Positions 1 through 54,536 of a stretch of DNA of 54,536 nucleotides are shown here, in pieces; the first letter of the stretch is position 1, and every line of letters starts with the position of its first letter. The notes beneath the pieces were generated by a model. The model saw only the letters and a program-made list of their open reading frames with translations. It did not search any database and was not told the origin of the DNA. The position numbers and the translations under genes are program-made. Source of the DNA: a virus (Duplodnaviria; Caudoviricetes). Where the stretch lies: the IMG/VR virus record IMGVR_UViG_3300048895_000171, positions 1-54,536 of that record; one strand, 5' to 3'.

Positions 1-127
1 GACGGTTTGGGGGAAGAATCTTCTGATTCACCTGATATTCGAAATTTGAGTATAACAAATCGGTATAGTCAGCCCTGACCCTGGTTTCGGTCTGAGTATA
101 ACTAAAAAGCATAAGCCCTACTGGAAT
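1..127. repeat. 127-bp terminal direct repeat, copy 1 (circular assembly overlap)
   Basis: Identical to 54410-54536; 127 is a common maximum assembler k-mer. Confidence 0.95.
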
Positions 128-426
128 CTCCGGTTCAGACGCTCCCATGGCCGGTGCCTTTTTGACTGGGTCAGGTCGTTGAGCGGGGGCCGGTGAATGG
201 CGATCTGCTCGCGCTCATACCGGGTTATCTGGTCCTTGGGCATCCAGTGAATCTTCACCTGGTCGAACCCCTTGGCCTTGTAGTGGTCGCCGAACACGCG
301 GTCCAGCACGTTGATGGACTTTCCGATGTAAACGATCTTGCCGGCCAGCCTGAGGAAGTAAACCCCAGACAGGGACCCCAGTTCGGAGACGACCAGCTTG
401 GATGGGTTGGATTCAATGATCTTCAT
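118..426 (-). CDS. GIY-YIG family endonuclease
   Basis: SGVYFL...IVYIGKSINVLDR...YEREQI...PPLN matches the GIY-YIG motif; start trimmed to ATG at 426. Confidence 0.8.
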   Translation of the reverse strand: MKIIESNPSKLVVSELGSLSGVYFLRLAGKIVYIGKSINVLDRVFGDHYKAKGFDQVKIHWMPKDQITRYEREQIAIHRPPLNDLTQSKRHRPWERLNRRFQ

Positions 427-470
427 AAGTTGAGAGCCATGGTTCTCATTTGGGAGATTTAGTTCCCAAA

Positions 471-734
471 TCAGAGGGGGCGGTAACGCACCGGCGTCCA
501 GTCCAGCGGGCCCACGACCGTCTCCGGCAGTCGGCCCATGTTGGTGTAGATGCCCGCCCACAGGATGCTCCAGCCGTAATGCTGGTCATGGCGGCGGTTG
601 GCCGCGGCGATCTCCTCCGAGGAAAAGGCTCCCGTGCCGGTGTCGTTGGCCAGGGCGACCATCTCACCGAGGGTCAGTTCACGGCGGCTGCGTTTCTCCA
701 GGGGGACGTTGGGTTTGGTGTTGAAGGGATTCAT
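471..734 (-). CDS. hypothetical protein
   Basis: ORF from ATG 734 (MNPFNTK) with A-rich upstream context. Confidence 0.55.
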   Translation of the reverse strand: MNPFNTKPNVPLEKRSRRELTLGEMVALANDTGTGAFSSEEIAAANRRHDQHYGWSILWAGIYTNMGRLPETVVGPLDWTPVRYRPL

Positions 735-765
735 AGTTTTGTGGGTATTGGGGGTTGGGGAAAGG

Positions 766-813
766 AAAAGGGCCGACAGGTGATGTTCTCGTGACAGAGA
801 ACCCGTCGGCCCC
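766..813 (-). terminator. probable intrinsic terminator hairpin
   Basis: Minus strand GGGCCGACGG-GTTCTC..GAGAAC..CCTGTCGGCCC then TTTT. Confidence 0.55.
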
Positions 814-857
814 AAACCAAGACGCTCAAGCAAACACAGAGCAGGGGGAGCATGGCG

Positions 858-1259
858 TCAAAAAGGCATGTTGTCAAACGGTGTCTTGACCTTGCGCTGG
901 TGCAGGGCCTTCAGCTTGTCTGCCGGTGCCGGCCCTGCCACCCGGTAGGCCGTGTTTGGAATCCTCTCGCCCGCAGCCAGCCGGTCATGCTGCCGCGCAT
1001 ATTCCAGCGCCGTGCGGTTAATCTCCTCCTGTGGCATAATCGGCATTCCTTCAAATAAGTTTGCTGGCATGGTTCGGTTGGATTGGTGGTAGATGTAAGC
1101 AACTTCGTAAGGCGCAGTCTCCCAGCGCGGATCGCCTTGATAAATTGGCTCGGCATTGAACTCTGGAGTCATATGCCTTACGCCTGTCATTTCGCGCTCC
1201 TGGTTCGATCTCCAATCAGGACGGTGCTCCGCCAGCATTTCGTAGGTGTCCCGGTTCAT
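858..1259 (-). CDS. hypothetical protein
   Basis: 133-aa ORF, 4-nt overlap with upstream gene. Confidence 0.65.
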   Translation of the reverse strand: MNRDTYEMLAEHRPDWRSNQEREMTGVRHMTPEFNAEPIYQGDPRWETAPYEVAYIYHQSNRTMPANLFEGMPIMPQEEINRTALEYARQHDRLAAGERIPNTAYRVAGPAPADKLKALHQRKVKTPFDNMPF

Positions 1260-1456
1260 TTGATTGGCTTGGTCACGATGACCAGGATTTCCACCCCGGC
1301 CGAGTTGGTCCAGTAATCATAGCCCTTGGTGGACTTGGTTTTTTCATAGTGCCACGGCTCCCGGTTTGTCATGTGAAAAATCCCGGCCGTAATTACGCAG
1401 CCGCACAAAAACACGAACAGCTCGCCACATAAAGTCCGCCAGTGTTCAGCCTTCAT
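1256..1456 (-). CDS. small membrane protein
   Basis: MKAEHW.. with hydrophobic segment; ATGA overlaps on both sides. Confidence 0.55.
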   Translation of the reverse strand: MKAEHWRTLCGELFVFLCGCVITAGIFHMTNREPWHYEKTKSTKGYDYWTNSAGVEILVIVTKPIK

Positions 1457-1689
1457 TCCTGTCCCTCCTTCTCCGTCTCCATCATGTAAGCGTGCGATAC
1501 GTGCGGCTGCCACTTTCGATTGCCGGCCTCAAGCTGCGACAGGAACGAATGGCTCACGCCGATGCGCCGCGCCATCTCGCGCAGGCCGATGCCCGCCTTG
1601 GTCCGCAGCTTGGCCATGAGCTTGCCGGCTTTAACCGGGTCGAGTTCAGCACCGGAGCCGTTGCAGCAGTGACAGGGTTTGTTCTTCAT
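1453..1689 (-). CDS. XRE-family helix-turn-helix regulator
   Basis: LRTKAGIGLREMARRIGVSHSFLSQLEAG is a typical HTH_XRE pattern; start ATG 1689. Confidence 0.85.
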   Translation of the reverse strand: MKNKPCHCCNGSGAELDPVKAGKLMAKLRTKAGIGLREMARRIGVSHSFLSQLEAGNRKWQPHVSHAYMMETEKEGQE

Positions 1690-1907
1690 TTGTCGCAGAT
1701 GATTGGTTTCACGCCCAGCACGATCATGTCGTCGGCGTTGGCCAGGTTGCGGATGACAGAGAACGACTGCACCAGCATGATGTTGCCGTATTTGTCCTGG
1801 ATGGCCATCGGCGCATGTTTCAAATCGGTCAGCGTCCTCATGCCCTCGATGGTGTAGTAGTCGCCGGAAATCCGGCCCGGCTTGGTGGTTGATTCTAGTT
1901 TGCCCAT
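1686..1907 (-). CDS. hypothetical protein
   Basis: 73-aa ORF, first gene of the leftward unit. Confidence 0.65.
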   Translation of the reverse strand: MGKLESTTKPGRISGDYYTIEGMRTLTDLKHAPMAIQDKYGNIMLVQSFSVIRNLANADDMIVLGVKPIICDK

Positions 1908-1987
1908 GCCCCGACTCTCTCACAGTGGTTGCAACTTTGCAAACACTTTTTTCTTGCCATCTGCAAAACCTGTGGGACAGTGGCGTC
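1908..1987. promoter_or_regulatory. divergent sigma70-like promoters giving leaderless starts
   Basis: + strand TTGCCA-16-GACAGT then 6 nt to ATG 1988; - strand TTGCAA-17-GAGAGT then 6 nt to ATG 1907. Confidence 0.45.
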
Positions 1988-2647
1988 ATGGCAAGACTAA
2001 AAGACCGACAGCGGCAGATACCTGGCGGGTTCAAGTTCGCCCTGCCCGACCTCAACTACACGTCCTCGCCCTTCGCGAGCTTCGACGCCATCGTCAACTC
2101 CGTGTGGAGCGTCATCCAGGCCAACCCCGCAATCGCCCAGGCGCGCGGCTGGCCGACCACCCGGAGCGACATCGCCGACTGGGTGGATTCGTTCAACGCC
2201 GACTACTGCTACTACAACGGCTGGAAGGATTACATCAACGGCGAACCGGAGAGCGGTCCCCCAAAATCTACGCCTCCGCCGAGTCAGGCCGCTCGACTTG
2301 CTGCGGGGGCAAAAACAATCGCAGAGTGGCTCGGTGAAGGTGCCAGTCCCGTCAGCAGCGACCGAGCCGAGGAGCGAGCGTTTGTGTGCACAAGATGTCC
2401 GCTCAATGTTCCCGGCGACCTCGCCAGCTTCTTTACGCGATCTGTTTCTGACATACTTCGCAAGCAGATTGCGGTGGCGAGAAACATGGACATGGTGACC
2501 ATCCACGACCACCGGCTGGGCGTGTGCTCCGCCTGCTCGTGTCCGATGAGGCTCAAGGTGTGGGTTCCCATCCAGAACATCCGCGCCCACATGACTGAGG
2601 AGTCGAAGGCGGCACTGCACAAGGATTGCTGGATTCCCAAGGAATGA
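1988..2647 (+). CDS. Cys-rich putative zinc-binding hypothetical protein
   Basis: ERAFVCTRCPLN..CSACSCPMRLKV..CW; start at ATG 1988. Confidence 0.7.
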   Translation: MARLKDRQRQIPGGFKFALPDLNYTSSPFASFDAIVNSVWSVIQANPAIAQARGWPTTRSDIADWVDSFNADYCYYNGWKDYINGEPESGPPKSTPPPSQAARLAAGAKTIAEWLGEGASPVSSDRAEERAFVCTRCPLNVPGDLASFFTRSVSDILRKQIAVARNMDMVTIHDHRLGVCSACSCPMRLKVWVPIQNIRAHMTEESKAALHKDCWIPKE

Positions 2648-3480
2648 AAACCTGCTACGTCCAGCTCGGAAGGTTCGGCGACATTATGATTATGATGCCG
2701 GGGTGGAAGTATCTGCACGACACCACCGGTGAGCGGCCCAACGTCATATCCTGCGCGGAGTTCTCAACGATCTTCGATGGCTGCCTCTATGTGAAGCCGT
2801 TCCCCGTCGAGGGATTCTCCTGGTTCAAAGGGGTGGGTGAGGCGGTCAAACTGGCCCAGCAGCACTTCGACAAGGTGATTGTCCCCAAGTGGTGGGACTG
2901 TCCCGGCATGGAGCCACCCGAGCCGCCCGCCGGAGCGCCATACACGGAGATCACTCACATGGGTCGTTCGATGAAGCTCGAACCAGAGGAGTGGGACTCC
3001 TACCAATACTCACAGTGGAAGGCGTGCGGCTTCACCAAGGAGCAGATGATGGACCTGCCCCTGGTTTTCGACCAGCGCAACCCTGACCGCGAGGCCTTCC
3101 TGATTCGCCACCACATGCAGTTGAAGAAGCCGGCGGTGCTTTACAACTTCTCCGGCATCTCCAATCCGGTGGGCCTGGAACCGGAGATCATGCGCGTGCT
3201 GCTGCCGCTGAAAGACCGCGTTGAGCTGATCGACCTATCGCGCATCCATGCCCATCGCATCTACGACCTGTTGGGGATGTATGACCACGCGGCCTGCCTC
3301 ATCACCGGTGACACTGCGACCCTGCACCTCGCCGCCGCCTCCAAGGTTCCGACCGTCGCCCTGCTCGCCAACGGTGGGGCCGGTTCCATACCAAAATGTC
3401 AGACGGTGATGACCATACGCTATAACGAGCTGCTCAAAAACCTGAACGAAATTCGCGGAGCTGTGGAAAATCAGATATGA
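2644..3480 (+). CDS. glycosyltransferase, GT9-like (GT-B fold)
   Basis: N-terminal GRFGDIMIMMP and C-terminal ITGDTATLHLAAASKVPTVAL resemble GT9 motifs. Confidence 0.75.
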   Translation: MKTCYVQLGRFGDIMIMMPGWKYLHDTTGERPNVISCAEFSTIFDGCLYVKPFPVEGFSWFKGVGEAVKLAQQHFDKVIVPKWWDCPGMEPPEPPAGAPYTEITHMGRSMKLEPEEWDSYQYSQWKACGFTKEQMMDLPLVFDQRNPDREAFLIRHHMQLKKPAVLYNFSGISNPVGLEPEIMRVLLPLKDRVELIDLSRIHAHRIYDLLGMYDHAACLITGDTATLHLAAASKVPTVALLANGGAGSIPKCQTVMTIRYNELLKNLNEIRGAVENQI

Positions 3481-4238
3481 AATCCCGAGTCAAACTCATC
3501 ACGTTCTTCTACAAGGAGGAGTTCCTCATTCCCTTCTACCTGTCGCATTACTGGTGGTCGGACTCCATCCATGCGGTCGTGTCGAAGTCGCCGGACAAGA
3601 CCGAGGCCCTGCTGTCGGCGGACAAGCGAGTCACCCTGGATTATTTCGAGTTCCCCGGTGGGAAGATCAACGACGGCATCAAGCGCGACATCATAAACCT
3701 CATCATGGCGGAGACCTCGCTCCGGGACTTCGACTGGATTCTGGTGGTGGACTCCGACGAGTTCATCTGGTTCGGCTGCCACCCTGATGGGGATGGAAGA
3801 TTGTTCCTGCCGAACGTGAACCCGGAGCACAACGTCCTGCGCGCGCGGCTGTGGAATGTGTATCGCCATCGAACCGACTCAGACCTCGACCCGACGAAGA
3901 CTCCCATCATCTATCAGCGCCGTCACGGGGACCAGAATCGCGACATCCACTATCAGAAGCCCTGCGTCATCCGGGTCAGCTCTGGCATCAGGCTGGAGGT
4001 TGGCGCGCACAACATCATCAATCATGGAGATGTTCGCATGTCGCCGTATGCCTGCGACGGCGCGCATTGGCAGCAGGCCGACCCCTGCTTCTGCGTGGAC
4101 CGTCGGGTGCATCAGCGCAGTCACCGCATCAGCGACGAGAACTATGCCGCCGGCTGGGGGCATGGTCACTACAACATCACCGACGAGCAGGTCTTGAAAA
4201 TCTGCGAGCAGCATCTGGACGACCCGAAATGTTTTTGA
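3477..4238 (+). CDS. glycosyltransferase, GT2-like (GT-A fold)
   Basis: YKEEFLIPFYLSHY and WILVVDSDEF (DxD motif). Confidence 0.75.
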   Translation: MKSRVKLITFFYKEEFLIPFYLSHYWWSDSIHAVVSKSPDKTEALLSADKRVTLDYFEFPGGKINDGIKRDIINLIMAETSLRDFDWILVVDSDEFIWFGCHPDGDGRLFLPNVNPEHNVLRARLWNVYRHRTDSDLDPTKTPIIYQRRHGDQNRDIHYQKPCVIRVSSGIRLEVGAHNIINHGDVRMSPYACDGAHWQQADPCFCVDRRVHQRSHRISDENYAAGWGHGHYNITDEQVLKICEQHLDDPKCF

Positions 4239-4241
4239 ATT

Positions 4242-4907
4242 ATGAACAACACCTACGACATCGTAATCGCCCGGCTCCATCGCGGAGTGAATCCCTGGAC
4301 TGGATACCTCTCGGGAGATACTTCTCATCATAACTCCTGGGGCAGCACCGAGCCCATCTTCCGAACCATCATGGAGGAGTTGCAGCCGCAGCTCATCATC
4401 GAGGTGGGCTCATTCCTGGGTGGCAGTTCCATCCACATGGCCTCACTGATGAAGGCGATGAACCTGCCGGAGCATTGCATCATATGCGTGGACACATGGC
4501 TCGCTGAGGAAATCCTGTGGTCGCAGGACCATGAGCGGAATCTGCTTCATATCGTTCATGGCACTCCGATGTTCTACTACACCTTCCTCAACAACGTGAA
4601 GGACAAGGGGCATGACGACACCATCATTCCGCTGCGGATGCCGTCGCTGCCTGCCAGCCGATACCTGATGCAGAACGGCATCAAGGCTCCGTTCATCTAC
4701 ATCGACGGGACGCACATTGTGGGTGAGGTGATTCGGGACCTGGAGGTCTATTGGGACCTGCTGCTGCCTGGTGGCATCATGCTCATTGACGACTTCTCAA
4801 CCGAGGACATGTTCAAGGGCGTGGTCGATGACTGCAAGCTGTTCTGCGCCGTATATGGACGCAAGTTGGAAGTGGTGGGGAAGAAGGCGATCATCCGTAA
4901 GCCATGA
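4242..4907 (+). CDS. class I SAM-dependent methyltransferase (Methyltransf_24-like)
   Basis: IIEVGSFLGGS, CVDTW, FIYIDGTH, LLPGGIMLIDD. Confidence 0.85.
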   Translation: MNNTYDIVIARLHRGVNPWTGYLSGDTSHHNSWGSTEPIFRTIMEELQPQLIIEVGSFLGGSSIHMASLMKAMNLPEHCIICVDTWLAEEILWSQDHERNLLHIVHGTPMFYYTFLNNVKDKGHDDTIIPLRMPSLPASRYLMQNGIKAPFIYIDGTHIVGEVIRDLEVYWDLLLPGGIMLIDDFSTEDMFKGVVDDCKLFCAVYGRKLEVVGKKAIIRKP

Positions 4908-5521
4908 GGATTGGCTTCGTCATCACTGCCTTCAACAAGGAGGAGTTCCGCGACCTGTGCCTGCGCGTGATCTACAACTACAAGCGCATTCGGCCGGAGG
5001 TGGTGCTGTGCTACAACGGTGACGACCATGAATTTCCCTGCGACATCCGCCTGGGGAACCGCGGGCACCAGGACGGCGACTGCGACCTGACCATCGCCGG
5101 CTACGACCACCTCATCACCAACGGCCATGACCGCATCATCAAGATCGGTTTGGACACCTGCCTCTGTGACGAGCACAAGCTGATTGAATTGTTCGTCCGC
5201 ATGGAGCACATCGGCGCGTGCTACGGTGGCAACCGCTGGGGGCATGAGAGCGAGGAGTCCTTCGCCACCGACATCATGCTGCTCGACCTCCGTTCCGGAA
5301 GTCCGTTCAGCGGCGTGTTCCGGCGTGATGGACCCGCCTTCGAGTGGTGGCTGTTCAACCAGATGAAGCGACGCCGGCTGATGCCGATGATGATTGACGA
5401 GCGGGTGCCGGTGCATCCCGGAAACCGGATGGAATGCTCGAAGCTCAAGTGGACGATGCACCACCAGCTTGAGAACAATGTTGCGAATCTGAAGGCATGG
5501 GGCTATGGTGCCCTCGCTTGA
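4904..5521 (+). CDS. hypothetical protein, possibly GT-A-like
   Basis: N-terminal FVITAFNK resembles GT-A starts; lies in the GT cluster. Confidence 0.5.
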   Translation: MRIGFVITAFNKEEFRDLCLRVIYNYKRIRPEVVLCYNGDDHEFPCDIRLGNRGHQDGDCDLTIAGYDHLITNGHDRIIKIGLDTCLCDEHKLIELFVRMEHIGACYGGNRWGHESEESFATDIMLLDLRSGSPFSGVFRRDGPAFEWWLFNQMKRRRLMPMMIDERVPVHPGNRMECSKLKWTMHHQLENNVANLKAWGYGALA

Positions 5522-5533
5522 CCAAGCCAATCT

Positions 5534-7810
5534 ATGAATTTCAAAGACGCCCGTGACGTAGAGATGGTGTGCTACGACCTCCGCCTGGCTGACTACCCAC
5601 GCAGCCTGAACCGCACCCGCATCAACAACCTTTTCAACGGCGTCCCGCCCTTCACTGACGACGAGGACAACAAGGTCAATGTGAATCCGCTGGGTGGAAC
5701 TGTCATGGCGCATGACGCGCGCGCCCAGTTCTACGGAGCGTTCCTGCGGCCGGGCCAGTTCTTCACCGCCCACACCGACTACGGCCCGGAGCACAAGCGG
5801 GGGATTTATTCGAACATCATCACGGCGGAGATGAACAAGATAATGAAGAAATCGAAGCCATACTTCGAGACCTTCCGCAGCAAGTTCGCCATGGACGTGC
5901 TCCACGGGATTGGGCCATCCGCGTGGCGGAACCGCGACATCTGGCGGCCGGACGCCATCGCCATCGAGGACATCGGCATCCCGGCCAACACGCTCCTGAC
6001 GATGGAGAACCTGCCCTTCTTCTACGTCTATCGTTCGTTCACCGCGCCTGAGCTCATCAAGCTGACCAACCGGACTAACGTGGAAAAGGGCTGGAACATG
6101 AAGCTGGTGACGAAGCTGCTGGAGTGGATTGACAAGGAGTCTCAGGCGCTGATGGGTCAGGGCTGGCCCGAGGCCTGGAGCCCGGAGAAAACCGCTGAGC
6201 GCATCAAGGGTAGCGGTGGCTGCTATACCGCCGACCAGGTGCCGACCATCAACTGCTTCGACTTTTATTTCTGGAACGACGAGGATGGCGTCGAGGGCTG
6301 GAACCGCCGGATGATTCTGGATGCGTGGAGCGAGCCCTCCTCCTCGGGCATGAGCCGCAATCCCAAGATGGACTTCGCCAAGAACGAGTTCCTGTTCAAC
6401 CCCGGCAAGCGCAAGTATGCGAGCAAGCTGGACGAGCTCCTGACCTTCCAGTTCGCCGACCTCTCTGCGGTGGCCCCCTTCCGGTATCATAGCGTCAGGT
6501 CACTGGGCTTCCTGGTCTATGGCGTCTGTCACTTGCAGAACCGGATGTTCTGCCGGTTCAACGAGTCCGCCTTCGAGGCCACACTCAACTACCTGCGAGT
6601 GAAGTCAACTGACGACGCCGACCGCGCGCTGAAGGTGGACCTCATCAACCGGGGCATCATCGACCAGTCGGTGCAGTTCGTTCCCCAGGCTGAACGCTGG
6701 CAGGTCAACGCCGCGCTCATCGAGATGGCCATGGGTGAGAACCGCCGCATCATCGACTCCAACTCCTCGTCCTTCACCGCCGCGCCACCGTCCGGCAAGT
6801 CGGGTGGCGACCGCAAGACCAAGTTGCAGGTGATGGGTGAGCTCAACCAGACGACCGCGCTGGTCCAGTCTGCGTTCAACCAGGCCTACCGTTACCAGGA
6901 ATCTGAATACGAGGAAATCTTCCGCCGCTTCTGCCGAAAGAATTCCGACGACATCGACGTGAAGGTCTTCCAGAATGCCTGCCTCAAGCGGGGTGTGCCG
7001 GAGAAGCTGTTCAATCCATCGTGCTGGGAGATCAAACCCACGCAGGTCATGGGTTCCGGAAACAAGACGATGGAGATGGCCATTTCCGAACAGCTCCTGT
7101 CCATGCGGAACATGTTCGACCCGGAGCCGCAGCGGGAAATCTTGCGCGACGTCACCTTCAACATCACCGGCGACGCCGACAAGGCCGCGCGCTGGGTGCC
7201 CGACCAGCCGCTCAAGGTCTCCGATTCCGTGCACGACGCGCAGCTCGCGTGTGGCACGCTCATGCAGGGACTGCCGGTCAGCATCAAGACGGGCATGAAC
7301 CACAAGGAGTATGTCATCGCCCTCATCGGAGGATTGCAGATGCTCGTCGATAAGGCCCAGAAGTCCGGCGGCATGGCCACGCAGCAGCAGATCGAGGGCT
7401 TCTCCGCCATCGCCCAGAACGCTGAGGGTCACTTGCAAATCCTGTCGCAGGACAAGGAGGAAAAACAGTTTGTCGCCGAAGCCCAGAAGATGCTGGCCAA
7501 GCTGATGAACTTCGTCCGCGCATTCGCCCAGCGGTTGCAACAGGAACAGCAGAAGGCGCAGCAGCAGGGTGGTGGTATGCCGCCCGAGGCACAGGCCAAG
7601 ATCGCTGCGACCATGATGACCGCCAAGGCCAAGGCCGAGCTGGCGAAACAGACGCACGCCATGAAGACGGCTCAGAAACAGATCGGTTTCGAGTCCGAGG
7701 AACAGCGCAAGCAGACCGCGTTCGAGATGGAGCAGATGCGCGAGAATCTCAAGGCGCTGCACGAACACTCGCGCGGCAACATGAAGTCCATGAACGACGG
7801 CGATGAATGA
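5534..7810 (+). CDS. probable portal protein
   Basis: 758 aa, helical, Gln-rich C-terminal coiled coil like P22-type portals; upstream of scaffold and capsid. Confidence 0.65.
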   Translation: MNFKDARDVEMVCYDLRLADYPRSLNRTRINNLFNGVPPFTDDEDNKVNVNPLGGTVMAHDARAQFYGAFLRPGQFFTAHTDYGPEHKRGIYSNIITAEMNKIMKKSKPYFETFRSKFAMDVLHGIGPSAWRNRDIWRPDAIAIEDIGIPANTLLTMENLPFFYVYRSFTAPELIKLTNRTNVEKGWNMKLVTKLLEWIDKESQALMGQGWPEAWSPEKTAERIKGSGGCYTADQVPTINCFDFYFWNDEDGVEGWNRRMILDAWSEPSSSGMSRNPKMDFAKNEFLFNPGKRKYASKLDELLTFQFADLSAVAPFRYHSVRSLGFLVYGVCHLQNRMFCRFNESAFEATLNYLRVKSTDDADRALKVDLINRGIIDQSVQFVPQAERWQVNAALIEMAMGENRRIIDSNSSSFTAAPPSGKSGGDRKTKLQVMGELNQTTALVQSAFNQAYRYQESEYEEIFRRFCRKNSDDIDVKVFQNACLKRGVPEKLFNPSCWEIKPTQVMGSGNKTMEMAISEQLLSMRNMFDPEPQREILRDVTFNITGDADKAARWVPDQPLKVSDSVHDAQLACGTLMQGLPVSIKTGMNHKEYVIALIGGLQMLVDKAQKSGGMATQQQIEGFSAIAQNAEGHLQILSQDKEEKQFVAEAQKMLAKLMNFVRAFAQRLQQEQQKAQQQGGGMPPEAQAKIAATMMTAKAKAELAKQTHAMKTAQKQIGFESEEQRKQTAFEMEQMRENLKALHEHSRGNMKSMNDGDE

Positions 7811-7878
7811 CCACCGCAAAACTGGCATCGAGCTGGCCGGGGAACTGGCCGTCAAGATCGCAACCGAAAGGCTGAAGC

Positions 7879-8253
7879 ATGAATGTCTGCATCAAGGTGA
7901 TTCCGCACAACCAGCAACGCTACCCAACGGTGGGGGACTGGTGGTTCGAGGGAAAGAATTTATACATCCGTGTCTCCGCGATGGGGAACTGGCGCTACGA
8001 GATGTGCGTGGCGGCTCACGAATTGGTGGAGGTCCTGCTGTGCAAGCACGAAAAAATCAGCCAGCGGTCGGTGGATGAATTCGACATCGCTTTTGAGCAG
8101 GCGCGCAAGGACGGCAACACCGACGAGCCTGGGGATGACTCTCGCGCTCCTTACCGTGTGCAGCATGGAATCGCTACCGGTGTGGAAAGAATTCTTGCAG
8201 CTCTGCTGGGGATTGACTGGAACAAATACGACGCCAAAATAAACAGCCTGTGA
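7879..8253 (+). CDS. small zincin-like putative metal-binding protein
   Basis: AAHELVE helix plus EPGD..APY..QH..A..VE; coupled to the ATP-grasp gene. Confidence 0.55.
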   Translation: MNVCIKVIPHNQQRYPTVGDWWFEGKNLYIRVSAMGNWRYEMCVAAHELVEVLLCKHEKISQRSVDEFDIAFEQARKDGNTDEPGDDSRAPYRVQHGIATGVERILAALLGIDWNKYDAKINSL

Positions 8254-9536
8254 AGGAACTCAAGGACATCACCGCCTGCGTCGTTGACACCGGCATCTTC
8301 CTGCACGTCGCTCGCCGGCTGGCCCGCGATTACAAGAAAGTTTACTACTGGACGCCCTGGGAGACCTCATTCCCGAAGCTGAAGGACGCGGTGCTGGGCG
8401 ACGGCTATCCTGACATCACGACCCCTGAGTCTATCGAGGAAGTGGTGGACGAGTGCGACCTGTTCGTTTTCCCCGACATCGGCTATGGCGACTTGCAGGT
8501 ATCGCTGGTGGAGCGCGGCAAGGCAGTGTGGGGCGCGCGTCAGGCGGACGAGCTTGAGGCGCTGCGCGGAAAATTCCTGAAGGTTCTGGGCACGACCGAG
8601 CTGCCGGTGCCGAAGTTCAAAAAGGTGAAGGGTGTCACCAACCTGAAGCTGTTCCTGAAGGAAAAGGAGAACCAGTTCATCAAGGTCTCCACCTACCGGG
8701 GAGACTTCGAGACCTTTCACTTCCGCAGCCTGGAGGAGGATGAGAACGTCATCGACAAGTGGGCCGTCCTGCTGGGGCCGCTCAAGGAGATGATGAGCTT
8801 CTTCGTGTTCGAGCCGATTGACTCCGACATCGAGGACGGCATCGACACCTGGTGCATTGATGGCCAGTGGCCGGAGACTATCATTCACGGCATGGAGTGC
8901 AAGGACTCCGCCTACATCGGCACGTTCCAGAAGATGTCCGACACGCCCAAGGAAATCACCTGCATCAACGAGGCGTTCGGTCCGGTGCTCGCCGGTTACG
9001 GCTACCGCGGGGCGTTCTCCACCGAGGGCCGCATCACCAAGGATGGTGAGACTTTCTTCATCGACCCGACCTGCCGGTTCCCATCGCCGCCCAGTCAGTG
9101 CATGTGCGAGATGATTGGAAACTTCGGCCAGGTCATCTGGGAAGGGGCGAACGGCATCTGCGTGGAGCCCGAGCAGAAATACAAGTTCGGCGCGCAGGCC
9201 ATCTTCAAGGTGGACCGCGATGAGTGGGGAGTATTCAAAATCTCCGAGGAGCTGGACCCGTGGGTCAAGATCGGTTTCTCCTGCAAGGTGGGTGAGAACA
9301 TCTGCGTGCCGCCTGACCCGCTCGGGGTTGAGGAAATCGGCTGGGTCGTCGGCTGCGGTGACACCATCGAGGAAGCCATCGAACATCTTCGCAAGAACAA
9401 GGACGATATGCCGGACGGCTGCAACGTGCAGTTCAGCTCCATCGCCGACCTGCTCAAGGAGATTCAATCCGCCGAGGAGCAGGGCATGAAATTTGCCGAC
9501 AAAGTTCCTGACCCATCAACCGTAATCGAATATTAA
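8250..9536 (+). CDS. ATP-grasp ligase distantly like PurD/GARS
   Basis: pre-grasp DLFVFPD, FIKVS, GYRGAFSTE, FIDPTCRFPSP, C-terminal GDTIEEA; GTG start. Confidence 0.75.
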   Translation: MKELKDITACVVDTGIFLHVARRLARDYKKVYYWTPWETSFPKLKDAVLGDGYPDITTPESIEEVVDECDLFVFPDIGYGDLQVSLVERGKAVWGARQADELEALRGKFLKVLGTTELPVPKFKKVKGVTNLKLFLKEKENQFIKVSTYRGDFETFHFRSLEEDENVIDKWAVLLGPLKEMMSFFVFEPIDSDIEDGIDTWCIDGQWPETIIHGMECKDSAYIGTFQKMSDTPKEITCINEAFGPVLAGYGYRGAFSTEGRITKDGETFFIDPTCRFPSPPSQCMCEMIGNFGQVIWEGANGICVEPEQKYKFGAQAIFKVDRDEWGVFKISEELDPWVKIGFSCKVGENICVPPDPLGVEEIGWVVGCGDTIEEAIEHLRKNKDDMPDGCNVQFSSIADLLKEIQSAEEQGMKFADKVPDPSTVIEY

Positions 9537-9540
9537 AGCC

Positions 9541-9819
9541 ATGATTATCAGAGCAAGTATTAACATCACCAAGATCGACAAGTCAAAGCTGTTCGCCGGC
9601 AAGAACGGAACCTACCTGGACATCGCACTGCTGGAGAACCGCAACGGACCGGACCAGTATGGGAACAACTTTATGATCGTCCAGGAAACCACCAAGGAGG
9701 AGCGTGAGAAAGGAATCAAGGGGGCCATCCTTGGAAATGGAAAGTTCGCTGGCGGGCAGCCGGCGGCATCGACTCCTGATGCGGATGCTCCGCCAGAATC
9801 GGACGACGTTCCCTTCTGA
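9541..9819 (+). CDS. putative single-stranded DNA-binding protein
   Basis: Small beta-rich domain (GKNGTYLDI..ILGNGK) with acidic tail ending DDVPF. Confidence 0.6.
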   Translation: MIIRASINITKIDKSKLFAGKNGTYLDIALLENRNGPDQYGNNFMIVQETTKEEREKGIKGAILGNGKFAGGQPAASTPDADAPPESDDVPF

Positions 9820-9835
9820 CGTGGTTGCAAATTAG

Positions 9836-9864
9836 TTGACAAAAGAACGGTGTCACTCTACGGT
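9836..9864 (+). promoter_or_regulatory. sigma70-like promoter
   Basis: TTGACA-17-TACGGT, 8 nt before ATG 9873. Confidence 0.6.
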
Positions 9865-9872
9865 GCCTTCAA

Positions 9873-10016
9873 ATGAGTCCTGACGCATCTCCTGGCGGTT
9901 ACAGCGGTGGCAGCATGGCTGGCTGTGGTTATCCCCAGTCCAAGGTTGACCAAACCCCGCGCTACGACAACAACGTCCGCAAGCGCAAGAAGAAGAAAAA
10001 GAAGGGGGAGAAGTGA
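9873..10016 (+). CDS. 47-aa basic micro-protein (not in the ORF track)
   Basis: MSPDASPGGYSGG...NVRKRKKKKKKGEK directly after a promoter. Confidence 0.55.
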   Translation: MSPDASPGGYSGGSMAGCGYPQSKVDQTPRYDNNVRKRKKKKKKGEK

Positions 10017-10165
10017 TCGAAAAGCCAAAGCATAAGCCATTGCGTCGAATTGTGTGTAGGGTTTGCGGATGTGTGAACCACATGCAGACCGGAATAACAT
10101 CGGTCGGATGCGTTAACGGATGGTGCTCGAGATGTCAGAAAACAACCAATCAAACAGTTCAATGA
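10013..10165 (+). CDS. 50-aa zinc-ribbon micro-protein (not in the ORF track)
   Basis: GTG start overlaps previous stop; CRVC..CSRC; stop overlaps next ATG. Confidence 0.55.
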   Translation: MIEKPKHKPLRRIVCRVCGCVNHMQTGITSVGCVNGWCSRCQKTTNQTVQ

Positions 10166-10389
10166 GCGACGCAGCTCCATTACCGCCGTCCCTGCCTGTG
10201 TATGAGGCTCCTGCCCCCAGGCCGGTGGCACCGATTCCCACCGGACTCAAGATCGAGAAGATGCCTGGGACGATGAACAAAATGATTTCCAAGATGCTTC
10301 CCAAGATCGGGAAGATGAGGATGGCCAAGGTTCCTAAAATGAGCAGGAAGATGGCCGTAGCCAAACCCAAAAAACTGAAAGTAAAATGA
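10162..10389 (+). CDS. Pro-rich then Lys/Met-rich basic small protein
   Basis: ATGA overlap; KMPGTMNKMISKMLPKIGKMRMAKVPKMSRKM. Confidence 0.6.
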   Translation: MSDAAPLPPSLPVYEAPAPRPVAPIPTGLKIEKMPGTMNKMISKMLPKIGKMRMAKVPKMSRKMAVAKPKKLKVK

Positions 10390-10655
10390 AGACTCAAATA
10401 ACAAATCTGGACATCAAGATCGGAAACCGTGAAATTCATCTGACCATGGAGGAAGCCAAGTCGCTGCACTCCGAGCTGTCGGTTCTTTTCCAGCAGACGC
10501 TGTCGCCGGTATTTATCCCGCAGCAACCAATCTTCATCGACCGCAGCACCTGGCCCCAGTGGCCTAATCGGTGGGACATCACATGCCACGCCGGAGAAAG
10601 CTGTGGAGCAGGAGAGCCAAAACAATTTGGAACCCTGTCCATGTCCGTCGGTTAA
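10386..10655 (+). CDS. hypothetical protein
   Basis: 89-aa ORF, ATGA overlap. Confidence 0.6.
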   Translation: MKTQITNLDIKIGNREIHLTMEEAKSLHSELSVLFQQTLSPVFIPQQPIFIDRSTWPQWPNRWDITCHAGESCGAGEPKQFGTLSMSVG

Positions 10656-10671
10656 ATAAAAACAAAATCAA

Positions 10672-10980
10672 ATGAACAAACCAACACCCCGCGCAACATT
10701 CATCCAGTCCGCCGAGTTCGTGAAGCAACACAACACACTGCTCGACAGCGGTGCCTACAACCGTGCTGAAGACACTGCCATCGCCGAGTTCACCCGCGCC
10801 GTGGTCACGCTCGGTGCCAGTCAGGACTTGAACGGTCCCGGTGCCCAGCAGGCCGCCGCTGCCAGCTTCCACATGCTGATGGGGGCTATGCACTATCTCG
10901 AAGTCTTCCGCAAGTTGGCTGAGCCGTATGCCAAGCAGCCGCCGAAGGACAAGATTGAAAGCCTCACATCCCCTAACTGA
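10672..10980 (+). CDS. hypothetical protein (head module)
   Basis: 102-aa ORF with A-rich leader, just before the scaffold. Confidence 0.7.
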   Translation: MNKPTPRATFIQSAEFVKQHNTLLDSGAYNRAEDTAIAEFTRAVVTLGASQDLNGPGAQQAAAASFHMLMGAMHYLEVFRKLAEPYAKQPPKDKIESLTSPN

Positions 10981-10982
10981 TT

Positions 10983-12296
10983 ATGGCAGTCGAAGCACCT
11001 CCCGCTCCAGCCGCGCCGGCTCCTACACCGGCAGCGGCCTCATCCCCGGCCAAGCCCCAGCAACGCGAGATTCAAGTCTCGTCGATGGGGGCCCCTGCCA
11101 CGCCAGCGGCTCCGGCCAAACCTGGCAGCACTAAAGAGTCCATATTCAAGGACCTGGAGAAGCGGGTGAAGCCCGACTCACAGACGTCTGCCAAGGCTGA
11201 CCAACCATCCAAACCGGCAAAGGAACCAGATGAACAAGGAAAAGCCGCCAAGCCTGCTGCGCCAGTGGAAGTATCTGAGGAAGAAGAACCGCCTGCTGGA
11301 GATAGCCCGGTCGGCGATAAGGCTGTTCCCGCCACCGACCCAAAAAAAGGAAAAGTAAGCCCGTGGAAGCTGGTCGAGGAATACAAGGCCAAGCTGGCAG
11401 CGGCCGAGGCCAAGGTTCTGGAGACTGAGAAGCGCGCCATCCCGGAGGACAAGTGGAAGGCAACGACTGAAACCCTCACCGCCAAGGAAAAGCGGCTGGC
11501 CGAACTGGAGGAGGAGATCAAGTTCGTCAACTACCAGAAAAGCGAGCCCTACAAGAAGATGCAGGCCGAATACGAGGGTGCCTGGTCGCGCGCGGTGAGC
11601 AGCCTGTCTGAGATTCAGGTCGAGACCGATGGCGGAAACTCCCGTCCTATGAACGCTGAGGACATACTGGAGCTGGTAAACGCCACCGACGTCAAGGCCA
11701 AGAAACTTGCCATCGAGAAGTATGGGGACATGGAAGGCCTGGTCATGCAGCACCGGGACAAGATTCGACAGTTGTTCGAACATCAGGCATCCGAGGAGCA
11801 GAAGGCTCGTTCCGAAGGCTCCGAGCGGGAGAAGGCTCATACTGAGAAGCAGCAGCGCGAGTTCGGTGAACTGGCAGGAGTGGTCAAGGAAACCTGGAGC
11901 AAGGCCAACTCTGACATCACTGCTGACCCCAAGTATGGAAAGTTCTTCACGCCGGTTGACGGTGACGAGCAGGGCAATCAGCGGCTGGCCAAGGGATTCG
12001 AGCTGGCCGACCGTGCGTTCAGCGAGAACCCGACCGCGCCGGGCCTCACCAAGGAGCAGCGGCAGGAGATCGTGAAGCGTCATGCCGCCGTCCGCAACCG
12101 TGCCGCCGCCTTTGGGAAGCTGGTTTACATGAACCAGCAGAAGGATGCTCAAATCGCCGAGCTAAAAAAACTCGTCGATGAATACAAGGGCAGTGAGCCT
12201 GACACCAGTGGCTCAAAACCCAATGGTGGCAATGGTGAAAAGCGAACGACCATGAGCACTGTGATGGATGATCTTCGGAAGCGCGCGAAGCAGTAA
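10983..12296 (+). CDS. probable capsid scaffolding protein
   Basis: Disordered Pro/Ala N-terminus, charged coiled coil, immediately upstream of the capsid gene. Confidence 0.65.
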   Translation: MAVEAPPAPAAPAPTPAAASSPAKPQQREIQVSSMGAPATPAAPAKPGSTKESIFKDLEKRVKPDSQTSAKADQPSKPAKEPDEQGKAAKPAAPVEVSEEEEPPAGDSPVGDKAVPATDPKKGKVSPWKLVEEYKAKLAAAEAKVLETEKRAIPEDKWKATTETLTAKEKRLAELEEEIKFVNYQKSEPYKKMQAEYEGAWSRAVSSLSEIQVETDGGNSRPMNAEDILELVNATDVKAKKLAIEKYGDMEGLVMQHRDKIRQLFEHQASEEQKARSEGSEREKAHTEKQQREFGELAGVVKETWSKANSDITADPKYGKFFTPVDGDEQGNQRLAKGFELADRAFSENPTAPGLTKEQRQEIVKRHAAVRNRAAAFGKLVYMNQQKDAQIAELKKLVDEYKGSEPDTSGSKPNGGNGEKRTTMSTVMDDLRKRAKQ

Positions 12297-12309
12297 ATAA
12301 CATTTACAT

Positions 12310-12338
12310 TTGACAAGTCGGATGCTCAGGTGTAATTG
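12310..12338 (+). promoter_or_regulatory. putative capsid gene promoter
   Basis: TTGACA at 12310 with a TGTAAT/TAATTG -10-like element. Confidence 0.45.
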
Positions 12339-12339
12339 T

Positions 12340-12461
12340 CTGACATCCGCCATTTTTGTGGCTCCGGCATCTGGACGATGCCAACTGGGTTAGCAGTCCC
12401 TCCCAACTGCATTGCCTGCACGGCATCCAAAGTGCGTTCCGGTTCAAGTCCGTATTGTCGG
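12340..12461 (+). ncRNA. structured 5' leader of the capsid gene with a T-loop-like hairpin
   Basis: Hairpins GCCA/TGGC, GGCATC/GATGCC, GCAGT/ACTGC, GCAC/GTGC and CGG-TTCAAGT-CCG, closable by CTGACA/TGTCGG. Confidence 0.45.
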
Positions 12462-12491
12462 TAAACATCAACAACACAACGAAATAATTTT

Positions 12492-14066
12492 ATGGCATGT
12501 CCAACAGGTATAATCCAGGCCTGCGATTTCCCGCAGTTCCTGGTGGACCAGACGCCGAAGTTCGACGAACTCATCATTGAGGATATTCGTCCGACCGACG
12601 GCTGGCTTCTGAACGTCTCGACTGGCTCGACCCCGATGGGCACGCCGGTTGAAATCACCCAAGACCGGTTCCGTTCCGTCTTCCCCAACACCACGAAGGC
12701 GTGGCGCAAGGTGGTAGCGAATGGACCAGGTTGTAACGGCAATCCTTGTGACCCCCCGGAGCACCAGATCGGTTGGGGCGCGGACCGGCTCACCTACTTC
12801 CTGGAAGCCCAGGAATGGCAGACGCCGCTCCTGTGCTACGACCAGGACATGCACATCACCCATGCCGAGCAGCACATCTCCCAGATCATCTCCGAGATTC
12901 TGCGACCGGCCACGACCTACATCTCCAGCACGTTTCTCCGTAAACGCGCGCTGTTGTGGGCCAAGAAAAAGTGGGCCGCGAACGCCACGATGTCCGACTT
13001 CACCTTCCAGTGGACCCTCGGTGGCCCCAACGGCGACGAGGAAATCTACTTCGATTGCTCGGTTGCGCCGACCAACGTGTATCTCCTGGTTCCGCAGATG
13101 TTGCAGAACCAGTGGAGCCCGCTGATGCGTAATGGTTACGCCGGCAAGAACCCGTTCAAGGACACGGCTCCGTATGTGGAGCTGGTCACGGACATGGACA
13201 CCTGCTGGAGCCTCGACAAGCTGGGCGGTTCCCAGGGCGTCGGCGGCACCCCGAGTGTAAACGGCAACTGGCGCTTCACGGAATGGAGCTCGGCCAACGC
13301 CTACTGGCGCTATGGCTTCTCCGGCCAGATCGGTAACTTCATGGTGCGTGTGGATGAGTTGGGCCTCCGGTTCAACTACGTCACGGACCTGGGTGTCAGC
13401 GCCAATGGTGGCTCCGGCAACCGTTACCGCTACCAGATCGTCCTGCCTTGGGTGAATCAAATCACCAGCGGCGCGGGCGGCGCGGCGGGCCTCGGTTCGA
13501 CGGCCAACACGGCGTTCGACCTGGCGCAATACAGCATCAGCTTCATCTGGCACAAGAAGGCCATGGAGTTGCTCGTCCCCGACAGCGGAACCCTCAATCC
13601 GGAAATGCCCTTTGCTCACCGCGACTTCGCGGGCAAGTGGCAGTTCGTCATGGACAACCTGGGCGCTGACGTGAACGGCATTGCCATCAACAACAAGCGG
13701 CGCAACAAGGGTCAGTTCATCTCTGACTTCCGGTATTATGTCCGGCCGCTCCACACCGAATTCGCTCAGGCGATTTTCCATATGCGTGAACAGTTCTGCA
13801 TCCCGACCATCGGCGTCTGCAACCCGAATCCCGGATACCCGGCTCAGGTTTACAACAGTGCGCTCCCGACCTGCCCGCTGCCGGGCACGGGGACGACCTA
13901 CCCGGCTGGTTGGCCGACTAACAGTGGCCCGATTCCGATTGTGACCACGAACATGACCGTCCAGGGCGTTACCGTCCCGGTGGTTGAAACGCTGAACCCG
14001 GTGCCCGCAGTCAACCATGACTTCGCGCTGCCGCCGGCCACGCCGACCAACCCGCCTGACCAGTAA
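12492..14066 (+). CDS. probable major capsid protein
   Basis: 524 aa after the scaffold, own promoter and terminator, Pro/Thr-rich C-terminal extension. Confidence 0.7.
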   Translation: MACPTGIIQACDFPQFLVDQTPKFDELIIEDIRPTDGWLLNVSTGSTPMGTPVEITQDRFRSVFPNTTKAWRKVVANGPGCNGNPCDPPEHQIGWGADRLTYFLEAQEWQTPLLCYDQDMHITHAEQHISQIISEILRPATTYISSTFLRKRALLWAKKKWAANATMSDFTFQWTLGGPNGDEEIYFDCSVAPTNVYLLVPQMLQNQWSPLMRNGYAGKNPFKDTAPYVELVTDMDTCWSLDKLGGSQGVGGTPSVNGNWRFTEWSSANAYWRYGFSGQIGNFMVRVDELGLRFNYVTDLGVSANGGSGNRYRYQIVLPWVNQITSGAGGAAGLGSTANTAFDLAQYSISFIWHKKAMELLVPDSGTLNPEMPFAHRDFAGKWQFVMDNLGADVNGIAINNKRRNKGQFISDFRYYVRPLHTEFAQAIFHMREQFCIPTIGVCNPNPGYPAQVYNSALPTCPLPGTGTTYPAGWPTNSGPIPIVTTNMTVQGVTVPVVETLNPVPAVNHDFALPPATPTNPPDQ

Positions 14067-14090
14067 GCGGACGGCATTGCTTGACAACAT

Positions 14091-14123
14091 GGCCGCCATA
14101 GGACGAACCTGTGGCGGCCTTTT
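14091..14123 (+). terminator. intrinsic terminator after the capsid gene
   Basis: GGCCGCCATAGG-acgaa-CCTGTGGCGGCC-TTTT. Confidence 0.75.
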
Positions 14124-14167
14124 GCCAGCACCATGAACATCAAAGCAACCGAACCTAAAGGAAACCA

Positions 14168-14464
14168 ATGCCCCAAGATAATTCCAATCTCTATGATGAC
14201 GCACCTGCCCAAGCTGCCGCCCCTGGTGCTGATGACAATGCGAAGCCCAAGGCCGACGAGGGAGCTGAAACATTCATTGCCCCAAAATCAGCCTTCTCAA
14301 AGGAACTGAAGCCGGGCGACAAGTGTGATGTCGAAGTCGTGCAGGTCCACGAGGACAGCATCGAATTCAAAGGCTGCTCCGGTAGTGACGAGCACGAAGA
14401 AATGTCCGACAAACAACCTGAAGCTCCCATGCCTGAAGGCGGGATGAGCTCAATGCTTGAATAA
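14168..14464 (+). CDS. acidic hypothetical protein
   Basis: 98-aa ORF in the structural module. Confidence 0.7.
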   Translation: MPQDNSNLYDDAPAQAAAPGADDNAKPKADEGAETFIAPKSAFSKELKPGDKCDVEVVQVHEDSIEFKGCSGSDEHEEMSDKQPEAPMPEGGMSSMLE

Positions 14465-14467
14465 TTT

Positions 14468-16363
14468 ATGGCCACTGACGCACAAACGCTGTTGGCCAGC
14501 AGCAACTGCTACAACAACTTCTCCGCCCAGTTCGGCCTGCTGAAGCTTGGATTGCTCCGGCAGATCGCGCTGGCATTAAATCCTATGGCTGACACGACAC
14601 CTCAAACACTGCTGGCGAATTCCGTCTGCTACAACTGCTACGGTCCTGGCGCATGGCCGCTCCTGGAGCTGGCACTGCTTCAAACCATCGCCAACAACGG
14701 CGGCGGTGGCGGTGGCTCCGGAACGGGAACCCTGACTGGAAATGGATCTCCTGTGGGGGTTGTCACTCCGGCTGCGATTGGTCAGCTTTACACCGACCCA
14801 GGAACACCGGCGCTGTGGGAGTCCACTGGACTGACCAACACTAGTTGGATTCAGCTCATTCTAGCCATGATTCTTTGCCTTCTCATGCCGATGGCCTCGT
14901 TCGGTGCCGGGGCGACAGTCAGCACGACGAATGGGTTTTCAATAGGCCAGGCTCTTAAAAATCCCGTGGCAACCAACTTGACGGTGGTTGGAGGAATGGG
15001 GCCGCAATCAGACGTTAGCCACGCGACGAATGCTGATAGTGCAACCGTTGCCGGAAGCACGTCAACAGCGGCGTTTGCATTCACTGCAAGAAACGCTGAC
15101 GGCACAGGGACTATACCTCTGGCAAACGACACTCGCGGGATGACAAACACAGGGATAGTTGAATTCGATAATCCAGCAAGCTCATACACTGGAACTCTTT
15201 TTGGGCAGGCAACCGGATTAGTAATACCCGGCAACGGCACAATCAGCTACGTCGTCGGATACGCGGCTGACGGAACTAGCTTGGTTACAAATACTGGTTA
15301 CGCAGCGGGAATGCTTACAAGCAATCTTCTTGCTGTTGCCCCAGCAGTCGGGCAGGCGCTTATTTTTACAAATGGACATTTTGAAGCAGGTAGTCCATCG
15401 GTCACGAGCATCAACGTAACCAACCCGGCGCTTATCGTTCCATCAATGACGGTCACAAATTCAAACAATGCCGGTTCTCCGATTGGATTTGTGGCAAGCA
15501 ACACGGCCTCCGGTGGATTTATTTTTTCCGACCTAAAACTTTACTCAAGCGGTAAGCTGACCGCCGACATCATCGGAGGAACGAACGACACGTCGGCGGC
15601 GCTGGCAGTTGGGTTGGCAAACGGCCTGACTCTGGGAACTGGCATCTCGAATCAAGACATCGGTATGCGGGTTGGATATGCCGCTCTGACGGGCGGAAAT
15701 GCGCCCGGCCCAAACTTCCTGCTTAAAGGCTCAAATGGCAGATTTATTTTTGGCGGGAATCTTACAGCCAGCGCGCTTGACAGTCAGGATTCCGAAATAA
15801 GCGTTAAGCGTGTTCTGGACAATGCTTCGATATTGGATTCCATCTACGCCCATGCCTACGCCGACAACAGCTATTTCAGTCGGACGGGATACGCCGCTTA
15901 TTCCTCGTTTGATTCTAGGACTACATTCATTGGCACAAACAAAATGTGGCACTACGCTGGGTTTCAATCCCTGCCCACATTGACAAATGGATTTTCTGGA
16001 CGGCTCGATAAATTGATCGGGTTCCTTTCAACTCCAAATATATTTGACGGTGTAATAAGCAATTATTACGGATTTCAAGCCCTCGATCTGAACACCAACG
16101 GCGGAACTGGCGGGACAGTATCGAATTCTTACGGGTTTTACACCGCTCCGCTTTTGGTTGCTAGGACGAATTGGGGTGTTTATGTTGAATCAAATAATTC
16201 ATATTTCAACGGTTCGGTTTTGGTAAAAAATATCGTCGTCACTGGCACCAGCAATGCGGCTCCTCCAAACGTCACGGTGGGAACAACTGTGCCGGATGCT
16301 TGGCTTACGGTAACGAATAACGGAGTTGCTGGAAGGGTGCCGTGGTGGAATTTAACTCACTGA
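14468..16363 (+). CDS. putative fiber/decoration protein, Thr/Asn/Gly-rich
   Basis: 39-aa tandem N-terminal repeat, poly-Gly linker, GSPVG..YTD motif, internal hydrophobic segment, beta-rich body. Confidence 0.6.
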   Translation: MATDAQTLLASSNCYNNFSAQFGLLKLGLLRQIALALNPMADTTPQTLLANSVCYNCYGPGAWPLLELALLQTIANNGGGGGGSGTGTLTGNGSPVGVVTPAAIGQLYTDPGTPALWESTGLTNTSWIQLILAMILCLLMPMASFGAGATVSTTNGFSIGQALKNPVATNLTVVGGMGPQSDVSHATNADSATVAGSTSTAAFAFTARNADGTGTIPLANDTRGMTNTGIVEFDNPASSYTGTLFGQATGLVIPGNGTISYVVGYAADGTSLVTNTGYAAGMLTSNLLAVAPAVGQALIFTNGHFEAGSPSVTSINVTNPALIVPSMTVTNSNNAGSPIGFVASNTASGGFIFSDLKLYSSGKLTADIIGGTNDTSAALAVGLANGLTLGTGISNQDIGMRVGYAALTGGNAPGPNFLLKGSNGRFIFGGNLTASALDSQDSEISVKRVLDNASILDSIYAHAYADNSYFSRTGYAAYSSFDSRTTFIGTNKMWHYAGFQSLPTLTNGFSGRLDKLIGFLSTPNIFDGVISNYYGFQALDLNTNGGTGGTVSNSYGFYTAPLLVARTNWGVYVESNNSYFNGSVLVKNIVVTGTSNAAPPNVTVGTTVPDAWLTVTNNGVAGRVPWWNLTH

Positions 16364-16369
16364 CTTTTT

Positions 16370-16564
16370 ATGAACAACAAATCTTGGAGAACAACCGGAA
16401 TTGGAGTCGCCTTGATAATTCTTGGGGCATGGGCGTTCAAGGTGCATTGGGACTCGGCGCAGAGCATTTATTTCAACCTTGTGATGGTGGAGCCTCCGCA
16501 GCTTGCCATCATCGCGGCTGGCTGGCTTGGGCTGCACGCACGCGACCATAAATGCGAGAAATGA
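16370..16564 (+). CDS. small two-TM protein, holin candidate
   Basis: KSWRTTGIG.. two hydrophobic segments ..GLHARD. Confidence 0.55.
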   Translation: MNNKSWRTTGIGVALIILGAWAFKVHWDSAQSIYFNLVMVEPPQLAIIAAGWLGLHARDHKCEK

Positions 16565-16956
16565 AAACAGCAATCCTCTCTCTGTTGGGTGCTGTAGTTC
16601 TGTGCGGATGCGGCCATGACTTCAATCATGGACTTGTGGCGAACAAGATGCCGCCAAGTCCTTTCGGTGTCGTCCAACGAGATAACGGAGCAGGACGCGC
16701 AATCAGCGAAATGCCGGTGTCGCGTCCGGCCACTGAATCACTGCCGGTCAAGCGCATATCAATACCGATCAACTGCCCGTTCACAAACGGATATGTCTAT
16801 CTGTCCGTCAGCACCGATCTGGTTCACTGGAGGCCGTTAGACAATAACATTTACGACGCCAGCCTGCCGCGCGTGCCGGGGACTTACATAACCATTCCGG
16901 GAGGTCTTCCGGCGTGGTTCGCCATGTATGCCCAGACCAACTGGTGTCCTGAATAA
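16561..16956 (+). CDS. predicted lipoprotein
   Basis: MKTAILSLLGAVVLCGC lipobox; contains VSTDLVHW. Confidence 0.6.
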   Translation: MKTAILSLLGAVVLCGCGHDFNHGLVANKMPPSPFGVVQRDNGAGRAISEMPVSRPATESLPVKRISIPINCPFTNGYVYLSVSTDLVHWRPLDNNIYDASLPRVPGTYITIPGGLPAWFAMYAQTNWCPE

Positions 16957-16958
16957 TT

Positions 16959-17171
16959 ATGGCAATATCAAACAGAGAAACTCAGATCGGATGGAGGGTT
17001 GTGGCCTGCGCGCTGGCAACCGTCCTGTGGGCAATTCTGTTTGCCATGCTGTGCTGGGTGGTGCAGAGTGTCGGTGAATTGAAGGCGCAGGTTGCCGTGC
17101 TGAATAATGTTGTTCACATCGGAACCTCGCATTCGTCTGAAGCAAGCCTCATAAAAATATACAAGCCATGA
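16959..17171 (+). CDS. small membrane protein
   Basis: Single long hydrophobic helix followed by a short coiled coil. Confidence 0.55.
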   Translation: MAISNRETQIGWRVVACALATVLWAILFAMLCWVVQSVGELKAQVAVLNNVVHIGTSHSSEASLIKIYKP

Positions 17172-17386
17172 GCACGTTCACCGTCATCCTAAACTTCTTC
17201 TCTGCCTTCATAATTGCAGCAGGCACCTCGTTCGGCTGCGTGCTGATCGGAGGGTCGCCAACAAAATGGCAGATCGTCGGCTGCGTCGTGGCTGGACTTG
17301 TCGTTGCAGCCAAGGACACCAGGAGTTTAATGAAGCTGCCGCCGGTTGATGATTCCACTTCCAAACCCCCAACCCCAAACCCATGA
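17168..17386 (+). CDS. small two-TM protein, holin candidate
   Basis: Two hydrophobic segments, ATGA overlaps. Confidence 0.6.
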   Translation: MSTFTVILNFFSAFIIAAGTSFGCVLIGGSPTKWQIVGCVVAGLVVAAKDTRSLMKLPPVDDSTSKPPTPNP

Positions 17387-17712
17387 GAAATCAAATCGCA
17401 ATCCTCGCACTGTCCATATTCGCTATGGTTGGCTGTGCCATACAATCCCACCAGAAAGTTGAATTCAACACGCTCTACTCGGTTGAGAAGGCGACTACCG
17501 GGGCGTATGACGGCTACATTGAAACGGTGCTGTCCGGCCAGTCCACCACCAACGGAGTTCCACGGGTCAGTTCGGCCTACAACAAGTTCCAGGTTTCATT
17601 AGTGATCGCCCTGGACGCCGTTCAGTTCAACACCAACGCCCTCGCGCCGGCCAGCCTTGTCACCGAGAGCGGTGACGTCATCAATCTCATCAACCAGTTC
17701 AAAAATAAATGA
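17383..17712 (+). CDS. predicted lipoprotein (spanin-like position)
   Basis: MRNQIAILALSIFAMVGC lipobox. Confidence 0.65.
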   Translation: MRNQIAILALSIFAMVGCAIQSHQKVEFNTLYSVEKATTGAYDGYIETVLSGQSTTNGVPRVSSAYNKFQVSLVIALDAVQFNTNALAPASLVTESGDVINLINQFKNK

Positions 17713-17942
17713 AGCCTATGTGGGAAGCACTTATTCCAATCATCGCCCAGGAGGGCATACCTGTCGCCGAAGCCCTGTTCCAGAAATGGGCCAGCGGAAA
17801 AGACCCAACGCAGGCTGACTTTGATGAACTGCGGTCGCTTGGAAACCAACATGCCATTGACCGAATCAAGGCGAAGCTGGTTGCACGGGGGATTCCCCTG
17901 GACTCCGACCAGGCCAAGCAGTTGATCGCATTAGCGAGCTGA
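17709..17942 (+). CDS. hypothetical protein
   Basis: 77-aa ORF, ATGA overlap. Confidence 0.65.
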   Translation: MKPMWEALIPIIAQEGIPVAEALFQKWASGKDPTQADFDELRSLGNQHAIDRIKAKLVARGIPLDSDQAKQLIALAS

Positions 17943-19766
17943 GTGGTCTAGCCGATCTGACCGCCACTGTTTGCGAGATTCAGCCTTTAGCTTCTTGCCC
18001 CAGTGGCGGTCGTCTTGTGTCCTTTCCACCTTGAGGTTGTTGTTGATCTCGAATCCACGTCTGCGCGCGCCCTCCACTCCTATTGCCAGGGCGTCGAACA
18101 AGTCGGGTGACTTGCCGGTCTTCTCCTTCATCTTCTCCTTGGGCTCCACCTCGATGAGATTGCCGATCATGGTCCACTCCCTCAGGCAGCCTTCGTGAAT
18201 CACGCCGTCCTTGAGTCCGCGCATCTGGCCGCCCTCGATGACCATGCGGACGCTATACCAAAGCTCGGTGATGAACTTTTTGTAGTAGGTGTGGCAGGGC
18301 TGCTGGAGCTGGTAGGACACCATGCGGTCGCTGGGCTTGCCACCACAGTCGATGGGAACGGTCTGCGGGCTCCAGTTCCGGGCGAAGCAGCTCACCAGAC
18401 CGGTCCTCATGCCAGAGTCGAAGAAGAAGTTCTCGGGCGATATTCCGCGCGTGGAGCACTGGGATTTTACGAAGGCGACAATCTGGTCCTCCGCCTCAAC
18501 GTCAATCTTCACGTTCACTGGCACCACAATCTCGTCCATCAGGCACATGATCTGACGGTGCTTCGGGCTGGTCTGATTCTGATTGACCACGTTGGGGGCG
18601 AACCCTGCCGACGCATCAGCCGGACCAGACTCGTAGCCAATCTGTAACTCACCGAACACGCATCGGTCGCCGCCGACACCGCGGTAGGCCGCGTCCAGGA
18701 ATCCGATCTTGATGATGTTCTCGTTGAGCCACTGCGGGTCGTCCAGCGCACCGTTCTTCTGGCAGAGCTGGCGGGTTATGACCCGGCGGCTGCCCTGTCC
18801 GCGCGGCATCATCCCCTGGTTCATCATGGTGAACTGGAGGCTGTCCTTGCCGTATTGCGCGATGTCTCGGTCGATGGCCTCCTGGGTGATGAGCGGGATG
18901 CCCAGCTTGCCGTCCAGGTTGGGAGAGTCGCTGCCGACGAGTTGGATGCAGATACCGTCGGGGCGGCGGGTCTTCCAGGTTTTTGTCTTTGGTGTCTGGT
19001 CGATGCCGCCGTCCCATCCTCCAAGCTCGTAGGACGGCTCGCAGAATGTGCCCAGCGCGTCCATCGTTTCCTTCGGGTTGCCAAGGCCGATGACCTTCAG
19101 GTCTGGGTTCTTGTCCAGGTTGGAGATGGACATGACGAAGGCGGGAGGCAGGAGCTGGAGCTCATCCGCCACCATGCGGACCCGTTTGTTCTTGATGCCG
19201 ATGAAGTCGCCCAGACCGACGTAATCACCGCCGCGTTTACAGGGCACGCCGATGATGCCGTTGCGGAAGTCACGACCGTCAATGGACTCCGTCCGGGAAT
19301 CAGTGACGACGCGCAGCCGGCCCTCGATGAGGTTGCCCGGCAGGTTGGGATGATTACGCTTGGCGATGCGGTGGTATTTCTTGATCTCGCCGAACACGCG
19401 GTCCTCCAGCCGTTCCTTGGTGGTGGAGCAGACGATGACGGTGGTGCACTCAGGCCAGCAGTAATAATCAGTCAGGACGTCGGTCGCAGCGCTGTTGGTC
19501 TTGCCGGAGGATGCGGGGCCGATTACTCCAATGGTGCGGTTGGCGAGGTATTCCCGCATCTGAAGCTCGTTCCAGGCGTGCCACATCTTCTCGCTGCCGA
19601 ACAGGAGCTCCTGCAACTTCTTGAAGTGGAATTCCATCCCGTTGCCGATGGTGTTCCCTTTCTTACCAATCCAGGAGCCGCCCTTCCGGCACATCTCAAT
19701 CTCAATTTTTACCTGTGTAAAGTGACCGTTCCAAGTCACCCCGTATTGCTGCAATTCGAGCGGCAT
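17931..19766 (-). CDS. terL: terminase large subunit
   Basis: Walker A GPASSGKT, Walker B MVADE, GLGNP motif, nuclease FLDAA..GGD and KSPDLFDA; start probably ATG 19766. Confidence 0.9.
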   Translation of the reverse strand: MPLELQQYGVTWNGHFTQVKIEIEMCRKGGSWIGKKGNTIGNGMEFHFKKLQELLFGSEKMWHAWNELQMREYLANRTIGVIGPASSGKTNSAATDVLTDYYCWPECTTVIVCSTTKERLEDRVFGEIKKYHRIAKRNHPNLPGNLIEGRLRVVTDSRTESIDGRDFRNGIIGVPCKRGGDYVGLGDFIGIKNKRVRMVADELQLLPPAFVMSISNLDKNPDLKVIGLGNPKETMDALGTFCEPSYELGGWDGGIDQTPKTKTWKTRRPDGICIQLVGSDSPNLDGKLGIPLITQEAIDRDIAQYGKDSLQFTMMNQGMMPRGQGSRRVITRQLCQKNGALDDPQWLNENIIKIGFLDAAYRGVGGDRCVFGELQIGYESGPADASAGFAPNVVNQNQTSPKHRQIMCLMDEIVVPVNVKIDVEAEDQIVAFVKSQCSTRGISPENFFFDSGMRTGLVSCFARNWSPQTVPIDCGGKPSDRMVSYQLQQPCHTYYKKFITELWYSVRMVIEGGQMRGLKDGVIHEGCLREWTMIGNLIEVEPKEKMKEKTGKSPDLFDALAIGVEGARRRGFEINNNLKVERTQDDRHWGKKLKAESRKQWRSDRLDHSAR

Positions 19767-19819
19767 CCCCGAAGTTCGCATTTGACCGATGTGCAATCAA
19801 GCTGTATTGATAGAATCAA
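19767..19819. promoter_or_regulatory. divergent promoters for terL and tail genes
   Basis: - strand TTGATT-17-GAACTT 5 nt before ATG 19766; + strand TTGACC and TATTGA/TAGAAT before ATG 19820. Confidence 0.4.
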
Positions 19820-20008
19820 ATGACGGGAACCTTGCAGCCTTGCTCACCGTGCGTCAGCTATTTCTACGCTGGCTTCGGGGGCTCCATCAGTGGAACCGGC
19901 TCGCCCGTTGCACCACCCGACGACACCTCTCTGAACTGGAAATACACCGATCTGAACTGCGGAATGGTCTGGTTCTGGAGCGTGCTTCGTCAATCCTGGG
20001 GATGTTAA
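19820..20008 (+). CDS. small virion-associated hypothetical protein
   Basis: GTGSPV..YTD..W motif shared with the 14468 protein. Confidence 0.6.
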   Translation: MTGTLQPCSPCVSYFYAGFGGSISGTGSPVAPPDDTSLNWKYTDLNCGMVWFWSVLRQSWGC

Positions 20009-20012
20009 AATT

Positions 20013-20684
20013 ATGAGTTGCCCACAATGCGGATGCGCGGTCGTCGAGGCGGTGAACGTCCCTGGAATCAAGGGCGACCCCGGCAACGATGGAACCAACG
20101 GCCAGAACGCCTACTCCTTGACCACGGCAGACTTTGTTCTGCCTGCTGCAAATGCCAACGTGACCGTTTCTCTGACATCATCCCTGTGGATGGCGATTGG
20201 TCAGAACGTGATCTACGGCGACGGCACAACGGTTGGGAACTTCTTGGTCATCTCGTTCCCCACGGTGAACAGCGCTGTCCTGGAGTGGTTGAACTATCCT
20301 GGAGACTCGGTAACAACTTCCACAATGCTCACTGGCGGCGTAGTCACCCCGGCCGGCCAGTTGTTCACTCCTGCCAATCCTTTGCCCGTTGCCCAAGGCG
20401 GAACCGGCGCGGCAACTCTGACTGGCATCCTGCTCGGAAATGGTGTCGGCGCTGTGACCACGCTCGGCTGGGCGACCGGAACCTTCACCGCGAACGGCGC
20501 AACCCCAGTGACTGTGGCCGCTGCCAGTGTTACTGCGAACAGCATCATCATCGCAACCCTGAAGACCGTTGGCGGAACCGTCGGCGCGCTGCCGACCGTC
20601 AAGACCATCACCCCGACCACTGGCTTCACAGTTGCGGCCACGGCTGGCGACACGTCCGTCTATAACTACGCCGTCATCAACTAA
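20013..20684 (+). CDS. putative tail fiber/spike protein
   Basis: Short collagen-like GxY run, LPVAQGGTGA fiber motif, Thr/Ala-rich. Confidence 0.65.
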   Translation: MSCPQCGCAVVEAVNVPGIKGDPGNDGTNGQNAYSLTTADFVLPAANANVTVSLTSSLWMAIGQNVIYGDGTTVGNFLVISFPTVNSAVLEWLNYPGDSVTTSTMLTGGVVTPAGQLFTPANPLPVAQGGTGAATLTGILLGNGVGAVTTLGWATGTFTANGATPVTVAAASVTANSIIIATLKTVGGTVGALPTVKTITPTTGFTVAATAGDTSVYNYAVIN

Positions 20685-20685
20685 T

Positions 20686-23313
20686 GTGGCTGCTGAAAAA
20701 TCCAATTTGGTGATTGATGCCATCCAGGACTTCGGTCTTGGGATGAACAGTGACGTTGATGCTTACATAGTCCCACCCAACCAGGCCTCATTCCTGGTCA
20801 ACTCGACTGTCCGTGGGCTATTCCAGAAGAACCGGCCTCCGTTCCAGAATCAGAATCTTCTGGGGGCGGTTTGGCAGACCATCAACTCAGCGGGCATATT
20901 CCAGGGGGCTGAGTATTGTGCGCCGGATACTGGTCAGCAGTTCCTGATCGCCCAGATCGGCGGACGGCTGTTCACCTTCACTCCGGACACGAACGACTTC
21001 AACACCACCGTCGAGGAAGTGAGCATACCTGGAGACCTGAACCCGGACGGACTTCCGCAGGCGTGGTTGCATCAAGCCGAAAGGTGGATGGTGATTCAGA
21101 ACGGAGTGAACAACGCCATCGCCTTCGACAGCACCACCAAGGTCAGCCGTCGGTTGATTCCAACTTCCTCGGTGCAGGCGACCACAGACCCGGCCTCGGT
21201 TACTCCGACAGGCCAGTTCGTGACGCCGGTTCTTGGCGGAACGATGGCGGTTCCGTTCGTGGCCCTTGGAAACAATATCGCCAATTTCATCAACCAGACC
21301 GTCCAGCTAGTCGAGTATGACAACAACACTCCCCCAAATGTCACAGCCACGACGAACTGGGAAGTTCTCAGCGTCAACGGCTCGGTGACAATTTACAACA
21401 TCACCCTGAAGAACCTCGGTGACACCGCTGGGGCCATCCAGGGCTCCGGCAGCGGACTGTCCATCCAGCCCAGCAACATCGGGAACATCGTCCTGGCTCC
21501 TGGGACATTTGTTGTCGGACCGAACCACCACGCCAAGCTGACACTCACCATGTCTTCTCCGGTTCCATCGTATCTGGCGGTGAACAACCTGGTTTCCATC
21601 GCGGGTGACGGAAACTGGAGGGTGACGGATATTTCCGGAAGCCGGCTGGTGGTAAAGCTGGAATACACCATCGCCGGGTTCGACATATTCCTGGACCCGA
21701 GCTGGCCGGGGGTGGCTGTGATTGGATACCCGGTCTATGCCATCGCCAACACCCAGCCCAGCACGCAGGTTGGGACGCTGGCCGCCAACTTTACGGCCCC
21801 TGCGGTCGGAGCCACGGTCAGCACCACTCTGCTCACGTCCTACACCGGAGCCCTGAACCAGATTCTGTTCATCAACTCCAAGCAGTATCAGGTGACGGCA
21901 TTCAGCACGACGACCACCCCTCCGGTGACTCCGAATACGGCGCTGCTTTTGAACCTGAACGATTCCAGGACCGGACATGTGTTCAACGCGATCACCATTC
22001 CTGCGGTTGCTCCGACCCAGGTGTTCAACTTCCCAGAGCTTCCACCTGGTCGCATGATGGCTTATTGCCAGAACCACCTATGGCTGTCGCTTACTGATGC
22101 GCTCTCGTTTATGGCCGGCGACGTTGCAGGCGGACCTGCCGGCTCTCCGGCCTACAACTTCCGTGACGCGGTGCTGAAGGTTTCCGAGAACTCCTACATC
22201 TCCAATGGCGGCTCTTTCAAGGTTCCTTCAAATCTCGGACAAATCACGGCGATGAGAACCACCGCCCAGTTGGACGCATCTCTGGGTCAGGGGCCGCTGA
22301 TGGTTGTCTGCCCAGGAGGGGTGTTCTCCTGCAATGCGCCGGCTGACCGGACGCTGTGGGCCTCACTCACGACCCCGATTGTCTCCGAAGCGCTCATTGG
22401 TCTGGGCGGCCTGTCCCAGAACTCAACCATCGTGGTCAACGGCGACCTCATCTTCCGGGCTGTGGATGGCATCCGTTCTCTCATCATGGCCAAGCGGGAG
22501 TTCTATTCCTGGGGCAACACTCCCATCAGTTCGGAGATGAACCGGGTGCTGGCGCTGGACAACACTGCCGGCCTGCCATACGCCTCCGCCGCCCAGTTCG
22601 ACAACCGGCTCCTGATGACCGCCTCACCCATCCAGGGGCCGCAGGGGGTTTACAACGCAGGGCTCATCGCCTTGAACTTCGACCCCATCAGCACCATCCA
22701 GGGCAAGTCGGCTGCGGTGTATGACGGCCTGTGGACCGGCATCAACGTCATGCAGATCATCGAGGGCCAGTTCAGCGGGGTCCATCGCTGCTTCGCCTTC
22801 ACCCAGAACACCGCGCTGGGAAAGATTGAGATTTACGAAATACTGAAGTCTGGAAACTTGGACAATGGTTCGTCACCAATCACCTGGGGAGGTGAGACTC
22901 CGACCTTGCTCAAGTCTCCAAAGGGCAAGGCGCTCTACGACCTGTGCACGCTGGAGGACGGTGAGATTTACGTCAAGGACATCGCCCCCGGTCAGACCGT
23001 TGACTTCAGGGTTGAATACCGTCCTGACTTCTCGACGTGCTGGTTCCCGTGGCATGAGTTCTCGTTCTGCAATTCTGACCAGAGCTTGAACTCCCTGTAT
23101 GGCGCGCGCCTCGGGTTGGGCAAACCGTCGGCGGGTGCGTCCACGGGAGCCGGCTCGGTATCTTCCAGCACCGGACGCTGGTTCCAGTTCCGATTGACGT
23201 TCCGTGGTCACTGCGTTTTCATGGGCATGAAGGTGATGGGCAGCCTCCAGCCGCAGACCCAGTTCGCCGAGGTCATCAGTTCCGCGCCAACAACCCCACT
23301 GACATGCCCATGA
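20686..23313 (+). CDS. probable tail nozzle/stabilisation protein (P22 gp10-like)
   Basis: ~875 aa beta-rich; DGIRSL, TPISSEM, FDNRLL, YDGLWTG, WFQFRL; GTG start inferred. Confidence 0.6.
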   Translation: MAAEKSNLVIDAIQDFGLGMNSDVDAYIVPPNQASFLVNSTVRGLFQKNRPPFQNQNLLGAVWQTINSAGIFQGAEYCAPDTGQQFLIAQIGGRLFTFTPDTNDFNTTVEEVSIPGDLNPDGLPQAWLHQAERWMVIQNGVNNAIAFDSTTKVSRRLIPTSSVQATTDPASVTPTGQFVTPVLGGTMAVPFVALGNNIANFINQTVQLVEYDNNTPPNVTATTNWEVLSVNGSVTIYNITLKNLGDTAGAIQGSGSGLSIQPSNIGNIVLAPGTFVVGPNHHAKLTLTMSSPVPSYLAVNNLVSIAGDGNWRVTDISGSRLVVKLEYTIAGFDIFLDPSWPGVAVIGYPVYAIANTQPSTQVGTLAANFTAPAVGATVSTTLLTSYTGALNQILFINSKQYQVTAFSTTTTPPVTPNTALLLNLNDSRTGHVFNAITIPAVAPTQVFNFPELPPGRMMAYCQNHLWLSLTDALSFMAGDVAGGPAGSPAYNFRDAVLKVSENSYISNGGSFKVPSNLGQITAMRTTAQLDASLGQGPLMVVCPGGVFSCNAPADRTLWASLTTPIVSEALIGLGGLSQNSTIVVNGDLIFRAVDGIRSLIMAKREFYSWGNTPISSEMNRVLALDNTAGLPYASAAQFDNRLLMTASPIQGPQGVYNAGLIALNFDPISTIQGKSAAVYDGLWTGINVMQIIEGQFSGVHRCFAFTQNTALGKIEIYEILKSGNLDNGSSPITWGGETPTLLKSPKGKALYDLCTLEDGEIYVKDIAPGQTVDFRVEYRPDFSTCWFPWHEFSFCNSDQSLNSLYGARLGLGKPSAGASTGAGSVSSSTGRWFQFRLTFRGHCVFMGMKVMGSLQPQTQFAEVISSAPTTPLTCP

Positions 23314-24869
23314 GCTGCCCCGACCCAATCTGCCGCATCATCAGTTGCCCGCCCTCGGACGACTTGCCGCACTACTATGGCCAATACAGCCTCCAGTCCG
23401 GCGTGACTTATGAAAACGGTGTCATCATCGTGCCCGCTCCTGGCGGTGGCAGCTACACCGTTCCGCCGGGAACCATCATCGTCAACGTGCCTCCAGGAGC
23501 AACTTCGGTCACATACCAGGGGTGCCAGTCAACGATCAGCCTTCCAATACCTAGCGGCTCTACCCAGTCCGCCATCCAGCTCCTTGTGAACCAGGTGATG
23601 CAGCAGGCAGCCGCACAGTTGGCGGTCTGCAACGCACCCACCAATCCGCATTCCGGCGGAGCTTTTCCGCCAGTGACCTTCGGCAACGAGGCTTTGTCTG
23701 TGTCATGCCCGGACAAGCCAAACATGGATTTGATTGGCTCACTGCCTCCGGGAGTCACCATCACGCTGACCCAGCTTTCGATTGCCGGCGGCATATTCCA
23801 GTCAGACACATCAGTCTCTGAGGCTAACGCTGCCGCCACATCCTTCCTTATGGCGATCATGTCGTCGCAGGTTTTGTGTGGCTGGTGGAACACTGAGCAG
23901 TCGTTCACCTGTCCGGACAGCTCCATCCAGACGGTTCCGGCGAACACCTACTTCAACATCAATTCACAGGCCGATGCTGATGCCACCGCGCTGGCTGCTG
24001 CTGAGGCTGCCTGCCTGCCATCTGGTTCCTTGATAATTCTGAAAGATGATGAAGTGACTACGGAGCTAAACATTTTCTGCGAAAATATCAAGGTGGTGAA
24101 CGGGCAACTGTTTTACTGCCCGTATTCTCCCAGCGTGACGAATCCAGAGCTTTATGCTTCGCCTGACGGATTCAATTGGGCGAGCGTAAAAACCATTCCT
24201 GGTTCCGGCGGATTGTATGACATCGCCTATGGTGCCGGACTTTATGTTTTCGTCACGTCCTACGACGGCAGCGGCAGCCTTTCCACATACACGTCGCCTG
24301 ATGCGGTGACGTGGACATATCACAACCTTGGCATCGCCCTTCACCGCGCTCTCAACTCGATTGAGTTCGGAGCCGGAATCTTTGTCGCTGGCACAAACAC
24401 CGGACAGATGATTACATCACCAGACGGACTGGTTTGGACGAATCGGGGAGTCACTGGTCCTGCCGACGAAGTTTATCGCATCCGATTCCTGAACGGATTT
24501 TTCTTTGCGCTGTATCCGTTCAGTAACTGGGTCAATTCATCTCTGGACGGAATATCTTGGACCGTCACCCGGACTCCCCTGGCCTACAATGAACCAAGGG
24601 ATATTGCCTACGGGAATGGCATCTACGTCATCGCCGGCAACGGCTTCATTTATACTTCGCCGGACCTACTCTCCTGGTTTACGCACGCATTCGCACACCA
24701 GAACAACGGCCTTACGTTCGCCAGCGGCCTGTTCACGGTCGTCACCCAGGACAAGCTGGTGCTCACCTCTCCTGACGGCGTGACGTGGACAGACAGCGGT
24801 CGGGTTGCCAATAACGCACTCAGCTCTGTGACCACGTTCGGTATAAAAACCATTGCCGCCGAAGGATGA
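23304..24869 (+). CDS. tail fiber/receptor-binding protein with Asp-box beta-propeller
   Basis: Repeated SPDGxxW-like Asp-box motifs; N-terminal SQADADATALAAA-type repeats. Confidence 0.65.
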   Translation: MPMSCPDPICRIISCPPSDDLPHYYGQYSLQSGVTYENGVIIVPAPGGGSYTVPPGTIIVNVPPGATSVTYQGCQSTISLPIPSGSTQSAIQLLVNQVMQQAAAQLAVCNAPTNPHSGGAFPPVTFGNEALSVSCPDKPNMDLIGSLPPGVTITLTQLSIAGGIFQSDTSVSEANAAATSFLMAIMSSQVLCGWWNTEQSFTCPDSSIQTVPANTYFNINSQADADATALAAAEAACLPSGSLIILKDDEVTTELNIFCENIKVVNGQLFYCPYSPSVTNPELYASPDGFNWASVKTIPGSGGLYDIAYGAGLYVFVTSYDGSGSLSTYTSPDAVTWTYHNLGIALHRALNSIEFGAGIFVAGTNTGQMITSPDGLVWTNRGVTGPADEVYRIRFLNGFFFALYPFSNWVNSSLDGISWTVTRTPLAYNEPRDIAYGNGIYVIAGNGFIYTSPDLLSWFTHAFAHQNNGLTFASGLFTVVTQDKLVLTSPDGVTWTDSGRVANNALSSVTTFGIKTIAAEG

Positions 24870-24916
24870 CGCAAGATTTATTGACGAAACCGCCAGATTA
24901 ACCGATAACTGAACAA

Positions 24917-25930
24917 GTGATTACGTTCCGCCAGCTTAAATATGGTGCCGTCGGCCGAGCTTCCGGCCTAAACGTGGAGGGCTGTGACTTCCTAAAATAC
25001 TGCAACGACTCCGTTCGTCAGTTGATGAACCGCGGCAACTGGTGGGCAACGGTGCAGGTGATGACCGGCTGTGTCCGGGACAACTGCATCGTGTGGCCGC
25101 GCGGTGTGGCTGCCATCCTGGCGCTGAATACCTGCCGTGACCACACCATCGTCCAGAACAAGTGGTTCTCCTTCCGTCCACTGGATTCAAGCTGGCGAGG
25201 TGAGATGAGAAACTTCAACCAGAACGGATGGGCCGGTGAGTTCATCACTGAAATGCTCAACACCTCTCCCGTGTTCAATCCGATCAAGGCCCAGGGATTC
25301 ACCATCCGCTTCTTCATCTCGCTGCCATCCGACGCCGGAAAGTTAATCACCGTCTATGGAACCGATGTAAACGGCCAGGAAATCCGCACGCAGCGTCCCG
25401 ATGGAACCATCCAGGACGGTGTTCAGGTGGCCTTGGTTAATCCGTCAGTGGACACGCCCATGGCCGTCCGCCATGTCACCCGCATCGTCAAGGGTGAGAC
25501 CGATGGCGAAGTGCGCGCCTACCAGTTCAACGTGGCGCAGGGCTTCATGCTCGACCTTGGTCTGTATCAGCCCAGCGAGTTGAACCCGGAATACGTCGTG
25601 TCCCGCATCATGGGCTGCCGCCGTGGAAACTTCAACGGATGCACTGAGCAGGTCAGCGCCATGGTCAAGCTGAAGTTCATGTCCTTCAAGTTTAACGACG
25701 ACCTGGTTCAGGTGGACAATGAGGACGCCATCCGGGACATGATACTGTCCATCCGGAAAAAAGAGCAGGGCGACATAGCCGCCTCCGCCGCCTACGAGAT
25801 GAGCGCGTTCCGTGAAATGAATTATCAGATGAAGAACCTGTTCCCAGACGAGCAGTTCGTCGTAAACTTTCTCCCGTTCGGCAGGCATCAAGCCCTGGAC
25901 AATTACCAAACCCGAATCGGGATGATCTGA
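24917..25930 (+). CDS. putative head-tail adaptor/tail tubular protein
   Basis: 337 aa in the tail module; position and size only. Confidence 0.5.
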   Translation: MITFRQLKYGAVGRASGLNVEGCDFLKYCNDSVRQLMNRGNWWATVQVMTGCVRDNCIVWPRGVAAILALNTCRDHTIVQNKWFSFRPLDSSWRGEMRNFNQNGWAGEFITEMLNTSPVFNPIKAQGFTIRFFISLPSDAGKLITVYGTDVNGQEIRTQRPDGTIQDGVQVALVNPSVDTPMAVRHVTRIVKGETDGEVRAYQFNVAQGFMLDLGLYQPSELNPEYVVSRIMGCRRGNFNGCTEQVSAMVKLKFMSFKFNDDLVQVDNEDAIRDMILSIRKKEQGDIAASAAYEMSAFREMNYQMKNLFPDEQFVVNFLPFGRHQALDNYQTRIGMI

Positions 25931-25931
25931 T

Positions 25932-26522
25932 ATGGCAACACGACTACCAACTCAAGTTCCAGGATTCCAGCCCAACCCTGGACCACAGGCCGGAGCCGGT
26001 GCTTTCGGCGGCGTTCCTGGCATCATCGGACTTCCCCCCAATCTTTATTCTCAGGTCAATAAAGCCATTCCCGGCATCGCTCCGGCCGGCGGCGCAAGCG
26101 CGTCGGTCATCAACAGTGAGCTGGCTGGCGAGGTGAGCCCGGAGGTCCAGAATCTTTTGCAGACCAAATCTGCCGCCATGGGAGTTGGTGCCGGTGTTCC
26201 GGGCAGTGATTTCACGAAGAACAATTTTACCGAGAGTCTCGGACTGAACGCTGACCAGTTGCAGCATCAGGGCGTGGCTGACTACCTTTCGTTCCTGACA
26301 GGCACTGGCTCCACGATGACTGACCCAAATCTGGCAGTGAACGTGGCCACCCAGAACGCCGTGGACGCCGCTGCTCCAAACCCTTCCGCAGCCGCCGCCG
26401 AGAACCAGAGCGTGTTTGACAAGTATCTTGCCGCTCTGAAGGGTGGAGGAGTAAATCATTTCCAACCTGCTGGTGGGCTTGATAACCGGTCCGGAGTTTG
26501 GGATTACCTGCAATACTCATAA
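25932..26522 (+). CDS. putative ejection/internal virion protein
   Basis: Gly/Ala-rich, first of three genes of increasing size. Confidence 0.5.
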   Translation: MATRLPTQVPGFQPNPGPQAGAGAFGGVPGIIGLPPNLYSQVNKAIPGIAPAGGASASVINSELAGEVSPEVQNLLQTKSAAMGVGAGVPGSDFTKNNFTESLGLNADQLQHQGVADYLSFLTGTGSTMTDPNLAVNVATQNAVDAAAPNPSAAAAENQSVFDKYLAALKGGGVNHFQPAGGLDNRSGVWDYLQYS

Positions 26523-27265
26523 TGCCAACCATCGCACCATGGCTCATTCCGGCTGACCCGCTTCAAGCGGCAAAGGCGGGCACGTCGGCTGGTTTGGAGT
26601 ATCGCGGGCAGGACATCCAGGCCAACGAGCACGCCGCGTCATTGGCGGAGGCTGCCCAGGAGGCGCAGATGGCTCACCAGATTGAGCAGGAGAAGGTCAC
26701 TGGCACGCTGGCGCAGGCCAAGGCCCAGAGCGACATCGAGTCCAAGCAGGCCGCCCAGAAGTTCCAGGCGCAGCACGGATACCAGCTCGCCCTCGACAGC
26801 GGAGAAGACCCGGTGAAGGCGCTGCTCCGTTTCGGACCGCAGATGGGTGCGTCAACATCCGGACTCGGCCAGATCATGCTGGAGAATTTCAAGAACCGGC
26901 AGTCAGCAATGGTTCCGCAGCCGGTGATTAACCCCAAGACTGGAAAGGTGGATGCCTACCAACTCGGTGGAACGCTTCATATGACCGCATCCCAGGGCTC
27001 TGGTAAGGCCACCGTGCCTCCTGGACTGAAGGCCAGGCTTGATGCCGCTGTGAAGATGCTAACCTCCGACCCTGACCCTCGTCACGCAGCCGCCAACCAG
27101 AAAAGGGTTGATGAGCTGGCCAACGAGATGGACAAGACGCTGGCTGGAGATGGTGAAGGGGACGGAGAAGGTCAGGCGATGGCTGAAGCTCCTGGTCCCG
27201 CTGGTGGAAGTTTCGACTATGAATACGACCCCAAGGCTGGCACTTTCAATCAGGTAGGAAAATGA
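26522..27265 (+). CDS. putative ejection/internal virion protein
   Basis: Ala/Gln-rich helical protein; ATG 26522 overlaps previous stop. Confidence 0.5.
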   Translation: MPTIAPWLIPADPLQAAKAGTSAGLEYRGQDIQANEHAASLAEAAQEAQMAHQIEQEKVTGTLAQAKAQSDIESKQAAQKFQAQHGYQLALDSGEDPVKALLRFGPQMGASTSGLGQIMLENFKNRQSAMVPQPVINPKTGKVDAYQLGGTLHMTASQGSGKATVPPGLKARLDAAVKMLTSDPDPRHAAANQKRVDELANEMDKTLAGDGEGDGEGQAMAEAPGPAGGSFDYEYDPKAGTFNQVGK

Positions 27266-27268
27266 GTC

Positions 27269-30200
27269 ATGGCAATCGTCAACGTAAAAGACTTCGGGTC
27301 CGTGAAGTTCCCGGACGACATGAGCCCGGACGACATCAAGTCGGCCCTGGACAAGAAATACGCCAAGCCCGCACCACTGCGCGGAGCTCTTGCAGGAGTT
27401 GAGGAGTTCGCCGGCTCCATCCCCAAAGGGCTCGCATCCATCTCCGAGGGTGCAACCCCGGTAACAGTTCCGGCCCCCATCTGGAACGGAGAGATTCCCA
27501 ATGGCTCACCCATGACCGAGGACAGTGGTGGTCGCGCGTCTGTGGTCCCGCCCCAGCTTGGACCCAGCGTCCGGCCCCGCACTGGTTCAGAGGTGGTGGC
27601 AGCCCTGAAGCAGAACAAGCTTTACCAGATCGGCGAGACCGCTGCCGCATCAGTGCCCTTGAGCGCGCAGCAGGAGGCCAGTAAAATCACCCAGGCCGGC
27701 AAGATGGTCGGTGGTTCCGCCGGCATGGCGCTGGGCCCCCTGGCCACCCCTGCGTTCGCCGTGTCATCGATGGGCGACACCGCCAACGACTTCGACCGCA
27801 TCAAGCAGGAGAACCCGAAGCTGAGCGAGGATGAGGCTGCTGACCAGGCGCTTCAGATGTCCGTCAACAAGGGTGTCATCACGGCTGCCACCTTCTCTGT
27901 CCTGCCGCCCGCCCTGCGCGGAGCCCTGGAGAAGCACCTGGTTGGCAAGCTGGGTAATCGCTGGGTGGCCGGACGACTGGCATCTGCCACCGAGGCAGGC
28001 ACTGTCATGGGTGCACAGACCGCCGGGCAGAACATTGTCGAAGGCAAGAAGCCGACCGAAGGACTGGGCGCATCCACTGGGGGCGGTGCCATCATGGGGT
28101 TGCTCCTGCCTTGGTTGAAAACTAGGGGTCAGGCTGACAGAGAATTTGTTAAGTCCGAGATGGTCAAGAGGGGGTATGACCCCAGCAAGACTTTGACTGA
28201 GCAGATGCTGAAGGACCCAAAGGTGGTCAAGTCAATCAAGGAAGACCCTGAACTTACTGACGATCAGAAGGAAAATCTTCTCAAAACCGGGACTAGCATT
28301 ACAAAGGGAGGAAAGAACATCGAGCAGCCCGTTCCAGAAGACGAGTCTGCTCCGGCACCAGCTCCGAAGTCCAAAGCAGTTCCATACAAACTGGAGTCCG
28401 ACGAGGGAGGTGGTTATTCCATCACCGCTCCAGATGGCTCCGCCATTTCAAGCCACGCATCATTCGCTGAAGCCAAGGAGGCGATGGACAAACTGAAGGT
28501 GTCTGGTGGCCGGACGGCAGGTAGGCCGGAGGACATCAAGCTGACCGAAGATGAGGCCAAGGCTCAAGGTCCAGAGGTTGTGAAATCCATCATGGCAAAG
28601 CATGGAGTTGACCGTGATACTGCGGTTGCCATTCAGTCTGCCAACCGGACACGTCTCGGAATCACTAAGGATGTTGCATCACCCCACTCCGAAACTGTGG
28701 GTGCCAGCATTGATGTGTTCCAGGTCGGAGACAGGGACCTGGCTGATTACTTCCAGAAGTCCAAGGGTGGAAGCCTGACCGGTGAAGCATGGCGCGTGGG
28801 TATGGCTGCCAAGACTGAGGCTGATGTTCAGGAGCTTCAGAATAAGCAGCAGATCATGCACCAGCGCGCACAGGAGGCGAAGGCAACCAAGAACATCCCG
28901 GCCATGATGACTTCGGCCATGAAGGGGCAGTTCTACCGCGAGGCGTATGAGGCCGCCACGGGCACTGGCAGCGCGGGAGAGGCGCTCCTGAAGAAAGACC
29001 CCAATTACAAGCCGCCGGTTCCTGCGAAGGCCGCCGAGGAGGTCAAGCTGGACCCCGAAGACCAGAAGCACATCGACGCCGAGCGCGGGACGGTGGACGT
29101 TCCTGTCGAGGTTGTTGATTCTGCTGACAAAGGGAATCCGTTTGCAAAGAACCTGGAGTCCAACATTGCCACCATTGACCGGGCGTCCGGCAAAATCCTC
29201 ATCAACAAGCAGGCGTTCTCGGACTGGCTCAAAGGCATACCGGAGAAAGACAGGGGCATGGCCGTTCGTTCCCTGCTTGGTGAGGAGCGCATCCACCTTG
29301 CGACTGACGACGCGGCGGCTGCCGCCTACTGGGACAACCTTACCGCCCAGGAGAAGGCCATCGTTCGACGCCGCTACGCCGGCAAGGGAAGCGTTCTGGC
29401 TGGCATGAACCGGACGCTGTGGGGCCACGAAGCCCTGCGGTTCCGTATGCAGCAGCTTGCGCGCATGACGCCGCGCGAGATTGCTGACGCCGTGGGCAAG
29501 GAGAAGTGGACTCTCAAGGCGCTCACCATCATCGAGACCGCCATACGTGGCATCCGTGAGAAGTTCCTGCGCACCGGTGCCAGCAAGGAATCCATCCGAA
29601 TCCTGGGAACGATTCAGGACCGGCTGAACATGGGCAAGGTGGTGGCCGCCGGCGGAAGTCCCAAGGCGATGAGTAAGGCCGCACAGAAACTGGCCTTCAA
29701 AAACGCCGACGAACTTGAGCAGGACGCTGTCATCTTCGAGCAGGCTGGAGACAAGGCCGGTGCCGAGGAGATGCGAGCCATGGCGAAGGATTTGCGCCAA
29801 CGCACGTTTGACCAGTCGTTCCAGTCCGAGAAGACTCCCGGTGCCCGCATCAAGAAGCGCGTGGAGTCCAAGGAGCAGGAGCACTTCATTCTGCCGGGTG
29901 CCAACACGATTAAGACCGCCGCCGGCAATGTGAAGGAGCCGTCGTTCAACCGGGAGAAGAACGAGTTTGAGTTCAAGGACACAGCCCCGGTGGCAGGCGA
30001 TGAACGCTCCACTGCCGAGAAGTCTGGTGCCCTGCCGCGCCTGACCAGCGCCCAGATTGATGAGCGCGCCAGCAAGAAGGTTGGTGACGCCGTCCAGGAA
30101 CGCATTGCTGCATCCGTCAAGGGTGAGCGCATGGCGCTGCCCACGTTCAAGCAATTTGCCGCAAGTTCGTCCGGTCAACAGGGTCGTCTGCTGGAAATCT

Positions 30201-33200
30201 GGCAGGGTGCGGTTGGCAAGCTGCTGGAGAACATGCCCGGTGAGGACATGCGACTGCTGGCGAAGGCTGGCATCCAGGGCAAGACCCAGGAAATCACCAC
30301 CGACAAACAGATTGAGCTGAAGTTCAAAGGTGCGAAGGACGCTGACGAGAAGATCAAGAACGCCAAGGAACGCCGTGACCGCTCGCTCTCCAAGGAGGCC
30401 AGCTCTGGCCGCTCAATCTGGGACGCACCGGTGCCGGACAAAGATTTTGGAATTGATACCGTCAAGCATTACACCGCGCTGGAGCGGGACCTTGAACAGA
30501 AGGTGGAGGCATTGTCAGAACGGGAATCAGAGGTGAAGGAGCTGGCTTCCGACCTAAAGGGTTCGACCGCCCTGATGGAGGACCGAACCAAGCAGGAGTC
30601 TGAACTGGCTGATGCCAGGACCGCCGTGTGGGACGCCCGCAAGGAGACGCAGGACGCGCGCCGCCGCATCGCTGAGCTCAAGCCGGAATATGATGGGGTC
30701 ATCCAGAAGCGCAAGCGCCGCTCCTGGATTCAGTCCGCTCTGTTCCGAAAGATGGTTCGACCTGCACTGGAGGAGAATCAGGCCACTCTCACACGCAAAG
30801 AAGTGGTGCCCGAGGAAGTCCGCTACGGCGGTGGTGACAAGTTCTCCGCCTACGAGGACACGACCAGGCTGCCCGACTCCAAGGTGGCAGACGCATTGAC
30901 CGACAACGCGCGCCGCTCAAAGGATGATGCTGCCACGATCACCCGCCGGCTGGCTGTGCTGCTGAACCCGCGCACTGGCACCGTGCATTTGGTGTCCGCT
31001 TACGACCATCCACATGGCCGGGAGGTGCCGCACGACGTCCGCGTCCTGGACCCGATCTCCCCGATGCGGGAGCACCTGCCTTTGAGCCGAGTTATGAGCC
31101 GATACAAGGTCCTGCGCTCCGTCCTGCTCGATGAGCCGGTCAGAAAGTTCCGTCAGGACTTCAAGAGCATCGCCGATTACGAGAGCAAGTTCGGCAAGGA
31201 GGTCAACCGCACTGAGCAACAGCACGCGGAGTATCAGCCCGGCTCCCTGTCAGAGGAGGAGTTCATGGCGGAGAGTGGCGGCCGAATCAGCGGTGGTAGT
31301 GGCGGCTCGTTCCAAGGACCGCACCGTGACACCGTGTTCGAGGGCGAGGCTGGCGCGGCGGAGAAGTCGGAGACCACACCCCTGACGGACGCGGAAGGCA
31401 AGGCCCTGCTCGACCATGTGTTGAGCTACGGCGAGCCGCTCTCAGTTGATGATGTTGACCAGGCGTTGAGTAAGCTTGCAGAGGTGAAGAACCGGCAGGC
31501 CATGTCCGCCATCGCCAAGCTGGGCCGCGCGCTCCAGGAAAAGTATCCCGACTCGGATGGCAACCAGCTCAAGAAGATGCTCGCCCAGTTCATCTTTGAG
31601 AACTACCGGGCGAACCGGAAGATTGGACGCAGCGCACCTGCTGACATAAAGCGGATTAACAATCCGATGGCGGTGAACCGCCAGCGCCTGCGCGAGGAGC
31701 GGGACAAAGTTATTGGTGAGCTGGCTACCGCCAAGAACCGGGCTGCTGTCGTATTCAAGCGCAGTGACACAGAGAAGGCGATGTCAGCCAGCCTGGACGC
31801 TGCCGACACGGTTGCCAACAACTTTGCCGAGAACGCACAATGGTCGGTCAGGATGCCGTCTTCTGACGATGCTCGGAATGTGGTTGGAATGAAGAAGAAC
31901 TTTCACGGGAAGAAGGAAATCTTGGAAGGGGCTCCTGCCATGCTGGCGGCTGGCTCGGTCAAGGCCCGCTACCACTACAACGCCGAAGCGATGGCGGAGG
32001 CTGAGCGTCTGATGAAGGATGAGGCTTACATCAAAAAGGAGAGTTACCTGGCCCACCTGAAGAAAGACCTCGCCATCAAGACCAACATGGGCAAGGACAC
32101 TCCCGCAATGCGCGAGGAGGTCAAGTCGATGCAGAACGAGTTTGATACGGCGATTCAAAAGAAGCTTCTGGAGACCGGGTTCCTCAATCAGGCTGATGCC
32201 ACCTACTACCACGACCCGGAGGCCAAGTCCAAGATCGACGAATACATGTTCCGGGTTCGGCAGGGCATGGAGGCGGCTAACCGCATGATTAAGGACGGAA
32301 ACTACTGGGACAAATACCGGGGCCGCCGTTGGAAGCGTGGAAACGAGAAGCTGCTGGAGACGCTGGAGTTCGCCAAGGCCCAGTGGGACAACCCGGAGTT
32401 GCAAGACACCGCCATGTGGATGCGCAAGGAGCTGGACCGCCAGTTCGAGCTGGAGCGCAACAACGGTTACAGCGTCCAATACGACGACAACTACATGCCG
32501 GGCCGGTATGATGGTGAGCTGTTCTCCCAGCACGGCGTCCTGTTCGCCGGCATCCGGGTTCTGGGTCGCCAGTTCCGTTCAGCTAAGGTGTTTCCGACGA
32601 TCTACCACGCTGCCGAGAAGGGGCCGTATGTTCCCGCATCGCTCGATGGCTCAGCAATGGTGGGCTCCCGCGTCCGCCAGGGAATGCGGTCAGTGATGAA
32701 GAACACCTGGTGGAATGGCCTAAAGCACATCAATGATGATGTGACCGGGCAGCCAATCGCCAAGGCTGGAAAGGATTTCAAAGGCAAGATTACCGCTCCC
32801 GGAACGGATTACACCCACGAGTTCAAGACTCCGGGGGGCGACAAGATTTACATTCTGGACGGGTATGAGAACCTGGTTCACCAGCTCACCGACCCTGATG
32901 CAATCACCAAGAATCTGATTACCAGAAGCGCATTGGAAGCTGGGCAGTATCTGAAGCACACCGTTCTGCTCGGCGACGTTTTCCATCTTGGCCGCGTGAC
33001 CTACTACGCGGCTTCAATCCTTGGACGGAAGACCGCCTACTTGCCTGGCTGGGCGGCAACATCTATCCGCGAGGAGGACATTCCGCGTGCCGTGAAAGCT
33101 GGCACCATCAGCCAGAAGACGGCCAACTTTCTGACCGAGAAGGTGGCGTTCCGCATTGGCTCAAAGGCCAGCATGATCTCTCGGGCGCGTCTGTCGCACC

Positions 33201-34453
33201 TGTATCAGCGCAGCGGACTGAACGTGGGCAAGATTCAGGACGCCATCTACAAGGACTTGGTGAGGCACGTTCCTGGATTTGGACAATACAACCGGTTCCT
33301 GTTCGACCGCTACACGCGCGGAATGATGATGACTTCAGCTCTGCGGGAGTTCGACCGGTTGAGCAAGTTGGACCCGCAGAAGGATTCGCGCGACATCGTT
33401 CAGGAGTCGGCCCGCGACCTGAACTTCTACTTCGGCAACATTGGGCGTCAGGGCTGGATTAAATCCCAGACCTTCCAAAGCCTTGCCCGCATGACTTTCC
33501 TGGCCCCGCAGTGGCTGGAGGGATTGATTAGGAAAGAGGCTTCTATCGTTCGTGGAATTCATAGCCCGGTCCGGGCGCTCACTGGCAGGGACACCATGTT
33601 CCGTGGCATCGCCCGAGGGATGCTAGCTATGCTGGCGCTTACCCAGGTGTCCAACATGATTACGAAGGGTCATCCGACGTGGCAGAACAAGGAGAAGGAC
33701 CATAAGTGGGATACGGAAGTGGCTGACAACGTGTGGCTGTCTCCGCTGGCGGTGTTCAATGAGCTGACCGGAGACATGATTCGGCTGCTGGAAACGAAGC
33801 CGAAGGCGTGGGATGCGATTCAGCAGATCGGAGAGAACAAGCTTGGGTTCTACGGTCGCGCCGCCATGGTCCTGGCAACGAGCAAGGCTCCCGGCGGACA
33901 GTATCAGACGACCACCGGCGGTGTGCTGGGACAGGCAGCCAAACAGCTCATACCGACTCCAATCTCATTTGGTGTTTTGGGCCAGGCGGCTGGAAACAAG
34001 ATTGCTCCCGGACTGGTGCCGCCGGTTCCGAAGCAGATGCTGGCTCAGAAACTTTTCTCCACAACGGGATTGAAGACGCACGCCGGCATGGACGCCGAAC
34101 AATACACGAAGCTGAGCGCCGAGAAGTTCCGCAAGGCGAACGGCATCACGACGCCATCAATTCAATACACTGACGAGCCGAGCTATTCACAGCTCCGGTA
34201 TCTGGTGAAGAACGGCGACCTGTCCGGTGCGACGAAGATGCTGGCGCATTTGAAGCAGACGAAGACCGACAAGGACATCATTGACGCCATGCGGGTTTGG
34301 GTGAGGAAGCCGTTCACCGGCAGCTTGCACAGCGAACGGCTCTGGTTGGGCGGGATGAGCGATGATGAGCGTGCGACCTACGACGATGCGGTTAATGAGA
34401 AGATGAAGGAATATCAGGCGTTTGTGGACTGGTATTTCCACACGCCTCAGTGA
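27269..34453 (+). CDS. very large internal virion/ejection-type protein (2394 aa)
   Basis: Last and largest structural-arm gene; N-terminal VKFPDDMSPDDIKSAL, Gly/Ala hydrophobic region, helical. Confidence 0.6.
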   Translation: MAIVNVKDFGSVKFPDDMSPDDIKSALDKKYAKPAPLRGALAGVEEFAGSIPKGLASISEGATPVTVPAPIWNGEIPNGSPMTEDSGGRASVVPPQLGPSVRPRTGSEVVAALKQNKLYQIGETAAASVPLSAQQEASKITQAGKMVGGSAGMALGPLATPAFAVSSMGDTANDFDRIKQENPKLSEDEAADQALQMSVNKGVITAATFSVLPPALRGALEKHLVGKLGNRWVAGRLASATEAGTVMGAQTAGQNIVEGKKPTEGLGASTGGGAIMGLLLPWLKTRGQADREFVKSEMVKRGYDPSKTLTEQMLKDPKVVKSIKEDPELTDDQKENLLKTGTSITKGGKNIEQPVPEDESAPAPAPKSKAVPYKLESDEGGGYSITAPDGSAISSHASFAEAKEAMDKLKVSGGRTAGRPEDIKLTEDEAKAQGPEVVKSIMAKHGVDRDTAVAIQSANRTRLGITKDVASPHSETVGASIDVFQVGDRDLADYFQKSKGGSLTGEAWRVGMAAKTEADVQELQNKQQIMHQRAQEAKATKNIPAMMTSAMKGQFYREAYEAATGTGSAGEALLKKDPNYKPPVPAKAAEEVKLDPEDQKHIDAERGTVDVPVEVVDSADKGNPFAKNLESNIATIDRASGKILINKQAFSDWLKGIPEKDRGMAVRSLLGEERIHLATDDAAAAAYWDNLTAQEKAIVRRRYAGKGSVLAGMNRTLWGHEALRFRMQQLARMTPREIADAVGKEKWTLKALTIIETAIRGIREKFLRTGASKESIRILGTIQDRLNMGKVVAAGGSPKAMSKAAQKLAFKNADELEQDAVIFEQAGDKAGAEEMRAMAKDLRQRTFDQSFQSEKTPGARIKKRVESKEQEHFILPGANTIKTAAGNVKEPSFNREKNEFEFKDTAPVAGDERSTAEKSGALPRLTSAQIDERASKKVGDAVQERIAASVKGERMALPTFKQFAASSSGQQGRLLEIWQGAVGKLLENMPGEDMRLLAKAGIQGKTQEITTDKQIELKFKGAKDADEKIKNAKERRDRSLSKEASSGRSIWDAPVPDKDFGIDTVKHYTALERDLEQKVEALSERESEVKELASDLKGSTALMEDRTKQESELADARTAVWDARKETQDARRRIAELKPEYDGVIQKRKRRSWIQSALFRKMVRPALEENQATLTRKEVVPEEVRYGGGDKFSAYEDTTRLPDSKVADALTDNARRSKDDAATITRRLAVLLNPRTGTVHLVSAYDHPHGREVPHDVRVLDPISPMREHLPLSRVMSRYKVLRSVLLDEPVRKFRQDFKSIADYESKFGKEVNRTEQQHAEYQPGSLSEEEFMAESGGRISGGSGGSFQGPHRDTVFEGEAGAAEKSETTPLTDAEGKALLDHVLSYGEPLSVDDVDQALSKLAEVKNRQAMSAIAKLGRALQEKYPDSDGNQLKKMLAQFIFENYRANRKIGRSAPADIKRINNPMAVNRQRLREERDKVIGELATAKNRAAVVFKRSDTEKAMSASLDAADTVANNFAENAQWSVRMPSSDDARNVVGMKKNFHGKKEILEGAPAMLAAGSVKARYHYNAEAMAEAERLMKDEAYIKKESYLAHLKKDLAIKTNMGKDTPAMREEVKSMQNEFDTAIQKKLLETGFLNQADATYYHDPEAKSKIDEYMFRVRQGMEAANRMIKDGNYWDKYRGRRWKRGNEKLLETLEFAKAQWDNPELQDTAMWMRKELDRQFELERNNGYSVQYDDNYMPGRYDGELFSQHGVLFAGIRVLGRQFRSAKVFPTIYHAAEKGPYVPASLDGSAMVGSRVRQGMRSVMKNTWWNGLKHINDDVTGQPIAKAGKDFKGKITAPGTDYTHEFKTPGGDKIYILDGYENLVHQLTDPDAITKNLITRSALEAGQYLKHTVLLGDVFHLGRVTYYAASILGRKTAYLPGWAATSIREEDIPRAVKAGTISQKTANFLTEKVAFRIGSKASMISRARLSHLYQRSGLNVGKIQDAIYKDLVRHVPGFGQYNRFLFDRYTRGMMMTSALREFDRLSKLDPQKDSRDIVQESARDLNFYFGNIGRQGWIKSQTFQSLARMTFLAPQWLEGLIRKEASIVRGIHSPVRALTGRDTMFRGIARGMLAMLALTQVSNMITKGHPTWQNKEKDHKWDTEVADNVWLSPLAVFNELTGDMIRLLETKPKAWDAIQQIGENKLGFYGRAAMVLATSKAPGGQYQTTTGGVLGQAAKQLIPTPISFGVLGQAAGNKIAPGLVPPVPKQMLAQKLFSTTGLKTHAGMDAEQYTKLSAEKFRKANGITTPSIQYTDEPSYSQLRYLVKNGDLSGATKMLAHLKQTKTDKDIIDAMRVWVRKPFTGSLHSERLWLGGMSDDERATYDDAVNEKMKEYQAFVDWYFHTPQ

Positions 34454-35277
34454 GATTCCCACAGCATATTGTCGAGTTGGTTTTCCAGCATCTCCCGCGT
34501 GCCGCCCATCTGAACAAATTGGCGGGAATCCTTAGCCGGTAAGGCCATCACACAGCACGGCACAGTTAAGTTCCTCGACAGCGACAAGGCCCCATCATAC
34601 CCAGCGTTAAACTTCTTTCCGTTGACCTCCTTGTCCTGGTCGTTGTCGGCGATGATTACCGCCCGCTCGATGTGCAGTCGTTTGATGGTTTGCTTGATGA
34701 TGTCCAGTCCACCGCTGTTCGATGGCCGGCCGATGGCGTAGAGACCGATGGTGAGCAGCGCAGCGCAGTCAGTTGGCCCCTCGACCAGGAACACCGTGTT
34801 GCGCGGCTCGCAGAATGGCAGGAAGATTCCCGTGCGGCTGCCGGTGACGCAGAACTTACCGCCGTCGTCCCGCCTGAGCCTGATGCCGCACATGAACCCG
34901 TTGCCGTCTCGCATGGGGAAGGCCCAGGCTTCATAGCCCGGGGCCCATACCGCCATCATCTGAACCAGTGAGTCCACGCTGACACCCAGGTCTTCTGCGA
35001 GTGGCTCCAGCTTGTGTATGCCGCACCCCTTCTTCCATATCCCAATCAGCTTGTTGGCGTCGATGCGCGGAGGCTCCTTCTGCTTGGGCATGGGTGGCCT
35101 CAGCACCGTCTTGTCGTGCTCATGCCAGTAACCGAGCTCGCCACTGTTCTTCAGGGTGTATGGCTTGTCACTCGTCACGCGCATACAGAGCGTGGCCTTC
35201 TCGCCGATGAGGCACCACGAATCCTTGCCGCACGCTGGACATGGGGTCTTCTTACTGACTCGAAGCATTTTTGCCAT
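34447..35277 (-). CDS. DNA primase (Zn finger + TOPRIM)
   Basis: CPACGKDSWC; LVEGPTD and IIADND TOPRIM motifs. Confidence 0.85.
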   Translation of the reverse strand: MAKMLRVSKKTPCPACGKDSWCLIGEKATLCMRVTSDKPYTLKNSGELGYWHEHDKTVLRPPMPKQKEPPRIDANKLIGIWKKGCGIHKLEPLAEDLGVSVDSLVQMMAVWAPGYEAWAFPMRDGNGFMCGIRLRRDDGGKFCVTGSRTGIFLPFCEPRNTVFLVEGPTDCAALLTIGLYAIGRPSNSGGLDIIKQTIKRLHIERAVIIADNDQDKEVNGKKFNAGYDGALSLSRNLTVPCCVMALPAKDSRQFVQMGGTREMLENQLDNMLWESH

Positions 35278-35641
35278 AAGCGATGATGTTGATTACCGTT
35301 TTTTCTTCTTCTTTCGTTGCAGCCTTTCGGGACACGACCCGGCCAGCAAGGATGTTCCACCGGTCGTCCGTAATGATTCCAGCCTTGACGAGAAAATCCT
35401 GCAAAGCTTTGATGTCATATCCGTCGTAGTCAGCAGGCCGCATTGAATAAACAGTGAACGTGATCTCAAAGCGTTCAGCAGCATTATGCCAGTGCGCTTC
35501 TTCTGTGCCGCCACCATCGTCCAGTGGCAGCCGTTTATCTGGTTTCGCAGGCAGGGGACGTAACCCTTCACCACTATCTCCATAAAGATGGGGGTTCCTC
35601 CGTCGGGTGGACACGCTGACGTTTTTGGGGATTTCATTCAT
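35252..35641 (-). CDS. RusA-like Holliday junction resolvase
   Basis: RPADYDG..KALQDFLVKAGIITDD. Confidence 0.7.
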   Translation of the reverse strand: MNEIPKNVSVSTRRRNPHLYGDSGEGLRPLPAKPDKRLPLDDGGGTEEAHWHNAAERFEITFTVYSMRPADYDGYDIKALQDFLVKAGIITDDRWNILAGRVVSRKAATKEEEKTVINIIAYGKNASSQ

Positions 35642-35976
35642 TTTTGCAATACGACGCCCTCATCTTTCATGCCGGGCAGGGTTAAGGTTTGCAGCGCTGA
35701 CAATGTTCTCGTCAGCCTGGGGATGGTGTCGTCGTTGATGATCTCGATGGAGCGCCTCAGCTTGACCGCCTTCCTCCGCTCGTAGCCGTGCTGCTCCTTG
35801 AGGTGGGCGATGTCTCCGGGAGTGGCTAACGGGCTGTTCATGGACTCCACCATGCCCTGCATCTGTGCCTCAATCAACTCCGCCTTCTCAAGTTTCAGCT
35901 TGGCCTTGCGCCGGTATTTCAGAATCTCGGCGATGACCTCGAACTCCTTGGTGAACCGTCTTTGTTGTCTGCTCAT
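35638..35976 (-). CDS. hypothetical protein
   Basis: 112-aa ORF, ATGA overlaps. Confidence 0.65.
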   Translation of the reverse strand: MSRQQRRFTKEFEVIAEILKYRRKAKLKLEKAELIEAQMQGMVESMNSPLATPGDIAHLKEQHGYERRKAVKLRRSIEIINDDTIPRLTRTLSALQTLTLPGMKDEGVVLQK

Positions 35977-36245
35977 AGGTTTAATTTATCAATTTGTTTT
36001 TGGAATTCTATATGGTCCAGTCGGACGGTTATAGATGGATGCCACTCTCTTTCAATTATGTTTAAGTGGGTTGCCGTCGCTCGACCCCATTGGTTTTTGC
36101 ACATGACTCTTAGAATGCCTTCATTTGGGTGGTGATGCCTGAATGCGACCAGGGTTTGATAGCTGAAGTAAAGGTCCAGATGCTTCATATAGACTGCGGT
36201 TAGTGACGTTTTTATTCTGGACACCTCTGGGAACGGGTTGTTCAT
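35973..36245 (-). CDS. hypothetical protein
   Basis: 90-aa AT-rich ORF, LYFSYQTLVAF..WGRATATHLN. Confidence 0.65.
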   Translation of the reverse strand: MNNPFPEVSRIKTSLTAVYMKHLDLYFSYQTLVAFRHHHPNEGILRVMCKNQWGRATATHLNIIEREWHPSITVRLDHIEFQKQIDKLNL

Positions 36246-36763
36246 CAGAATTTCTTTCCGTTTATGGCCTTTCTTGCCTCGTGTGAGTGGTCCTGCCGGG
36301 TCAGGTTGTAGGCGATCTTTTCCTCGACTGCGCCGTCCAGGTCGAGACCGAACTTTTTGCAGTAACCGTCAATGGAGTGGACTGCTGCTGACAGGTAGTC
36401 AATGTCATCATCTCCGAACTGGACCATACATATGGTAAAGCAAATTAGGAATATGCTTTCAGCCTTGTTGTCCCTGAATGGAGCCTGACCAGGAGCTGTC
36501 TCTCTCAATTTAATTTTGTATCCTGATGCGTAATCCAGCAGCCGAATCTTGGCATCAGCCATCTCCACCTCCTCCATCTTCCTGTGCGGCAGATGGTCGT
36601 CCATTAGGTCTTTCCTTATGCCTTCAACCGCCTCAGACAGCTCTGTGATGGCCAGCATCAACAGCTCGTTCCGGTTGCGCTTGATTGGTTTTCCCGTCTC
36701 CAAATCCGTCCACCACTTCTTGTTGTTGGTGTGGATTCTTGCTGCCAGTTCATTGATGTTCAT
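36245..36763 (-). CDS. MazG-like all-alpha NTP pyrophosphohydrolase
   Basis: ITELSEAVEG..EVEMADAKIRLLD..VEEKIAYN. Confidence 0.8.
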   Translation of the reverse strand: MNINELAARIHTNNKKWWTDLETGKPIKRNRNELLMLAITELSEAVEGIRKDLMDDHLPHRKMEEVEMADAKIRLLDYASGYKIKLRETAPGQAPFRDNKAESIFLICFTICMVQFGDDDIDYLSAAVHSIDGYCKKFGLDLDGAVEEKIAYNLTRQDHSHEARKAINGKKF

Positions 36764-36768
36764 ATGAT

Positions 36769-38385
36769 TTATTTGCGTTTGCGTTTTTGGTTTCCGTAGA
36801 ACTCTCGGACCAGTTGCAATGCCCTTGCGTAGGGAATCGAATACGGGTCCACTCTCATTATCCGCAGGATTTTTGCCATCCCCGGACTCACTACCTTCTC
36901 TGCCTTGGGAATCATCTGCATCGGAGTCAGGTCGTAGCGGTCAAATGGATTGACCGCGCTGACCACGAACTTCGACCGGCCCATCAGCTTCTGCTTCCGT
37001 GACTGCTGCATCAGGCGGGCATCCTCCATCTTTTTCTTCAGCGCCTTCTCCGCCTCGACCATCTCCTCGGTCATGTTCACCGGCACGCCCTTCTCGCGGG
37101 CCCGCTCGACCGCCATCTCAATCACCTCCTGGGAGTAATTTCCACCCAGGATGTCGAACGGGGTTATCAGCTTGTGCTTGCCACAAACGCCGTAGTTGTC
37201 AATGACCAGGCAGTGCGTCTTCCGGCTCCGGGCAATGGCCATTTTCCGCTCCTCCGCCGTGTCGTATTGGTCCACGATGCTGCGACCGTTCACTTCCGGC
37301 GGCCGGAACCCCCGGCCAATCATCTGGCAGTAGAGCCGCCAGGACTTCGTCGGCTTGGGCACGATGATCTCCGCGCGCGGTGCGTCAAACCCGGTCGTGT
37401 GTGTGGCGCAGTTGACCAGAAAGGGCAGCTCACCGTTGATGAACCGCTTGTTGACATCGTCCCGTGTGTCGGATGCCGTCTTGCCCGACACCCACTCTGC
37501 AATGCCCGGCACAACCCGGTTGAATATCTCGCTCAGCATTTCCGCCTGCGCCACCGACACCGTGAAACACAGCGTGGTTCGCGGCGGGGTCTGCGGCTCC
37601 ATAAGGAATTCACTCCACCTTGCCACCGGCACATCGAACAGCGTGCTCGGCTCCAGCATGAACGCCGCCTCCAGGACGCCCTGGGCCACACCGTAGAGCG
37701 GCTTCTCTGCTTCCATGACTGCGGCCAGCTCCGCGCTGTTCAGGTCTCCGCGCTCAGTGTGGACCTCGGAAAGGTCCATGCCTTCCACCCGCAGGGCCAG
37801 CGGCCGCACGGGCATAATCCAGCCGTCGTTGATGGCGTCGATGATCTCGTATTTGAACGAGCAGGTCTGGAACACCTGTCCCAGCGCTTTCTCGTCCTGC
37901 CGGTTCGGCGTGGCTGTGCACCCGAATATCTTGATGTTGGGATTTCCATTCTTGAAGTAATTCAGGATGGACTGAAACGACTTGGCGATGAACAGGTCCG
38001 CCTCGTCGCAGATGATGAGCCCGAATTCCTTCGGGTCGAACTTGTGCATCCGGGTGGCGATGCCGTCCTTGCTGATGAGCGTCTGGACGGACGCGACCAC
38101 CACTGGTGTTTTATTCCACTGTCCCGTGCCGGCTGAAAGGTCCGCCTTCTCGATGGACGCTTCCAGACCGGCGCGAGAAACGTGGCGTGCCGCTTGAAAG
38201 ATGAGCTCGCCCCGATTGGCCAGCACCAGCACCCGCTGAGGCTGAACATGCAGGGCAAGCTCGGAGAAGATGACGGACTTCCCGGAGGCGGTGGGCGATA
38301 CAATCAGAACGCTCTGAAAGTCCCGCCACGCCGCCTTCACCGAGTCAGCCGCCGCCTTCTGATAAGGACGGGGTTGAAATTTCAT
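36769..38385 (-). CDS. superfamily 2 DEAD/DEAH helicase
   Basis: PRPYQ, SPTASGKS, IICDEAD, TATP, TGFDAP, QMIGRG. Confidence 0.92.
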   Translation of the reverse strand: MKFQPRPYQKAAADSVKAAWRDFQSVLIVSPTASGKSVIFSELALHVQPQRVLVLANRGELIFQAARHVSRAGLEASIEKADLSAGTGQWNKTPVVVASVQTLISKDGIATRMHKFDPKEFGLIICDEADLFIAKSFQSILNYFKNGNPNIKIFGCTATPNRQDEKALGQVFQTCSFKYEIIDAINDGWIMPVRPLALRVEGMDLSEVHTERGDLNSAELAAVMEAEKPLYGVAQGVLEAAFMLEPSTLFDVPVARWSEFLMEPQTPPRTTLCFTVSVAQAEMLSEIFNRVVPGIAEWVSGKTASDTRDDVNKRFINGELPFLVNCATHTTGFDAPRAEIIVPKPTKSWRLYCQMIGRGFRPPEVNGRSIVDQYDTAEERKMAIARSRKTHCLVIDNYGVCGKHKLITPFDILGGNYSQEVIEMAVERAREKGVPVNMTEEMVEAEKALKKKMEDARLMQQSRKQKLMGRSKFVVSAVNPFDRYDLTPMQMIPKAEKVVSPGMAKILRIMRVDPYSIPYARALQLVREFYGNQKRKRK

Positions 38386-38549
38386 TCAACGTATTCCTGG
38401 GTGCAATACGAAACCAGCTTTCCGACACCATGCTGCTGATCTGAGTCAACCCTGACCGATTCCATTGGAATGTCGAACGTGATTGAATCCGGGTCGGAGT
38501 CATCTGGTATCGACACCCTGAACTCCACCATTATATCAACGGTTTTCAT
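38382..38549 (-). CDS. 55-aa hypothetical protein (not in the ORF track)
   Basis: MKTVDIMVEFRV..; ATGA overlaps on both sides. Confidence 0.55.
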   Translation of the reverse strand: MKTVDIMVEFRVSIPDDSDPDSITFDIPMESVRVDSDQQHGVGKLVSYCTQEYVE

Positions 38550-38689
38550 TTCGCCCTCCTCTTAGGCCACCTCGCCCATATCCTGCCTTTTATGCAGAAG
38601 CTGCCAGCGCGATGCTCTCCGACGTGACCCTTGGGTCTGGTGCATATAAACCCAGCACCATTCATCTCTCTGCATGGTTCCCTTTTCAT
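38546..38689 (-). CDS. 47-aa Cys/His micro-protein (not in the ORF track)
   Basis: MKREPC..CTRPKGHVGEH; ATGA overlaps on both sides. Confidence 0.55.
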   Translation of the reverse strand: MKREPCREMNGAGFICTRPKGHVGEHRAGSFCIKGRIWARWPKRRAK

Positions 38690-39483
38690 TTGGCCCCCTT
38701 CTTCGCCATCTTCTCCCGCATGGCGCGGATGTCGGCTGGCACCTTTTTGTAGAGGCTCTCACTGATTACGCCGCGCCCCTTGCAGAGCGTGCACTTGTCA
38801 GCGAGATGCCCGTTGCAGGCAGTGCAGACCGCGTAGGGTAGCGCATAGCTGATGGCCTCGCGAATCATGTTCAGGTCGCCAATCACCGACTGGCGCACCT
38901 CGATATAGAGCAGGTCGTCGTCCTTCTTGGCCCGCTCGATGCCGCACTTGACCTCGCTGACAATCTTCATCCAGTCTTGGACTTCACCGCGACGAGCCCA
39001 ATGCTTGAGGGCCTTATCCGGGACGGGATACCCAGTGCGGTCAAGTTCAATAATCTTTTTATCGGAACTGGCTTTGGCAGACTCGGCACGAAGTTCACTG
39101 TCAGCTTCACTGATTGTCCTTGAGGTTACGGCCCCCTTGGCGGCGGCCTTGGTTATTACTGCTACCCGGTTTTCTGGCTTCACTTTCTTCACCGCCCTGG
39201 CCTGCCTCGGGTTGAGAACCATGGTTCTCACTTCTGGTGGAAGTGACTTAACGACAACACCCATTTCCACGAGCATGTCGAAATACCGCTTTCCCATGTT
39301 CCACTTCTTTTCAACATATTCGCTGAAGTTCTTGTAGTCCCGGGAGTAGAGGCGCTCGTCTCGAATCACCTGCATATCCGCCAGCCACTCCAGAGTTGAC
39401 TCCATGTTCTTGGCTATCCGCTTCTCGAGTTTTATGAGCTTAATGCCCATCTCGATTGTGAACTTTTCAACTTTGTCGCTCAT
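38686..39483 (-). CDS. hypothetical protein, possible DNA-binding with C-terminal Zn finger
   Basis: IRDERLYSRDYKNFSEYVEKKW; CTAC..CTLCKG. Confidence 0.65.
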   Translation of the reverse strand: MSDKVEKFTIEMGIKLIKLEKRIAKNMESTLEWLADMQVIRDERLYSRDYKNFSEYVEKKWNMGKRYFDMLVEMGVVVKSLPPEVRTMVLNPRQARAVKKVKPENRVAVITKAAAKGAVTSRTISEADSELRAESAKASSDKKIIELDRTGYPVPDKALKHWARRGEVQDWMKIVSEVKCGIERAKKDDDLLYIEVRQSVIGDLNMIREAISYALPYAVCTACNGHLADKCTLCKGRGVISESLYKKVPADIRAMREKMAKKGAK

Positions 39484-39667
39484 TGGTTTTTTCCTTTTTG
39501 ATGATTTTCAAGGCTTCCTTTATCTCATCTCTTGTTTGATCGATTGCCGACCTGTCGTGTTTGTCCAGACCTAGCTGGCACTGGTCATCCCTTTGAAGTG
39601 TGCCATGCAAGTCCGCATCCGCACACCTCAGCGCAAGGATTACCTTTTTCTTATCTTCTCCACTCAT
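39467..39667 (-). CDS. hypothetical protein
   Basis: 66-aa ORF. Confidence 0.5.
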   Translation of the reverse strand: MSGEDKKKVILALRCADADLHGTLQRDDQCQLGLDKHDRSAIDQTRDEIKEALKIIKKEKTNERQS

Positions 39668-39750
39668 AATTTATTCCTGCTTTCTTGCGATGATGACTAT
39701 GGCCCCGATGAACGCTACCACCACGACCCATACCAGATCATCAGCATAAT

Positions 39751-40620
39751 TCATGCGGTCGGCCTTTTCATCTTGATTGGTTGAATCCGGCACGGGGTTA
39801 ATGACTCGCGAATCTTTCGATACTGCGAAGGGAACATGCTGATGAGGAAGTCCTGGCCCTTCGTGTCGTCGAACACTTTTTGGATTGGCTCGTTATTATG
39901 GAATGCCATGACGCATCGCGAGACTAATCGAAGCCCCTTCTCATTGCGAAGCGCTCCTCTCATTTGATCGAGATTCTTGCGCATCGTTCGTGCCGCGTAG
40001 CCCATGTTCTCAAGGGAATTGAGTTGAAGACACATGGCCAAGGCCTTGTCTTTTTCTGCGTGATGATACATTGCCAGAGGAGCAGTGACGTGGCTGACCC
40101 GCAGCGGTGCACTGGTCATCACTTCAATCACTGCCTCGACATCCTTTCCGAACTGGTCGTAGAGATGCAGAGAGCTGGCCGTGCTCAAGCGCCGTCCTCC
40201 GGCTGACGGAGCAATTATTAGGGCAATGCCGCGCAAAGCTGCCGCAACGACGTTGCTGTTCTTGATTCCATGAGATAGCCCCATCTGCTGACCAGTGGTT
40301 CGAACCCGGTTTCTATCAATGGAATCCATCGTCTTGATTTCCACTCCGCCGATGTTCTCCGCCACTGGCACGTCGCGCGTGACATTCATCTGGATGGTGC
40401 AGCCGCTGAACACAATGGCCCAAAGACGATGCTGGCCGTCCTGCAAGTTTCCATTGGTGTCGAACGCAATGCCTTGGTGCGTCAATGACCACCGTCCGTT
40501 CTTCATGTCCAGCGCGTAGCTTTGCACTGTCGATTCAGAGATGCGACGGTTGATGGTGTTGTGATTTTCCAGCCACTCGGTTGCGATGGCCGGGGTGATG
40601 AGTTCAATTTTGGTTTTCAT
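39751..40620 (-). CDS. ParB/Srx-like (DGQHR) domain protein
   Basis: NRRIS..YALDMKNGRW..QDGQHRLWAI. Confidence 0.75.
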   Translation of the reverse strand: MKTKIELITPAIATEWLENHNTINRRISESTVQSYALDMKNGRWSLTHQGIAFDTNGNLQDGQHRLWAIVFSGCTIQMNVTRDVPVAENIGGVEIKTMDSIDRNRVRTTGQQMGLSHGIKNSNVVAAALRGIALIIAPSAGGRRLSTASSLHLYDQFGKDVEAVIEVMTSAPLRVSHVTAPLAMYHHAEKDKALAMCLQLNSLENMGYAARTMRKNLDQMRGALRNEKGLRLVSRCVMAFHNNEPIQKVFDDTKGQDFLISMFPSQYRKIRESLTPCRIQPIKMKRPTA

Positions 40621-40622
40621 AA

Positions 40623-40874
40623 TTATTTCATTAACTCGTCGGTTACTTCGATTTCAGGGACATTGTGTTGGAACTTGATTTTGCAGACCTTGCCAGAAGG
40701 AAGACCTTTGACATTTTCAAAGATGAATCTCCACAGAATCAACTTCTGCCTTGTGGAACTTCCTTTGTGATTTACGAAGTCGTCGTAGAGCTCACAGAAT
40801 TTCTCCTGATGCTCTTTTGGAACCATGATTACGACCGGCTCCGGCTTGGGTGCTTTCTTTTTGAATGGCCACAT
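40623..40874 (-). CDS. hypothetical protein
   Basis: 83-aa ORF filling the gap exactly. Confidence 0.6.
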   Translation of the reverse strand: MWPFKKKAPKPEPVVIMVPKEHQEKFCELYDDFVNHKGSSTRQKLILWRFIFENVKGLPSGKVCKIKFQHNVPEIEVTDELMK

Positions 40875-40875
40875 T

Positions 40876-41982
40876 TTATTCCTTTCTCACGATGGATGGT
40901 TCGCTTTGTTTGGTTTCGGTGTTGCCGTCGAGGACTTCATCCATAGCCTCGTCGAGCTTCTTTCCCTTGAGGGCGGTCGCCTCTTTCAGCACCGCCTTCA
41001 AATCTGTCTTGCCCACGCTGACGCAGGACATGAACTTCTCCAACAGGACCCCCTGCTTGGAAACGCGGTCGAACACGACCTGTGCGTTGATGATGGGCTG
41101 GTTGATGCGCCCCGGCTTGAGCTCATACCCCGGAACTGACTCCGGGTCTGACTTCAGGAGGGCCTTCATTTCGGCCTTACAGCCCTCCAGCCACTTTTCG
41201 GCCACTGGGAGCCGTTCCATGAACAAACGCCTCATGGCGGGCGTCCAGCTTGCAACGGGCACGGCTATAAGCTCCGATGTCTCCGGTGTGGCGACCATCT
41301 TTCCAGCAAACTGTCCATATTCAGGACACTTGGACTTCGCCTTGCAGAATTTGCACTGAACTTCACCGGCCGTCCGGGGTGCGCCTTCCTTGTTGCTGGC
41401 GTTGATGCGGTGATACATTTCCTCGCGCGCCCGCATGATCTGCTCTTTGGTATAGACGCAAACCTCCGGGCTGTGAGTGACGAACGGCTGGACGACCGCT
41501 GTGGCCACGAATTCCAGCAACGGACTGTTGTGCTCGTAAACGCAGGTCTGGTCACGAAGCTGCATGTTCTTCGATGACACCGGCACGTCGCCGGCCAGCG
41601 CCTTGTATTCGATGATGAGGGCCTTGGTTCCGAGCCGATACACAGCGTCGGTCTGACCGCTGTGTTTCAGTCCGTCTGCCCAGCTAATCCACCACCGCTT
41701 TTCACGGATGGGAACGATTGGCTTGGTGGCATCCGGAAACAACTGGGCGACCAGCTTCTTCTCGATGGTCATGCACGTTTCGTAGCAGTCGTCCTGCTCC
41801 GGCGTCAGTCCCTTGGAATCCTGCTTGGCCAGCGCATCATGGACGCGCGAGCCGTAAACTGAATCCCTGGTGCTGTCGTCAGGCATCCCTCGCTGCATGA
41901 GGTGACGAGCCTGACAGAGTTTGTCTGCCTCCGCGTTGGAGGCTGATGTTGATTCACCGCGATCTTGTGTTGTGGTTTCCAT
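40876..41982 (-). CDS. PD-(D/E)xK exonuclease (RecB/Cas4-like, RecT partner)
   Basis: GSRVH, SGQTD, IIEYK, QL, CKFCKAKSKC; start ATG 41982. Confidence 0.8.
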   Translation of the reverse strand: METTTQDRGESTSASNAEADKLCQARHLMQRGMPDDSTRDSVYGSRVHDALAKQDSKGLTPEQDDCYETCMTIEKKLVAQLFPDATKPIVPIREKRWWISWADGLKHSGQTDAVYRLGTKALIIEYKALAGDVPVSSKNMQLRDQTCVYEHNSPLLEFVATAVVQPFVTHSPEVCVYTKEQIMRAREEMYHRINASNKEGAPRTAGEVQCKFCKAKSKCPEYGQFAGKMVATPETSELIAVPVASWTPAMRRLFMERLPVAEKWLEGCKAEMKALLKSDPESVPGYELKPGRINQPIINAQVVFDRVSKQGVLLEKFMSCVSVGKTDLKAVLKEATALKGKKLDEAMDEVLDGNTETKQSEPSIVRKE

Positions 41983-41984
41983 AA

Positions 41985-42335
41985 TTAAAACGGCATTTTT
42001 ACTTCGTGGTTTGGGTCGGTTAGTTCCAGCGATGGCTGGATTGGGAATGATGACTCCGCCGGTTCTGGCGCAGTCTCTGCGATGTAGTTGTTTTGAGCAG
42101 AATCCAGAGCATTTCTGAATGACTGCCCATGTCGGTCGCACCAGTGCATCAGGTCGCACAGCAGGTCTTTCAGAACATCCTCCGGGTCAGTTGCGCTTTG
42201 ATGTGCGAACTCACGCATGGCATAGAATGCAAGTCCTGCACGTTCGTCATTCATTGCTTCCGGGTCTGGTGGCAGGCCTTGGTCACGCTGACTTGCGTGT
42301 GAATATACCGCGAACTCCTCGCCTGGTTCGTTCAT
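41985..42335 (-). CDS. hypothetical protein
   Basis: DLLCDLMHWCD small helical protein. Confidence 0.65.
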   Translation of the reverse strand: MNEPGEEFAVYSHASQRDQGLPPDPEAMNDERAGLAFYAMREFAHQSATDPEDVLKDLLCDLMHWCDRHGQSFRNALDSAQNNYIAETAPEPAESSFPIQPSLELTDPNHEVKMPF

Positions 42336-43411
42336 GCAACCCCCTTTACCCTTTGGAAGATGTCGTTCTTCTGCTTCTCAAGCATCTGGAAGACCGATGG
42401 TGATTCCATGAGAAGTTGCTCGATGGTGTTTGTTTCTGCGTCGATGGCTCCCATCTCACAAAGGCACGCCAGAACCTTCTCCACTGTCAGGCCAGCAGCG
42501 GCGATGTCCTCTCGCATTTTCTTGACTGGGCTGACAGTCTCACTGGGAGCTGCAACTTTGACTGCGGCCGGACTCTTGACTGCCGGTTTGGCTGGTTCTG
42601 GAGCCGACTTTGACTCAATTTCGACGACTTCGGGTTTTGGCTCGTCAAACTGGGGTGCTGTGACCGTTGATTCCCTCGCGTTGTCGATGTAGCTGACTTC
42701 CTCCGCGTCTGCGTCAATGACCGCGCCGCCATCCATCTTGATGGCCTTCTTCATTTGAATGGACTTGGGGCCGTAATGATTCAACAGCGACTTCTCGACC
42801 GTCTTGATGGCCATTTCATCGCGCTTGGTAATCCACAGGCAGTTGGCCTCCTTGTCGGGCTTGCCCTTGGCATAGCGATATTGCTTCGAGTATTGCATGG
42901 CGTGGTCTTCGATCTCCTCGCATGTCCAGAACTCGCCTCGCTCGAATCCGTTCAGCAGCTTGAACTTTGCTGCGTAGCCGATGACCCTGGCATCTTCCTT
43001 GCGCTGTGACTTGTCCACCACCAGTTCACCAGTGAGCTCGTCGTAGTTAATCAGCTCGCCGTCATAAACCACGGTTGAGCCGAACGCTTTGTATTCACCG
43101 CTTCGCATGGCAAGTTGAATGAATCCTTTGAACCCAATTTGGAACTGGGCTTGGTCGCCGTAGGGAATGATGTGCGCCTCGCCGATGTTCGGGTCAACCG
43201 AAAGGTCGAGGGCTGCTGCGGTCAGAGCTGCGCCGATGACTGAATTGGCGTCGCACTTTTGAAGCTGGAATGACTGCTTCACGATTTGGACGAGGGCTGC
43301 TCCGAAGGCCGCCCCTCGGTCGCCCATGATCTCCTTGAGTCGTGCTTTGACTGCGTCCGATTGCACGACGTCCTTGATGTTGTTGGATTTTATCAGGCTG
43401 GTATTACTCAT
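42332..43411 (-). CDS. recT: RecT-family recombinase
   Basis: AAALDLSVDPNIGEAHIIPY..QFQIGFKGFIQLAMRSG..EMAIKTV. Confidence 0.9.
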   Translation of the reverse strand: MSNTSLIKSNNIKDVVQSDAVKARLKEIMGDRGAAFGAALVQIVKQSFQLQKCDANSVIGAALTAAALDLSVDPNIGEAHIIPYGDQAQFQIGFKGFIQLAMRSGEYKAFGSTVVYDGELINYDELTGELVVDKSQRKEDARVIGYAAKFKLLNGFERGEFWTCEEIEDHAMQYSKQYRYAKGKPDKEANCLWITKRDEMAIKTVEKSLLNHYGPKSIQMKKAIKMDGGAVIDADAEEVSYIDNARESTVTAPQFDEPKPEVVEIESKSAPEPAKPAVKSPAAVKVAAPSETVSPVKKMREDIAAAGLTVEKVLACLCEMGAIDAETNTIEQLLMESPSVFQMLEKQKNDIFQRVKGVA

Positions 43412-43452
43412 GTTTTGTTTTGGTTTGAAATGCCGGAATCCCGGCAAAGTGT

Positions 43453-43728
43453 TCACAGTTTAGCAACCACCTTGTCGGCGGTCAATGGTTTTGAGATGAA
43501 TTCAACGGCCTTCGCCATCGCCTCATCCCTTGAGTTAAGTATTTCTGAGGTGAATACCCGCACGCCGTCCTTGGTGACCGTTGCGTAGTATGACTTTTCA
43601 TCCTTGTCGGTCCATTTGACGTAGATGTTGATGATGAACAGCTCTGATTGATATTCAGGAATCTGTTGAAGCCGACCCGGTGCGTGAACCGGGCACGGAT
43701 ATTTTCTCTGGAAGCAGGTGCAACTCAT
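43453..43728 (-). CDS. hypothetical protein
   Basis: 91-aa ORF, N-terminal CTC..CPVH. Confidence 0.6.
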   Translation of the reverse strand: MSCTCFQRKYPCPVHAPGRLQQIPEYQSELFIINIYVKWTDKDEKSYYATVTKDGVRVFTSEILNSRDEAMAKAVEFISKPLTADKVVAKL

Positions 43729-43738
43729 AAAATAAGAA

Positions 43739-43810
43739 TCGGGGCCGCAGCGTCGGTTCCTCTACCAACCCGCTGAACATATGACATAAACAGCGGTGCT
43801 GCGACCCCGA
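43739..43810 (-). ncRNA. 72-nt three-way-junction RNA element
   Basis: 13-bp P1 and two 6-bp inner stems, with G-U wobbles only on the minus strand. Confidence 0.55.
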
Positions 43811-43816
43811 AATTGT

Positions 43817-45025
43817 TTAATCTCCCATGTGGCCATGCTGGTTTCCATACCCAGCGCCAAGGCCATATCCGTATCCGTATCCACCATTGGACGGAACGCC
43901 GTTTTTCTCTGCGGCTAATTCCTTTCTGGCTTCCTCGGCGGCCTCCTCAGCCTCCTCCTCAGCCTCACGACGCTCATGCTCATCGAACAGATCGACAAGT
44001 TGGTAGCGAGTGTGGTGCAGGGCGTCGAAGATCGCCTGAATCAACTTGAACTCTGAATCATTGCCCAGGAACTCGATTACCCGAGTTAACTCCCAATCCG
44101 TTGTGTGATTCAGTCCAGCCATCACGATGATGTCGTCGAACACATCCATGATGGTCATGTTCTGCTTCTCCTTCTTGGTGCGCTTGATGACCGTCATTGT
44201 TTCATCGTCTCCGGCGTCTGTCTTGACCTCGGTGCCGGGAGTGTTGTGACCAGTGGTCGGCGTTACGATGTTCGAGCCCTTTTGCTTGTCCTGCCATTCG
44301 TAGCGACCGCCGTAGGTGGTGACGACCGGCTTCTCGATGATGTAGTTGTCATGCCACATCTTCGGGAACTGGGTTTCTATCGGTGCTGGAACGCACATCT
44401 GCTTTCTGGCCGTCTTGTCAACCAGCTCAGTGATGCTGAATCCCAACTCGGCAACGAACAGGATTTTGTCGATGAACTCCTTGCCGATGTCCCAGAAAGC
44501 CGACATGTCCGGCTCGAACTTATTGCCCTTGATGTAAAGGCGGGAGTGTATCGTGAACTGCTCCTTATCCATGCTCCCGACGGTGATGTGCAGACCATCC
44601 ACCGCCTTCTCGTCGTCCGTGTCCGTCGAGCTCTGGAACGCGCTGATCGAGCAGTGATGATGAACCGTCCCGAAGGCCACATAGCCCTCCGGTATCTGCT
44701 CCGCGCGCTGCTTCTTGGAGTCCTCGTTGTCCTCCTCCTTGGTGGCCAATGAAGTGCCACCCTTCTGCGGGAACGCCCACGCCATCCATCCTTTTTCAGG
44801 ATGGACGAACAGGCGAACCTGCGCCTCGCTCTTGTGCTCCTTGTAGGTCCACTGGAAGAAGGCCAGGATTTCCGACCACATGGCCGGCGTTATCTTGGGA
44901 CCGCTCCAGTTGAAGGTGGCACCGGTTTCAGAAACCTTGTGCTCCAGCACGCAATCGAACAATCCTGGATAGGACTTGTTCTCCACTGACTTTCCACTGC
45001 TCTCAATTATTTTTCCTGCTTTCAT
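43817..45025 (-). CDS. JAB/MPN+ metallo-isopeptidase (DUB-like)
   Basis: Catalytic Glu in SEAQV and GTVHHHCSISAFQSSTDTDDE (HxH-x7-S-x2-D), DGLHITVG. Confidence 0.85.
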   Translation of the reverse strand: MKAGKIIESSGKSVENKSYPGLFDCVLEHKVSETGATFNWSGPKITPAMWSEILAFFQWTYKEHKSEAQVRLFVHPEKGWMAWAFPQKGGTSLATKEEDNEDSKKQRAEQIPEGYVAFGTVHHHCSISAFQSSTDTDDEKAVDGLHITVGSMDKEQFTIHSRLYIKGNKFEPDMSAFWDIGKEFIDKILFVAELGFSITELVDKTARKQMCVPAPIETQFPKMWHDNYIIEKPVVTTYGGRYEWQDKQKGSNIVTPTTGHNTPGTEVKTDAGDDETMTVIKRTKKEKQNMTIMDVFDDIIVMAGLNHTTDWELTRVIEFLGNDSEFKLIQAIFDALHHTRYQLVDLFDEHERREAEEEAEEAAEEARKELAAEKNGVPSNGGYGYGYGLGAGYGNQHGHMGD

Positions 45026-45032
45026 ATGTTTT

Positions 45033-45959
45033 TTAACTGTTTTCTTCCAATCTGTCCACCAGCTCCGGCTCGTTCTGATTTAAGAACTCGATGATGGTAT
45101 CAATCATAGCCTTCTCGCCCATCTCCGGGTTTGCTGATGAGTCTCTCACGTCGTTCGAATCATGTTCTTCGTAGTCTGGGCCGTCATCTGACCACTCCAT
45201 GTTCGGGAATTCCCCTTGCTGCTGATTGCTGATAAGCTCATCAATCAGTTCCTGCTTTGACACGCCATTCTCGATTTGCTCCCGGAGGTCATCAAGCGTG
45301 ATCTCCACGTTGTCCGTGCCATACCGAGTCACGCTGTATCTAGCCCGGCCGGTCTCCACGTCTTGAAACTCGAACTTGATTGTCACCGAAGGCTCACCGA
45401 CATTGACCGGCCTGGCCTTGCCCTTGGTTAGTTTCATCCGAGCTTGAGGAATCGGGAATGTTTTCTCAATCCACTCCTTCAGCTTGTCGAACGTGTCCAG
45501 CGAAGCCTCGGGCATCGCCTTCACTTTCTTCATGATGTAGCCACGGATGAGCGGGTTCGTTGGCGAATCCTGCATCAGTCCGATGAATGCCTCATCGAAG
45601 TGGTCGCTCAGATAACTGAGTGTCCCGTCCTCCCTCGGCTTTGGCGGTTCCTTGGGAGCGTCCAGCAGAATCTCCAGATATGTGTTCTCATACCAGCTTG
45701 TGATGTGATACCATTCAGCAACGGTTTTGATTCCTGCTTTTTCTCGAGTCACTCCATCCGAGTCTTTGTAGTTAGCGCTTGTCGAGTAAGTGCCATCCCT
45801 GAATTGGAATAACGCCCTCCTGTCCATGTATTTATGCCATTGTTTGTCTGCATTTGAGATTGCGGAATCTATCTTAAAATCCAGTTCCCGGTCTCCGAAT
45901 GCTGGTGGTGCCTTTGCCGTTTCAATGGCAGCAGCCTGTGCTCTTGTTGGTCTTGCCAT
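45033..45959 (-). CDS. acidic hypothetical protein within the Ubl cassette
   Basis: 308-aa ORF between the E1 and JAB genes. Confidence 0.7.
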   Translation of the reverse strand: MARPTRAQAAAIETAKAPPAFGDRELDFKIDSAISNADKQWHKYMDRRALFQFRDGTYSTSANYKDSDGVTREKAGIKTVAEWYHITSWYENTYLEILLDAPKEPPKPREDGTLSYLSDHFDEAFIGLMQDSPTNPLIRGYIMKKVKAMPEASLDTFDKLKEWIEKTFPIPQARMKLTKGKARPVNVGEPSVTIKFEFQDVETGRARYSVTRYGTDNVEITLDDLREQIENGVSKQELIDELISNQQQGEFPNMEWSDDGPDYEEHDSNDVRDSSANPEMGEKAMIDTIIEFLNQNEPELVDRLEENS

Positions 45960-45961
45960 AA

Positions 45962-46627
45962 TTATTTCTTGTTTGGTTTCATGAACTCATACGAGTTCAG
46001 GTTCTGGCGGATGCGGTGCATCATCTCCTTGTGCACCGACCGCTCCAGTTTTGGTTTCTCCATCGCCTGAAGAACGTAGAGATGCTGCATCAGCGCCGCC
46101 GCCATGAAGTTGGCGGACACCAGTTGCACGTTCTTTGCTTGGGCCTCTCCGGTGCAGCCGATGGCCTCCGAGCGGGGGTCATCGCTGTTGTCCGTGAGGA
46201 TTTCAGGATAATAAACGCGCGGGTCGAACTGCGACCCCTTCCACATCGGGTCGTAGTAATACGCCTCCGCGCTTGTTGTTTCGTTGGCTCCGAAGATGGC
46301 CTTGCAGCCATACTGGTCGCACGATTCCAGCACCGCCTTTCGAGCCGGATTGTTGTCCACGCCGACCATAAACCAGTCGCTCGCGTCGAATGTCCACCTG
46401 CCATGTGAGAAGAATTCCTCAAAGGCATTGCAATCGTATTTAACAGCCAATGCGCCCGCCTTGTTCAATCCAATCTGGTCAAACTCGAACAATTGGCGGT
46501 TCAAGTTTTTCTTCTCCAGCTTGTCGCCATCAATGATGGTGACTCGATCTGAATTTGTCAGCAGGCACATGGCCGGAGTCAGCCAGGAGCCGACTCCGCC
46601 TGCACCGATGATGTAGATGTTCTTCAT
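45962..46627 (-). CDS. ThiF/E1-family adenylyltransferase
   Basis: IIGAGGVGS, IIDGD, NLNRQ, GLNKA, GVDN..AR, candidate catalytic Cys in GCTGEAQ..QL..AN..AA. Confidence 0.9.
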   Translation of the reverse strand: MKNIYIIGAGGVGSWLTPAMCLLTNSDRVTIIDGDKLEKKNLNRQLFEFDQIGLNKAGALAVKYDCNAFEEFFSHGRWTFDASDWFMVGVDNNPARKAVLESCDQYGCKAIFGANETTSAEAYYYDPMWKGSQFDPRVYYPEILTDNSDDPRSEAIGCTGEAQAKNVQLVSANFMAAALMQHLYVLQAMEKPKLERSVHKEMMHRIRQNLNSYEFMKPNKK

Positions 46628-46630
46628 GGC

Positions 46631-46957
46631 TTAGAACTCCCTTCCTTCGTTGATGGTTTCAATAATCGCATCCGCCATCATTTCCGTGTTTGGATTGCTG
46701 TCGTTGGTCAGCTCCGCATACTTCGCCTTGACCGCATTCACGATTTCGAGGAAGTTCCGCAACTGCTCCGTGGTCATCAGCCTTTGATGAACCCATGACG
46801 AGTTCCGGCAGGACACCAGCAGCGCATCGCGAATATCGATTGCCTCCGTCTTCATCGACTGCTTCCACGCCTCGATATTTTGAACCATCATCTTCTTGTC
46901 TTCGTTCGGCTTGACGGTTCCGTTGTTGGCGATTTCGTCGAACAGACCCGGCATCAT
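46631..46957 (-). CDS. hypothetical protein within the Ubl cassette
   Basis: ~108-aa helical ORF between the E2 and E1 genes. Confidence 0.6.
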   Translation of the reverse strand: MMPGLFDEIANNGTVKPNEDKKMMVQNIEAWKQSMKTEAIDIRDALLVSCRNSSWVHQRLMTTEQLRNFLEIVNAVKAKYAELTNDSNPNTEMMADAIIETINEGREF

Positions 46958-46959
46958 GC

Positions 46960-47706
46960 TCACAGCAGACCCCCAAACAATGCGGACATGGGAGTGCTGA
47001 TGACCGTGCACAGCTTCGTCCAGTGTTCTGAAGGTTCGAGCGACTCCGTCTCGTCCTTCTTGGTTTTGAACCGGAATAGGCTGTCCGAGTTCCCGGTGCC
47101 ACCGGCCAGGTCAGCGTTCCAATCACTCGCATTGAATTGATTCAACGCCATGCTGAACGCCTCCGACACGGTCGGGGCCACGCCCTCGAACGAGCCCATG
47201 CACACCGCACAATCGTCATACACGTTCGAGATCGGCAGCTTGTAAGCCCTCTTGTCCTTGTCGTAGGCGATGAGCCAGTTGGACTGGTCAGGAGAGGTCG
47301 CCGGCTTGTGCTTCAGGTCAGTGTGGTTGTAGATGCGCGACGCGAACAGCAGCACCATGTCTTCAGGAACCTTCCACAATGGAGCCGCCGCGATGTAGTC
47401 GTTGTCATCATCCTTTTCTTTGAACACCGGAACCAGCACCTTGTCGCCAATCAGCCGGAAGTGGCAGTTGAGTTTGATGTTCGAGAGCCTGGCCACCGCG
47501 TAACGCTCAGTCATAGTGAACAGCAGGCTCGCCGTCCCGCCCGTCTCCGGGCAGGGGAACGCGCGCTTGAGGCTCATCGTGATATTCTTGTTGAACTTTT
47601 CCATCATCGCCGCCGTCACATCGCGAGGAGAGCGCTGGATGGTTGTTAAAAATGAAGTCCCATCAGGATGGAACTCAATAAATGCTTCGTCTTTTGGTCT
47701 TTCCAT
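46960..47706 (-). CDS. prokaryotic E2-like conjugating enzyme (Prok-E2_D/PRTRC-B-like)
   Basis: YKLPISNVYDDCAVCMG..FNASDWNADL matches the PxxNVxxxxxxCxG..FxxSxxNxDL pattern. Confidence 0.75.
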   Translation of the reverse strand: MERPKDEAFIEFHPDGTSFLTTIQRSPRDVTAAMMEKFNKNITMSLKRAFPCPETGGTASLLFTMTERYAVARLSNIKLNCHFRLIGDKVLVPVFKEKDDDNDYIAAAPLWKVPEDMVLLFASRIYNHTDLKHKPATSPDQSNWLIAYDKDKRAYKLPISNVYDDCAVCMGSFEGVAPTVSEAFSMALNQFNASDWNADLAGGTGNSDSLFRFKTKKDETESLEPSEHWTKLCTVISTPMSALFGGLL

Positions 47707-47728
47707 ATGTTTTTTATTTTAAGAGCCG

Positions 47729-47763
47729 AAAAAAAGCCGCCGAGGGATTGCTCCCCCGGCGGC
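47729..47763 (-). terminator. strong intrinsic terminator between Ubl and E2
   Basis: GCCGCCGGGGGA-GCAA-TCCCTCGGCGGC followed by T7. Confidence 0.85.
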
Positions 47764-47783
47764 AGTTATCGGCCGATGACTAA

Positions 47784-48020
47784 TTAGGCGAGGACTTCAG
47801 TCGCCTTGCTGTTTGCGCGGGTCTCCAGCACGATTTCCATGCCGTCAGCCACCTGCGCGGAGCTGTCCTGCTCGACGCCACCCACCAACGCCTTCACGTT
47901 GTCACCATAACCTAGGATGATCTTCGTGGAGGGGTTGTTGATGATGCTGCCAACGGTGGCCGTTGCGCCGACCGTGACTTCCGTGGTGTCGATACCGTAA
48001 CGAACGATTACTTTTTTCAT
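47784..48020 (-). CDS. ubiquitin-like (beta-grasp) protein
   Basis: 78 aa; beta-beta-alpha-beta pattern, VADGMEIVLE as in Ubl strand 5, ends ANSKA-TEVLA; next to E2/E1/JAB. Confidence 0.75.
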   Translation of the reverse strand: MKKVIVRYGIDTTEVTVGATATVGSIINNPSTKIILGYGDNVKALVGGVEQDSSAQVADGMEIVLETRANSKATEVLA

Positions 48021-48068
48021 ATTTGCTTAATTTTCTACTTGGTTCTTGTTGTTGGTTAAAGCCAGCGA

Positions 48069-48509
48069 TTACGCGCCGGTGATTTCGGACTCCGTCACCA
48101 CTTCCGGGGTGATGGCCGTGAGTTCAGCGACAAGCTTGTCGATGTTCTTCTGGGTGTTTGCCTGTTCCTCCTGCGAGGTGGCGATGCCCTGAGCGAGCCG
48201 GTCGCTGGTTTCCATCACGCGGCCCTGCTTGCCCTTCTGGAGAGCCTCGATGGCCTTGGCGATGGTCTGCTGGTTCAGGTTGGCTCCGGTCGTCGGCAGC
48301 GAGGTGCCGAGGATGGAGACATCCGTGATGTCCGGAGTCTGGAGCTTGTTCAATTCCGCCTTCAGCTCCGCCTCCGTCTTGACCAGTCCGGCCAAGTGGG
48401 TCTGGAGTCCGCTGATGCGAACGATCAGCGCGCTGGCCTTGTTGGCGGCGGCCTGCATGTTCGCGTCGTTCAGGTTCTGGATTGCCAATGTTACTACTTT
48501 GTTGCTCAT
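48069..48509 (-). CDS. coiled-coil hypothetical protein
   Basis: 146-aa heptad-rich ORF immediately upstream of Ubl. Confidence 0.7.
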   Translation of the reverse strand: MSNKVVTLAIQNLNDANMQAAANKASALIVRISGLQTHLAGLVKTEAELKAELNKLQTPDITDVSILGTSLPTTGANLNQQTIAKAIEALQKGKQGRVMETSDRLAQGIATSQEEQANTQKNIDKLVAELTAITPEVVTESEITGA

Positions 48510-48536
48510 ATGTTTTACTTTCTTGGTTGTCTAACT

Positions 48537-48620
48537 GGCTTCTAGTTCAGCATTGCCCTGCTGGGAACGCACCACACGATGCGCTCCCTTCAAGGGACAG
48601 ACAAACGGGTCTGTCAGCCG
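48537..48620 (-). ncRNA. structured intergenic RNA element
   Basis: GACAGAC/GTCTGTC and GGGAGCGCATC/GGTGCGTTCCC hairpins, closable by GGCT/AGCC. Confidence 0.4.
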
Positions 48621-48626
48621 TGTATT

Positions 48627-49202
48627 CTACGCTGGTTTCTGTTCTGCGACCAGTGGAATTTCCTCAAACTCCTCATCCATCGCAGCCTTGACCACGGGCA
48701 GGAAGATGTCATGCCTCATCACCGTCTTGAACTGGGCATCGTTGAGCGAGGCCACACACTCAGCAATCTCCGACTCGGTGGCTGACTCCACATCCTTCTG
48801 CTGGACGTGCGTTCCTTCCACCCCTCCACCCGGAGACAGGAGGTATCCATGCTTCGGATTGGTCACAATATACAAGCCGTTCTTGTAGCTGTGCGAGGAG
48901 CCATCCTTCACCACCTTAACCACGCTTAGCACGTTGTATTTCGTCAGGTAGCCTCCATTTGAATTTCCAAACAAGTTTGTGAGCCGGTCATCCTTGTGAA
49001 TGATTCCCATAAACTTGCTGAAGAACGCCTGGTAGGTTTCGTTTATTCCTAATTGTGATGACAGCTCCTTGATTTTCTCCAAGTCTTTCTCACTCAGGTC
49101 GAGCTGATACTCCTTCTCCTTCTGCTTTTCCTCCTTGGGAATCGCAGCGATGCAGGCCGCAATGAGATTACGGAGGACCACCTCCTTGAATGTCACTCTC
49201 AT
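48627..49202 (-). CDS. hypothetical protein
   Basis: 191-aa ORF. Confidence 0.7.
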   Translation of the reverse strand: MRVTFKEVVLRNLIAACIAAIPKEEKQKEKEYQLDLSEKDLEKIKELSSQLGINETYQAFFSKFMGIIHKDDRLTNLFGNSNGGYLTKYNVLSVVKVVKDGSSHSYKNGLYIVTNPKHGYLLSPGGGVEGTHVQQKDVESATESEIAECVASLNDAQFKTVMRHDIFLPVVKAAMDEEFEEIPLVAEQKPA

Positions 49203-49672
49203 TTGTTGAAGAAGTAGGCGTGACGACCCGGCATGAGCACCAGCTCGTCCGCTTCGGTCACAACTTCACCAGACTGCTTAACGAACTTGCCGCCCACGAA
49301 GGACAGCGAGTTGAACTGGACGTTGCCGCCATTTCCGGTTGAGGTGAACTGGTCACTGGCCTTGTGCAGATACAGGTCGCCAGTGGCATAGCCGACATTG
49401 ACCACAGTTGGCCCGCCGCAGCCGCCGCCCTCGCTCTTTTGCTCGGCCGAGAACTTCACGTTCTTCATGATCGCCATGTCGAAGTGCTGTGTCGGCTTCT
49501 TGGTTTGCTTGTCCACGACAGCCCATTTTCCGGCGTTCGCATCGTAGCGCGTGATGGCTCCCTTGATGGGAAGCGGATTGTATTTCTGCATGAGTTTCCG
49601 CAGAGCGGAGACCTCTATTGGTTTTGGTGGAACGTATCCACATACTGCTACTTGTCTTGTTTGTGTTTGCAT
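49199..49672 (-). CDS. hypothetical protein
   Basis: 157-aa ORF with AAAAACATATG start. Confidence 0.7.
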   Translation of the reverse strand: MQTQTRQVAVCGYVPPKPIEVSALRKLMQKYNPLPIKGAITRYDANAGKWAVVDKQTKKPTQHFDMAIMKNVKFSAEQKSEGGGCGGPTVVNVGYATGDLYLHKASDQFTSTGNGGNVQFNSLSFVGGKFVKQSGEVVTEADELVLMPGRHAYFFNK

Positions 49673-49682
49673 ATGTTTTTAA

Positions 49683-50402
49683 TCAGCGGTTGGTTGAACC
49701 ATCGCTTGCTGAAGGCGGTGGAGATTGTTTCCTATGTGGCAGGTTGTCGGCGAGGGTGAGGGCGGCATGGCCATTTAAGTTATCATTACACGCATTGCAA
49801 TTTTGATGTTCTTGATTATGCCAGCTAAGCCAGTTGTCTCTTTTCAGCATTGCATCCAATGCCTTCACCAACTCATTCACCGCGCTACGAAGCTGGGTGA
49901 GTTCGGATTCTAGTTTGATAACTTCATTTTTAGTATCTTGATGCAACTCTTTTTCTTCTTCAAAAGCCATTTGATACGAATGAGAACCAAGATATTCAAA
50001 GGGAGCGAAAGCCTGCCCAGAAGTGGCAGGACTTGATTTCTCCTGAACAGTCTCACGATTAGTTCTATCTTGGTTCTCAAATTTAAGTTTCTCAAACGCC
50101 TCATCCCTCTCCTTCAACGCTTGGGTGATCTCTTGTTCCATTTTGTAGATGTCGCAGATTTCTGCGTGCCCATCTGGGATTTCTCTACCGCACACCTTGC
50201 AGGCACCCCATTCATCAATCCAGTCTCCGTCGCGCTTGGGCTGCTCCACTTTCAACTGGAGATTGGCCGTGTGTTCCTCTATTGCCTTCTTAATTATTCT
50301 GCTCCATGAAGCAATCTTTTCAGGCTTCTTACGCTCAGGAAACTCGCCCTCAGCGTCGAAGATGTCACCAGCTAATTTCTCGGCAAGTTCGTCGATATTC
50401 AT
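49683..50402 (-). CDS. hypothetical mosaic protein
   Basis: Start ATG 50402; CKVC..H..C motif, coiled coil, AT-rich middle. Confidence 0.6.
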   Translation of the reverse strand: MNIDELAEKLAGDIFDAEGEFPERKKPEKIASWSRIIKKAIEEHTANLQLKVEQPKRDGDWIDEWGACKVCGREIPDGHAEICDIYKMEQEITQALKERDEAFEKLKFENQDRTNRETVQEKSSPATSGQAFAPFEYLGSHSYQMAFEEEKELHQDTKNEVIKLESELTQLRSAVNELVKALDAMLKRDNWLSWHNQEHQNCNACNDNLNGHAALTLADNLPHRKQSPPPSASDGSTNR

Positions 50403-50653
50403 TTGGCTGGCCCTCCAGTCAGGTAGCCGACGGTGATCTTTCTGTCGTTGGCGATTCGCCGCACTCGCTGGTGCAGCTTGATGAGTCCGCAGGCTGGACA
50501 GGAAAGCCCGTTGCAGCCGCATTGCTTGGATGCGCGGGCCGCTTGCAGCAGAATGAAGCCCACGTTGTTGGGAAATTGCTCCTCGATTTCTCGCATGAGC
50601 TTGGCCACCTGAAGACGAACCTCGTTCTCAGGGAATAATGCAGTTTTTGCCAT
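50399..50653 (-). CDS. hypothetical protein with Cys cluster
   Basis: MAKTALFPE..CGCNGLSCPAC. Confidence 0.6.
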   Translation of the reverse strand: MAKTALFPENEVRLQVAKLMREIEEQFPNNVGFILLQAARASKQCGCNGLSCPACGLIKLHQRVRRIANDRKITVGYLTGGPAK

Positions 50654-50668
50654 GATTTTATTTGTGAT

Positions 50669-50856
50669 TGGTGAGCGCGGCAGGATTTGAACCTTGCGTG
50701 TTTCTGTCTCGTTTCCCCGTGTTCGCCCAACCTGAACGATAATTGATTGGGCGTGGCACGGAGACTGACACCACCGCACCTACAAAGCAGGTGTTCTCGG
50801 ATATGTTCAGTCTGGTTGCCACTGTCAGGGTGCGTATGCCACTCCGCCACGCGCTC
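50669..50856 (-). ncRNA. tRNA-like RNA 1 (188 nt) with large insert in place of the anticodon arm
   Basis: GAGCGCG/CGCGCTC acceptor, A-CCA end, D arm GCGGAGTGGCATACGC, T arm GCAAGG-TTCAAAT-CCTGC. Confidence 0.75.
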
Positions 50857-50864
50857 AAATTGTT

Positions 50865-51152
50865 TTAGTTTGACCGAGCCTTGCCTTCGATGTTGGCAAT
50901 CGCTTCTCCGGCGGTGATTGGCGCAGTGATTGAGTCCTTCACTTTGAACGGGCCTTTTTCAATCCGGCACGCCCGGAACCGGGCACCAGACTTGAATTGC
51001 TCGTTGATTACTGTGGCGGCCGCGCGGGCGTAGAACTCCTCCTTGTATCGCAGCGGGCCATCGTCGTCACCCATCCATGATTTGTCCTCCGTGTCGAACA
51101 CGCCGAACTTGCCACCGGGTGAGGTGGCTTTGTTTACTGGGATTGGTTTCAT
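50865..51152 (-). CDS. hypothetical protein
   Basis: 95-aa ORF between the two tRNA-like RNAs. Confidence 0.65.
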   Translation of the reverse strand: MKPIPVNKATSPGGKFGVFDTEDKSWMGDDDGPLRYKEEFYARAAATVINEQFKSGARFRACRIEKGPFKVKDSITAPITAGEAIANIEGKARSN

Positions 51153-51155
51153 AAT

Positions 51156-51380
51156 TTATTCTTTCACTTTCGGTCCGTAAGGTTTGATGATTAGGGCGAT
51201 GAGGGACCACTCGATTGCCTTCTCGTTATGCTCCATTGCCATCATAATGGCGTTGACTGCGACATAGGCGAAGCAGACCAGTTGGAACCAGCCCATTGCC
51301 CAGGTGAGCCAACTGATGACGAACTGCTTGTGCTTCTCACGGTCGCGCCAGAGGATATGGCGTTTGTTGAATGATTTCAT
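51156..51380 (-). CDS. small membrane protein
   Basis: MKSFNKRH.. with hydrophobic helices; start ATG 51380. Confidence 0.55.
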   Translation of the reverse strand: MKSFNKRHILWRDREKHKQFVISWLTWAMGWFQLVCFAYVAVNAIMMAMEHNEKAIEWSLIALIIKPYGPKVKE

Positions 51381-51390
51381 TGGCAAGAGA

Positions 51391-51536
51391 TGGGCGCGGC
51401 AGGATTCGAACCTGCAATGAAGTCTGAGGCAACCACGCTGCTGATGATGCGACTCATCCGGCAGCCACGTCGGCATTCGCGCCCCGACAGGCACATGTCC
51501 TCATCTGCGTGCGTTATCCAGTTCCGCCACGCGCCC
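51391..51536 (-). ncRNA. tRNA-like RNA 2 (146 nt) with large insert in place of the anticodon arm
   Basis: GGGCGCG/CGCGCCC acceptor, discriminator A, D arm GCGGAACTGGATAACGC, perfect T arm GCAGG-TTCGAAT-CCTGC. Confidence 0.75.
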
Positions 51537-51544
51537 AAATTTGT

Positions 51545-51982
51545 TTAGTTCCGCGAAACGTCCTCCGGCGGCTCGACGGGCATTTCAGCCGTGAACGTCA
51601 TTGTTTTATCACCGGACTCCTTTCCTTCGAGCTGGCGAATCTTGATGAGCATGGACAGCGACACGATTGTCGATGCCAGTTCGGGGATTTTCCTGACCTT
51701 CATCACGCTAATTATTGAGGCGAGAAGGCCTTTTAGCGCAACCACCGGCAGTCTGCGCATGGTTTCGGGACTTATCAAGACCCATTCCTCCGCGATGGAT
51801 GGAATGAACTCCAATGGCGCTCCGCAGTAGTGGCAGATGGTCACGTTCCCGCTTTTAATGAACTTCTCGGTGGTTTTGATGATCTGCTCGTCGGTCATGC
51901 TCGGCATGATGTCGAACTCATTGTCACAGAACGGACACTCCACGTTCCGCAGTTTTTTGACGTCAATCATAAGTGCCTCCAC
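51545..51982 (-). CDS. zinc-finger hypothetical protein
   Basis: CPFC..CHYC. Confidence 0.65.
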   Translation of the reverse strand: MEALMIDVKKLRNVECPFCDNEFDIMPSMTDEQIIKTTEKFIKSGNVTICHYCGAPLEFIPSIAEEWVLISPETMRRLPVVALKGLLASIISVMKVRKIPELASTIVSLSMLIKIRQLEGKESGDKTMTFTAEMPVEPPEDVSRN

Positions 51983-52172
51983 GGATTGACTCGACTGCCG
52001 AGCGATGGTGAAACGGAGCTGGTTTCTCGTTCGTCACCACAACGACCGGAGTCTCGCCCTTGCCGTTGCAGTTGAGGCATTTCTTCCGGTTGCGCTTGTT
52101 GGTGATGTGACGGTGCTTGACGAACCCCTGTCCCGCGCAGGCCGGGCAGGTGGATTGAATGGTTTTGGTCAT
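51963..52172 (-). CDS. small DnaJ-type zinc-finger protein
   Basis: CPACAGQG..CLNCNGKG. Confidence 0.6.
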   Translation of the reverse strand: MTKTIQSTCPACAGQGFVKHRHITNKRNRKKCLNCNGKGETPVVVVTNEKPAPFHHRSAVESIRGGTYD

Positions 52173-52351
52173 ATTTCAAGTTTGGTTGCCATGATGGTGG
52201 TTCCGGCGATGCCGTGCTGGTGCAGTTCGAGTGAATAGCCTGCTTCCTTGAAAGCATCTTCGAGTTTTGCTCCAATGTTGTGTTCCCCGAAGTGAATGGT
52301 TTCTGGGGTTGATTCAACCATCTCTTTGATGGCTTCAGACAATTTGCTCAT
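52169..52351 (-). CDS. hypothetical protein
   Basis: 60-aa ORF, ATGA overlap. Confidence 0.55.
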   Translation of the reverse strand: MSKLSEAIKEMVESTPETIHFGEHNIGAKLEDAFKEAGYSLELHQHGIAGTTIMATKLEI

Positions 52352-52407
52352 AAAAAATAAGTGAGCTTGGACTTAGTTACTCCGTCCTTGCTCTGTGTTG
52401 TGTTGTC

Positions 52408-52953
52408 TCAGGCCTCCACCGTTTCGGCGGCCTGCGCATCAATCGCCGTGGCACCGCGCGCCAGCGATTCCGCTTCTTCCAGCGCCGCAGTCTGCTCATC
52501 CTCGCTCAGACGAGCAAGGGCTTTGACGAGCTGTTCACGGGTCACTTCAAACGCCTTCGGCGGCAGTTTGGTCTCCAGCGCGAACGCGGCGCGCTGTTTG
52601 CCGGACTTGGCCTGGCTTACGCCCATGGCCGAGAACGTCCAGTTTTCGTCCGCCATCAGCCGCGCCACCTCGCCGGCCATCATTTTCTTTCCGGCGGCCT
52701 TCATGCGGTCGATTTCCGCGTCAATCAGGTGCGCGTTGTCCTTGTTCGGACGGCCCAGACCGAGGCGTTCGGCCACGATTTTACGGGTTTCCAACACGAG
52801 CTTGACCTGCACCTTGTCTTCGCCCGCGACCGCCGGGATTGCACCGGCCACTTGGATGTCCGCGCCGTTCTTTTTGCCGACCAGATGCAGACCGGCCAGC
52901 AGTTCAGGCTGTGTCCCGAACAATGCCACTTGTTTGCTTGTTTGCTGTTTCAT
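52408..52953 (-). CDS. hypothetical protein (possible in-frame Zn-finger extension to 53082)
   Basis: AAAAACATATG start at 52953; upstream in-frame CEIC..CSKH. Confidence 0.65.
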   Translation of the reverse strand: MKQQTSKQVALFGTQPELLAGLHLVGKKNGADIQVAGAIPAVAGEDKVQVKLVLETRKIVAERLGLGRPNKDNAHLIDAEIDRMKAAGKKMMAGEVARLMADENWTFSAMGVSQAKSGKQRAAFALETKLPPKAFEVTREQLVKALARLSEDEQTAALEEAESLARGATAIDAQAAETVEA

Positions 52954-53331
52954 ATGTTTTTCACTGAGTTCGTGAGCGTGATTGCCCACGGAAGCAGGTT
53001 TCAGGTGCTTCGAGCACAGGTCAAAGCCGACCGTGCTCGGAACATCCGAACGACATATTTCACAGACCATTGTTCTCATCATACAGACCTGCCATCACAA
53101 GGAACTGGAACGGATACCATTTGGCCATCCAATCCGCTTGTGCATCGGTCAGCTTGAACCCTTGCGGCGGCTCGACTTGGCGAACCCGCTTGGCTCGTTT
53201 CGCAGGCGCGCGCCGGGCATCGCCCAGCATCATGCTGTTCTGTATCACGTAATGTTTCACTGTGTTTCCTTTGGTTATGCGAGCAGCATTACTCGCGCTC
53301 GCCGCACCCCGAAGGATGCAGCGACCGCGAA

Positions 53332-53586
53332 TCACGCGAACTTGTCTTCAATCGGCATCGGATTCACCGCTTTGGTAGCGAACAGACGCACAGCGACCGT
53401 GCCCGATGCGTGGACATGCTCGCCGGAATCCTTGTTCTGGTAGAAGCCGAGCGTGATGCGTTTCACGGGAAACCCCATCCGTTCAGCTTGGTTCATCACG
53501 TCCTCGACTGCTTCGTGGGCAGCGGAACGGCGTTTCATCTGTTCGCCCGCGTTGGCAGCCAAGCGGGAACCATTCATTGTATTCAT
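53332..53586 (-). CDS. hypothetical protein, first of the leftward arm
   Basis: ~84-aa ORF; start uncertain. Confidence 0.5.
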   Translation of the reverse strand: MNTMNGSRLAANAGEQMKRRSAAHEAVEDVMNQAERMGFPVKRITLGFYQNKDSGEHVHASGTVAVRLFATKAVNPMPIEDKFA

Positions 53587-53698
53587 TGTGACATTTGGCA
53601 GCACCGCTTACTGGGCGGAACCGCCTCCTTCCACCTATAAGGCAGGTGATACTGGGGAATAAACTTTCCAAGTTCGTGACCGCCCGCGCAGACACGAT

Positions 53699-53727
53699 TT
53701 GACACGCTACGCCAGATGCTACACATT
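53699..53727 (+). promoter_or_regulatory. sigma70-like promoter giving a leaderless start
   Basis: TTGACA-17-CACATT, 7 nt before ATG 53735. Confidence 0.5.
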
Positions 53728-53734
53728 GCCGCAC

Positions 53735-54001
53735 ATGGCTAAGTATCAATCAGCACCGTATCGCAACGCTTGCACTCTGGGAAATCACCTGATGACATTG
53801 ATACTTGCGTGCAAGGAGCCGTGCAAGGAAGCAGCACTCATCATGCGTGAGTGGCGCGAGCTTGAGCAGATGAAGCGCGAGTGGCGCGGCATGGCGAGGT
53901 TGTCGCCCGTGAGCATGAGAGAGGCGCTGGCCGCGAAGCGCGAAGCCCAACGAACCATAGACGTTACATCGTCCGCTCCCGCGTTCACCGAACCAGACTG
54001 A
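53735..54001 (+). CDS. hypothetical protein (weak small terminase candidate)
   Basis: Lone + strand 88-aa helical gene next to the long non-coding region. Confidence 0.55.
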   Translation: MAKYQSAPYRNACTLGNHLMTLILACKEPCKEAALIMREWRELEQMKREWRGMARLSPVSMREALAAKREAQRTIDVTSSAPAFTEPD

Positions 54002-54409
54002 CAAAGGAATCTCTTTTTTCCCAGACCCGTCACCGCACCGCCACCCCGATGCCCCCCATCGACGGGCGGTTGTCTTTATGAAAAGAGCTCTCACAACGGG
54101 AATGGACTTTCCACAAGTTTCGGGTAGGGTATGACCGTCCATTGAGCTAACAGGCTCCGCATACCAGCCCGTTGACCCCGCCAACCAGAGCGATCTGGAA
54201 AAGGTCAGCGGGTTGTTTCGTTGAGACGGGTCAGGTCAGACCGGTCACGGATGAGTCAGGCAGCTTCTGCGGGTTCGAAGACTTGTGTTTCGCCGATGTC
54301 CCCTGTCGGGCAGCGAGGAATGCAACTGCGACGTGCGTGTGACGAAATAACTGCGGGGGGTTATAGGGGGCGCGGGTATTTCTTGTCGAGCTTTATTTTT
54401 CACCAGGGG

Positions 54410-54536
54410 GACGGTTTGGGGGAAGAATCTTCTGATTCACCTGATATTCGAAATTTGAGTATAACAAATCGGTATAGTCAGCCCTGACCCTGGTTTCGGT
54501 CTGAGTATAACTAAAAAGCATAAGCCCTACTGGAAT
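54410..54536. repeat. 127-bp terminal direct repeat, copy 2
   Basis: Identical to 1-127. Confidence 0.95.

What the first reader, a model, noticed from the sequence alone, without database searches (positions are those of the whole stretch)
43817..48509. Complete phage-encoded ubiquitin-like conjugation cassette (Ubl, E2, E1, JAB) with uncharacterised partner genes
Seen in sequence: co-oriented genes in the order 146-aa coiled coil, 78-aa beta-grasp protein, E2-like protein (PISNVYDDCAVCMG), 108-aa unknown, ThiF/E1 (GxGGxG, NLNRQ, GCT Cys), 308-aa acidic unknown, JAB peptidase (E..HHH-x7-S-x2-D). Established: E1/E2/Ubl/JAB sets occur in bacterial PRTRC cassettes and in anti-phage systems (CBASS Cap2/Cap3, Bil). 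Inference: here the phage itself carries a writer/eraser protein-tagging system in its early/replication arm, perhaps to modify host or phage proteins or counter host Ubl-type defences. The unknown ORFs are candidate adaptors or substrates.
Basis: partly seen in the sequence, partly recalled or inferred. Interest (0 to 1): 0.9.

Follow-up and report, generated by a model that had tools for sequence, protein, structure and literature searches.

The report
Phage ubiquitin-like protein-tagging gene cassette
A complete soil phage genome carries a conserved gene set for a small ubiquitin-shaped tag, its activating and carrier enzymes and a trimming protease, a divergent phage version of a predicted plasmid cassette whose targets are unknown.

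Summary
The window is a complete 54.5-kb virus record with terminal repeats.

What each gene is:
- The 221-aa protein is a ThiF/E1 above Pfam threshold.
- The 78-aa protein folds with high confidence as a ubiquitin-like beta-grasp.
- The 248-aa protein belongs to a large family with an invariant P-x2-N-x7-C-x-G motif. Its sequence links to Prok-E2_D are weak but specific, and its structural links to E2/UBC folds are modest.
- The 402-aa protein keeps the full JAB/MPN+ motif and matches PRTRC protein A.

The order Ubl-E2-small-E1-acidic-JAB-RecT is kept in 9 related contigs, and a rearranged set occurs in a tenth.

It is not a canonical PRTRC. There is no ParB, all NCBIfam scores fall below cut-off, and the accessory genes and gene order differ.

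Three features are new here:
- The tag ends in K-A followed by variable caps, not G-G.
- A terminator-like hairpin separates the tag genes from the enzyme genes.
- The upstream coiled-coil protein ends in a conserved glycine, so it may be a second E1 substrate.

Conjugation, targets and role were not tested. Verdict: new variant of a known, never-tested kind.

The parts
48069..48509 (-). 146-aa coiled-coil protein directly upstream of the tag gene. Its C-terminus is ...EITGA, with a conserved glycine at the last or next-to-last position. It is an optional member of the cassette and a candidate second E1 substrate or adaptor.
   Evidence: ORF. Pfam, PHROG and PADLOC give only coiled-coil-type weak hits. 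A homolog lies directly upstream of the Ubl gene in 6 of 10 related loci. Gly is last or penultimate in 14 of 15 database homologs and in all 6 aligned sequences (G145 invariant).
47784..48020 (-). 78-aa ubiquitin-like (beta-grasp) tag. Its conserved C-terminal motif ETRANSKA is followed here by a 5-residue tail, TEVLA.
   Evidence: AlphaFold2 model with pLDDT 90 and secondary-structure order b-b-a-a-b-b-b. Foldseek against PDB gives TM about 0.65-0.72 to ubiquitin, SUMO, NEDD8, SAMP1 and Caldiarchaeum ubiquitin. There are 62 homologs, 59 with E[ST][RKA]ANxK followed by tails of 1-31 residues.
47729..47763 (-). Terminator-like hairpin (12-bp stem, 10 G-C pairs, then U7) between the tag gene and the E2-like gene. 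It is a probable attenuator that would keep tag and coiled-coil transcripts above enzyme transcripts.
   Evidence: scan; dG -37.4 kcal/mol, z -4.7, 0 of 200 shuffles fold as well. A comparable hairpin plus U-tract sits at the same position in L012 and L016, and a hairpin without a clear U-tract in L019. None is seen in L014, and L007 is weak.
46960..47706 (-). 248-aa E2-like protein: a divergent relative of Prok-E2_D / PRTRC_B with putative catalytic Cys169 in LPISNVYDDCAVCMG.
   Evidence: Family of 681 cluster representatives at E<=0.001. P93, P158, N161, C169, L200 and W229 are invariant in 85 sequences. Prok-E2_D is hit by 46 of 85 members, best E 7.8e-5, with the window protein itself at 13.6 bits against a cut-off of 25. 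hhalign to PRTRC_B gives E 0.0034 over the active-site motif. Model pLDDT 93.9. VIA-align top row is BubB at Z 5.0, followed by many E2s at Z 3.4-4.7. Foldseek against PDB finds nothing.
46631..46957 (-). 108-aa fast-evolving protein that fills the E2-E1 gap. It is a cassette-specific accessory of unknown role.
   Evidence: An ORF of about 105-143 aa occupies the same gap in 7 of the 8 loci examined; in the eighth, L019, the gap holds a 285-aa ORF instead, and L013 (same contig as L002, whose 105-aa ORF is) was not separately examined. Aligned identities are 13-19%, with one invariant Pro. No Pfam, NCBIfam or PHROG match beyond one weak Pfam row (Csm2_III-A, E 0.036, below cut-off). No similarity to PRTRC_E.
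45962..46627 (-). 221-aa minimal E1-like adenylating enzyme (ThiF family) with invariant Cys158 in GCTGE. It has no rhodanese domain, no ubiquitin-fold domain and no fused E2 or JAB.
   Evidence: Pfam ThiF at 6.9e-15 and 55.3 bits. TIGR03736 PRTRC_ThiF scores 31.7 bits, below its cut-off of 144.75. Invariant residues in 10 sequences include G8, G10, G11, G13, S14, D33, D35, N41, R44, Q45, K56, D91 and C158. The profile hits UBA5, UBA3, MccB, SAE2, UBA1, BubCD, ThiF and Cap2 in PDB and canonical PRTRC ThiF at 1.6e-11.
45033..45959 (-). 308-aa protein with a variable N-terminus, a conserved core (SPxNxxxR ... PP..DTFxKLxxWxE ... ExGxCxY) and an acidic tail. It is a candidate adaptor or substrate.
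   Evidence: Present between E1 and JAB in 9 of 10 related loci. P133, N135, R139, P150, W163 and G204 are invariant. No Pfam, PHROG or PADLOC match; only two weak NCBIfam rows (elongation factor 1-beta, E 0.056-0.072, below cut-off). No atlas match. No similarity to PRTRC_F.
43817..45025 (-). 402-aa JAB/MPN+ metallopeptidase with an N-terminal extension (invariant W59, R71), a conserved middle region and a variable acidic C-terminal half ending in Gly/Tyr-rich residues. It is the probable tail-trimming and deconjugating enzyme.
   Evidence: Prok-JAB at E 0.083, below cut-off. TIGR03735 PRTRC_A at 1.9e-4, below cut-off. E67, H122, H124, S132 and D135 are invariant in 10 of 10 sequences. The profile hits canonical PRTRC_A at 4.2e-6. 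The nearest atlas clusters are viral, with PF14464 on 11-46% of members, and TM by row is 0.72-0.77 to clusters of about 200 aa.

Best explanation
This is a phage-encoded ubiquitin-like protein conjugation and deconjugation system of the PRTRC / 'type 6d' lineage. It is fixed in the early replication-recombination arm of a lineage of roughly 41-69-kb uncultured phages.

Proposed mechanism. Steps 1-5 are inferred from the known chemistry of E1, E2 and JAB enzymes; none was tested here.
1. The 78-aa beta-grasp tag is made as a precursor with a short, variable C-terminal cap.
2. The JAB peptidase removes the cap and exposes the conserved ...R-A-N-x-K-A end.
3. The minimal ThiF-type E1 adenylates that carboxylate, and may hold the tag as a thioester on the invariant Cys158.
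4. The tag passes to the invariant Cys169 of the E2-like protein.
5. The E2-like protein transfers the tag to lysines of unknown host or phage proteins. The small helical protein, the acidic protein or the coiled-coil protein may help choose them. The JAB peptidase can also reverse the modification.

A terminator-like hairpin after the tag gene would keep the tag (and the coiled-coil protein) in excess over the enzymes.

Shown here: the gene set, its conservation, the folds and families, and the intact catalytic motifs. Inferred: processing, thioester transfer, targets and biological role.
For: Core families:
- E1 is a ThiF-family protein above Pfam threshold, with adenylation-type residues and Cys158 invariant in 10 sequences.
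- The tag model has pLDDT 90, and its Foldseek matches are to ubiquitin-family proteins. Its last strand is followed by a flexible 6-residue tail, as in ubiquitin.
- The E2-like family has an invariant P-x2-N-x7-C-x-G motif. Its only recurrent Pfam hit is Prok-E2_D, in 46 of 85 members. Its profile hits the annotated E2_D protein next to ThiF on a C. difficile plasmid (1.2e-5) and the gene next to JAB plus ThiF on a Leptolyngbya plasmid (1.4e-4). hhalign puts the motif on the PRTRC_B active site. About 26 of 50 VIA-align rows are E2/UEV entries, with BubB on top.
- The JAB MPN+ motif is invariant, and the profile matches PRTRC_A.

Conservation:
- The gene order is kept in 9 loci, with catalytic residues intact despite 28-68% identity.
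- The four core families stay together in the rearranged L008.

Processing:
- L008 encodes two tandem tag repeats, each ending in HDKG, with the second at the protein's end.
- Canonical PRTRC_C ends its domain at ...RAAGAKG and then carries a tail of about 68 aa.

Expression: the hairpin after the tag gene recurs with different sequences in L012, L016 and L019.
Against:
- The tag lacks the Gly-Gly or terminal Gly of known E1 substrates. The residue after the invariant Lys is Ala in 50, Asn in 8 and Gln in 1 of 59 homologs, so the true mature end is not established.
- The window's E2-like and JAB proteins are below Pfam and NCBIfam cut-offs.
- Foldseek finds no PDB match for the E2-like model, and the VIA-align Z values (at most 5.0) are in the range the tool calls possibly a common arrangement.
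- The tag profile finds no PDB sequence and does not significantly match one PRTRC_C sequence (E 0.061 over 13 columns).
- The downstream His that Iyer et al. describe for type-6d E2s is not conserved here.
- The E1 in L007 is split over two frames.
- Host, timing of expression and targets are unknown.
Confidence: 0.68

Rival explanations
1. A two-substrate or CBASS-like system. The coiled-coil 146-aa protein, and perhaps the small zinc-ribbon protein ending in ...YLTGG plus a cap further upstream, would be activated at its conserved C-terminal glycine by the same E1 and attached to targets. This is how Cap2 attaches the C-terminus of a CD-NTase. The beta-grasp protein would be a second modifier, or the acceptor through its invariant Lys72.
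For: Gly is last or next-to-last in 14 of 15 coiled-coil homologs and in all 6 aligned loci. The extra residue occurs in the window's own sub-lineage, which also has the longer tag tail. The coiled-coil gene lies with the tag gene upstream of the terminator-like hairpin. The tag itself ends in Ala, not Gly, and has an invariant Lys two residues from that end. The zinc-ribbon protein with GYL[TS]GG plus 2-7 residues is conserved in the window, L007, L012 and L013.
Against: The coiled-coil gene is missing beside the cassette in 4 of 10 loci (L008, L012, L013, L019), so it cannot be the system's only substrate. The K-G/K-A end of the beta-grasp protein is shared with canonical PRTRC_C and with the tandem repeats of L008. 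No structural or binding test was possible. A terminal glycine can be conserved for other reasons.
Confidence: 0.15
2. A sulfur-carrier pathway in the ThiS/MoaD-ThiF/MoeB style. The E1 would adenylate the small beta-grasp protein so that it can carry sulfur as a thiocarboxylate for a cofactor, nucleoside or DNA modification, with JAB only maturing the carrier (as Mec+ does for CysO; recalled).
For: The best NCBIfam hits of the E1 are ThiF equivalogs (4.1e-10-level partial matches). The E1 is a minimal protein with no ubiquitin-fold domain. Iyer et al. 2006 describe JAB plus ThiS/MoaD plus E1 neighbourhoods in sulfur metabolism (passages read).
Against: The cassette always contains an E2-like protein with an invariant Cys. 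No rhodanese, cysteine desulfurase or sulfurtransferase was found in the cassette or among 60 further window ORFs scanned with Pfam. The tag has no Gly-Gly end. The Foldseek matches shown for the tag model are mostly ubiquitin, SUMO and NEDD8; archaeal SAMP1, itself a ThiS/MoaD-type protein, also appears, but no ThiS or MoaD entry does. JAB and E1 profiles match PRTRC proteins.
Confidence: 0.07
3. A defence or exclusion module carried by the phage. Like Bil systems of bacteria (recalled), it would tag structural proteins of competing phages, or abort infection, to protect the infected cell for the resident phage.
For: E1/E2/JAB/Ubl operons of bacteria act in anti-phage immunity (abstract of PMC11601596; listings). 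The E1 gives partial PADLOC hits to CBASS E1-E2 models.
Against: The PADLOC hits cover only the nucleotide-binding stretch of about 60 residues. The cassette sits in a fixed place between early genes and RecT/exonuclease in every related contig, like a core gene and not a variable island. No integrase was found by Pfam among 60 ORFs. The nearest atlas clusters of the JAB protein are 80-97% viral for four of the five distinct clusters listed, and 50% viral for the fifth.
Confidence: 0.08

Closest known systems
PRTRC system (ParB-Related, ThiF-Related Cassette; NCBIfam TIGR03734-03742), which I equate with 'fourth operon type' 6d of Iyer, Burroughs and Aravind 2006 (PMC1779556, section 14 read in full). 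The equation is my inference.
   Same: It has the four core families as separate genes: a small beta-grasp tag, an E2-like protein with a P-x2-N-...-C-x-G active-site motif, a ThiF-type E1 without rhodanese, and a JAB with an N-terminal extension. The phage JAB and E1 profiles hit canonical PRTRC_A (4.2e-6) and PRTRC_ThiF (1.6e-11). The tag end R-A-x-x-x-K-[A/G] resembles ...RAAGAKG of PRTRC_C, which also carries a removable-looking tail. It is borne on a mobile element and is functionally untested: 45 papers hold the word PRTRC, and none of the 30 listed titles or abstracts reports a functional test.
   Different: There is no ParB. All NCBIfam PRTRC scores are far below cut-off or absent. The gene order is Ubl-E2-small-E1-acidic-JAB, against E-C-F-B-A-ThiF in the canonical locus. 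The accessory proteins are unrelated to PRTRC_E and PRTRC_F. The tag usually ends in Ala plus a cap instead of Gly. There is no conserved downstream His in the E2. It sits in a phage beside RecT/exonuclease, not beside ParB and transfer genes.
Prok-E2_D / ThiF / JAB sets on plasmids: C. difficile pHSJD-312 (NZ_MG973074.1) and Leptolyngbya plasmid NZ_CP046156.1
   Same: These hold the closest plasmid relatives of the E1 (25-28% identity). Their neighbours are an annotated 'prokaryotic E2 D family protein', or an unannotated gene that my E2 profile hits, and an MPN/JAB protein. On the C. difficile plasmid the local order E2, two small genes, ThiF, one more gene is similar.
   Different: Similarity is very low. 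My tag, JAB, acidic and coiled-coil profiles find nothing significant there. These are plasmids, not virus records.
Bil (BilABCD) and type II CBASS Cap2/Cap3 anti-phage conjugation systems (functions recalled; listings)
   Same: They use E1, E2 and JAB chemistry, with the JAB trimming or reversing the modification. In CBASS a non-ubiquitin protein is activated at its C-terminus, which is a precedent for the coiled-coil idea.
   Different: In Cap2 the E1 and E2 are fused and there is a CD-NTase and an effector; none of these is present here. PADLOC models match only about 60 residues of the E1. Those systems belong to the host and defend it, whereas this one is a fixed phage gene set.
Bub pathways (Ye et al. 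2024, PMC11601596; abstract and outline read)
   Same: They are diverged bacterial Ubl/E1/E2 operons. BubB is the best structural match of the E2-like model (Z 5.0, rmsd 3.8 over 99 residues), and BubCD is among the PDB sequence hits of the E1 profile.
   Different: Bub works through oxyester intermediates without catalytic cysteines and uses a serine protease and a peptidase-E1 fusion. Here both E1 and E2 keep invariant cysteines, and the peptidase is a separate JAB.
Lambdoid and T1-like tail assembly proteins I and K (Ubl plus JAB/NlpC in phages; Iyer 2006, passages read)
   Same: A phage-encoded beta-grasp protein is paired with a JAB peptidase predicted to cut at its C-terminus.
   Different: They have no E1 or E2 and lie in the tail module, so they carry out processing only. 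Here a full activation and transfer set lies in the early arm.

Membership tests
PRTRC system (NCBIfam TIGR03734-03742) | An adjacent ParB-family protein (TIGR03734) | tested here: not met
   No ParB family was hit among the 7 cassette proteins or among 60 further window ORFs scanned with Pfam at E<=0.001. The canonical locus L021 has it at 623.8 bits.
PRTRC system (NCBIfam TIGR03734-03742) | ThiF protein scoring above the TIGR03736 cut-off (144.75 bits) | tested here: not met
   It scores 31.7 bits at E 9e-8. The family profile does hit canonical PRTRC ThiF at 1.6e-11, so it is a distant relative and not a member.
PRTRC system (NCBIfam TIGR03734-03742) | Proteins A (JAB), B (E2) and C (Ubl) above their cut-offs | tested here: not met
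   A scores 21 bits against 101.8. B and C give no hit at E<=0.1. Profile-level links: A at 4.2e-6 and B at 0.27; B by hhalign at E 0.0034 over the active site; C by hhalign at E 0.061.
PRTRC system (NCBIfam TIGR03734-03742) | Accessory proteins E and F | tested here: not met
   hhalign of the small-protein and acidic-protein alignments against PRTRC_E and PRTRC_F of L021 gives E 0.16 and 0.91, with no real alignment. Each comparison used a single template sequence, so sensitivity is low.
Operon type 6d of Iyer et al. 2006 | Separate genes for JAB (with an N-terminal domain bearing a conserved Arg and Trp), an E1 without rhodanese, a small beta-grasp protein, and an E2-like protein with a conserved Cys | tested here: met
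   All four are present and conserved. W59 and R71 are invariant ahead of the HxH motif. C169 is invariant. Whether W59 and R71 are the same positions as in the paper's figure could not be checked, because figures are not held.
Operon type 6d of Iyer et al. 2006 | The tag has a highly conserved C-terminal glycine | tested here: not met
   The residue after the invariant Lys is Ala in 50, Asn in 8 and Gln in 1 of 59 homologs, and it is usually followed by at least one more residue. Gly is present in the distant L008 repeats (HDKG).
Operon type 6d of Iyer et al. 2006 | The E2 has an absolutely conserved His downstream of the Cys | tested here: not met
   No His is among the invariant or nearly invariant columns of the 85-sequence alignment. 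The conserved downstream residues are W196, N197, D199 and L200.
Pfam ThiF (PF00899) | Score above the gathering cut-off | tested here: met
   55.3 bits against 28.1, E 6.9e-15, covering residues 3-192. Confirmed on the genome at 53.4 bits.
Pfam Prok-E2_D (PF14460) / UBC fold | Score above the gathering cut-off, and a UBC-like fold with the Cys in the active-site loop | tested here: inconclusive
   The window protein scores 13.6 bits against 25. Of 85 relatives, 46 match at E<=0.1, best 7.8e-5. VIA-align gives BubB at Z 5.0 and about 26 of 50 rows as E2/UEV at Z 3.3-4.7 over 99-131 residues. Foldseek against PDB finds nothing. The position of Cys169 relative to the E2 catalytic Cys was not checked structurally.
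JAB/MPN+ metallopeptidases (Pfam Prok-JAB PF14464) | The E ... HxH-x7-S-x2-D metal-binding motif, and a score above cut-off | tested here: inconclusive
   The motif is invariant in 10 of 10 sequences. The Pfam score is 13.2 bits against 25. Atlas neighbours carry PF14464 on 11-46% of members.
Ubiquitin-like beta-grasp fold | b-b-a-b-b-(a)-b topology matching solved ubiquitin-family structures, with a flexible C-terminal tail | tested here: met
   The model has pLDDT 90 and pTM 0.73, and the tail residues 68-78 are coil. There are 22 Foldseek PDB matches at E<=0.001, with TM 0.65-0.72. This is a predicted model, not a solved structure.
Type II CBASS Cap2/Cap3 and Bil systems | PADLOC models for the system's proteins; an E1-E2 fusion, CD-NTase and effector (CBASS) | tested here: not met
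   Only the first 60 residues or so of the E1 match E1-E2 models (best 1.5e-8). The other six proteins give no relevant hit.

The most novel reading that the evidence does not exclude
The cassette would be a multi-substrate conjugation machine of phages in which one minimal E1 activates two or three different small proteins. These are the beta-grasp tag ending in K-A, a coiled-coil protein ending in a conserved Gly, and possibly a zinc-ribbon protein ending in YLTGG. Each is made with a removable cap and is encoded upstream of an attenuator that keeps it in excess over the enzymes. The machine would attach them to DNA-replication or recombination proteins or to host defence proteins early in infection. 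If so, phages would use ubiquitin-type chemistry offensively, with non-ubiquitin-fold modifiers and a non-glycine acyl donor.
Probability: 0.15. Interest if true: 0.85.

Novelty: new variant of a known kind. Interest (0 to 1): 0.62.

Why it matters
Ubiquitin-like conjugation in bacteria has so far been shown only for host defence systems (CBASS, Bil, Bub). The PRTRC / type-6d cassettes predicted in 2006 appear untested in the literature I could search.

Here a related but distinct cassette is a fixed part of the early gene arm of a diverse lineage of uncultured soil phages:
- The E2-like family has 681 cluster representatives.
- The JAB protein's nearest atlas clusters are 50-97% viral.

This gives a compact seven-gene set that can be expressed in a laboratory host to ask three questions:
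- Do phages tag proteins?
- What are the targets?
- Can an E1 use a Lys-Ala end or a coiled-coil protein's glycine?

It is not unique. Earlier notes of this scan list PRTRC-like cassettes in many other phages and mobile elements, which lowers the surprise but raises the generality.

Tried and rejected
DNA and protein searches of deposited phages:
- blastn of 43000-49500 found no match.
- tblastn of the E1 gave 4 weak partial hits.
- tblastn of the JAB gave 1 weak hit, in an unannotated faecal-metagenome record where the E1 hit lies next to it.
- So no cultured relative of this particular cassette was found there.

PDB and structure searches:
- PDB sequence searches found nothing relevant for the E2-like profile, the tag profile or the JAB profile.
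- Foldseek against PDB found nothing for the E2-like model.
- Foldseek against BFVD found only uncharacterised proteins of uncultured phages (best 7.9e-10).
- The atlas gave no usable hit for the acidic protein.

Comparisons with PRTRC: hhalign of the accessory proteins against PRTRC_E and PRTRC_F showed no similarity.

Locus searches:
- With the E1 alignment it returned only the two viral contigs already known.

Complex prediction: complex prediction (E1 plus tag) was not available and nothing was folded, so E1-tag, E1-E2 and JAB-tag contacts are untested.

Sequencing runs:
- No RNA holder was listed.
- The 19 listed DNA holders are labelled soil or root metagenomes, 8 hold at least half of the sampled words, and 4 may be the source.
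- I did not lay reads, because contigs cannot show expression.

Sliding-clamp motifs: earlier notes of the scan link similar cassettes to sliding-clamp docking motifs. Reading the C-termini by eye, I saw no Q-L-x-L-F-type motif, and the window has no clamp gene by Pfam. No motif search was run.

Promoters: the sigma-70 scan found only 2 sites against 6.6 expected, so it was uninformative, and the host is unknown.

PRTRC_C in genomes: it was found in 1 of 300 genomes scored from the class of G001. That locus served only to obtain one canonical reference.

Full report
THE OBJECT

The window is a complete virus record of 54,536 bases with direct terminal repeats. The two ends share an exact 127-bp repeat. 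From about 34.4 kb to 54.2 kb nearly all long ORFs are on the minus strand. Among them are:
- a primase/helicase-like protein, a RusA-like resolvase, a pyrophosphatase and a DNA helicase;
- a RecT at 42332-43456 (Pfam 2.8e-41; PHROG 5.7e-61);
- a PD-(D/E)XK/DUF2800 exonuclease at 40876-42159.

The plus-strand half holds a weak terminase match and large unknown proteins, one of them 2,394 aa. No tRNA gene, no integrase and no ParB were detected. The element is therefore a very poorly annotated tailed-phage-like virus, and the finding lies in its replication-recombination arm. Public runs labelled soil and root metagenomes hold the stretch.

OBSERVATION

One search confirms seven co-oriented minus-strand ORFs at exactly the stated coordinates, with every quoted motif. 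The fourth ORF is 126 aa from an upstream GTG.

CORE FAMILIES

E1 (221 aa)
- It matches Pfam ThiF at 55.3 bits against a cut-off of 28.1.
- In an alignment of 10 relatives the glycine-rich loop, D33/D35, N41, R44, Q45, K56, D91 and a Cys in G-C-T-G-E (C158) are invariant.
- Its profile finds Ubl-activating enzymes in the PDB, mostly over the nucleotide-binding half: UBA5, UBA3, MccB, SAE2, UBA1, BubCD, ThiF and Cap2 at 1e-10 to 1e-6.
- My reading that these residues correspond to the adenylation residues of MoeB/ThiF rests on recall, not on a call.

Tag (78 aa)
- No library recognises it.
- An AlphaFold2 model built on 45 homologs has pLDDT 90 and beta-grasp topology, with a coil tail from residue 68.
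- Foldseek gives 22 PDB matches at E<=0.001. All of those shown are ubiquitin-family proteins or ubiquitin-like domains, including Caldiarchaeum ubiquitin, ubiquitin, SUMO, NEDD8, SAMP1 and the Bacteroides ubiquitin-like protein, at TM about 0.65-0.72.

E2-like protein (248 aa)
- A word-indexed search found only 6 relatives. An exhaustive profile search found 681 cluster representatives at E<=0.001, of which 146 are below 1e-30.
- In 85 of them P93, P158, N161, C169, L200 and W229 are invariant. The spacing from N161 to C169 is 8 residues. From recall, this equals the spacing between the Asn of the HPN motif and the catalytic Cys in classical E2s.
- Pfam Prok-E2_D is hit by 46 of the 85 at E<=0.1 (best 7.8e-5). 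The ten other families each appear for one member only. The window's own protein is below threshold at 13.6 bits against 25.
- The family profile picks out two plasmid genes: the annotated 'prokaryotic E2 D family protein' beside the ThiF gene of a C. difficile plasmid (1.2e-5), and the unannotated gene beside JAB and ThiF on a Leptolyngbya plasmid (1.4e-4).
- hhalign places the motif on A-P-F-F-N-V-W-S-Q-G-K-V-C-V-G of a canonical PRTRC_B (E 0.0034).
- The model is confident (pLDDT 93.9). Foldseek against PDB finds nothing.
- The Foldseek-independent VIA-align search puts BubB first (Z 5.0, rmsd 3.8, 99 residues). By their titles, about 26 of its 50 rows are E2 or UEV proteins at Z 3.3-4.7. 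The tool warns that Z below 8 can be a common arrangement. I therefore treat the fold evidence as moderate and the combined sequence-plus-fold evidence as good. Model residues 1-40 were barely tested.

JAB protein (402 aa)
- It is below threshold for Prok-JAB (E 0.083) and for PRTRC_A (1.9e-4).
- E67, H122, H124, S132 and D135, which make up the MPN+ motif, are invariant in 10 of 10 sequences.
- The family profile hits canonical PRTRC_A at 4.2e-6.
- The atlas places it among viral clusters, some of whose members carry PF14464.

CONSERVATION AND SYNTENY

The loci:
- Searches with the E1 and tag alignments brought in eight IMG/VR contigs of 41-69 kb.
- They also brought in four contigs binned into MAGs.

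Gene order:
- A jackhmmer comparison shows the order [coiled coil]-tag-E2-(small ORF)-E1-acidic-JAB in nine loci: L007 and L012-L019, of which L012 and L013 repeat L003 and L002.
- In eight of the nine a RecT gene, sometimes followed by an exonuclease gene, comes next. In L019 no RecT was detected within the stretch held.
- The 2.2-kb fragment L006 carries the E2-end, E1, acidic and JAB-start genes in the same order.
- Identities to the window are 67-68% for E1, about 47% for JAB and the tag, 36% for E2 and 28-29% for the acidic protein in the nearest contigs.
- In L007 the E1 is split over two frames.

A rearranged set:
- L008 is an 11.7-kb phage-like contig with DNA polymerase and primase genes.
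- It holds the four core families in the order di-tag, 238-aa unknown, JAB, E1, E2.
- Linkage that survives rearrangement argues for a functional unit.

Accessory genes:
- The small gene in the E2-E1 gap is kept by position at 105-143 aa in 7 of the 8 loci examined. In L019 the gap holds a 285-aa ORF instead.
- Its sequence is only 13-19% identical between loci.
- The acidic protein has six invariant residues, none of them an obvious catalytic set.

THE TAG'S C-TERMINUS
- Of 62 homologs, 59 keep E-[ST]-[RKA]-A-N-x-K.
- The next residue is Ala in 50, Asn in 8 and Gln in 1.
- The number of residues after the invariant Lys is 1 in 5 sequences, 2 in 40, 3-6 in 8, and 11-31 in 6.
- In L008 the protein is two tandem repeats, each ending H-D-K-G, and the second repeat ends at the protein's C-terminus.
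- A canonical PRTRC_C ends its model-matched domain at ...R-A-A-G-A-K-G and then continues for about 68 residues.

I infer that Lys-Ala (or Lys-Gly) is the mature end and that the caps are removed, most plausibly by the JAB peptidase, as with ubiquitin precursors. The cut site is not shown. An Ala acyl donor would be unusual for an E1.

NEW FEATURES

Hairpin after the tag gene
- A 12-bp, G+C-rich hairpin followed by seven U lies between the tag gene and the E2-like gene. Its dG is -37.4 kcal/mol and z is -4.7.
- Hairpins of different sequence occupy the same place in L012 and L016, both with a U-tract, and in L019, without a clear one.
- L014 has none and L007 is weak.
- L015, L017 and L018 have only 2-8 bases between the stop-to-stop frames of the two genes (coordinates).
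- Where present, the hairpin would let the tag, and the coiled-coil protein upstream of it, be made in excess over the enzymes. This is an inference.

Coiled-coil protein
- It is present directly upstream of the tag in 6 of 10 loci.
- It ends in a conserved glycine. G145 is invariant in the six-sequence alignment.
- Of 15 database homologs, 10 end in V-[LM]-G and 4 end in T-G plus one residue (the window's sub-lineage). One ends differently.
- A conserved extreme C-terminal Gly, with a one-residue cap in the same sub-lineage that has the longest common tag tail, is what one would expect of a second E1 substrate.
- The protein is dispensable in four loci, so I rank this as a rival or extension and not the main reading.

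RELATION TO KNOWN SYSTEMS
- The nearest described kind is the PRTRC cassette, which I equate with type 6d of Iyer et al. 2006 (section 14 read).
- I obtained one canonical locus, in which NCBIfam names TraB, ParB, E, C, F, B, A and ThiF in that order.
- The phage cassette shares the four core families with it, but fails every PRTRC model cut-off. It has no ParB, a different gene order and unrelated accessory proteins.
- It also departs from two features Iyer et al. list for type 6d: the terminal Gly of the tag and the conserved downstream His of the E2.
- It is not a CBASS or Bil system. Unlike Bub, it keeps cysteines in both E1 and E2 (abstract read).

LITERATURE
- Five full-text searches brought up no paper that describes a phage-encoded Ubl-E2-E1-JAB cassette of this type or a functional test of PRTRC.
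- I saw listings and abstracts for these. I read passages and section 14 of PMC1779556, and the abstract and outline of PMC11601596.
- Subscription journals are not covered, so this is not proof of absence.

EARLIER NOTES OF THIS SCAN
- One search shows 62 earlier notes on PRTRC-like cassettes in phages and other mobile elements. These are leads, not evidence.
- They agree with my classification. They suggest the kind is widespread, which tempers the surprise.
- One note describes a tag ending in E-S-K-G, in line with the K-G/K-A end seen here.
- One partial E1 hit in Salmonella phage Arash is consistent with another note about a 175-kb phage lineage. I did not follow it.

VERDICT
- The cassette is a new, phage-fixed variant of a known but untested kind.
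- It raises three specific, testable oddities: the Lys-Ala end with caps, the attenuator, and the Gly-ended coiled-coil partner.
- Function and targets remain open.

Noticed in passing
window 50399-50653 (-); also L007 3214-3456, L012 3298-3534, L013 4869-5105: A small protein (about 77-84 aa) with a C-x-C-x5-C-x2-C zinc-ribbon-like motif ends in G-Y-L-[TS]-G-G followed by 2-7 variable residues. This looks like a capped ubiquitin-type Gly-Gly end. It lies on the same strand, 0.7-1.9 kb upstream of the cassette, in the four closest genomes. It could be another substrate of the JAB/E1 pair, or a coincidence.
   Followed up: partly
window 27269-34453 (+): A single ORF of 2,394 aa has no PHROG or Pfam match. 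It lies in the presumed structural half of the genome, so it may be a giant virion or tail-associated protein.
   Followed up: no
window 3477-4907 (+): Adjacent genes for a family-2 glycosyltransferase-like protein (Glyco_tranf_2_4, 1.1e-7) and a Methyltransf_24/CmcI-like methyltransferase (8e-12). These are possible DNA- or surface-sugar-modifying functions in a phage.
   Followed up: no
L007 (contig CAWEVE010000039.1, first 14.6 kb of a 188-kb contig binned as Terriglobia): The whole cassette, with the coiled-coil gene and an exonuclease, sits at the start of a 188-kb MAG contig, and the E1 is split over two frames. This could be a prophage that hints at an Acidobacteriota host, or a chimeric or mis-binned contig.
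   Followed up: no
L008 7770-8159 (+): The distant, rearranged relative carries a GroES-like co-chaperonin-looking ORF and a family-A DNA polymerase just downstream of its cassette. This was seen by eye in the translations and not scanned against a library.
   Followed up: no
window 40000-54536: Sigma-70-type promoter matches are fewer than in shuffles: 2 found against 6.6 +/- 2.4 expected. The early arm may use other promoter types or a phage-specific polymerase or sigma factor, but none was identified.
   Followed up: no

What the first reader, a model, noticed from the sequence alone, without database searches (positions are those of the whole stretch)
50669..51536. Two paralogous tRNA-scaffold RNAs with the anticodon arm replaced by unrelated structured inserts
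Seen: both have a perfect 7-bp acceptor stem, UG at 8-9, a Leu-type D arm, a T loop and discriminator A. They covary at 2:71 (A-U vs G-C) and at the 15:48 Levitt pair (G-C vs A-U), suggesting selection on the tRNA fold. Neither has a canonical anticodon arm; the segments between D and T arms (~130 and ~95 nt) are unrelated to each other. Established: bacterial LeuRS reads A73 and the elbow rather than the anticodon, and RNase P reads the acceptor/T arms. Inference: a class of phage ncRNA using a tRNA chassis as processing signal, stable carrier for cargo RNA, or decoy for host tRNA nucleases or synthetases.
Basis: partly seen in the sequence, partly recalled or inferred. Interest (0 to 1): 0.85.

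Follow-up and report, generated by a model that had tools for sequence, protein, structure and literature searches.

The report
Phage tRNA-shaped RNAs carrying variable cargo
Two small genes in this phage genome have the top half of a leucine tRNA but a large, unrelated structured insert instead of the anticodon arm, and they belong to a large, apparently undescribed family of such RNAs in phages, whose function is still unknown.

Summary
On the minus strand, E1 (50856..50669, 188 nt, CCA encoded) and E2 (51536..51391, 146 nt) each have a 7-bp acceptor stem, U8-G9, a Leu-type D arm, a T arm and A73, but 132 and 93 nt of unrelated sequence where the anticodon and variable arms belong. ARAGORN and Rfam's gathering thresholds find nothing.

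They are not chance or decay. A loose D-arm/T-arm pattern in viral contigs gave 178 matches. In 132 of them the unconstrained acceptor strands pair 7/7, against 0 of 178 at each of five shifted registers. I collected 193 unique long forms (89-234 nt) with 108 different acceptor stems. Only 8 of 122 hold a canonical anticodon hairpin, and the inserts fall into 105 blastn clusters of 122.

A covariance model built without the window scores E2 at 53 bits and E1 at 30.9 bits. Flanks show tRNA-style processing signals: U at -1 in 69%, C74 in 69%. Closed copies in cellular genomes are mostly in Bacteroidota.

Best reading: a tRNA-Leu-derived chassis, processed and stabilised like a tRNA, carrying a variable effector domain. 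Expression, charging and function are untested. It is a new variant of a known kind (T4 species 1 RNA, tmRNA, skipping-rope-type tRNA mimics).

The parts
50669..50856 (-). E1: whole tRNA-like RNA gene, 188 nt including the encoded CCA (50669-50671) and A73 (50672)
   Evidence: Family model R1 scores it 30.9 bits, E 6.4e-6.
50850..50856 (-). E1 acceptor stem, 5' strand (GAGCGCG); pairs 7/7 with 50673-50679
   Evidence: Read.
50832..50847 (-). E1 D arm (3-bp stem; loop with A14, G15 and GG), Leu-type
50699..50830 (-). E1 cargo, 132 nt. A 5-bp closing helix (50826-50830 with 50714-50718) sits in the anticodon-stem position and encloses a three-way junction: a long irregular hairpin (50753-50822) and a second hairpin (50725-50752). 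An A-rich single-stranded stretch follows (50699-50713; C48 at 50698).
   Evidence: Free fold (z -3.3, 2 of 200 shuffles as stable) and core-constrained fold. No homologue of this cargo was found.
50680..50697 (-). E1 T arm: 5-bp stem with one bulged A (50694), loop UUCAAAU
   Evidence: the model alignment shows the inserted base.
51391..51536 (-). E2: whole tRNA-like RNA gene, 146 nt ending at A73 (51391); no CCA encoded (followed by TCT)
   Evidence: Family model R1 scores it 53.0 bits, E 1.2e-11.
51530..51536 (-). E2 acceptor stem, 5' strand (GGGCGCG); pairs 7/7 with 51392-51398
   Evidence: Read.
51511..51527 (-). E2 D arm (3-bp stem; loop with A14, A15 and GG), Leu-type
51417..51509 (-). 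E2 cargo, 93 nt, predicted as several hairpins. It holds an internal second copy of GGGCGCG (51478-51484).
   Evidence: (whole-element z only -0.97). No homologue of this cargo was found.
51399..51415 (-). E2 T arm (GCAGG / UUCGAAU / CCUGC), preceded by U48 (51416)
50857..50870 (-). Conserved leader before E1 (AACTAAAACAATTT). It holds the stop codon of the upstream ORF (50865..51152), which lies 8 nt before the element. T at -1.
   Evidence: Family-wide, U at -1 occurs in 69%.
51537..51550 (-). Conserved leader before E2 (AACTAAACAAATTT). It holds the stop codon of the upstream ORF (51545..51982). T at -1.
50399..50653 (-). Downstream ORF (84 aa from the ATG at 50653), starting 15 nt after E1's CCA; no family match
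51156..51380 (-). Downstream ORF (74 aa from the ATG at 51380), starting 10 nt after E2's A73; no family match

Best explanation
E1 and E2 are two paralogous members of a large, apparently undescribed family of phage-encoded RNAs derived from class II tRNA-Leu.

[quoted passage not shown] The anticodon and variable arms are replaced by a 40-190-nt domain ('cargo') that differs between copies.

Inferred mechanism:
1. The elements are transcribed inside the leftward operon of small early genes.
2. They are cut out like tRNAs: RNase P at the 5' end, then 3' trimming and CCA addition.
3. The L-shaped upper half makes them stable.
4. The variable lower half is the working part. It probably binds a host or phage factor and evolves or is exchanged quickly.

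Shown: the fold signature, family membership, the absence of a decoding arm, the tRNA-like flanks, and the diversity and partial conservation of cargo.

Inferred: transcription, processing, stability and any effector role.
For: Family and structure:
- 132 of 178 viral pattern matches close with 7/7 acceptor pairs, against 0 of 178 at each of five shifted registers.
- 193 unique long forms carry 108 distinct acceptor strands, with all four Watson-Crick pair types at positions 1-6. The 15:48 pair is A-U in 180 and G-C in 10.
- On a 39-sequence alignment, 9 of 15 core pairs change on both sides. The covariation score is 0.60, against 0.07-0.12 when partners are slid. The rows had been chosen for pairing, so, 98 is the independent test.
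- Model R1, built without the window, hits E2 at 53 bits and E1 at 30.9 bits and nothing else in the genome.

Not a decoding tRNA:
- ARAGORN with introns allowed gives scattered anticodons.
- Only 8 of 122 contain any 5-7-5 hairpin with U33 and R37, and none of those carries a Leu anticodon.

A distinct class:
- Among 115 viral matches to a Leu D-arm word, 51 are ordinary tRNA-Leu of 79-85 nt with Leu anticodons.
- 36 are long forms of 91-221 nt with a different T arm (RCAGG-UUCRAAU-CCUGY).
- Nothing lies between 85 and 91 nt.

Processing signals:
- U at -1 in 69% (background T 28%), A/T-rich at -2 to -5, C74 in 69%.
- Some copies sit directly beside ordinary tRNA genes on the same strand.
- Neighbouring genes are co-oriented.

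Cargo matters:
- Cargo folds are shifted towards stability: median z -0.73, and 29 of 192 below -2.
- The same cargo class recurs in scaffolds with different acceptor stems. For L206/L209, cargo is 91% identical and the acceptor 50%.
- Compensatory changes occur in cargo helices.
Against: - There is no expression or processing data for any member. No RNA run was available.
- The cargos of E1 and E2 themselves have no detectable relative, so selection on them is not shown.
- E2's fold is not more stable than shuffles (z -0.97), and 49 of 192 cargos have z above 0.
- No cargo-wide motif was found. No recurrent partner protein was found.
- E1 has a bulged T stem and scores lower, so it could be a weakened copy.
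- The compensatory counts come from RNAalifold, which only proposes pairs that both sequences can form. They lean towards structure.
Confidence: 0.55

Rival explanations
1. Leucine-accepting mimic. The RNAs are charged by host LeuRS, which does not need the anticodon. They then act as a sink or decoy for LeuRS, EF-Tu or tRNA-directed defence nucleases, or as an aminoacyl donor.
For: - E1 and E2 keep A73, U8-A14, G18G19 and a 15:48 pair.
- The D arm is identical to that of host and viral tRNA-Leu.
- For bacterial LeuRS, A73 and the D/T tertiary core are the critical elements, and the anticodon arm is dispensable for aminoacylation (PMC2377443, abstract and passages read).
- The family model scores ordinary tRNA-Leu genes about as high as long forms.
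Against: - A73 is kept in only 138 of 193 long forms, against every ordinary viral tRNA-Leu printed (46 distinct sequences).
- Some 20 of the 35 long forms without GG at D-loop positions 15-24 carry an ATGTAAA-type D loop that truly lacks G18G19 (others of the 35 have a hairpin inserted in the D loop, so GG may simply lie further on). Those bases are critical for charging (PMC2377443).
- No aminoacyl-tRNA-dependent enzyme recurs nearby.
- A stoichiometric decoy against the abundant cellular tRNAs is hard to picture.
Confidence: 0.15
2. Pure punctuation. The tRNA-like fold is only a cleavage signal that splits the polycistronic transcript and frees the short, Shine-Dalgarno-less leader of the next gene. 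The insert is a tolerated spacer with no function of its own.
For: - Packing in the window is tight: 8 nt from the upstream stop, and 10-15 nt to the next ATG.
- 71 of 193 members have an ATG-led ORF starting 10-30 nt downstream, and 42 of 193 have a stop 0-15 nt upstream.
- U at -1 and C74 are enriched.
- Cargo sequence is hypervariable.
Against: - RNase P needs only the acceptor/T minihelix (general knowledge). Yet the Leu-type D arm and the 15:48 pair are conserved.
- A neutral spacer of 40-190 nt should shrink in a phage genome. Instead, cargo classes are kept across lineages whose acceptor stems have changed, with compensatory changes.
- About half of the members are not tightly flanked by genes.
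Confidence: 0.17
3. A DNA-level cassette. [quoted passage not shown] The RNA fold is a relic.
For: - The same cargo occurs in different acceptor contexts.
- Paralogues in one contig share an acceptor stem in 7 of 13 multi-copy loci.
- RecT and a PD-(D/E)XK nuclease are present in the window and in several loci.
Against: - Base-pair covariation in the acceptor and T stems, including the G-C/A-U switch at 15:48, is selection on an RNA fold, not on DNA homology.
- The -1 and 74 preferences are RNA-processing features.
- Recombination may explain how cargo spreads, but not why the fold is kept.
Confidence: 0.06
4. Decayed tRNA-Leu pseudogenes, or tRNA-Leu genes with an intron that is removed to give a working tRNA.
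For: - The scaffold clearly descends from tRNA-Leu.
- Rfam's tRNA model gives weak full-span hits on some members, 29-43 bits.
Against: - No consistent anticodon after any excision, and no anticodon hairpin in 114 of 122.
- The inserts (about 40-190 nt by my reckoning from the element lengths) are below the roughly 200 nt that I recall as the smallest natural group I intron. No intron or ribozyme family was hit.
- Bacteria lack the archaeal and eukaryal splicing endonuclease (general knowledge).
- Hundreds of copies with intact, covarying stems are not decay.
Confidence: 0.03

Closest known systems
Phage T4 species 1 RNA (rnaC) and species 2 RNA (rnaD)
   Same: - Small stable phage RNAs of 139 and 119 nt, encoded in line with tRNA genes.
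- rnaC ends in a canonical T arm (CCGGG-UUCGAAU-CCCGG) followed by a strand that can pair with its 5' end. It is about twice the length of a tRNA.
- Their function is still unknown (PMC9697503, passage read).
   Different: - rnaC has no Leu-type D arm, and its acceptor-like helix has two mismatches (my reading).
- No sequence relation was shown. I did not run model R1 on T4.
tLRNAs: skipping-rope (RF02924), DUF2693-FD (RF02926) and salivarius-1 RNAs
   Same: [quoted passage not shown] A DUF2693-FD RNA lies about 620 nt from a family member in L187.
   Different: - None of these Rfam models hits the window or the family members in the 35 loci scanned.
- The present family keeps a true cloverleaf core with a tRNA-Leu D arm and the normal tRNA strand topology.
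- Its lower half is far larger and more variable.
tmRNA
   Same: tRNA-like acceptor and T domain with open 5' and 3' ends, with the lower half replaced by a large insert.
   Different: - ARAGORN finds no tmRNA.
- 3:70 is G-C, not the G-U that I recall as the alanine identity mark.
- A full D stem is present.
- No tag reading frame was sought or seen, and no SmpB-like partner was seen nearby.
Class II tRNA-Leu of bacteria and phages
   Same: The D arm word is identical (GTGGCGGAATTGGTAGACGC in many members). U8, the 15:48 pair and mostly A73 are shared. Model R1 scores true tRNA-Leu genes at 45-56 bits.
   Different: - No anticodon arm.
- The T arm is of another type: UUCRAAU, against UUCRAGU in the ordinary viral tRNA-Leu.
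- Length is 89-234 nt.
- A73 is not universal.
Bacterial Y RNA-like YrlA
   Same: A tRNA-like module joined to a second functional module. It also occurs in phages (PMC4201824; search listing only).
   Different: As I recall it, the ends of YrlA lie in the Ro-binding stem and the acceptor-like helix is closed, so it is a permuted topology. No Rfam hit here.
Engineered 'tRNA scaffold' for recombinant RNA expression
   Same: An RNA of interest is placed where the anticodon arm would be, so that the cell processes and stabilises it as a tRNA (PMC3753655; search listing only; the principle is recalled).
   Different: It is man-made. The resemblance is a lead to mechanism, not evidence.

Membership tests
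Long tRNA-Leu-like phage RNAs (this family; model R1) | Significant full-length match to a covariance model built from other members | tested here: met
   E2 scores 53.0 bits (E 1.2e-11) and E1 30.9 bits (E 6.4e-6); the next best hit in the window is 12.6 bits. The model also scores ordinary tRNA-Leu genes, so length and the missing anticodon arm must be added as criteria.
Long tRNA-Leu-like phage RNAs (this family; model R1) | 7-bp acceptor stem, U8, GCG/CGC D stem, 15:48 pair, and a 5-bp T stem with a UUCRAAU loop joined directly to the acceptor strand | tested here: met
   E1's T stem has one bulged A.
Long tRNA-Leu-like phage RNAs (this family; model R1) | More than about 40 nt between D and T arms, with no canonical anticodon hairpin | tested here: met
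   132 nt in E1 and 93 nt in E2. E1 and E2 are not among the 8 of 122 with a 5-7-5 hairpin bearing U33 and R37.
Long tRNA-Leu-like phage RNAs (this family; model R1) | tRNA-like flanks (U at -1; C at 74) | tested here: met
   T at -1 in both. Position 74 is C in E1 (CCA) but T in E2. Family frequencies are 69% and 69%.
tRNA (RF00005) / functional tRNA-Leu | Detection by ARAGORN or by Rfam at the gathering score | tested here: not met
   0 tRNAs and 0 Rfam matches.
tRNA (RF00005) / functional tRNA-Leu | Anticodon stem-loop with U33, a Leu anticodon and R37 | tested here: not met
Intron-bearing tRNA | Excising one segment restores a cloverleaf with an anticodon that is consistent across relatives; or a group I or other self-splicing fold is present | tested here: not met
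   ARAGORN -i finds no gene in E1 and calls E2 Val(gac). Anticodons are scattered across the family. No intron or ribozyme family was hit at relaxed thresholds.
tmRNA | tmRNA call with a tag peptide; G3-U70 | tested here: not met
   The ARAGORN tmRNA search found none. 3:70 is G-C in both elements. The G3-U70 rule itself is recalled, not taken from a call.
Skipping-rope / DUF2693-FD / salivarius-1 tRNA mimics | Match to the Rfam covariance model | tested here: not met
   No hit in the window at gathering threshold or at E up to 10. The one DUF2693-FD hit, in L187, is a separate locus.
LeuRS substrate | A73 plus the U8-A14, G18-U55 and G19-C56 core (PMC2377443) | tested here: inconclusive
   All these bases are present in E1 and E2, but across the family A73 is at 72% and GG is missing in a sub-group. 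Actual charging cannot be tested with these tools.
RNase P substrate | Acceptor and T coaxial helix of 12 bp, G+1, U-1 | tested here: met
   The sequence features are present. Cleavage itself cannot be tested here.

The most novel reading that the evidence does not exclude
Phages, chiefly of Bacteroidota and their relatives, carry arrays of a modular RNA device. It consists of a constant tRNA-Leu upper half that recruits the host's tRNA maturation (and perhaps charging) machinery, and an exchangeable, fast-evolving lower half that acts as an effector, for example a decoy or aptamer against host defence or RNA-metabolism proteins. The near-universal D-arm and T-arm words would double as recombination handles, so that cargo modules move between phages while each phage keeps its own acceptor stem. 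This would be a natural counterpart of the engineered tRNA scaffold and a new layer of phage-host conflict carried by RNA.
Probability: 0.25. Interest if true: 0.9.

Novelty: new variant of a known kind. Interest (0 to 1): 0.75.

Why it matters
If these RNAs are made and processed as the sequence signals suggest, phages have a widespread, unannotated class of stable RNAs that standard tRNA finders and Rfam miss. In one arbitrary sample of viral matches to a tRNA-Leu D-arm word, 36 of the 87 that closed into a tRNA-like fold were of this kind.

The family could explain the half-century-old puzzle of T4's species 1 RNA by analogy. It would give the newly proposed 'upper-half tRNA mimic' class a very large natural branch with built-in variation. 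It also offers a ready test bed, because members exist in cultured Lactiplantibacillus and Leuconostoc phages.

For annotation, these elements should be neither called tRNA-Leu pseudogenes nor read through as ORFs.

Tried and rejected
- blastn of the 1-kb region against GenBank phages: no match.
- Relatives of the 95-aa ORF between the elements in viral contigs: none.
- PHROGs and Pfam on 29 window proteins: mostly blank. Only a helicase, RecT, a PD-(D/E)XK nuclease, ThiF and weak Q-like zinc-finger hits, so there is no partner clue.
- Antisense search of both cargos against the phage's own genome: nothing beyond chance. The best was 17 nt with 1 mismatch, E 0.08, in the same sense.
- Cargo-wide motif searches: only U48, T/A at position 26, and D-arm words from members with D-loop insertions.
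- Recurrent neighbour proteins by blastp clustering: the largest cluster spans 6 acceptor types. Examples are ordinary replication, recombination and packaging genes.
- Sequencing runs: no RNA holder listed. Contigs of four soil or root DNA runs were identical to the window where they covered it, so there was no natural variation to test cargo helices.
- Metagenome scan with the window's own leader plus acceptor word: 109 of 122 matches do not close into a tRNA-like fold, and the 9 long forms found have other cargos.
- blastn of two family members against GenBank phages. L212 gave no record with both halves; four hits were fetched, of which two (Rhizobium, Pelagibacter) were ordinary tRNA-Leu beside integrases and two (Lactiplantibacillus, Leuconostoc) were unannotated family variants. 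L539 gave no match.
- Bacteroidota -7 promoter word TAnnTTTG: not enriched in the window, 11 against 15.9 expected. The sigma-70 promoter and terminator scan around the elements found nothing on the minus strand. The host phylum of this particular phage therefore stays unproven.
- Model R1 cannot separate long forms from ordinary tRNA-Leu by score, so I did not use it for a phylum-wide census.
- Literature: seven full-text searches found no description of this family. Supplementary files were not consulted.
- Larkin et al. 2002 on minimal tRNA-Leu is not held. I saw only its title, in a reference list.
Full report
**What is at the coordinates**

The window is a complete 54,536-bp virus record. 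Few of its proteins are recognisable: a helicase, RecT, a PD-(D/E)XK nuclease and a ThiF-like protein.

Both elements lie on the minus strand, co-oriented with a run of small ORFs.
- E1 runs 50856..50669. It is 188 nt and ends ...A73-CCA.
- E2 runs 51536..51391. It is 146 nt, ends at A73, and has no CCA.

Each has the following features:
- A perfect 7-bp acceptor stem. The two differ by A2-U71 in E1 and G2-C71 in E2.
- U8 and G9, a GCG/CGC D stem, and a D loop with A14 and GG.
- A pair at 15:48: G-C in E1 and A-U in E2.
- A T arm with loop UUCAAAU in E1 and UUCGAAU in E2.

E1's T stem needs one bulged A, which is a small correction to the finding.

Between the D and T arms lie 132 nt in E1 and 93 nt in E2. 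These stretches do not align with each other. With the cloverleaf core imposed, the folds are within about 1.1-1.2 kcal/mol of the unconstrained minimum. E1's insert then forms a 5-bp helix exactly where the anticodon stem would start. That helix closes a three-way junction. E1 as a whole folds better than shuffles (z -3.3), while E2 does not (z -0.97).

**Standard detectors**

ARAGORN finds no tRNA or tmRNA. Rfam finds nothing at its gathering scores. At E up to 10 it reports only a sub-threshold tRNA-Sec match. That match uses an internal second copy of GGGCGCG in E2 (24.6 bits against a cut-off of 47).

**Is it more than chance?**

I searched viral contigs with a deliberately loose pattern. 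It fixed 8 bases of the D arm and 14 bases of the T arm, 95-155 nt apart, and left the acceptor strands free.
- Of 178 matches, 132 have 7/7 complementary acceptor strands at the exact tRNA register.
- At each of five shifted registers the count is 0 of 178.
- The same pattern in one genome per prokaryotic species closes in only 27 of 118 matches (24 at 7/7 and 3 at 6/7). The rest are adjacent ordinary tRNAs.

A general detector applied to all loci fetched gave 193 unique long forms of 89-234 nt. They show:
- 108 different acceptor 5' strands.
- All four Watson-Crick pair types at acceptor positions 1-6.
- T-stem pairs that switch between G-C and A-U.
- A 15:48 pair that is A-U in 180 and G-C in 10.

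On a MAFFT alignment of 39 members, the named core structure has 9 of 15 pairs with changes on both sides. Its covariation score is 0.60, against 0.07-0.12 for slid partners. Those rows had been picked for pairing, so the independent evidence is.

A covariance model built from those 39 sequences, with neither window element among them, finds E2 at 53.0 bits and E1 at 30.9 bits. It finds nothing else in the genome above 12.6 bits.

**They are not decoding tRNAs or intron-bearing tRNAs**

- With introns allowed, ARAGORN assigns anticodons for many different amino acids across the family. It finds nothing in E1 and calls E2 Val.
- A 5-7-5 hairpin with U33 and R37 exists anywhere in the insert of only 8 of 122 members. 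None of those has a Leu anticodon.
- Relaxed Rfam searches of the window and of 35 loci find no intron, ribozyme or other family in the inserts. They give only weak full-span matches to the tRNA model on some members.

**A class apart from tRNA-Leu**

- 51 are ordinary tRNA-Leu of 79-85 nt, with Leu anticodons and UUCRAGU T loops. Every one printed (46 distinct sequences) has A73.
- 36 are long forms of 91-221 nt, with no anticodon loop and a different T arm (RCAGG-UUCRAAU-CCUGY).
- 28 do not close, and most of these look like att-site half-tRNAs.
- No lengths fall between 85 and 91 nt.

The scaffold clearly descends from tRNA-Leu. Host tRNA-Leu genes share the D-arm word and score as high as long forms with the family model.

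**Context and flanks**

Members sit in operons on the same strand as their neighbours, sometimes directly beside ordinary tRNA genes. The neighbours are ordinary replication, recombination and packaging genes, and no single protein family travels with the RNA.

Flanks look like tRNA flanks. T occurs at -1 in 69% (background 28%), positions -2 to -5 are A/T-rich, and C occurs at 74 in 69%.

In the window each element begins 8 nt after the stop codon of the upstream ORF. That stop lies inside a leader of about 14 nt shared by both copies. Each element ends 10-15 nt before the next ATG. Family-wide, 71 of 193 have an ATG-led ORF 10-30 nt downstream.

Thirteen loci hold two or three copies. In 7 of them the copies share the same or nearly the same acceptor stem but carry different inserts, as in the window.

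**The inserts**

By blastn, 122 inserts fall into 105 clusters. No insert-wide motif emerges. About 15 members also carry a hairpin inserted in the D loop.

Insert folds are moderately more stable than dinucleotide shuffles. The median z is -0.73, 29 of 192 are below -2, and 49 of 192 are above 0.

Where the same insert class is found twice, it can sit in scaffolds whose acceptor stems differ.
- L213/L240 and L204/L215 show two insert classes in each of two scaffold types.
- For L206/L209, insert identity is 91% and acceptor identity 50%.

Closely related copies show compensatory changes in insert helices. One search counts 12 two-sided and 13 one-sided kept changes, but that method can only show kept pairs.

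The inserts of E1 and E2 themselves have no relative in anything I fetched. They have no significant complementarity to the phage's own genome.

**Distribution**

Of the 27 closed copies in cellular genomes:
- 11 are in Bacteroidota.
- One each is in Rhodothermota, Ignavibacteriota, Spirochaetota, Thermodesulfobacteriota, Pseudomonadota, Cyanobacteriota, a CPR bacterium and an unplaced bacterium.
- 8 are DPANN or other archaeal genes with G73, which look like ordinary intron-bearing archaeal tRNAs and are a different matter.

The non-closing hits come mainly from Actinomycetota, Pseudomonadota and Cyanobacteriota.

A variant with a UGCAAAU loop occurs, unannotated, in two cultured phages of lactic acid bacteria.

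The window's own DNA is held by soil and root metagenome runs. Its host is not established. Sub-threshold DUF5977 and DUF6242 matches on one ORF and the rarity of Shine-Dalgarno-like motifs (14 of 93 candidate ORFs) are only hints, and the Bacteroidota promoter word is not enriched.

**How it most likely works**

Shown:
- A conserved, covarying tRNA upper half.
- Loss of the decoding half.
- tRNA-like flanks.
- A variable lower half that is conserved in places.

Inferred:
- The RNA is cut out of the operon transcript by RNase P and the 3' maturation enzymes, and it receives CCA.
- It is stable because it looks like a tRNA.
- The lower half is the specific, working part.

Leucylation is possible. 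Bacterial LeuRS relies on A73 and the D/T core and does not need the anticodon arm for charging (PMC2377443, abstract and passages). However, A73 is kept in only 72% of long forms and some lack G18G19. Charging is therefore unlikely to be the common denominator.

A pure 'punctuation' role would not need the Leu-type D arm or a large, partly conserved insert.

**Comparison with what is known**

- T4's species 1 RNA (rnaC, 139 nt) is the closest classical case. It lies in the tRNA cluster and ends in a canonical T arm plus an acceptor-like strand. Its function is still unknown (PMC9697503). It lacks the Leu D arm.
- A preprint of October 2026 defines bacterial 'tLRNAs' (skipping-rope, DUF2693-FD, salivarius-1) as RNAs that keep the tRNA upper half. 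Their Rfam models do not hit this family, although one DUF2693-FD RNA lies next to a member.
- tmRNA and YrlA share the idea but fail the membership tests.
- The engineered tRNA scaffold works on the same principle.

Seven full-text searches found no description of this family. Supplementary files could not be consulted.

**Verdict**

The class-level interpretation is supported, and the function remains open. This is a new, very large and modular variant of the known theme of tRNA mimics. It is worth experimental follow-up in the cultured phages that carry it.

Noticed in passing
window 12340-12461 (+): A possible third, degenerate tRNA-like fold in the 5' UTR of the gene that starts at 12492. 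It has a 6-bp closing helix, a D-like hairpin and a short T-like hairpin with loop UUCAAGU. It is not significant (z -1.5) and model R1 does not hit it.
   Followed up: partly
window 45962-46627 (-) and 47784-48020 (-): A ThiF/E1-like protein (Pfam PF00899, 6.9e-15) lies near a 78-aa ORF that might be a ubiquitin-like beta-grasp protein. This could be a conjugation-type module in a phage.
   Followed up: no
window 27269-34453 (+): A 2394-aa ORF has no Pfam match. Most large ORFs of this genome have no PHROG or Pfam match either, so the phage is very poorly charted.
   Followed up: no
window 51478-51484 (-): E2 holds an internal second copy of its 5' acceptor strand (GGGCGCG). It could pair with the 3' strand instead, giving an alternative fold of about 93 nt. 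This explains the weak tRNA-Sec-like Rfam match (24.6 bits).
   Followed up: partly
window 50857-50870 and 51537-51550 (-): Both elements are preceded by the same leader of about 14 nt, which contains the stop codon of the upstream ORF. Both upstream ORFs end in ...N-stop. The duplicated unit therefore extends beyond the RNA.
   Followed up: partly
L187 791-839 (-): A DUF2693-FD RNA (RF02926, 76.5 bits), a recently described tRNA mimic, lies about 620 nt from a member of the present family. That is two kinds of tRNA mimic in one phage contig.
   Followed up: no
L120 7915-8098 (-), L132, L170, L119: Some inserts contain a second T-arm-like hairpin (GGTTCGAATCC or GGTTCGATTCC). In L120 and L132 the insert also contains what looks like a nested D arm, that is, a tRNA-like piece inside the tRNA-like chassis.
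   Followed up: no
L006, L015, L022, L030, L048, L133, L155, L119, L147, L019, L074, L157, L145, L366: These members carry an extra GC-rich hairpin inserted in the D loop, between GGCGGAA and TGGTAGACGC. This is a second expansion site in the chassis.
   Followed up: no
L213/L240, L204/L215, L206/L209; L043, L174, L265, L348, L521, L112: The same insert class occurs in scaffolds with different acceptor stems, while paralogues in one contig often share an acceptor stem (7 of 13 multi-copy loci). This pattern suggests cargo exchange or concerted evolution of the chassis.
   Followed up: partly
L177, L185, L191, L194, L197, L201 and others: 28 of 115 viral matches to the Leu D-arm word do not close into a tRNA-like fold. 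Most (about 20) are 5' halves of a tRNA-Leu that stop in the anticodon loop, probably attachment-site remnants at prophage ends.
   Followed up: no
L423, L445, L467, L476, L499, L502, L522, L534: These are archaeal (mostly DPANN) genes with G73 and inserts of about 50-70 nt that matched the same pattern. They are probably ordinary intron-bearing archaeal tRNAs and not part of this family.
   Followed up: no
L413 ~1195-1300 and L414 ~1196-1310: Lactiplantibacillus phage H1-Guo and Leuconostoc phage phiLM33_01 carry unannotated variants of the family with a UGCAAAU T loop. In H1-Guo the element lies just downstream of a DUF1492 (ArpU-type) regulator gene.
   Followed up: partly
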